From: Jimgerdemannia flammicorona
Taxonomy: Eukaryota
Direction: 5' to 3'
Length of the DNA stretch: 40,588 nt
NCBI GenBank assembly: GCA_003990765.1
Contig: RBNJ01000119.1
Coordinates: 1 to 40,588 of the forward strand
Of the stretch, positions 1 to 40,588 are shown one piece after another (the stretch's first letter is position 1; the number at the start of each line of letters is the position of its first letter). The notes beneath the pieces are model-generated. The model was not told the DNA's origin. It saw nothing but the letters and a program-made list of their open reading frames with translations, and searched no databases. The translations under genes and the position numbers were made by a program.

Positions 1-162
1 AAACTTCATAGTTATGAAAACTGAAGCCTAAGTGAGAAGGATCTTACTTTGTGTAAGATATAAAAGAAACCACCTTTTGGCTATAAAAACTCTCAGATAT
101 AATCATCTCTACTACTATTTACCAAAACTGACTCAAGAAGTATTATAGCTAGTCAATAAAGT

Positions 163-606
163 ATGACCACAGCCCTCAAGATCACTAGTACTGCACAATG
201 AGCCATAGAAAGGCAATGATATACTACTGAGCTACCCACAATAGAGAAATCCTTCAATAGTATCCAAAGTATAGTATAGATATATTTGTCATAAAATTCA
301 CACTTCAAGATCTACTAGAATTAGACAGAGCTTTTAGAATACTTCAAGTTAGGATAGCTACTGAATCTATAGCCAGAGACAGAAAAAGAAGATTGGATCA
401 GAGAATGCCTGCTCTCCTACACTCAGATCACTATTGCAAAATAAGTGTATAAGTTATTTAAGGAGAATAAGCCAGCCCTAGCTCACTTTTGGGAAGTGAT
501 TTCAGAAGACTTTACATAAGTCAGAAGATATCATTGGGAGAATGTGATGATACAGATTGTACAGTACAAGAAGCTACAGCTTGTGGAGGCTTGGGAGTTC
601 AAGTGA
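163..606 (+). pseudogene. Accessory ORF (148 codons) between integrase and PPT of family B Gypsy
   Basis: Single ATG-to-TGA frame (MTTALKITST...ELLEYFKLG*LL...TQITIAK*VYKLFKENKPALAHFWEVISEDF...EAWEFK). Internal stops are TAG/TAA/TGA, explainable by transitions. A homologue lies on the minus strand at ~23095-23540. Confidence 0.55.
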
Positions 607-647
607 ATAGAATGTTTCAGAGATAAATCACCTATTCAGGAGGAAGT

Positions 648-1116
648 TATGATGGTTGATCTAAATTAGTAATATGAATCAGAAGAATAGACATTTGATC
701 ATAGTACCTGAATCCAATTTCCAAATATAGTATAGTCTTATAAATAGTAGTCATATTTTCACAAATGTAGAAACTTCACAAATGTAGAAATCCTACAGAT
801 ATAGAATCTTCATAATCATAGAGATTTTACAGATATAGAGAACCTATACTTATAGAAAATAACTCATAAGAAATGTGGTTATAACTTATAGCTAGCAAAC
901 TTGTACATATAAATATCTCAGTATCTAGAGTGAATAAACCTCAGATTAAAATAGTTTAAAGCAAAGAGAAAGCAAAGGAACTAGTAAGCTTGTAGGCAGA
1001 TATACTTCAAACTTACCCACTCCTGTATCTGAGAACTCTGCAAAGTTAAAGAAGATTAAGTTTTCAAGATATGGAAATCTGATATACTTATATAGTTATA
1101 TATCTACTATATTATA
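648..1116 (+). repeat. Family B LTR (~470 bp)
   Basis: Starts right after the PPT with tatgatgg (mutated TG...). Homology to 22595-23051 (minus) stops at ...ctatattata. Contains TATA-like tataaata and aataaa. Confidence 0.7.
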
Positions 1117-1124
1117 GTATCTAT

Positions 1125-1660
1125 TTAAGAGTTATATTTATATACTCAGTTTATTCAATAGTCTAAGAGTAAAAAGCTATAAATATATATAGTAATTTAG
1201 ATCTCAAGAATTTAAAGAGAGCTTATTAGAAATGATTAATGAACTTAATTATTATAATAACTTACAATAGCCATAATAATAGATAATTAACTTAAAGAAG
1301 ATTATTATAATCTCAGAGATAGTAATATTAGTTATAATAGGTTTAGCAATTATAGTTTTAATTAGGTAATCAATAAATATAACTATAGTATTAATACTAT
1401 ATTTAATTTGAGAAAATTATATTTAAACTTCTTAATAAAAATAATTAATAGCTAAAGTAGACTAATAGATACTTAATTGCTAGGTATATTATACTAATAT
1501 AGATTATAACTAATAATATTGTACTTAATTTTCTTAATTATATTTAATTAATAATAATATTATTAGAGCTTTTAATAGTTTTTTTTCAATTTCTAAGTAA
1601 CTAACTAGTAGAGAGTCATAATACTCTTATAGTATCTTATAGCAGAGTTTTATATTATTT
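1125..1660 (-). mobile_element. Extremely mutated Gypsy integrase relic
   Basis: Minus-strand translation gives EYYDSL..SYLEIEK...YYY*LNI...SYNLY*YN..N*VSISLL*LL and KFINHF**ALF...IAFYS*TIE*TE. With transitions reversed these match HDSP..GHLGIEKT..YYWP..CDLCQ..GLLQPL and KFTSHFW...STAFHPQTDGQTE. Confidence 0.55.
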
Positions 1661-1711
1661 AAAAGATAGCCTTTGTCTTAATAATAGATCAGATTGTCTT
1701 CAATAATATAT

Positions 1712-2150
1712 TATAATAGTGATATCAGAATAGTGACATCATCACAGAAGACAGCCTTTCCTTATAAGCCACCAGATTGGAGCATAAGAAGATTATACAG
1801 CATGACTTACCCAGGCTATAAGATGAGTAATAATGACCAACCATGAGTCATTGTGACCACAAGACAGACAACTTAAGGAATATAAAAGAAGGACTAAGGA
1901 ACTGTAGCGGCAGCAACTCAAAAAAGACTCACAAATCCAAAAATAGTTCAAAGACTCATCTACTGCTGTGAAATGGAAACAAGAATCACCATTGCTACTG
2001 AATACCTCTGGATGTGGCAGGAATATGAAATAGGAAACCTTCTCTGCTGGGAATTCCCTCGGGCCAGTCCCCAAGAGATACAAGATGCTACCCCCATAGA
2101 TGCATATAAAATAAGGACAGTGAAGAAGATTCATCAGATCTTCAGGTATG
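1712..2150 (+). repeat. Truncated, internally deleted family A LTR fragment
   Basis: Colinear with 25576-~26182 and 32807-~33383 (tataatagtgatatcagaatagtgacatc...gatcttcaggtatgc). Lacks about 160 bp at ~1960. Confidence 0.85.
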
Positions 2151-2292
2151 CCTCTTCACCTGCTCCTTGGTCTCCTCCACCTGGTGTGCTATCACTTTGC
2201 CTTAGACACGTGTGTTGGACCGAAAACCGTTTCTTCCGTTCCTTTAAGGACCATTTAATCACCCCGCTAGCAATATCTAAAACGTCGACGTC

Positions 2293-3110
2293 GTGACCGA
2301 CATACCTGCTCAGAGAGAAGCTGAACTAATGGATAACATTAGTTACATTATCGGCTCCTTCTTGCAGCTAGCCAACCAGCTCGAAATTCGCTATAAATTC
2401 AAGGCTCATGTCCCGTATATTAGCCTCGTCAGTGCGACCTGTCATTTGACGTCCATATCCAGCGCGCGCCATCTCCGCATTGATGGTGTCGGTTTCTCGG
2501 GTCGTCAGGGATCCTTTATCCTCATCAGGCTCCCCGCAGCTTTACTTAGTCTCGCGCTGGCGGACCCGGCCCCGGTCGAGAACAGCCGGAGCAATTTCCC
2601 GGACGTCGCGCCCGTCCTCGCAATGAAGAGCCTTAAATGGCTCGAATTGAGAAAGACATATGTCATATCCGCCGCGCAGTTTCAACAGAGTCTGACGGTT
2701 TGGAAGCTCCAGCACCTGACGCTTGACAGCTGCACCCAGCTCCTCGACGACGTCGTTCTTTGTGACATCGCAGACCAATCTCCTAACCTGACAAGGTTCG
2801 AGTTGCGCGACGGTACAGATGCAAACCTTACCGATGCCTCACTATGCCACATCATTATAAAATGCCGCGACCTCCGCGTGCTCATCCTCCGCGTGCTCAT
2901 CCTCCACGACTCTGCTGTATCACTACGAAGTTCATCACACACGCTACACGAAACGCCCATTCGCTGAGGGTATTGACGATCACGGGACGTGATCTGGTCG
3001 ATGGCACGGTCACGGACAAAGAAGTTCGCCATCGAATATGCACCGGAGGAGGTGGAGAAATGTGTGGTACCGTTATGGGGAGTGCTGGGGAATGCGGTCT
3101 TTAAGTGGTG
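2293..3110 (+). pseudogene. Leucine-rich repeat (RNI/FBXL-like, Cys-containing) protein, 5'-truncated and frameshifted
   Basis: LRR units LKWLELRK, LQHLTLDSCTQLLDDVVLCDIADQSPNLTRFEL, LTDASLCHIIIKCRDLRVLIL. A 15-bp tandem duplication at ~2872-2905 is followed by a shift to the frame CITTKFITHATRNAHSLRVLTITG. The region abuts the LTR fragment. End approximate. Confidence 0.55.
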
Positions 3111-6009
3111 TTGATGTGGCGAGGGTTCGTTCGCGCCTGCAGGATCAGTGTGGTGGTTCTACGTCTATATTAGGCTTATGCGACCCAGCGCTCATGATGA
3201 GGTGTTCTGTGCATTATATGAGCGATCATAAATTCGAGATAACGATCCGCGCCAAATGACAGGAATAAAAACCCCCCTCCCCTTTGTTGTATATAAGATA
3301 CTCTTCCAGGCTATTTCAAACCCGAACCAAAGTTGTTCATAGGGGTGCACTTGAGAAATCTTTGAACTGTCGCGCTATGCACATCGAATCCGCGATTTCA
3401 TTTTTTTTCCCGCTTACCCCGTGGCGAAACCAGCAACAGGTACAACAAATAATTTCGACCAAGGAGTGGGTAATTTGATTTGATGATTTAAGAGTGCTAT
3501 TTTATTTTATTTTATTTTGTTTTTTTTCCCGGGTATTAACCTACTATCATTTACAACCCACCGAATATTTCTGTAAACACCACCCAGTGAGTCGATCAAT
3601 GTCAATAGGCTGTCAAACTTCTCTCTGACGAACAAAGTCTCCAGAGGTCCCATGATTCTATTGTCATTATTGATTCATGACCCACATTCAGGACACATTT
3701 AATTTATGATATATGATCTTTTTGTCGTTTCATATCCATGTAATTTTTATTTTTATTTTTATTTTTTCTTTTTTAGAGGTGGAGGAAGATAACGAAATTA
3801 CGAGGCACTAGCGAAACTACAGGGGACAGAGATGTCTTTGTGGCAACATGAAAGACTTCACCGTTCTTGTTACATGTGTTTGACAAGCATCGCCTGAAAC
3901 TTTTGATCCGACGCACTTCTAATTGATATACCAAGAGCCGACCTGAACGCCAAGCAATAAATTCATGGCTCGTATACTTCCTTCACGTCCGAGGAACAAC
4001 ATCTGATAGATCAAACATGGGGGTCACCCAGAATATATAGTATCATGCACGCCAAGAGCAGTTCAATTCGGCATACAAACAAATTAAAAACGTTGTGGGC
4101 CGCCTTAAACAGAACGAGCTTGATATATTGTCCTATTCGTTTAAGCATAAATTAGTGATTCTCAGACGGATTTGGACCACTTACTAAAATACATTGACTC
4201 TGTGGTTACCCATAAATTTCGCGGCGTAGAGGGGGCCGGCTGGCGTGAATATCGTAGGGTTCGCCGCAGCGTCAACGAGTTCGGTCTAAATGAAATACTT
4301 GATTTTCGTGCATCACACGCTCATCGGTTGTATACAAGTTTCCTGTTTGAGGAGATGATCGCGCTTTCGTCGTCTCTATTTGTACAATTTAATCTCTTCT
4401 TGTTCCAGCGCCGCCATCTCTAATTACAACGTTATTGGCTTTAATAATTTTCATTTTTGTGCGCGTCCGCCTTCCCGGTCATGCTATTATTATTTGCGCA
4501 AGCAAATGGGAGCTGACATATCTCTCGGTCATCTTTCTCGGGTGATAGTATTCATTTCTAATGCATTTCGGCCAAGTTTTGAAGACGCATTAGGCTTCTG
4601 ATCCAAATGAGCCCACTGGAAATGATTCATTATAGATGATTTAGGCAAGCCTCGGTCTTGCCGCATTTTCGCCACCAACGAACATGCGATATTCCAACGG
4701 CGAGTCGAATTTGGTAACTTCCCTTCTGGGAGATTTCAGTCATCAGAAATGTTACCCATTGTACTGTCACAAAAATCGAAGGATCCGTTTCTGGTGAGAT
4801 GGTAAATTGCTTTGTCCTCCGCTCAGTCCCCAGTTCTGTCGATATTTCATATCGTGTCACCAGATGAAGGTCCGCACTTGGTTAAATTCACCAATTAGTG
4901 CTTAAGTTGGTGTGGGGAGGATCGCTTATGGTTGGTTTCTGTCGGATCAATTTGCCGCTCAGATCAAATTTTAAACGAGATTTTTTTCTGTTTTTACTTG
5001 TTTTTATAAAGTACGCAGCTCTCTATGTTTTCTACGCGGCAGGAAAAATTACTGAATCCGTTCGCGAAACAATTTTAACAACACCTTGAAGAATATTAAG
5101 CAACAACACCGTGCTGCTCTCAACTGCCGACCTGCATTTGACAGCATCTTCTATTGCCCCAATCGGGTTGATTGCCTACTTTGTCTACTTGGTGAAGCAT
5201 GGTGCAACTGAACCCTGTCCAAGGCTCGGATCGTCAGGAAATGAGAACAAACCCCCTCAATCCCGTCAGTATCGTGTGATTTTCGGGCATGAAGTCGCAT
5301 AATGATTGCTGAGTGTATTATCGAACACAATAATATTGACAGCACACCGATATTCACCCCTTGCCCGGTTGCTCGCTAATCCTGGATACATAGGGAGAAT
5401 AAGTAATTACTGAACCCTCCTCTCGCGGCAACATGATGCCAACCGTTCCACAAAATTCACATAATTAGAATACATTTATCCGGCCTCAAACTGAGCGCGT
5501 GAAAGGCCGACTGTTCAGGGTAACAACGCTGTGGCACACTACGTTTTCCTGGTAACAGAGACCCGACCGTTGACCGTGAACGTTCAGGGACGGCTCTCCG
5601 TTACTAGATGGATTTCAGCCTGTGGTATATTAATTCCTAGAACCTAATTTTAACACCGTGTCACATTATCTCACGTTTGTGTAATAACGGAGGCTTAGAC
5701 GAGCTGTCTATTTCGACGTTTGTGTAACAACTGAGCTTAGTTGCGGGTGCTAGTCGGACGTAATGCCGATCTCCCGAAGCTTGCCGACCAAACCATATTC
5801 GACATAACTGATCAGTTATGCGATGTGCGCTACTCCAGGAACGGAACAAGCAATTTATTTCACGTGATCTGGCCTATACTACGGTTCATGAAAGACATAA
5901 AATGAAGAGCATGCAATGCCGTCGGATTTTTCGTGCCAAGCCTACAAAGACCGACATTTTTGCAGACTTCACCCGCAACACATTCTCGGACCCTTTAAAT
6001 TATATCACC

Positions 6010-8019
6010 ATGGTGAAGATCTTCAGCCCCCTTTTGGCCATCTGCGCCGTCGCCCTGTCCGTCCTTGTCAGCGCCTCACCGCTTGAGAAGCGCAGCGGCA
6101 CTTTCAACGTAAGGCCCGACAAAATGCTAAATTGTGATCACCTCCGAAATGCATAGCATAAATTCGTATGCGAATCATCCGTATTAAAACCATCATCCGT
6201 CTACAACGATCTTCATCGCACAGCCTGCATGCAATAACAATGTCGTCCTCTACTGGGGTCAAGATTCCGCTGCCGGTGGTGGCCTTACCCTCCAGGGCCC
6301 TCTGAGGCAATATTGTGACGGCAATTCGGACATCCTCGTGTTGGCGTTCGTCACAAAGTTCCATGACAGCACCGTGAGTATTATAAGGATGCAGGTTCAT
6401 GAATTGACGAAATTAAGGTTAATCCTCGTCCTCATTTTGACATCACGTAGGGCTACCCCGTGCTGAACTTCGCCAACCAGTGTGACCCCGTCAATAACTT
6501 CAACGGCACCAACCTGGTAAGCAGAAGCTCCGAGTTTTTTGCGAAGCACTGTGCGAATATAATATTCATGACACATTTCCACCCCTCCCTTCCACAACAG
6601 CTCCACTGCCCTGCCATCGGCGCTGACATCAAGTATTGCCAGTCCAAAGGCAAGATTGTTCTCTTGTCGCTCGGTGGCTGGACCTCGGAAACGATTGCGC
6701 CCGACGCCACCGCGTTCGCCGACCAGCTGTGGAATTTGTTCGGCGAGGGCAGCTCACCCATCAGGCCGTTTGACGACGCTCATATCGACGGTTTTGACTG
6801 GGACATTGAACACGACCCGGGAACCGACATGATCGCCATTGCCAACCGCCTCACCTACCACTACAAGACCGCCTCCAAGAAGTACTACATGACTGCTGCG
6901 CCCTTTTGCTCCGGCCTTTCGACCCAAGCCTATAACGCCGCCTTCCTCAAGAATATTTACGTTGATTTCGTGAGTGTTCGATGCGGTGTTATCGGCTATT
7001 GAGGTTTATGTCGTAAGCTAAACTTTCAATATCCATGCTCTATGTAGATCTGGCCCCAATTCTACAGCGATTGGTGTTCGAACGCGTACTACAAGAACCC
7101 AGCCGTCCCTGCACAGTACTACACGAATTACGTCGATTGGCACAACTGGGCTGTTTCCGGTGGCAACCCTAACCCCAATGTGAAGCTTTTCGGTAGTTAC
7201 ATCGTTCATGTATGCTCTCAGAACTCGTTCATTACAATAGTATTTTTTTTTTTCCTTCTAACCTATCGTCCCCCCCCCACATGCACCGTTTCCGACTTGC
7301 AATACGCACACATTAGTTGGTGGTACGTAGCCCTTGCTGTTAATTATCTTGTACAAGGGCAGGATATCTTACATTTGGACATCAAGACTCACTCATTCTC
7401 CCATTCCCTCTCAGGCATTGCCGGTGATCATGCAGGTAACCCCAACGACTTCCTCAACGTGGCCGACACAACGGCCGAATTGCAAAATTTCCAGACCGGC
7501 TACCCCTCGACCTTCGGTGGTGCCATGTACTGGGATGCTTCCTACGCGTACGACCAGAATCCCAACTACGCCGGCGTCGCCAAGAGCGCCTTGGCCGGCC
7601 ACGCGAACTGTGCTGCGCCACCAGTCAGTGCGTCCAAGACTTCGACTCAGACCACGACCTCGACCCAGACGCCGACCCAGACGCCAACCCAGACCAAGAC
7701 GCCGACGCCGACCTCCAGCACCGTCAGCCCCGCGCCAACTCCTGGTTCCGGTCCGTGCTCTGTCAGCGGTCAGGCTGTATGTGTTTCCGCCAGCGGCAAG
7801 GCCGACGATTACACTCAGTGCGTGAACGGCAACTGGCTCTCGCGCGCGTGCGGCGCTGGTACCTACTGCATCCAGAACGATGCCAACAGTGTCTCGTGTG
7901 GCTTTGCCTCCGTCAAGAGGAGGGGTCTCCCCATCATCGCGGGGCCCGGCAAAATCGCCAAGAACCCACTCGAGAAGCTTCCCAACTTCCCCCCTCAGCA
8001 GACCCACCGTCCCATGTAA
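6010..8019 (+). CDS. Secreted GH18 class III (Cts1/hevamine-like) chitinase with Ser/Thr linker and CBM19-like chitin-binding module; exons 6010-6108, 6224-6373, 6451-6516, 6601-6969, 7048-7192, (7317-7322), 7415-8019
   Basis: Signal peptide MVKIFSPLLAICAVALSVLVSA. Motifs YWGQ, LLSLGG, catalytic DGFDWDIE (DxxDxDxE), AAPFC, QFY and GGAMYWDAS. TQTP-rich linker and C-x7-C...CVNGNW..RACGAGTYC. All introns are GT-AG and phase-consistent. Confidence 0.93.
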
Positions 8020-9604
8020 ATCGGACGAGGTCGAAGGATGTACCTTAGACGCATGATTTTTCATGCACCTGTACTATACCAGCGATGTGTGATGATCCCA
8101 GTGGACTGGAAATGTCCACTGTTACAACGACAATGAGATTTGCTATTAATTTAAAAATTAAATATATCACAATGAATAAAACTACACATTCAAGTCAGAG
8201 TGACACTTAAGTTAGATGGTAGTTGAATTGAGTTTAGATCAGATTGCAAAAATATTTTAATATTATATAGCTAATAACGTAGCTAATAACTATTAAATAA
8301 TAATTGTGATAAATATATATATTATAGAAAATAAATGTACTATTGAAATGAACGAGATGCTTCCATATAGTTAAATCAGATGAAATCTGAGTTTTAAACT
8401 ATATATCAGTGAATATGAGAAGTTCAATTATCTTCAGATTTATAAGGAAATACTTTATAACTAAACTAGACTGATATGCCCCTTTCTCTGCTACCTTACC
8501 AGTCACAAGATTTGGTAGGCAATCTTCTAAGTTCCTTTTCCACAACTTATACCTCCTCTACCTTAAGTTGGTTTACTATACCTATTGCAAGGCAGTGAGA
8601 GGGAGGCAATGGTGATGAGTTGCCTCTTTATTAGTGTCAGATTGGTGTTTTCTCTACTTTTTCACAATTTCTAGTACCTTAGGTATATCTATTTTGGTAT
8701 GGCACCTTCTTCTTTTTGCTGTTATCAATAAGATATCATCTTGATATATTATAGATTATGTAGAGAGTCAGCCAACCTTGGGCATCAAGTGCCAGTATAG
8801 GTTACCTGCAGATCCTCAGTATCTATAGTAGGGCTCTCTGAGCTTTGGCAAGCTTTCTAGCAAGTATGATTCTAGTATAGGTGATTGTTTCTTAAGTGGA
8901 GTTAAAATGAGAGAAGAGATGACTATTATAGATAAGAGAAAGGATGATTATAGTAAACCAGTAGAGTACCAGCTGGTGACAGTCATCAGGACTGGGGTAA
9001 GTACTATATCAGTTGGGCCTTCTGATTGGTGCAGAGTAGTTAGATAATAGATATCACTCTTGGCTACTTTTGGCAATATGTGGGATTGGGCCCTAGTCAT
9101 TGAGAGTAGTCAGGGGGTCTGAGGCTATCTGAATTAAGTATCTTGGCTATACTCAACTAGAATCAGAAGCTGATATAGTAATATTATCAAGGCCTATAAG
9201 CTTGAGTAGTAAGATATTAGAAGTCTTCTCTTGCTCTATATATAAGTTCTCTACTCACCTCATTGGAGAGAACTAGGTCCTATCTACTATTCTGTACTTT
9301 GAGGGGAATCATTCTTTATCTATTACTCTATTTGAGATAGCAGAGACTATTCTATTCAGCTCAGATATAGTCTTATATATATATTGAGATTTCAGGTATA
9401 TATCTTCAGTTGTGGATATATGATCACTTTCTCCCTAATAATAGAGAGAGTATAGTATGCAGAATAAGATATAGACTAATATATATATAAGCCCTACTGT
9501 ATCTAATATAGTTGAGCTGCTAGACAATAGCTATCTTAGGTTTAATAAGAATATAGTACTTGGGGGATAGTGGGGGAGGGTTTTGGCCTATATTGGTGCT
9601 CTGA

Positions 9605-9790
9605 ACAGATGGAGTTGATCCAGATGAGATTTAATTCAGATTCATCATATAGTGGATTTGAATTAACTCAGATTGGTCTTGTAATCTGATCCAGATTGAT
9701 CCAGATTGATTCAGATTGATCCATCCAGATTGATTCATCTGGATTGGTCCATCTGGATTGGTCCATCCAGATTGATCTATCCAAATTGAA
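9605..9790. repeat. Left subterminal repeat array of the hAT element
   Basis: Reiterated gatccagatt / atctggatt / gattcagatt motifs. Confidence 0.75.
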
Positions 9791-9953
9791 ATCTTTAGTG
9801 ATATTACTCTTTCTTTTGTTCATTTCGCTCTTGTTTTTTTTTTTTCCTGTCGCACTTTGGTGACATCACTCTTTCCTTTTGCTCCCTCTCTTCTTTTGTT
9901 CTTTTCTTTATTCTTTTTCTTTGTTTTTTTTCTTTGTTCTTTCCTGCCGCATC

Positions 9954-12085
9954 ATGAGCAAACAAAACAGCAGCCCTTAATTCATATGTTGGTCCAGTCT
10001 ACTCATTTTTCACCCTGCAATGATCATCAAAAGAGAGAGTATTTGAGGTGGAAATATACTCTCTGCTGACAATGTTAGATTCTTTCTTATATAGACAGTA
10101 CACAAGCTGCTCATCGAGAGCTAAAGAGGTGATGGCGGTAGCAATGGTGGTGGCAATAACAGTGGCAATGGTGGTGGCAATGGTGGGGATGAGGGAGAAT
10201 TCCGGTAACAACTTACAGTGGCCCTTTGGACCTCAGAATTCACAGACTTCACAGCTATGTACATGGCAGCCTTTTTGGAGCAGCTGATAGTAGATGTAGG
10301 TTGCTCACTCAGCTGCCACTTGTTTACTTGTATTTATTTAAATTTCTCCATCATGATCCAATTCATCTTGTGCTTTTCTTAGAGTCTATAGCTCTATGGC
10401 GAGATCTGCCAACTTTATTTACAACATCTGGTCAAGATGAAGAAAGGCTGGCAGATGTTGTGGGGCATGCTTTTGGTGGCTGAGCTGTTGAGTCAATGCA
10501 TCATGTGGTGGAGGTCTCAAAAGGAACAGAAGTAAGCCTTTGTAAGCAATCTTGTATAACTTGTGCAACTCGTCAGCATGCAACTTGTCAGCATATAGCT
10601 CACTCACTCACTCACTCACACTCTTTTTCTGAAATACCCATCTCTGTGTTTTATTTAATTTCATTTTTACATGGTCTCCTCCTAAAAAACACCCACACCC
10701 ACATGCAACCCATCTGCATGCAATCTGCCCACATGCAACCCACCCACATGCAACCCACCCACATGCAACCCACCCATGTGCAACCCGCCTACATACAACT
10801 CACCCACATGCAACTCATCTGCATGCAACCCATCTGTATGCAACCCATCTGCATACTTATCTCAGTCCCTCAGATCAGAGCTCAGTTCTATTGGAAAGGA
10901 GAGTTCAAAGTTACCTGAGTTCAACCATGTTTGGTGTCTGATCAAATAGAGAAATTCAAGGGCAAGATGTTCAGCATGAGCAGTACCAGTATTGTCATCA
11001 AGGCTTAGGGATCGACATTCAAATCAGAGTCAATTATTCTCAACCAAGGAGTCCATTGGCCAGCAGGAGTAACCAATGACAAAGAGAACCATATCATTAT
11101 TAACGAATGCAGAGAGGTGGTTGTGATGGTGGTAAGGAACCTCTACAGTAATGAGCTTCTCCACCACATTAATGAGATTTGTGAGGATTGCATCAAATAT
11201 CGGGTGGCAGGAAAGAGGGGGTGAAAAAAGCAAGAAGGAGGGGTTTGGATGGGAATTGGGTATACTGCAATACTGGCGAAGAGTGGGTTCTGGAGTTCTG
11301 AAATCCCCCACACTCATCTCTCTTTTTTTTTTTTACTCCTCCCTAGATAAATCACACTCTTTACCAATATACTCTTTTTGATATAAATTCAGAGATGCAC
11401 AAGATTCTGTACCCCTACCAGAACTTTAGAAGTACCATCGAAGAGCAAACTGTGTGCAAGCATGACATAGCCTGTGCAGTGATAGTAGCTATAATCTGGA
11501 GTTCTTTGAGCAGATTGGTAGAGTATATGGCAAGTCAGCTTAGTGGTGATCTCGGCATGACTGTACATACATTCTTGGTGTAATTTAGCATACCATATGA
11601 GGTAAGGAGCTCCACTTTTTTGGGGTGCTGCAGCCCAGGGGTTTCTGCCCCCCTGTATGTAAAAAGAACTGACCAGTTGCTATCCGTTTTGGCAGATTTC
11701 CAAGCTGGAGCTCCCGGGGTTGGACCAAGGGCAGGCATCCACCAGCACAGTCTGGCAGTATGAGGTCCTGGACCAAGGGTTCACCCAACCATATACTTAT
11801 ATCACATCAGGATACATCAGGCACAACCTTTCTCTGCCCACACATATAGACAACAATGTCACCCCAGTAATGTTTTATATCCCAGAAAGGAAGGGCCCAA
11901 CCTGGGAGGACAGTGGCGGAGTCTGGTACAACCTCACCTATGGTTTCAGGGTCCTGTTTGCAGCCAACATAGCTGTCCTATTCCAACCACACAATCACCA
12001 TGGCACCATCACCTTCAAGGAGAGCTCAGACACAATAGTTGTCATACTCACAACAGATGATAGGCTCATCAAGGCCTGGGACTGA
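9954..12085 (+). pseudogene. Spliced TET/JBP-family 2OG-Fe(II) dioxygenase-like gene inside the hAT element (degenerate)
   Basis: The last exon (11696-12085) is open: SGYIRHNLSLPTHIDNN (HxD at 11843-11851)...GGVWYNLTYGFRV..AANIAVLFQPHNHHGT (distal His ~11999)...TTDDRLIKAW. Upstream exons read HIIINECREVVVMVVRNLYSNELLHHINEIC (10874-11220) and KHDIACAVIVAIIWSSL (~11347-11601). Introns 10532-10873 and 11602-11695 are GT-AG and in phase. Several transition-derived stops and at least one frameshift. The 5' exons and start are uncertain. Confidence 0.72.
10700..10855 (+). repeat. 15-bp tandem repeat (catgcaacccaccca-type) within an intron of the cargo gene
   Basis: About 10 degenerate copies. Explains the spurious MQPTH-repeat ORF 10496-10918. 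Confidence 0.8.
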
Positions 12086-12102
12086 TGGGTGGAGCAGTTT
12101 TT

Positions 12103-12185
12103 GTAAGAGTTAGACAATCTTTCATGAGGGTTAGGCAATCTTTTGTGAGGGTTAGGCAATCTTTTGTGAGGGTTAGGCAGCCATT
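12103..12185 (+). repeat. 20/21-bp tandem repeat (tgtgagggttaggcaatcttt)
   Basis: About 4 copies directly after the cargo gene stop codon. Confidence 0.75.
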
Positions 12186-12436
12186 TTGTGCAGGCTGGGT
12201 AGTCTTATGTGGGGGGGTTGGACCAGGCACCTCTTCTATAGTACTAGCTTAGCCATTATATAGGGCCCTACCAGCCCCTCAGTCCTGCTCTGTAGTGCTA
12301 CCAGTACAGTGCTATGGCATAGGGCTGGGGTGCTCATAGGACCCAAACTGGTAACTTTGACTACTAGAAATACCCTCCAATTGCCAGAAATGCCCTCTGA
12401 CTGCCAGAAGCACCCTCTACCCTGGACTTCTTGGTA

Positions 12437-12895
12437 GCTTGGGGCTGCCCCTATGCTGCTGGTGGAGGGCTGTAAATTTTGCATGCTCCCTCTGCCTGCC
12501 CTGCCTGTCCCAGACACTTGTGGCTTAGAGCTGCCCTTTGCTGCTGGCAGAGAGCTGCAAATTTTGCACACTCCCTCTACCAACCCCATGCCCACCATCC
12601 CCACCAACCAACCCTGTCCACTGACCTGGGTGCTGACAGCTTGGGGCTGCCCCTCACTGCTGGTGGAGGGCTATAAATTTTGTATGCTCCCTCTGCCTAC
12701 CCCCCCCCTGCCAACCCCCCCGACCCAGATACTTGCAGCTTGGGGCTGCTCCTTACTGCTGGCAGAGGGCTGCAAATTTTGCATGCTCCCTCCACCGACC
12801 CTGCACCCACCCACTGACTCAGGCACTGGTAGCTTGAGACTGCCTCTTGCTACTGGCTGAGGGCTATAAATATTGCATGCTCCCTCCACTGCCAC
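12437..12895. repeat. Five ~55-bp hairpin-containing direct repeats between the convergent cargo gene and transposase
   Basis: Core gcttggggctgccc...ctgctgg(t/c)(g/a)gagggctg(c/t)aaattttgcatgctccctc(t/c) repeated with C-rich spacers. Confidence 0.75.
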
Positions 12896-13001
12896 TGCCA
12901 ACCCCACTCTACTTGGGCCACAAACTCCAGACCAAGTCCTCAGGTTTTTTTTCCCTTTTTATTATTTTTGAAAGGTATTAAATATTCCACAAGGCTGAAT
13001 T

Positions 13002-15560
13002 TTAGCAGCCTGAGCCCCACCAAGACTTCAGACACATATATGTCTAGATTGTCTCAGTATTCAGTACACACCTCTTTGGGGCAACAAGGTCTACCCCACC
13101 TGAGAACACCTGCTCAATGGGAGCACTGGAGGCAGGAATTGCCAGGTAGTCCCAAACTATATCACACAGGCTGGAGAAGTCTGTTTGATGTAGCTGCATA
13201 CCCCAGTGGATAGAGTGATAGTTAGATTGGTGGGTTAAATTGGCCCAACATCTGCCTGACAACCTACCTTCCACCAGTTGAGCACCTCTGTGCCCTCCAG
13301 AAGGACCACGCAGTCACTGGCAAGATAAATAGTAAGTTCGTTTATTGATGGCAGCTCTTCCACTGACAGCTCTCTCTTCTTCTTTCTGCTGAAGTAAATG
13401 TGGGATAGGAGGGATCTCTTGACATATTCATCTGGACTTTGGCCAGAACCTTGCAGCAGCACATAGTTTTTCCAGTACACTTTGATTATGGCCTGCTTAG
13501 TTCTCTCAATGAAGTGCTGCTCCCAGTCCTGATCTTTATGGTATTGTAGCTTTAAGTGTGGGTCCAGCACTGTTCGAAAAAAAGGAGAGTGAGTTTTTGT
13601 AGGTTTCTTCTATTTTGGAAGAGATAATGGCCACATGCCGACATCGATATACCTATACTGATTGAGTATATAGTGGTATCTGTTTGGGAGTAATATTTTC
13701 TGAGCTTGCTTAGAGCAACCTCTATGGCATCTCTCTGATCTAGGCTTAACTGTAAATAACTGCAACCCTCCAGCCTATCCTCAAGCTTGTCCTCTAGCTG
13801 GTCAATCAGAAGGTTGTATACTAGTATTGCAGAGCTTATTGTCAAGATATTTGTTTGACTATATCCTTCATACAATCATTGAAATACTGGCAGTTATATG
13901 TGGTGAGGTGTTGCATTATGCAGAGGCAGACAAAACAAGTGTAGAGTCAGAGCAACCACCACTTACTTCCAAAACTCTGACAATATTCCTAAGTATATCC
14001 CACTCACTTTCACCTGGAGCCTTAGCCCATATTTCCTTGTCAGCAGCCACCATTGAATCTATTGGCTTTTTTTGTTTTTTTTTTTTTTTAAAAATAAATC
14101 TTCCATCATCCAAAACAAGTTGCTTTAGCTGACTGAAGAAAAAAAGAATACATACCACAGCAAACTTCAGCACACACTGTATCATTGCAAATGTTGAGTT
14201 CCAATACATACAGACATCCAATATAAGCTCTTTTGGGGCTAAACTGATTGCCCTATACTGTGCAGCAAATTTGTCTCATTGTTGTGAGGACAATCAGACT
14301 GACACAACCAGTTTGCACAGCTTGGAAATTATACTCAGGGCCCCTCCTCTTTTGGATGTTTTGTCTATATGCATAAGATAATCCTGAACAGCAAGGTTCA
14401 GTACATAGGCCTGGCATTGTACACAGCAGCTTTCTGTACTGAAGACTATGTTTTTCTGTTTGAGGCTGGCCACTAAAACTTGGAAAAATGTTGAGTTGTT
14501 TGTAGCATTGTCTGTCGTAATGGTCAAAATCTATACTTGAAATATTCAGTCAGCAAATTATGTGAAAATAAATAACCAATAAAATCTGTTTTGTTTAAGG
14601 ACCTCTCTCATGCTGACCTGATGGCAAGCCCCCCTTTTTTTATCTTAGTTGTGATCCCAAGCTCCCAGATACAACTAATAAAAGCATCTGTAATGTTGTC
14701 TCTAGAATGAGGGCCAGCAAGTTTGATGAAGTCAAGGGTGAGAGATTTAAGCTGTCAATCAAGGTCAATCCAATGACTGGTAATGCTCAGAAACAAAATT
14801 GCATTGGGAGATGTCCATGTGTCAATCATAAATGAAATTTTGCCTGCCAAATTCTGCTTATTGAATATAAGGTTAAATTGGTGAGCTCTTTTATATAATT
14901 CAGCTTGCAAAGGTCATGGTGCTGCCCTTATTTTACCTGAAGTATCTGGCAGAGATTGTTGTGCTCCTTTCTATAGGCCTCCAGGACATCTTTGTGAATA
15001 GTATCAGTACTTAGCAAATATAAATCATACTTGAGGAGGCCAAAGATGCTATGCAATTGATCACTCTCAATGGTTGTGAATAGCTAGTCTGTGTATACAA
15101 TTCAGCAAATGAGCTGATTTTGAAATTCTGCCAAAGAGTATGGCTAAATATTTTTGATTAAATGGCATTATTGGTATAGAAATGGTCAGACAATTGGATA
15201 AATGTACCCACCACAGCTTGGATGTCAATTTTATTTATCTCCATGATCTTTTTGATTTTGTCAGAGTGCTTGTCTTTTATGTGTCGATTCATATTCGAAG
15301 TCATACCACCAAGTATTTTGAACTTCTGGCTGGTGCAGTTTATGGGGGTAGATGAAACAATATTATATGTGTATCAATTAAGTCAACAGGTGCATCTTAA
15401 TTTTTTACCTGCAATAATTACAAACAACATCATCTTCTATCTTAGCATAATGTTACCAGATTTCAGAGTAAGGATTGCGTGAAAGGTATGGAACTATCAG
15501 AGATGTTTGACTTGAAGCATCATCAGTACTGTGAACTGTTGAAGACTGATCTGTCGACAT
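13002..15560 (-). pseudogene. Intron-containing hAT transposase with N-terminal BED zinc finger and C-terminal dimerisation domain (degenerate)
   Basis: SEIW*HY..VVCNYC...GGMTSNMNRHIKDKH (BED); ISFMIDTWTS..FLSITSHWID; ITTDNATNN; CQAYVLNLAVQ (from CxAHxLNL); WNSTFAMI; LDPHLK; DYLAIPASSAPIEQVFS; MCLKSWW. Confidence 0.88.
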
Positions 15561-15664
15561 GTGTGTTTGCATGTTTGTATGTATATATATATGTGTATGT
15601 ATGTATTATGTATGCATGTGTATGTATTGTGTATGTGGACATGTCCGGTATATGAGTCATGTAG

Positions 15665-15990
15665 AGGATTTGGATTGGAGAATTCAGTTGAAGAATTCAG
15701 ATGAGGATTTGGATTGAAGGATTCAAATTGGAGGATTCAAATTGGAGGATTCAAATTGAAGGATTCAGATTGAGTGATTCAGATTGAGTGATTCAGATTG
15801 AGTAATTCGGATTGAGTAATTCAGATTGAGTAATTTAGATTAGAGTGGTTTGGATGAGTGATTCAGATGGGGTGATTCAGATGGAACAATTTGGATTAAT
15901 CTGAGTTGATTCAGATGGCTTTGGATTTGAGATTCAGATCAAACTGTTATGTGATAAATCGAATCTGGATTTGATTCGAATTGACTCATT
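15665..15990. repeat. Right subterminal repeat array of the hAT element
   Basis: About 20 copies of a ~14-bp gattcagattgagt / gattcaaattggag unit. Confidence 0.8.
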
Positions 15991-17378
15991 CAGAGCACTA
16001 GCCTATATAGTCTAGGTTTTCTTTTAATAAAAATCTACAGAACTTTAAGTCTATTAAAAAAAAAAAAAAAAACTAAACTAAACTAGACTGAGTTTTATTA
16101 AAAGATCAAGAGGGGATATTTATATAAAATAAATAAAAAAAAATCAGAATAGATAGAATATTATAGAATAATTATTAATAAACCAAAGAACTATTTAGAA
16201 TATATATATTTTTTAGCAAATAACTAAGTATTTCTATAATATTTTAAATTACTTTAAAATATATTATAAGATTTCTAACTAATATATAAAAAGGTATAAA
16301 ATAATATAAAAAATATATAATAATAAATAAAATCTAATTTATAATTTCTAATATAACTTTAATATATTATATATATATATAATAATAGTTTCTTAATTAT
16401 CTTATCTATGTATCTTTATAATAGTTAAGTATTATATATATTCCTTTATCTATATATATTTTACTCATATTTAGAAATATAACTTTATAAAAAAAAATTA
16501 CCAATAATTTTTTATATAAAAGTTTTACCTCTGATAAAATTTTTACAAGTATATATTATTTGAGCAAATTGAGTTATATTTTTAACAGAAAAATAATATT
16601 TCAGAAAATCATTTTTTGTAAACTTTAATTTGTCTGCCAAATGAATTTAAAAGATATTCTTATCTACAGACAAAGAGATAAATACATATCTATTATCTTT
16701 ATTATAATCTATAATTTTATTGAAGTCATAATAATTTAATTTTTTAATTTAACTCTGTTATGTTATATTATAATGATACTGAAAAATATAATGATAATAT
16801 AGCACTACTATCAACTTATAAATACTTAATAACATCTAGATTTCCTTGCTTAACAAGGCAAATATAACAAACTCCTCTTTATTTCAGTCATTATACAATA
16901 TCAAAGCTGCTCGAGCAGAAAACCTTACTACCAAACCACTATGCAGAATGGACCTGCTATAACATTCATAAGAATTGGCTCATCCAAGCATATTTATCAG
17001 ACTAAATTAGCAATCTAATCCGACAAGAATTCAATCCGATAATAATGTTCCATTCTATGATGACGATATATCTTGCGTCCAGCCTTGTACATGAGCTAGT
17101 TCGACGTGACGTACATAAACGTACCACACTCTGCGTCTTCTCAATTACAGCTTAGGCTGCCACTCCGAAATCAAATAAAATAAAATAAAAAATAAAAAAT
17201 AAACCGGGCCACATGGGTCAAATCTATTATGCCAACATTGAACATACAGTTTACACTTAACACATAAATGGCTACAGCAACAATGTACACAGCTCGTGAC
17301 GATACAACATAGGATTCAGCACAAAACAATGAGTATATTCATTTTGTTAAGCTAAGAGCGACCATCCAGGACCTCAAT

Positions 17379-19260
17379 TCAGTCTCGAAAATCTTTTATC
17401 CGATACTTGATTCCTTCATATATGGTCACGGCAGGGTGAGATGGCTTCAGATAGTTCCGTAATTGATTCCATTGATTGAAAGGGCACCGGTATGATCTTT
17501 TTGATTTAAATGCAAGGTTAAATATCACCATGCTTAATACGTTTGCCGTAATCTAAATTGAGGCTTTTTTTTCACAATAAGTAGATCGGTCGTTGTGGCA
17601 GGAGTAGAAAGACCATGCATATGGCCCGATGGACATGTAATTATCAAAACGTGTGAATTCCTCTCCAACGAGCCCAATCTCACAGACGCCGTGGGTGGAT
17701 TCAACGACAATGTCCCATTCGCATATATCGTTCTGAAACATCGCTCGGGGTGGAAGTTCTACAACCTAGCCATCCTCCGAAACGACTACTTGAGAACCAA
17801 TTTTCGGTCTATCCCACTGGAGACATTGTGATGTGCATTATGGCGACTTGCGGAAGGGTGACTCGTACGGCATACGGTGTTCTTGCAGGCGTGATGTCAA
17901 AGCGAGCAAACATGTCGACTGCCTCCGCAAGGGTCTTGAGTCGATGCGGGCAGATGAGCGTGAGGTCAAAGTGGGTCATCATTTTGAGCAGCAAGGCGCG
18001 TGACGCACCATCTCCTAACCGGACCGTAACATCGCATCCCGCAACCATATCGCTGATGTCTTGCAAAGCAGAATGGATATCTCCCTTTTATTTTCATTTA
18101 ATTTGATAGGTTATATGTTGTGTCTGGCTATCTGCCTTGATGATTATATCTCCCTTTTATTTTCATTTTATTTGATGGGTTATATTTCATGTCTGGCTAT
18201 CTGCCTTGATGATTATATCTCCCTTTTGTTATTTTATTTGATGGGTTATATGTCATGTCTGGCTATCTGCCTTGATGATTATATCTCCCTTTTATTTTCA
18301 TTTTATTGATGGGTTATTTTCATGTCTGGCTATCTGCCTTGGCAATTCTACCCTTTATTTATTTATTCTTATAGGTTATATGTCATGTCTGGCTATCTGT
18401 CTCAACAATTATATTCCCTTTTATTTTCATTGTATTTGATGGGTTATATTTTATATCTGCCTTGATGATTATATCTCCCTTTTATTTTATTTTATTTGAT
18501 GGGTTATATGTTGTATCTAGCTATCTGCCTTGATGATTATATCTCCCTTTTAGGTTCCGAAACCGACGGCGCGTTCTCGTTGCGTCCCCAGACCCAGTCG
18601 ACGACGCACAGCAACAGATCGTGCTCGGAGGTGGAAAGGGTCCCTGCCTCGGTAAGGAGCAGCTCGAGGGACTCTTCGGAGAGATCGGTGAGCTCACCGT
18701 TGGCGAGCTTGTGAGCGCAAAAAGGGTCGAGGAGCGCGTCATAGAGGTCCTTGTTGGTTTCGCTCCAAGGTATGGCGGAGACAGCTTCTTTAAGAAGCGA
18801 TGAAGCGACACCAAAATCCGCGAGATCGTGCGCGCGTTCCAACACCATCCTCATGAGCTTCGGGAGGAGGAGAAAGCAGTGTATATATTTCTACCGCGAC
18901 GGAAATTTTGACAGTGTTATCGATAATTTCGGTGTGAATGAACCCGAGGATAATGTTAAATACCGCGGAGGTAATGTCGTTGAGGACGATGCGATGATAA
19001 GAAGCCTCGCGCACGTTACCGTACAGCATCGCTTTGAAGACTGGGCATCTTTTCACAGACCATATGAAATGAGACGCGAGAAAAGTGCATGCAAACGCGA
19101 CTAAACTGTAATTGAACAAACCTTGAAGCAAGTACGGCACGGCATGCGCTTAGCTCGACACCGTCGGCGCAAATGATGGTTACATCATGTTAGGTTGGAT
19201 CTTCCAGATGGAGGCGATGTCATCCCTGAGACTGTGAACACAATTGGATTGCTCGACTGT
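17379..19260 (-). pseudogene. BTB/POZ-BACK-SPRY pseudogene, tandem paralogue of 20342-21845
   Basis: Colinear with the intact copy and has the same intron position. Start codon lost (atg to aca at ~19258), frameshifts near 19200 and 18890, and a 476-bp minisatellite inserted in exon 2. Confidence 0.85.
18077..18552. repeat. Minisatellite, ~69-bp unit, ~7 copies, inserted into the BTB pseudogene
   Basis: Unit atatctcccttttattttcattttatttgatgggttatatgtcatgtctggctatctgccttgatgatt. Copies start at 18077, 18146, 18215 and 18281. Coding homology resumes on both sides. Confidence 0.9.
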
Positions 19261-20341
19261 GTTTTTTATTTTATTTTATTTTATTTTTTGGGTGGGAGGG
19301 GGTGGGATGGTTTCGAAAATCCGGTAGTTATGAACGCAGTTCAAACTTCGGCAAAGTTACCCGAAGCTAACTTTAAGCTCGAATCAGTTCCAGTTTTAGG
19401 TGTATTCTTAGCTCATTCTACGCTCAACCCCACAGAAATTTCTTCTGCATTTCGATTCTTTTAGCACTCCAAGTTCATCTGGTATACTGCGTTTAAAGGC
19501 AACTTAGCAACCTAGCAACTTGCGCACCCCTCGACCCATCCCTGTTCTGTGGCAGAAGGTTTATATGTGTGGTGATAATCAACCTCTTTCGCAAATGGCG
19601 GTCTTGGAAGCGCACGCCACACCGCCTTTATTTGCTTACAATACAATTGCACGTTTTCTCAGCCCATGCGAAGGGGCGCTTTGCTTTGTTTTAATATATA
19701 AATCGGGCGCAGCGTTGGTGAGTACAAAGGACGTCATTTCGACGACGCGGCACACGAAAATGGAGTGTATTGTGGACTGTCCAACACAGCGCATCGTATC
19801 GCGATTGCATAAGCACTGCAGGTCAATGTACCTTGTTTGTATGGGCAGTTTGCACTTCACCTGATTCTAAAGATCTATCGCATAATAGTATTGTAATTTT
19901 TTTTTTTCTTTTTCTTTGTTTGGTCAAAATCGACCTCTAGTGTCATAAACGAGACCAGTGATATGATATGTAAGGAATATGTTGAAGTGACAGAAAATGC
20001 GTATATTTGTTGATGATTTAAAACGTCATTCCAGAGATTCTAATTAATAATTTGATGTAGTAATATATATAAAACCCAGGAATTCGGCTCCGTCTACAGC
20101 GCTTATGGATCAAGGTAGTTTGCGCTGCGTATAATATGCGCTAAATTTCCATCCGGATTCTGAACCGAATGTTTGGAGCTCGGACAGACTCTATATCCAA
20201 CAACATAGCAGAAAATTTATTTTTCACATTCTATCTCCGTTTGAAAACTTCCCTACTTAAGGCGAATATAAAAGGCTTAAGATAATAAAATAGGATATGA
20301 TACAGAACGACAACTATTGCTAAGCTAGACCATTCATGACC

Positions 20342-21845
20342 TCATCGACTATCCTTTATACGATACTTGCATTGTGGATATAAGGAAACAGCAGGGTACA
20401 CGTTATCGGGGAGATTACACCAGGCTATCCCGTAATTGATTCCATTTATCGAAACGGCACAGGTGTGGTTATTTAGGTTTAAATGAAAGGTTATGACATC
20501 ACCATTTTCAATAATTTTACCGTATTTTGAATTGAGTAAGTTTAGTTCACCGTAAGTAAATCGGCTTTGGTTATAGGAGTAAAAAGCCCATGCATATCGT
20601 CGGCATAACATGTCACTGTCAAAACTTGCGAATTCCTCTCCAACGAGCCCAATCATGCAGATGCCGGTGTCGCCATGCGATCCAATGGATTCAACGACGA
20701 TGTCCCATTCGCATAGACCGTTGTGAGCCTTCGTTCCGGGAACGCAAAGCCGTGCTGTGTGTGGCGAAACCTCCGATGGAAGCTCCACAACCTTGCCATC
20801 TTCTGAAACGATCACTTTAGTACCGATTTTCGATCGATCCCACTGGAGAACCTCTCTGCGACTTGCTGATGGATGACCCTTAGGACATCTGGTGATCTTC
20901 CAGACAGAACGGCAAACCGCCATGTAGTGTGGAGACTTCGCAAAGGTGTCGACTGCCTTTGCGAGAGTCTTGAGTCGGTGCGGGCAAATAAGAGTGAGGT
21001 CAAAGTAGTTCATCATTTGGAGTAGCAAGGTGCGCGACGCGCTATCACCTAGCCGCACCATGCCGTCGTGCCCCGAAACCATATCATTAATGTCATGCAG
21101 AACAACATGGCGCTCCGAAGCCGATGGCGCGTTCTTGTTGCGTCCCCAAACCCAGTCAACGACGCACAGCAACAGATCGTGCTCGGGTGTGGAAAGGGTC
21201 GCTGCCTCCGCGAGGAGCAACTCGAGGGCCTCTTCAGAGAGGTCGGTCAGCTCGCCGATGACAAGTTTACGAGCGCGGAAGGGTTTGAGCAGCACATCGT
21301 AGAGGTCCTTGCTGGTTTCGCTCCACGGTATGGCGGCAACAGCTTCATTTAAAAGCAATAAATCAACACCAAAATCAGCGAGGTCGTGCGCGCGCTCCAG
21401 CACCATTTTCATAAGTTTGGGAAGGAGGAGAAAGCTTGCTGCGCGGTATATTCCTACCGCCACGTAAATGTTGACGGTGCTGTCGATGGTTTCGGTGTAA
21501 ATGAACCCGAGGACAATGTTAAGCACCGCGGAGGTGATGTCGTTGAAGACGACTCGATGAGACGAAGCCTCTCGCATGTTTCCGTACAGCATCGCCTTGA
21601 AGACCGGGCATCTTTTAAGAGACCACATGAAATCAGGTGTTTGGAAAGTACAAAAACAACGAACACAACTAAACTGTGCAAAACCGAAAACGGACAAACC
21701 TTGAAGCCAATATGGCACGACATGCACCCAGCTCGACACCGTCAGCGCAGACGATGGTCACATCGTGGTAGGTTGGGTCTTTCCAGATGGAGGCGATGTC
21801 GTCCGTGAGGCTAAGACCGCCATCAAATTGCTCGACCATGTTCAT
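20342..21845 (-). CDS. BTB/POZ-BACK-SPRY(B30.2) domain protein (~471 aa); exons 21845-21700 and 21611-20342
   Basis: Exon 1 MNMVEQF...WKDPTYHDVTIVCADGVELGACRAILAS, then an 88-bp GT-AG intron, then RCPVFKAMLYGNMRE..IVLGFIYT (BTB). BACK-like EHDLLLCVVDW. SPRY: WDIVVE..IGLV..GDVITFHLNL..CAVSING..YGIAW.NLP..VYPAVSL. Confidence 0.88.
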
Positions 21846-22594
21846 AAAAGCGAAATGACGAGTTTTGTTTTGGATTGTTAAGGTTTGGTTTCGGCTGCGG
21901 ATAGGATTACAGAAATCGTGGCGCAGTGTTGATCAAAATGTACAAAAGAAGACATTCCGACAGTAAACACATGATATATCGTTTCTTGTCGAGATACCTA
22001 CATCGTTGATCCAGCACATGAAAATGGAGTGCATTGTGGAGCACTCAATTCAACGCATTACATCGTAATGCCACGCCTCGGCCATAAGTACCGATGTAGA
22101 CTGTTTGCATAGACAGTTCACATAATATAAAATCAGTTGAATGAAAATTGTTATAATTTTACTTTTTACTTTTCTTTTTTAATATTACCAAGTTTGGCCT
22201 CTAGGTGTCACAAACGAACCAAACAATCATTAAGGATATGTAGAAAATGAATATATGATCTGAAAGTTAGACTGAGGCTCTAGAGCTTCTAATTATCCAT
22301 TTAATTTAATATATTACATCTAGAATAGTGTTTTAATTAATGGAAATCCTCTTATATGCTTTTGTTCTCAAAAAAATTGAATTAATTTGAATTAAATTTA
22401 AATAAAATTGAGGGGTTGATTTAATTTAATTTAAATTCATTTCTTATTATATATTTATTTAATAACTTATATAATAATATAATTAATTTTTATTCTTTTT
22501 ATATTATTTTAAAATTTATAAAATAAAATTTACATATTTTATTTAATTATAAGCTCTATATAATTTAGTCTATCTGACTATAAACTTTATTTAG

Positions 22595-24870
22595 TATAAT
22601 ATAGCAGATATATATTAGTAGAAGTACAGTAGATTTCTTTATCTTGAATACTTAATTATTTTTAACTCCTTAGAGTTCTTAGATATAGAAGTGAGTAAGT
22701 TCAAAGTATATCTGTCTGTAGACTTATTAGTTCTTTATCTCTTTGCTTAAATTATTTCAATCTGAGGTTTATTTACTTTAAATATATACTAGAGATATTT
22801 ATATAAGTTTGATAGCTATATGATAGCTAAGTTAAGACTTTTTTTTCTATAAATCATTTCATATAGTTAAGAGATCTATATATCTATACAATCTATATAA
22901 TCATGAGTTTTATATAGTTATACAAATTGTACAACTGTGAGATCAAGTGACTGCTAACTATAATGCTATACTATATCAAAAATTAGATTCAAATACTGTG
23001 ATCAAATATTTATCTTCTAATTTTTATTCCTAATTCAGATCAACTATTATAACTTTCTTCTGAATAAGTAATTTTATCTCTAAATCATCTTATTTAAACT
23101 CCCATACTTTCACTAATTATATATTCTTATACTGTATAATCTGCTTAATTATATCCTCTCAATGATATCTCTTTATTTGCTAAAAATCTCCTAGAGCTAC
23201 TTCTTGGAAATAGGCCAGAGCTTACTTATTATTCTTGAATAGTTTATAGACCTACTTAGTAATAGTGATTTGGGTATAGAGTATCTAGTATTTAGCAATT
23301 TACTCTTCTTTAGTTATATTTTTCTTTTTATTTAGTAATTATTTCAACTTGAAGTACTCTTGAAACTTAGTATAATTCTAGTAAACTCTAAAGTATAAAA
23401 TGTATAATAAGTGGATCTGTATAATACTTTAAATACTATCAAAGGATTTCTTTATAGCTAGTGACTTAGTAAAACACTATTGTCTTTCTATGGTTTACTA
23501 AGTAGTACTTATAATCTTGAGAGCTGCAGTAGTACTTCATTGGTTAGCTATAGTACTTTTTGAGTTAGTTTTAATAAATAATAGTAGGGATGATTATATC
23601 TGATAGTTTTTATAGCCAAAAGATAGTTTTTTTTATATTTTGCATAAAGTAAGATCCTTTTTACTTAGGTTCTAGTTTTTGTAACTATGAAGTTTCTACT
23701 ATATTCTGATATATATATTAGGACTTTGTCTCTTATCTTAATAATTTTTAAGAACTTGTAGATCTTTTCTATATTATTTTATTATAATATCTATATCTTG
23801 ATTATATAATCTTCAGACTTTTTTCTTATTTGATACAATCTCTATATCTTTATATCTACTTACTTTCATACTATATCTCTATTGGATAATAAGATTCCTT
23901 TAAAGCTTTCTTTTTCAAATAGTAATTTCTGAGATTTAAAGAAGGTACATTGTAATTATATATATATCCTGAAGAGCAGATAATATTATTAGTAGATAGT
24001 GGTCTCAATTTCCATAGTTATTACAAATTTTGATAATAATATTCTTGAGAGTCTTATTGATTCTTTCTATTTATCTATTTTTCTATAAATGATAAACTGT
24101 GATTCAAATATACTAAATCTTATACTTCTTATAGAGAACCTCAAAGAGCTGATTTACAAATTTTGTTCTTCTGTCTATTATTACTTGCTTTAGTGTCTTA
24201 AATTAGTAGATGATTTCACTATAGAAGAAATTAGTTATTAATTGTATATTGACTTCTTTAAGAAGTCCTGGTTCTATCTATTATATATGTAAAGATATCT
24301 ATGATGATAATAATATATTAGTTATTATCAATATCAGGAGTAGTAGACTAATTATATCTATTACAATATAGGCAAATAGTACTAATTCTATATCTACTGA
24401 TTTTGATATCTAATTTTATTAATCTTACTTCTATTTCCAGTATTTGTTACAGATCTTGACAGATTGTCTGATATCTTTCTCCATTCTGGGCTACTATATT
24501 GTTCTTCTTACTTTATTATAGATATTTATTCTTCTTAAATAGCTAAGTTCATGTACTGACTTTATTGCTTATTTCTTCTTATACTTTAATATAACTAGTA
24601 GTTTCTATTTCTCTATTGATTTCAAATTATTTCCAGGTTCTATTGATAATTATTTATATTTATTCTTTTAGATATTCAGATATCTTATACCATTTCAGAT
24701 AGGTAATAATTCTATAGTAAAGTTTTTCATTTATTTTAGTTTTACTGATTGTAAGTCTTTCAGAATATCTATAAGAGTATATCTATATTGACATTAGTTA
24801 TTTCTGAGTAGTATATGATAGTTGCATTATAGACTTGTAGGTTTATGATTCATCTAGTAAATATTCTATA
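22595..24870 (-). mobile_element. Second family B Gypsy copy: RNase H end, integrase, accessory ORF, PPT and 3' LTR (22595-23051), 5'-truncated
   Basis: Reverse complement of 1-1116 over 22595-23697. The integrase HELSYL..NIYNKVRRTI**PRM (~24480-24555) matches 31438-31510. Left end from LTR homology; right end approximate. Confidence 0.8.
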
Positions 24871-25575
24871 ATAATACTTATTTCTATCCCTCTCTTATCC
24901 TTAGATAATTTAGAAAATAAGGTATTACTTAGAGACTTAATATAAATATATATCAAGAAGTCTTTTAATTATTTATTTCACTTAGTGGTATTTACTATGA
25001 TTTTTGATAAAGTACTATTTCTTTATAGTAAATAATAATAATATTACTCTTCTTTAGTAACTATAGTTATAAGAAACTTATTATTATTGTATATAGACTG
25101 AATCTCTTGTAATTCAGATTTAAAGAAGTTGATTTTCTTTTTAGATTTATATACTAGTTCTCAGTTTTAGTAGAAGTTAGCTAGTTAGTCAGAAATACTA
25201 AAGTAACTTAAATATCATTACTAAGAAACTCAGAGGAATATATATAGAGGGAGAGTTATACTTAACTAAGAGCTAAACTAAAATAGCTTTATTTTAGATA
25301 TAAATACTGAGATATTTATATATATTAGAATCTTTATAATTATAATCTTTGTTGACCAGAATCTTTGTCTATAATCAGAACAGTAGTCTGTAATCAGACT
25401 AATGTTTTTAGTAATATACTTGGTTAGATAATATAGTTACTCAGATATAGGTATAGATTTCAGTATTCAGAGGTTCTAGTATTTTATTTTTTATGTTTGT
25501 TTTGTTTATCTCATTTATTATAATATCATAACTAGGTTACATGATTACCATTTGTATCATATCTTATCTATTTAC

Positions 25576-27123
25576 TATAACAGTGATCTCAGAATAGTGA
25601 CATCATTATAGGAGACAGTCTTTTACTATAAGCCACCAGATCAGAGTACAAGAAAATTATATGATATAACTCACCCAGGCTATAAGATGAGCAATGGTGA
25701 CCAACCATAAGTTATTATAACTATAAAATAGATATCTCAAGGAATATAAAAGAAGGACCAAGGAACTACAGTAGCAGCAACTCAAACAAGACTTACAAAA
25801 CTTCAAAATATATAGCTTAAAGACTCACTATAAATGAAATGCCTGCTGCCTGCCAAATCTCAAGATCCAGGAATCACCAAGAATTCTCAGTCTAAGAAAG
25901 AATATTCTAAGATATCAGAAGAGCTATAAGGACTTACACCAGAAGGACTCCTAGCCTCAACCTGAGTACTAGTGACTCTTATCACTTTATTCTCAACTGC
26001 TATGAAATGGAAATAAGAATTACTATCACTACTGAATGCCTCTGGATATAGTAAGAATATGAAATAGAAAACCTCCTCTGCCAGAAATTCCCTCAGACCA
26101 GTTTCTAGGAGATACAAGATACCACTCTCATAGATGTATGTAAATAAGAACAGCCAAGAAGATTCATCAGATCTTCAGGTATGTATTATAGTTGATTCCC
26201 AACTTTGAATATACTAGAGTCTCAGACTTCAAGGAATTGTCAGTCTGCTATACAAATGCACTAAAAGCCATGGTTGCCACAGAAGTCTAATCTACTATCA
26301 CTCTCAATAGTAATGAGATAGAAGAGTTCTGGCATCTCATTCTCCAGAACAATCCAGACCAATTTCTGCAAGGATTGATCTTAGCATTCCAAGGTCCCAG
26401 TATCTAGATTAGATCTCCCTAAGACCCCACATTTGTTCCTTATTTTATAGAAGAGAATATCATAGATTAGAGAGCCCCTAATCTCCTTGCTCTCTCTACC
26501 ACTGCCAAATATGATGATATCATCAGCAATGATATCATCCTACTAACTGGCAACATATATGAAGTGTATGAAGTATGTAAAATAGATGAAATATTCATAG
26601 ATCTCATTTTCTTCAAAGATATTCTGATCTCTAGTAGTAATGAAGATGAGCCCCCAGGGTCCTGAACATTCTGCTCTAAGTTCTTTATATAACTATTATT
26701 CTTTTGGCATTCTGATCTTGTATAACTCAGAAATTCTTCTGACATCCTTTTTTTGTATTACCAAAATCTACTAGTATCCTGAACTTATGCAACCATTTGT
26801 ACAGGCACTCAAATTTATACTTACAACTGAAGTTTTCTATATTCCAGTATTTTATTTGGTTATTGAAATTTATATTTTATATAAATACCTCTTGAAATAA
26901 AGTCAGTCCCCTTAGTTCTCTCAGTTCACTTATACTTAATTCCACACAAGCAATCTAAGAGATATATAACAAGATAGTTTAAAGATAAGAAGTTTGAGAA
27001 CTATAAGACCTTGAGAAGGTACTCCAATAAGAACTTGATTATAACAAACTTATAGTTAGTCTAAGAGATATATCTTGAAGAGAATCTAATATAATTGAAG
27101 AACTCAGTGCCTACTATATGATA
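25576..27123 (+). repeat. Family A 5' LTR (1548 bp)
   Basis: tataacagtg...ctactatatgata (mutated TG...CA), homologous end to end with 32807-34360. Confidence 0.85.
25839..26665 (+). pseudogene. LTR-encoded ORF (~275 codons), 5' LTR copy
   Basis: ATG MPAACQ... through ...DEPPGS-TGA. One 1-nt deletion (~26145) and transition stops. Homologous to 33101-33868 and 1973-2150. Confidence 0.6.
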
Positions 27124-27199
27124 ACTTGGTACTTATTGGCTGGTGATTTAAGACAAATTCCTCACTTTCAAGCTAAAAAAATAAACAACTACCACAACA

Positions 27200-30100
27200 A
27201 CTACCCTGACTACAAGAGTTACCTCCTGTAAGAATTCAAGACAAGATAGAAATATATCCCTCTACATTTTATGGATTTATTACTAAAGAGTCTATTCTGA
27301 CCTTTATTGAAGACTTTGAACAATTTGCTATCATACAAGCTCTCAATATAGATGTACAATTGGCCCTTCTATCAGTCAGCCTCAGAGGATCTATCAGAGA
27401 TAAGTTCAATGCAGCCACTATTGCTAATGCTAATGCAGCCAAACTTGCCAATATAAAGAACTTCCTTAGAACTATATACTATACTGAAGAGATCAAGCAA
27501 GCTCTCAAGAATCAATTCAATACTATCTGTCAGGTACTCAGTAAAGATTCCAACTCATTCTATACCCAAATCTGCTACTATATTGTCTTGGCTGGCTATG
27601 ATGATACCCTTAAGGAATAAATGGCTGATTCAATCTTCCTAAAAGAAGTTCACTCTGAAATCACTCTAGCAATCTGGTCTATTCCAACTGCTCTGACTCT
27701 TGACCAGAAAATAGTCTTTATACAAAGATACTGGACTATTAGACACCCTGCCAAACACTTAATAAAAAGAATAACTGGCATCAAGATAGAGTCACTAAAG
27801 CTAACTAGTATCATACTCACTACAACTATCAATAGACAACTATCTCTATCTATCCTCCACAAGGCCAAAACTGACCCAGTGGAGAAACTTACCCAGCAGT
27901 TTGCCAAGATGACTATATATCTTGGTGATGTTGTCAGAGAAGTATGAAGTACCAACAGGAGACCAGTGCAGAAGTTTGCAGCTACTATAGAGGAATGTAC
28001 TATTATATACTTCAAATGTGGAAAAGAAGGCCACTATGCAAAGAGTTGTATGACTTAAACAAGGTACAGAGCTCAACCAAGTAATGCTACCAGAACCAGA
28101 GAGCAAACCAATACAGTAGTCATCAAGGAGATTAGTGATACTAATGATGAAAAATACTATGAGGAGTCCAAATTCTACTCTGTTACTGAACCCAGTTTAA
28201 GCTCTATGATAAGAAGAGCAATAGCAAGCTAGTTGAAAGACCAAAGATAACTCCAGCTATCACTATTCAAAGCAAGACCCAATCTGAGGAGATTGACCAA
28301 GACATGGAGTTAGATGAAGCTGTCTGCTAAATTATTGAAGACACTACTCCAGTCTTAGGAGAAAGCAAAAGCAAGAAAGAACAGAAGCTATATAAGACCA
28401 AGATCCATCAGTATGATATCTACAAATATTTTAAGGAATAGAAGATCAATGCTACTTTTAGACAATTAGCAGAAGTCCCTACCTTCAGATAGCAGTTGAG
28501 AGTAGAACTTACTACTACTGTTAAGAACTAAGAGTATAAGATCATAGAAGTTCACAATGCATAAGAAGATGAATAAGAAGACTTAGGTGAAGAATCTAAA
28601 GATCAATACAAGACCTCAGCTTATACTCAATGCCAGATTGAAGATTGTATCTTTGATGCTATTATTAATACTGGTGCTGGAGGATATCTTATAAATAAGA
28701 AGGCAATTGACTGCCTAGGCTGAGATATTGAAGAATCTACCAAAATAGTCTATGTCATAGCAGATAGTATACAAGCTACCCAATCTAAGAAGTCTCTATT
28801 AAGATTAGAGAAGCTATCATCCCAGTAGATATAATTGTTACAAGCACTACCAACTATGATATCCTCATTAGTAATCAATGACTTTACAAGGCCAAGGCTA
28901 TTATTGACCTCAATGCCCAGAAAATGCAGATCAACTATAGAGGAAGAAAGGTATGAGTCTCTATCAATGTCCACAAAGGAGTACTATCAGATATAGAGAA
29001 ATAAGATGAAGAGGATATAGAAGTCTTCATGCACTTGGTGTACAAGAACAAGAGCAAGACAACCAAGCTCATAGATGAGCAGTAGTACAACAAGATCATC
29101 AATAGCTATGCTCCTCAAGGAAGATACCCCCATAGTGCTAAAATGTACTGCTCTGAACATCTGAATGACTGCTGGTCCTGTATCAGCAAGTCAGAAAAAT
29201 CTGTCAACAAAGGTATGAGTAAGAAGCTGCTGAAGCAAAAAAGAAAGTTGAAGAAAATGACCAGCCTCCAGATCTTCAAGCTGATAGTGATGATGAGGAG
29301 AAACAAAAACCAGACATCATTCTTAAGGTCAAAAAGTTTCACCCTAAAGCTAAGATCCCAGAATACAAGACTAAAGAAGCTATAGGAATAGACCTTGCCA
29401 GCATCCAAGATGCTATCCTTGAACCATAGACCACTACTCTACTTAGCACTGGAATTGGAGTCAAGTTTCCAGAGAACAATGCTGGAATTATCAAGACCAG
29501 GAGCAGTCTGGCTAAGAGCAAAATCTCAGTTGAAGGAGGAGTCATTGACTCTGATTATACTGGTGAAATCTTTCTTATTGTCAGGAATTACAACCCCACT
29601 ACCCCATTTGAAGTCAAGAAGTATGATAGAATTGACCAGATGTTGATCTATGAAGTCAAGAAGCCTAAGATCACTGAAGCCATTGAACTCATCAAGACTA
29701 AGAGAGAAGAACAAGACTTTGGATCTACTAGAAGAGGAGCCTATACTGCCACCAAGATTATCAAACTCAAGCACAAGAAAGACAAGGATCAGAACAAGTA
29801 CACATATACCATTGGAGAAAACTTTCCCCTAGAAGAACAACTTCTCAAGATCTTGCACCAGAATAAAGATGTACTTGCCACAGACTTCAGGAACATCCAC
29901 AATCAAGAATTCAAGTACTATTATAAAGTTGACACTAGTGATACTAAGTCCATCTACCAGAAAGCCAGACCTATACCACCTGCCTATAGAGAATAGCTGT
30001 GAGCAGAACTCAAGAAAATAGAAGAAGCTGATATCATCAAGCAAGCTATTAGCCCCTGGGCTTCACCCATTGTCCTTACCCCAAAGAAAGAAAGTAAGTC

Positions 30101-32442
30101 TGGAGAATTTGCCCCAAGACTCTGTAATGACTACAGAAAGCTCAATGCAATTACCAAGAAGGATAGGCAGCTCTTACCAAATATTCAAGAAATCCTTACC
30201 ACTCTTGGAAGTAAAGCCAAATACTACACTACCTTGGATCTGTTCTCAGGCTTCCATCAGATTGGTCTCACTTAAAATGCCAGTGAGAAATCAGCCTTCA
30301 TCATATCTGATGCCACCTATATCTACCTGCAAATGCCATTTGGAATGTGCAATGCTCTAGTAAGTTTTCAGTGAATGATGAACAGAGTTTTTAGTAATGA
30401 GATTGGAAAATGGCTCTTTGTCTATATTGATAATGTGATCATCTTCAGTAATACTACACAAGAATATATCAACCACATACAGCTATCCCTCAAGAAGCTC
30501 AAGGAGTATGGCCTCTACATCAAGCCTAAGAAATGTAAGTTTATAGCCCAGGAAATTGCCTACCTAGAACACCTCATCAACCAGACCAGAATCCACATAG
30601 ACCCTATGAAGATTGAGGCTATTGTAGCCTACCCAAGACTCAGAATAACTATAGAGGTCTATGCCTTCCTTGGACTGGCCTCCTACTACAGAAGATTCAT
30701 CAAAGAATACTCTAACATTGCAGCACCTATCTACAAGCTACTGAAGAAAGAGACCAAATTTGAATAGACTAAAGAATACCAAGAAACCTTCAATGAACTC
30801 AAGATCAGATTGACCCAAGCACCTATCCTCAGAAGACCAGATTGGAACCTAGAGTTCATCCTGCAGACAGATGCAAGCACTATAGGACTTGGAGCAGTCC
30901 TAGCTCAGAAAAAATATGGACATAAATATATCATCTCCTATGTAAGCCAAGGTACCCATAGAGCAGAACAGAACTATGAGTCATGCAAGCTCAAATGCTT
31001 AGCAGTAGTTTGGACTGTAGACAAGTTCCACTACTACCTAGCTGGGAAATACTTCACTATTCCAACAGACCATTCTGCTCTTGCCTGGCTATTCCACACT
31101 CTGAACCCTAAAGGAATATATACCAGATAGATCTACAGGCTGCAAGAGTATGACTGTACTGTCAAGTACTGCTCAGAAAGAACCAACACCAATACTGATG
31201 CACTCTCAAGGATACCTCGAAACACCTCTATCAAAACTATTCAACATAAATAAGAAGTTATACTATGGATTAATCAGCTATCTTGGGCAGCAGAAGATGC
31301 TCAACCACCTTAAACCCTGGATAATCACCATCATCAACCAGACTTAGAAATAGTTTGAACTAGACAACACCATACTCAGAAAAGGAGGAAAGCTCATAAT
31401 ACCCAAATATAAGAAGTATCAAGTAATGAAGGAAGTATATGAATAAGGACATCTAGGAGAAACCAATATATATGACAAGGTAAGAAGAACCATATGGTGG
31501 CCCAAAATGGAAGAAGACCTGCACCAATTTGTCAAAGAGTATAATAAGTGCCAAAAACAGAAATAAGATCAGCAAGACCAGACACCCAAGTCATCAAGAA
31601 TTGAGCCTATCCCCTTCCACCACATTGCAATAGATATAATTGGGCCACTACTAGTAACACTATCAGGAAACCACTATATTATAGTTATTGTAGACCTCTT
31701 TACCAAATAGATAGAAGCAGGAGTATTATAAGAAGCCAATACTCTCTCTATAGTCAACTTCCTATACTGAGAAATCATCTGCCACTACAAGACACCAAAG
31801 CAAATCACAACAGACTATAGCACAGAATTTGTCAATAGATTCTATAAGATAATGTATCAGAAATACAAGATTCAGTATATCAAGACCACTGCATATCACC
31901 CTCAAGGAAATGGACAGACAGAGAGAACCAATAAGACCCTTAAGAATATCCTGATGAAGATCTCAGACACATATGAGAATTGAGATAACTACCTCTCAAC
32001 TGCTCTCTCTGTCCTATGAGATATACAGTCACAGAGCACACACTTTATTCCAAGAGAACTGCTCTTTGGAGAAAAAGATTCTGATGGAACCTCAGCCACA
32101 AATCTAGACCTAACTTGGAGATAGGTTGATGCAGAAATCCAGAGACTATACTAAATCAGGAAGAAGGCTAAAGATTATATTACCAAGTTACAAGCACTAA
32201 TAAGGAAGAATGCAGAAAAGAATTACATGACCCTAGAACTCATCCAAATTGGAGAAAAGGTCCTACTGTATCAAAATATGGTAGAAGTCTCATGGTCATA
32301 AAAACTAGAGTCCAAATGAGAAGGACCCTTCTACATGCAAGATATCAAAAGAACTACCTTCTGGCTTAGAAAAATCTCAGGGACTATACTGTCTACCATG
32401 GTATATAGAAACAGACTCAAGAAGTACTATAAACCTATATAA
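27200..32442 (+). pseudogene. Family A gag-pol polyprotein (degenerate)
   Basis: Zinc knuckle YFKCGKEGHYAKSC (~28008). Protease AIINTGAG (from DTG, ~28660). RT SPWASPIVL..DYRKLN..LDLFSGFHQI..MPFGMCNA..YIDNVII. RNase H LQTDAS..GLGAVL..TDHSAL. Integrase TTAYHPQGNGQTERTN. Start approximate. Confidence 0.9.
29316..29735 (+). pseudogene. dUTPase domain of family A pol
   Basis: All five trimeric dUTPase motifs are recognisable: AIGIDL, TRSSLA, GGVIDSDYTGEI, IDQMLI, REEQDFGST. Confidence 0.88.
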
Positions 32443-32806
32443 GAGAAGCAAAACATGATGACTGCCTATGAGGTTCTAGTCTGTGAATTGTAACAGCATG
32501 TCCCATGACCAGTAGACTATCTGTCTGGACCATTCTCTAAGGAATATGGTACCAGCAACTACTCATCTGTGAGACTTTTAAAGCCAGAGGAGTTCAAACT
32601 ATCAACTGATTGGTTAAGATCAGAATCAGGCCCTTGCTCTATATGAAGGGAGTGACTTTTCACCATCATGCCAAAATATATAGGGAAGATGCTAACCTAT
32701 AAACACCACTTTTCAACCCCTTGTCAGGGGTTATGGAATCAGCAAATTTTTCAGGACTGGACCAATGAATAAGGACATTCAAGAAGATCCTTATTCAGGA
32801 GGAAGA

Positions 32807-34360
32807 TATAATGGTGATCCTAGAATGATGACATCAGTACAGGGGACAGTCTTTCCTTGCAAGCCACCAGATCAGAGCACAAGAAGATCATATAGCATAC
32901 AAGATGAGAATGATGACCAACTGTAAGTCATTGTGACCATAGTATGGGTATCTCGAGGAATATAAAAGAAGGATCAAGAAACTACAGTAGCAGCAACCAA
33001 CAAGACCCACCAATCCCAAAATAGCTCAAAGACTTACTATAAATGAAATACCTGCTGCTCACCAAACCTCAAGGTCTAAGGTACCTCAGTTGAAGAAAGG
33101 ATGTTTCAAGACATCAGAAGAGTCATAAGAACCTGCTCAAGAAGGACTCCTAGTGTCAACCTGGGTACTAGTGACCCTTATTATTATATCCTCTACTGCT
33201 GTAAAATAGAAACAAGAATCACTATTGCTACTGAATACCTCTAAATATGGCAGGAGTACGAAATAGGAAACTTCCTCTACCAGGAGTTCCCACAGGCCAG
33301 CCCTCAAGAGTTACAAGATACTACTCCCATAGATATATATGAGATAAGAACAGCTAAGAAGATTCACTAGATCTTCAGGCATGCACCATGGTTGATCCCC
33401 AACTTAGAGTATGTTGGAGTCTCAGATTTCAGAGATCTATCAGCCCACCATATCAATGCACTAGAAGCCAGAGTGGCTACAGAAGCCCAGTCCACTATCA
33501 CCCTCAATAGTGATGAAGTAGAAGACTTCTGACATCCCATCCTCCAGGACAACCCAGACCAATTCCTGCAAGAATTGATCTCAGTATTCTAAGGCCCAAG
33601 CATCTAGGTTAGATCTCCCCAAGACCTCACATTTGTTCCCTATTTCATGGAAGAGAACTTTATAGACTGGAGAGCTCCAGATCTCTTTGTTTCCATCACT
33701 GCTGAACATGATGATGTCATTGGCAATGATGTCATCCTGTGTGACATATATGAAATATATAATCTATGTGACAAGATGGACAAGACATTCATGGATCTCA
33801 TCTCCTTCAAAGTCATCCTGACCTCAGATGAGGATGAAGCCTCTATGGTCTTGAAAATTCTACTCTAAGTTCCTTAGTTATACTGAATTATGCCAGTACT
33901 CTTTTCCTGTGTAACAGCTGTTCTACCACTGGTATTCTTATGTGATACTGAATTATTTCAGCACCATTTTCCTATATCACTGAAATTATACCAATATCCT
34001 GATCCTGTGCAATTATCTGTACTGACCCTGGAACTTAGTAGTTTTCCATATCCTAGCATTTTATTTTAGTTATTGGAATTTATATTTAGCTTTATATCTT
34101 AGTAACCATTAAATTATATTTTGTATAAATACCTCTCTTATTTCCTCTAAAATAAAGTCAGTCAAGTTCACTTATATATACTTCCTTGCAAGCAATCTTA
34201 GAGATAATAAGATAGTTTAAAGATAAGAAGTTTGAGGACTATAAGACCTTGGAAAGGCACTCCAATAAGAACTTGCTTATAACAAACTTGAATTAGTCTA
34301 AGAGATATATCTTGAAGAGAATCTGGCATATTTGAAGGACTCAGCGACTACTATGTGACA
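32807..34360 (+). repeat. Family A 3' LTR (1554 bp)
   Basis: Begins directly after the PPT (tataatggtg) and ends ctatgtgaca. Confidence 0.88.
33101..33868 (+). pseudogene. LTR-encoded ORF, 3' LTR copy
   Basis: One 256-codon frame, MFQDIRR...WQEYEIGNFL...YEIRTAKKIH*IFRHAPWLIPNLEYVGVSDFRDL...FIDWRAPDL..., with five internal stops, all of transition type. Confidence 0.65.
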
Positions 34361-36944
34361 ATAGTAGAACTTTGATCTTACCTTTGAATTCTTGGTCTAT
34401 AACTCCTCCAGCTATATAAAGTCTCTTTTTCTCGGCCAGACTACTCCTTTCTACAAGGCAGATATAGATTTCTTTAGAGACTTCTATTCTAATATCTATA
34501 CTAATAATTGCTTGCTTATCTGGTTCAATGGTTACTTCTATACTAGAGTAGAGATCATAGCCAGTATCAGATTCATATACTTTGTCTGGGATCTTTATAG
34601 TGATGTAGAATCTCTTAATTTTAATTTTCTCAGAGATTTCTTTGGGATTATCTCTTATTATAGTGATGGTATGTGAGAAGGATGGTCCTTTATTCATATT
34701 GGTCTTCTTGTTGGGACATTTATGAGACATATGTCCTCTTTTTTTACAGTGAAAATATACTTCTTTCTTTATAAGCTCTTCTATTTTCTTATCAGATAGT
34801 TTCTTGAATCTACTTTATAATCTTAAGAACTCATTCTGGAGTTTGTACTTCTTCTCAGATTGATATTATTTGTCTCTTTTGTTATTGTTCTTATTGTCTC
34901 TTAACCTTTGAGCTATAAGGATGATATATGCTCTAGTGATAGCTTGTCCTAGATACTATTACTCATATGGGCAATCATAGGGTCATTCTTGTTCACAGAT
35001 TTTTTCTAATTATCATCCAGAGATGGCATCAAAGAAATAAGCAGCTCTGGTTCCATTTACAGTTTATTCTCATTAGCTATATTCTACTCTTATAGTTTTC
35101 AGAGGAGTTTCTAGTCTTATAGTAAATACTTTAAGATCTTCTTTTCTATCATTATAGAATTGCAGATTCTTAAGCTTGATTCTGACTTTGGTAATATAGG
35201 CAGAGCTACAGAACTACTGAATAATTAGCTTCTTTAGATCTACAGTAGCTGGGTAGACTTCATAGTTAGAGTGATTATCATCTCTTTCACTTATATCAAT
35301 TTCAGTATGGGTTTTCCAGATAAGAGAGTATACTGATAGATTATACCACTACTGGGCAGCTGTGTCTGTGAAGTATATGGTAATCTTCTCTACTTGTAAG
35401 TCTGCAATTATATAGAGATCTTCAATCTCATACATAGTATATATTGTTATTAAGAGTACTGTCTAAGTTCTGATTATTATTCCATTTATTGACATAGTAA
35501 TTGATATCAACTGGTTCTATGAATATTATTACTTGGTCTGCTTTGCCTTCAAATGAAATAAGATAGAGTTCTTTTGTAAGCTTATTTGTTTCAATATTAA
35601 GGTAAAGAGCTTAGATAAGTATAGCTACTTAGTTAGTCAATACTACTATCTTATCATATACTAAGATCATTCTGTTATCTCTATTGTCTATTTGGTAAGA
35701 TAGTTGGGGTTCTTCTTCTATTGTTATAGTGGGTCAATTATGGTTTAGAGTTGACTCTTCTATAATATCACTAAGGTGGGTGAGCCTATAGATTGATGAT
35801 TTTAATAAAGTAACTATTAGATCTACTGTGACTTTTCATAAGCTTGATGTTCTTGGTGGTAGTTCTGTGATAGTGCTGGGTCTACTAACATCAAGTTTAG
35901 GTGTCTCTTCAATTATCCTCCTAGGCCTGAATAATATAGTGAGGGCCTTGCTAGATCTGGTAGCTTGTAGTTCTTATTACTAAATTATTCTTATTTATAT
36001 ATAGAGAATTTGATAATAGAAGTAGAATTTCTTTTGATAAGTATAGTATCCCTTATAGTTCAAAAAGGCCTTGACTTTATAGTAGTAGTTATTAGAGAGG
36101 AGGTTTAGAAAATATTTTCTCACAGTCTTAATAGATTCTTATATATATTTTTTATAAAAGTAGCTACTGACTAGCTTGTTGAATTTCTCCCTAAGTTCAA
36201 AAGTATAGAGGACTTCTTTGTTGAGTATGAGGAAAGTGTTAAATACTTCTTAGATAGTTTCATTGTTGAGTTTATCAAACTCCTCTTAGCTGATATAAGT
36301 TTCAGTCAACTAGGTAATAATTCTGTTAAATTCTTCAGCTTAATTCTAGAGAGTATTCAGGGTAACAGTGCTTCTTAACTATTACATATCAACAATGTTG
36401 GTAATATTGATCAGTTCTGATTATCTGTAGTAGATTCTTGAAGAAAGATTACTCATAGATAGAGAGTAACTTCTACTACTACTAAATTATAATAAAACTA
36501 TATACTGATAGAATTAATATATTGTAGAGAGTCAAAGACAACTTTTGGCTCTAGTTCTAAGTTTTTGAGAAAGCACTGAGTTCCAATTACCTTTTGTAGC
36601 AAAGTCTATATATTAATTTTAGGTTCTTATACTAGTAGAAGTACTATACTTGTATTTCAAGTTGATCAGACTTAGAATTATTAACAAATAGAATCTAAGA
36701 GTTCTGTAATAAGAATACTACTTTATTCTTATATTTGAAAAAAGTGGAGCTAAGGTTTCAATATACTTAGTTCAGAGAATATTTATATATATTTTGAGAC
36801 TATAACTAAATATGATATACTGGATATATTTGTATATAGTTATACTACTTTAGATAACTATAACTGCTAGTCAGAAATTCTATAGAAATTTCTGTAGAAA
36901 TTTCCATAGAAATTTCCATTAGAATTTCCAGAGATTTGTAGACA
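34361..36944 (-). mobile_element. Family C Gypsy, minus-strand copy: 5' LTR (36488-36944), gag and dUTPase truncated at the family A LTR
   Basis: Reverse complement of 36962-~39480. ORF 34341-34730 contains GYDLYS..ERSSLA..AGGVIDQEFKGKIKVLL. Confidence 0.85.
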
Positions 36945-36961
36945 TATGTAATGATTCATTA

Positions 36962-39900
36962 TACCTATAAAAGTTACTAGAAATTTTAATGGAAATTTCT
37001 ATGAAAATTTCTATAGAAATTCCAACTTATAGATATAGTTATCCAAAGTAGTATAACTATATATAGATATATCCAGTATACTATATTTAGTTATAGTCTC
37101 AAATGTATATAAATACCCTCTATACTGAGTATACTGAAACCTCAGCTCTGCTTTCTCTAAATATAAGAATAAAGTAATATTCTTATTATCAGAATTCTCA
37201 GATCTGACTTGTTAATAATTCTGAGCCTAATTAACTTGAAATATAAGTACAGTACTTCTACTAGTATAAGAACCTGAAAGTAATACTTGGACTCTACTAT
37301 AACAGATAATTAGAACTCAATACTTCCTTAAGAGTACAGAACTTAGGACTAATAAACATTATTAATTATCTGTAATATATTAATTCTATTGATATATAGT
37401 TTTATTACAATTTGGTAGCAGCAGCAGTTACTCTCTATCTCTCTTAAGAGTCTATAGATAATCAGAATCAGTCAATATTGCAGCAATAGTCAAAAAGTAT
37501 CTTCATTCTAGATACTCTTCAGACTCAAGCTAAAGAATTTAATAGAATTATTACTAAGTAAACTGAAACCTATATCAGCTAAGAGGAGTTTGATAAACTC
37601 AACAATGAAATCATCTAAGAAGTATTCAATATTTTTCTTATACTCAATAAAGAAGACCCCTATACTCTTAAACTTAAAGAGGAATTTAACAAGCTAATCA
37701 GTAGTTACTTTTATAAAATATATATATGAAAATCTATTGAGACTACAAGTAAACCTTCTCTCAAATGATTGCTACTACAAAGTTAAGGCCTTTCTGAATC
37801 ATAAAGGATACTATACTTATTAAAAGAAATCTCACTTCTATTACTAAATTCTCTATATATAATTAAGAATAATTCAATAATAAGATCCTCAAGCTATTAG
37901 ATCTAGCAAGGCTCTCACTATATCATCTAGACCTAGGAGAATAATTGAAGAGATATCTTAACCTGATATTAGTAGTCTCAGTACTATCACAGAACTATCA
38001 TTAAGAATATCAAGTTTATCAAAAATCATAGCAGATCTAATAGTTATTTCATCAAAACCACTAGTCTACAGACTTATTTAACTCAGTGATATTATAGAAA
38101 AGTCAACTCCAAACTATGAATGATACACCATAACAATAGAAGAAGATTCTCAACTATCTCACCAAATAGATAACAGAGATAGTAGAATGATATCAGTAGA
38201 TAACAAAATAGTAGCATTGGTTAACCAAGTAGCTATACTCACTCAAGCTCTTCACCTTAGTATTGAAACTAACAAATTCACAAAAGACCTCTACTTTACT
38301 CTATTTGAACAAAACAGATCATATAATAATATTTATAAAATAAGTTAATATTAATTATTATGCCAATGGGTAGAATAATAATCAGGACCCAAATAGCACT
38401 CTCAATATAATGAGTACTATGAGATTAAAGATCTTTATATAACTGCAGGCTCATAAGTAGAGAAGGTTGCTACATACTTTATAGACACAGCTGGCTAGTA
38501 GTGGCACAATCTATCAGTATACTCTCTTATCTAGGAAACCTATGATAAAATTAATACTATAAGTGAAAGAGATGATAACTACTCTAATTATGAAATCTAC
38601 TCTACTACTATGAGTCTAAAGGAACTAATCATCTAGCAGTTCTACAGCTCTGCTTATATTGTTAAAGCTACAACTAAGCTTAAGAACTCACAATTCTATA
38701 ATAATGAAAAAGAAGATCTTGAAGTATTTGCTATAAGACTAGAAACTCTCCTGAATATTATAGGAGCAGAATATAGTTAATGAGAATAGACTGTAAATAG
38801 AACCTGAGCTGTCTATTTCTTTAATGCTATCCCTAGATAGTTATTAAAAAAAATCAATAAATAAAGATAACTTTACAATTACTCATATAAGCAATAGTAC
38901 TTAGAACAAGCTATCACTAGAGAATATACCATCCTTATAGCCCAAAGATCAAGAGATAACAGAAATAATAATAAGGGAGATAAATGATATCAATTCAAAA
39001 AGAAGTTAAACCTTAGAATAAGTTCTCAAGATTATAAGATAGATTCAAGAAACTGTCTAATAAGGAAATAGAAGAAGGGAGTATGTTTCTATTGCAAAAA
39101 GAGAGGACATATGTTTTATGAATGTCTTGACAAGAAGACAAATATAAACAAAGGACCATTCTCCTCACACATTATCACTATGATAGAAGATGATCTCAAA
39201 GAAATCTCTGAGAAAATCAAGGTCAAGAGATTTCACATTACTGCAAAGCTCTCAGACAAAGTATATAAATCTAATACTGAGTATAATCTCTATACTAGCA
39301 TGGAAGTAACTATTAAATCAGACAAACAAGCAATCATTAGTACAGGTGTTAGAATAGAAGTCTCTAAAGAAACCTATATCTACCTTATAGAAAGGAGTAG
39401 TCTGATCAAAGAAGAGAGACTCTATATAGCTGGAGGAGTTATAGACTAAGAATTCAAAGGTTAAATTAAGGTCTTACTATATAATACTGGACAAAAGGCC
39501 ATTAAAATTATGTGTGGAAAATAAATTGCCCAAGCCATTATCAAGGTAATTATAATGATCTCAAAGTTGAAGAAATAAATAAACTGTCACTATCTGATAG
39601 AGGAGAAAATATCTTTAGATCAACAGAAAAGTACCCTGATAAGGCCAAGGAGAAGACTAAGATACAGAAGATTATCTACATTGAAGAACCTTAAGACTGA
39701 GATCAGAAATAATATTAGTATATTACTGATAGATATATCTCTATAGAACAATGCTCCCATAGAATCAAGATGTACTGTTTTGAATATATAAGAGAATATA
39801 TTACATATGTTCTTGAATCCAAGAAGTATAAGTCAACTATCCTAGAATGATGAGATGAAGAAATCAAGAATATCACATTGATTAGTGAACCAATACAATC

Positions 39901-40369
39901 TCTTTAGGAGATATCAAGTTACAACCTAAGTATACCAAGAAGAAACCAAAGCCTAGATGTGATATTATCTCTATCATTTAGATAAAGGAGCTGATTTTAA
40001 AACTAGACCAGTATATTTACATATATAGTTAAGAAGATCTCAGAAAGAGATGATGAAGAACTCTCCAAACTTCTGAAGAATGAAGATGATGAGAAAGACA
40101 ACCTCTAAGAATAACTTAAGAAATATAAAGATGTTTTTCAAGAACCTTAAGAACTGCTACCAGCCCAAGCAGTAGAATATATTATTGAGACCATTTTTAG
40201 TTTAGACTCTCTCTACTATAGAATCTATTAACTAGTCCAATCTGAGCTAGAACCTCTCAAGGAACAGTTAGCAGAATTAGTAAATAAAGATCTCATCTGT
40301 TTATCAAAATTACTATATAGTATACTAATCCTTTTTATCTATAAGAAGGATAGAAGTTTCTATATATAT
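36962..40369 (+). mobile_element. Family C Gypsy, plus-strand copy: 5' LTR (36962-37409), PBS, gag, dUTPase and start of RT
   Basis: LTR ends ...ttaca, followed by PBS tggtagcagc at 37413 (initiator tRNA-Met-like). Zinc knuckle CFYCKKRGHMFYEC (~39085). dUTPase at ~39216-39628. RT N-terminus SELEPLKEQLAELVNKDLI..LFIYKKD at ~40240-40355. Confidence 0.85.
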
Positions 40370-40588
40370 TGTAACAGACCAAAAACGTACCACCTGAATT
40401 ATAACTTAGCCAGATGACGCGAACAATTAGCATACTTACTCAGCATGATGTGACTCCCAGTGTATCATAGTTACTCATGCCCGCCACACTTATAATTAGC
40501 CAAGACACCAGATCAGGATTGTTTACCTGTGTCCTGCGGACACACTCATGTCCTGCGGACACACTCATGTCCTGCGGACACACTCATG
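40370..40588. mobile_element. End of a younger LTR inserted into the family C RT; includes a 19-bp tandem repeat (tgtcctgcggacacactca x3, 40530-40588)
   Basis: RT homology stops abruptly. The new sequence begins with an intact TGTAAC and retains CpGs. Runs off the window. Confidence 0.55.

Follow-up and report, generated by a model that had tools for sequence, protein, structure and literature searches.

Can the long terminal repeat (LTR) of a retrotransposon hold a conserved protein gene? Retrotransposon LTRs are normally non-coding and are regarded as regulatory sequence; they are masked in annotation pipelines, and a solo LTR passes for an inert scar. A protein gene within an LTR would for this reason be unusual. 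The question arises from a stretch of 40,588 nucleotides (hereafter the window), in which a first-pass annotation had described a single reading frame in three LTR copies of one element family, family A, and had proposed a selected gene.

The family A element and its LTRs

Family A is a degraded Ty3/Gypsy LTR retrotransposon with a dUTPase. Its parts in the window are as follows.

25576..27124, + strand: 5' LTR of the family A Ty3/Gypsy element (blastn and MAFFT against 32807-34361)
27125..32806, + strand: internal region with gag (CCHC knuckle), dUTPase, RT, RNase H and integrase (Pfam on X-read frames)
32807..34361, + strand: 3' LTR of the family A element (blastn and MAFFT)
1706..2150, + strand: third family A LTR copy, internally deleted and truncated at 2150 (blastn, two blocks)

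Direct long terminal repeats bracket the internal region, as in Ty3/Gypsy elements (Metaviridae); a putative PBS-like, TGG-initiated stretch (TGGTACTTATTGG) lies 2-3 nt past the end of the 5' LTR, and the polypurine tract AGGAGGAAGA adjoins the 3' LTR directly on its 5' side. The internal region is interrupted by stops and frame changes. X-read frames nonetheless match Pfam families for dUTPase (E = 1.2e-24), RVT_1 (8.8e-25), RT_RNaseH_2 (4.8e-29), Integrase_H2C2 (9.3e-13) and rve (1.1e-5), while the CCHC motif of gag was read directly from the translated frame. Integrase follows RT, which is the Ty3/Gypsy order (RVT_1 at residues 993-1147, RT_RNaseH at 1215-1342, Integrase_H2C2 and rve at 1425-1592).

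The two full LTRs are 72.9% identical over 1618 aligned columns (blastn) and differ by 256 transitions and 73 transversions (MAFFT). The third copy consists of two blocks, 1706-1958 and 1959-2150, with 80-83% identity to the 5' LTR (blastn), and lacks the counterpart of 25828-25992. A soil metagenome run (X1) yielded 4683 short fragments of the element family (contigs; share 0.09), which served only for hints of indels and variants, their depths not being used to rank parts. Searched as a guide to the host, the BTB-SPRY gene matched just three relatives, 40-46% identical and all of them from Logan assemblies.

A common reading frame, broken in every copy

Alignment, tblastn and translations all confirm that one reading frame is common to the three LTR copies, and this frame is ancestral to them. 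It lies wholly within the LTR in sense orientation, 263 nt from the LTR start and about 445 nt from the LTR end in the 5' copy, and is likewise contained in the 3' LTR. LTR boundaries that exclude the ORF had been set beforehand as a refuting test of the proposed gene; the boundaries found include it.

25839..26679, + strand: LTR ORF, 5' LTR copy (translation and stop list; tblastn with P0002, an environmental relative described below, gives three frame segments)
33048..33868, + strand: LTR ORF, 3' LTR copy (alignment, tblastn and stop list; terminal TAA at 33866-33868)

All three copies in the window are pseudogenes. The 5' LTR copy retains an intact ATG and contains 10 in-frame stops and two 1-nt frameshifts, one near 26142 and one near 26647-26650. 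Given these frameshifts, the ORF ends at the TAA at 26677-26679 and not at the TGA at 26663-26665; of the interval first proposed for this copy, 25839-26665, the start therefore stands and the end does not. The reverse is true of the 3' copy, initially placed at 33101-33868, whose end holds and whose beginning lies at 33048. Here ATA replaces ATG, and a 10-nt deletion after 33077 leaves the first 10 codons out of frame. The third copy preserves 65 codons of the ORF (1955-2149), without a stop. Since every copy is broken, present-day function is not demonstrable from them.

Five in-frame stops interrupt the 3' copy, at 33242 (TAA), 33368 (TAG), 33530 (TGA), 33590 (TAA) and 33605 (TAG). The first four correspond to TGG, CAG, TGG and CAA, respectively, in the 5' copy, much as the first-pass annotation had read them. 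The fifth (= 26405) is TAG in both full LTRs, so the element may have inserted with the ORF already broken, unless a CAG-type site mutated twice. The copies in the window decayed through C-to-T and G-to-A mutation, which hits all repeats here. Indels in the C-terminal part, thought at first to comprise whole codons throughout, do so in three cases (3, 6 and 3 nt), the remaining 5-nt gap being a 6-nt indel less a 1-nt frameshift. Contigs of X1 show 1-nt insertions at 26141 and 26647, where the 5' copy has its two frameshifts, as well as a 3-nt insertion at 33077; in eight of them an in-frame (GAT)n run stands just before 26649, matching the poly-Asp tail of the relative P0001. A search of the window by tblastn with nine family proteins matched only the three family A LTR copies. 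A nested DNA transposon was rejected as the identity of the ORF cassette, since neither LTR shows terminal inverted repeats around it.

LTR signals and proposed transcript layout

25745..25752, + strand: TATAAAAG motif, 87 nt 5' of the ORF's ATG (also at 32961 and 1881)
26880..26901, + strand: second TATA-like motif TATAAATA at 26880 and AATAAA at 26896 (3' LTR counterparts at 34124 and 34151)

The TATA-like motif noted upstream of the ORF is indeed present, in all three copies, and TATAAAAG would be the promoter TATA box of the ORF. The second motif, TATAAATA, stands 16-27 nt 5' of AATAAA; both, together with the flanks TATAAATACCTCT and AAATAAAGTCAGTC, are retained in the two full LTRs despite indel-rich surroundings, and are candidates for the element promoter and poly(A) signal. 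The sole AATAAA of each full LTR is 3' of the ORF. The order of parts is thus a conserved TATA (25745), ATG (25839), about 271-280 codons, a conserved stop after LN(F/I)LL, some 215 nt, and a conserved AATAAA (26896).

If the LTR does carry a gene, the arrangement that these motifs favour, by a modest degree, is one in which the ORF lies in U3 with its own promoter and the second TATA (26880), further downstream, sets the start of the genomic RNA. The single AATAAA (26896) would serve both transcripts and would sit just 5' of the genomic RNA start. On this layout any LTR, whether 5', 3' or solo, would by itself suffice to express an mRNA of roughly 1.1 kb, and no long upstream ORF would precede gag.

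Alternatively, the ORF could belong to a very long R, the genomic RNA starting past the first TATA (25745). The genomic RNA would in that case have the ORF as its first cistron, and a short LTR-only mRNA would result from transcripts that end at the AATAAA of the 5' LTR. Retention of the first TATA in all three copies at its short distance from the ATG fits this arrangement, as does the location of the only AATAAA beyond the ORF. However, an R of about 1.1 kb would be needed, translation of gag would have to occur downstream of an ORF of 271 codons and of a stop-rich leader exceeding 500 nt, and the second conserved motif, TATAAATA, offers a candidate conventional start for the genomic RNA. 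We consider this layout unlikely and retain the placement of the ORF in U3.

Environmental relatives and the origin of the ORF

Relatives of the LTR protein were found as 15 environmental database proteins in four lineages, with 26-80% identity to P0002; their frames were called automatically on contigs of only 0.57-4.8 kb, 8 of the 15 being clearly partial, so that ascertainment favours open frames. The X-read 3' copy as query matched four proteins at E-values of 1e-58 to 1e-107, and its ORF is 67-73% identical to P0002 and P0001. A family profile search gave 12 matches. P0002 itself is 271 aa long, with its first Met at the counterpart of window position 25839 and the same LNFLL* terminus, whereas full-length P0009 (342 aa) and P0012 (325 aa) come from other lineages and are 42% and 31% identical to it, respectively. 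The start MP(A/P)xR occurs at the position of the window ATG (25839) in P0002, P0009, P0012 and P0008. These full-length relatives with open frames (P0002, P0009 and P0012), which here take the place of the multi-copy consensus first proposed as a test, support the proposal of a selected gene in the LTR.

Scans of contig collections for the relatives' DNA added nothing to this set. Among metagenome contigs the only match (L001; 30% identity over 78 residues) was treated as chance, its contig being without retroelement-like long ORFs when read by eye; viral contigs gave no match; and the only match among genome contigs (L002), 15 residues long and in a bacterial MAG, was likewise treated as chance. 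Although the search patterns suit P0001, it went unmatched, which places its contig outside the scanned collection.

Could the ORF be a captured host gene instead, that is, a host mRNA that entered the LTR of a single Gypsy lineage by transduction and is carried without a function for the element? The environmental homologues would then be ordinary host genes, and selection would have acted on those and not on the LTR copies. The cassette does resemble an intronless retrocopy in its sequence of TATA, ATG, stop and AATAAA; the homologues are known as protein sequences alone; one stop is common to both LTRs; and transduction is a known source of extra ORFs according to the consulted part of a review of plant additional ORFs (aORFs; PMC7264820). 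The homologues themselves, however, appear to decay as repeats do. P0014 and P0012 differ at 45 of 175 positions, 14 of the 45 being changes from R to H, C, W or Q, and a similar class of change (R to C, H or Q) makes up 8 of the 61 differences between the window copy and P0001; judged from these protein sequences, family members behave like methylated repeats in their mutation pattern. Many homologues are incomplete ORFs from contigs of less than 1 kb to 1.6 kb, which is what collapsed repeats would be expected to give. Furthermore, the family is missing from annotated genomes, with five matched clusters among 1.84 billion representatives, all environmental and none a longer fused form; the window's own lineage includes eight distinct proteins (63-80% identity to P0002), suggesting many diverged copies; and the 4683 fragments in X1 also argue against a host gene. 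Capture appears improbable on this evidence, somewhat more so than the long R.

Coding signal and probable past selection

Stops common to both full LTRs occupy 1 of 273 codon columns in the ORF frame, as against 62 of 1361 in the other five frames over the same interval (Fisher p = 2e-4). That there is no gene, and that the open frame reflects T-poor, purine-rich composition and the choice by the reader of the best of six frames, is a reading with some basis in an A-rich, T-poor + strand (AT skew +0.14 to +0.24) in antisense frames that also hold open stretches of 95-120 codons, and in an antisense frame with only 5 shared stops in 273 codons, but it has next to no probability left beside this deficit of shared stops, and is already refuted by the database homologues, with E-values down to 1e-108 and members of 29-47% identity that keep motif blocks and start.

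Differences between the two LTRs are distributed unequally over codon positions 1, 2 and 3 (58, 40 and 83; chi-square p = 4e-4). At these positions 140, 106 and 159 sites, respectively, have G or C in at least one of the copies, and transitions per G/C site are level across them (0.36, 0.34 and 0.43; p = 0.22). This evenness fits neutral decay of a once-coding sequence.

An ancestral frame, and a protein that is open and recognisable in four lineages down to about 30% identity, point to purifying selection, which acted on the protein in the past and, elsewhere, probably still does. Open frames with conserved motif blocks at such divergence would not be expected from unconstrained DNA. In our judgement, the 1.55-kb LTR probably comprises a complete, intronless, sense-strand gene for an orphan protein family, maintained over a long period.

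Features of the LTR protein

Motifs conserved in the core of the protein are WxEYEI, HQxFRHxPW, WNPxLxDNPDQxLQ and F[QE]GPxI. The acidic tail, which is probably disordered, keeps the hydrophobic patches DLIxF and LNF; the net charge of the last 70 residues is −8 to −17 in all five proteins examined. The N-terminus is Arg-rich in the window's own lineage and basic in most members, though not in all lineages: the net charge of residues 1-45 is +8 in P0002, +5 in P0012, +4 in P0001, only +1 in full-length P0009, and −1 in the N-terminally truncated P0011. Two AlphaFold models, whose mean pLDDT is 47.3 and 50.5, predict a mostly helical core and a low-confidence tail.

Searches for a known family produced no significant match in Pfam, PDB profiles or Foldseek. 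The window protein matched no Pfam family at E ≤ 0.01 and P0002 none at E ≤ 1, a threshold at which two of nine members gave a chance-level hit to ATG5_HBR (E = 0.088). The best PDB profile match had E = 0.23, the nearest ESM Atlas scores (0.80-0.83) were at chance level, and Foldseek found nothing in PDB or BFVD at E ≤ 0.001, the quality of the models being so poor that Foldseek matches are meaningless. A diverged duplicate of gag was considered and rejected (hhalign probability 0.2% against the element's own gag). In the absence of any Pfam, PDB or fold match the proteins constitute an orphan family, new and with no relatives detectable by sequence in described families (Pfam-A, PDB).

As to function, the Arg-rich N-terminus and an acidic-hydrophobic tail like an activation or short-linear-motif region raise the idea that the protein acts in the nucleus on behalf of the element, as a regulator or adaptor; we put this forward as a doubtful proposal. 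Broader, and in our estimation slightly short of an even proposition, is the possibility that a fungal Ty3/Gypsy clade has long carried a self-contained U3 gene for an undescribed regulatory family, which diversified alongside the elements into four or more lineages and would be expressed by solo LTRs as well.

Implications and comparison with known systems

A conserved gene in the LTR would double gene dosage per element, would allow solo LTRs to persist as coding units, and would let an element protein arise without production of genomic RNA. With a host that subjects repeats to heavy methylation and mutation, the family would be a candidate transposon-encoded regulator or counter-defence factor, and the family alignment made here from the 14 sequences available permits a direct search of fungal and soil data.

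Extra ORFs of other elements provide one point of comparison. In the portion of the aORF review consulted (PMC7264820), such ORFs are described for Grande, RIRE2, Retand, Athila/Bagy2 (env-like) and Boty of Botrytis; like the family A ORF, they are of undescribed function, lack homologues outside elements and are apparently conserved over copies. They are placed internally there, 5' of gag or between pol and the 3' LTR, and often antisense, while that of family A is within the LTR proper and runs in sense orientation; phrases for a location within the LTR occur nowhere in the full text of that review.

Fungal Gypsy elements with a dUTPase are a second. The excerpts used of PMC2864245 name PosPlaTy3 of Postia placenta, elements of Phanerochaete chrysosporium and Tmt1 of Tuber, and a figure legend there marks some fungal elements as having an 'add. 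ORF' of unknown function. One PosPlaTy3 family has its dUTPase between PR and RT, and that of family A is upstream of RT; no LTR-internal ORF is stated for these elements in the same excerpts (PMC2864245). More generally, a non-exhaustive set of literature outside subscription journals, some of it consulted in part (including PMC10787394, PMC7264820 and PMC2864245), describes no fungal LTR retrotransposon with an LTR-internal ORF. CERV of the C. elegans element Cer1, a Gypsy-type accessory protein presented in the part consulted of PMC10309623 as regulatory in genomic RNA export, is a functional analogy only, as an extra element protein, with no similarity claimed.

If the placement in U3 is true, every LTR, including the solo LTRs left after element deletion, would be an expression unit, and the U3 gene would be a non-retroviral counterpart of LTR-encoded accessory genes such as MMTV sag. 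The sag gene of mouse mammary tumor virus encodes a superantigen, and its ORF occupies U3 of an LTR in which U3 is long and R very short. The two proteins have no sequence relation: Pfam gave no family for the LTR protein, and no homology to Sag or to a described retroviral accessory protein was found by Pfam, PDB profile or Foldseek (PDB and BFVD). They differ further in that the host of family A is probably a fungus and not a mammal, family A is a Ty3/Gypsy element without env, and its LTR protein is acidic and apparently helical, without a transmembrane or secretory feature. The likeness is one of architecture. In both, a sense ORF of comparable size is contained entirely within a long LTR (>1.2 kb), and, if the second TATA is the family A promoter, family A would share with MMTV a long U3 that holds the ORF, followed by a very short R.

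The family A element and its LTRs

Self-comparison of the window recovers a pair of direct repeats at 25576–27124 and 32807–34361, 72.9% identical over 1618 aligned columns, together with a partial third LTR copy at 1706–2150 that is split in two blocks. A TGG-initiated stretch comes after the upstream LTR, a polypurine tract (AGGAGGAAGA) adjoins the downstream one, and the internal region carries dUTPase, RT, RNase H, and integrase domains in that order (Pfam, with frames read through stops as X); a CCHC knuckle is visible by eye in the gag frame. With LTRs of 1.55 kb, family A is a Ty3/Gypsy element in a degraded state, and the repeat pair and Pfam domains bear out the same assignment in the first-pass annotation. 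Gypsy elements bearing a dUTPase are recorded in fungi, in Postia, Phanerochaete, and Tuber (PMC2864245).

The two LTRs differ in length partly through a 59–65-nt tandem duplication (33870–33993) that directly follows the ORF stop and occurs in the 3′ LTR alone. The first 147 nt of the window match the 3′ end of the family A internal region (32290–32431; repeat family D9) at 71% identity. Between this piece and the third LTR copy lie ~1.56 kb, as against a spacing of 0.38 kb in the full element, which points to an insertion or rearrangement before the LTR of a second family A element. Two ORFs of a different Gypsy family combine a CCHC knuckle with a downstream dUTPase domain:

34341–34814, minus strand: CCHC knuckle then dUTPase (Pfam E = 1.7e-15)
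39072–39449, plus strand: CCHC knuckle then dUTPase (Pfam E = 7.6e-6)

Because one of these begins just where the family A 3′ LTR ends, family A probably landed in or next to an older element.

A common reading frame in three LTR copies

One common sense frame, the LTR ORF, can be read in all three LTR copies:

ATG 25839 to TAA 26677–26679, plus strand: 5′ copy, start codon kept
ATA 33048 (in place of ATG) to TAA 33866–33868, plus strand: 3′ copy
Within the partial LTR at 1706–2150: third copy, 65 stop-free codons retained

The 5′ copy has accumulated 10 in-frame stops and two frameshifts of 1 nt each, near 26142 and 26647–26650; the 3′ copy has a 10-nt deletion after 33077 and five stops, at 33242, 33368, 33530, 33590, and 33605. 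Alignment and translations uphold the earlier description of a single frame common to the three copies, and likewise its statement that the 5′ copy has sense codons (TGG, CAG, TGG, and CAA) at four of the five stops of the 3′ copy. The end that it gave for the 5′ copy, TGA 26663–26665, is an artefact of the second frameshift, the real end being TAA 26677–26679; with coordinates so corrected, the observation is confirmed. The fifth stop, at 33605, is TAG in both full LTRs and corresponds to Q in four related environmental proteins (P0002, P0003, P0004, and P0007) and to R in a fifth (P0001). At 25834–25841 the ATG of the ORF overlaps an out-of-frame upstream ATG (ATGAAATG), which opens a 31-codon run in the 5′ copy; with an mRNA that starts farther upstream, this ATG might influence which start codon is used.

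The ORF region is T-poor, and antisense frames also hold open stretches of 95–120 codons, so a control for chance openness was required. For this we tallied the codon columns in which both full LTRs have a stop; such stops either predate LTR divergence or arose twice. Over the ORF stretch, one of 273 columns is a common stop in the sense frame, as compared with 62 of 1361 in the other five frames (11, 16, 5, 22, and 8; Fisher p = 2e-4); counts over the whole LTR give the same picture. Codon structure is evident as well: differences between the LTRs are unevenly spread over codon positions 1, 2, and 3 (58, 40, and 83; chi-square p = 4e-4), in the same rank order as the sites where at least one copy has G or C (140, 106, and 159). 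Transitions per G/C site are even over the three positions (0.36, 0.34, and 0.43; p = 0.22). We read this pattern as post-insertion neutral decay of a sequence with coding composition; it is no evidence of selection on the two LTR copies in the window.

Relatives of the LTR protein

A first database search, with the translated 3′ copy (X at stops) as query, returned four proteins at 63–73% identity (E 1.5e-58 to 9.1e-108). The start of the 271-aa reference P0002, MPAARQTSRSRNHQ, is the counterpart of MPAACQISRSRNHQ at ATG 25839 in the window, and its C-terminus, ...LNFLL, corresponds to ...LNILL* and ...LKILL* in the window copies. An exhaustive profile search of 1.84 billion representatives yielded five clusters and no longer, fused form of the protein; a word-indexed profile search yielded 12 proteins. 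The 17 protein ids in total reduce to 15 distinct sequences, P0005 and P0006 being near-identical cluster mates. All stem from environmental sequence data in JGI or ENA, where their contigs are 0.57–4.8 kb long, and at least eight of the 15 are partial. By our reading of the alignment, they appear to fall in four lineages:

Apparent lineages of environmental relatives, with identity to P0002
P0001–P0004, P0007, P0013, and P0015: the window's own lineage, 63–80%
P0008 and P0011: 47–48%
P0009 (342 aa): 42%
P0012 (325 aa), P0010, P0014, and P0016: 26–31%

Full-length members of all four lineages begin MP(A/P)xR, and the blocks WxEYEI, HQxFRHxPW, WNPxLxDNPDQxLQ, and F[QE]GPxI are common to them. 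These comparisons support long-term purifying selection on the LTR protein, the main argument being open frames together with blocks conserved at 30–47% identity, which ORF-caller ascertainment cannot produce. Independent natural homologs thereby lend support to the suggestion, made from the window alone, of a conserved and selected LTR-borne gene.

CpG loss restricted to repeats

In the MAFFT alignment of the LTR pair, differences comprise 256 transitions versus 73 transversions; 71 of 145 C/T differences precede A, and 57 of 111 G/A differences come after T. LTR divergence is dominated by CpA/TpG to TpA changes. The CpG observed/expected ratio is 0.00–0.33 in all repeats of the window (0.01 for the family A element) and 1.13–1.19 in gene regions (e.g., 2200–8000). 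This suggests that CpG-methylation decay and an RIP-like process both act on repeats only. Deamination of CpG in CGN codons replaces R by H, C, W, or Q. Such changes make up 14 of the 45 differences between P0014 and P0012 (175 positions compared), and eight of the 61 between the window copy and P0001. The R-loss pattern and the repeat-restricted loss of CpG are two indirect hints that the relatives, too, may be repeat-borne.

The only public run with the element is a soil metagenome, present as contigs, in which 4683 short pieces match at a likeness of at least 80%. Insertions of 1 nt occur among these pieces at 26141 and 26647, precisely the frameshift sites of the 5′ copy, and an insertion of 3 nt at 33077; in eight contigs an in-frame (GAT)n precedes 26649, corresponding to the poly-Asp tail of P0001.

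Other features of the window

Region 10000–14000 has a gene-like GC of 0.46, a CpG observed/expected ratio of 0.10, and short peptide-level repeats (THMQP..., LPLP...); none of three ORFs tested there had a Pfam match. It is probably another methylated repeat. Two genes were also noted:

6451–8019, plus strand: GH18 chitinase-like gene, two ORFs
20342–21757, minus strand: BTB-SPRY gene (Pfam BTB and SPRY)

The GH18 ORFs lie 45 nt apart, across a gap resembling a short intron, and encode a linker rich in Thr, Ser, and Pro and, C-terminally, a Cys-rich module without a Pfam name. A partial BTB-SPRY duplicate, itself with a BTB match, lies ~2.6–3.0 kb upstream (17566–19203 versus 20541–21781; repeat families D3, D7, D8, D10, and D11, 76–83% identity) and includes a tandem array of period ~66 nt (18086–18578). 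The host is likely a fungus, in view of the 45-nt gap within the GH18 gene, the dUTPase of the Gypsy element, the confinement of CpG loss to repeats, and the soil-metagenome origin of the sole run with the element. The BTB-SPRY gene has only three database relatives, at 40–46% identity, implying that the host lineage is poorly sampled.

Properties of the LTR protein

Searches of Pfam, PDB profiles, ESM Atlas, and Foldseek (PDB, BFVD) gave no significant family or fold, and comparison with the family A gag showed no relation. AlphaFold models from 9 and 14 sequences (mean pLDDT 47.3 and 50.5) predict, at this low confidence, mostly helices to ~residue 185, a small hairpin, and then a low-confidence tail. 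Net charge over the first 45 residues is +8 in P0002, +5 in P0012, and +4 in P0001, but no more than +1 in P0009, which is full length, and −1 in P0011, which lacks part of its N-terminus; over the last 70 residues it is −8 to −17 in all five proteins examined. Hydrophobic patches in the tail, DLIxF and LNF, are conserved. The acidic-hydrophobic tail and the Arg-rich N-terminus of the window's own lineage prompt our favored guess on function, held at low confidence, that the protein may serve the element as a nuclear regulator or adaptor.

LTR layout and comparison with known systems

Three signals flank the ORF:

25745, 32961, and 1881, plus strand: TATA-like TATAAAAG, kept in all three LTR copies
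26880 and 34124, plus strand: conserved TATA-like TATAAATACCTCT, downstream of the ORF stop in both full LTRs
26896 and 34151, plus strand: AAATAAAGTCAGTC, with AATAAA, 16–27 nt after TATAAATACCTCT

The ATG lies 87 nt downstream of TATAAAAG, and TATAAATACCTCT and AAATAAAGTCAGTC are preserved amid an otherwise indel-rich stretch of the alignment. The order within the LTR is gene-like: TATAAAAG, ATG, stop, TATAAATACCTCT, AATAAA. The most likely layout is that of a U3 cassette in which the ORF has its own putative promoter; genomic RNA would start downstream of the second TATA, and a single AATAAA would end both the ORF mRNA and the genomic RNA. Alternatively, the ORF could lie inside a long R region, a layout that calls for an R of 1.1 kb and has gag preceded by an ORF of 271 codons, two difficulties that the U3 cassette avoids.

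A review of additional ORFs in plants, in the part considered here, assigns the extra ORFs of LTR retrotransposons to the internal region, and its full text, searched by terms, has no phrase placing such an ORF in an LTR (PMC7264820). In a non-exhaustive literature search, no fungal LTR retrotransposon emerged with an ORF located within its LTR. Among retroviruses, LTR-encoded proteins include MMTV sag, in U3, and nef, which overlaps U3. The proposed U3-cassette layout of the family A LTR would resemble that of the MMTV LTR.
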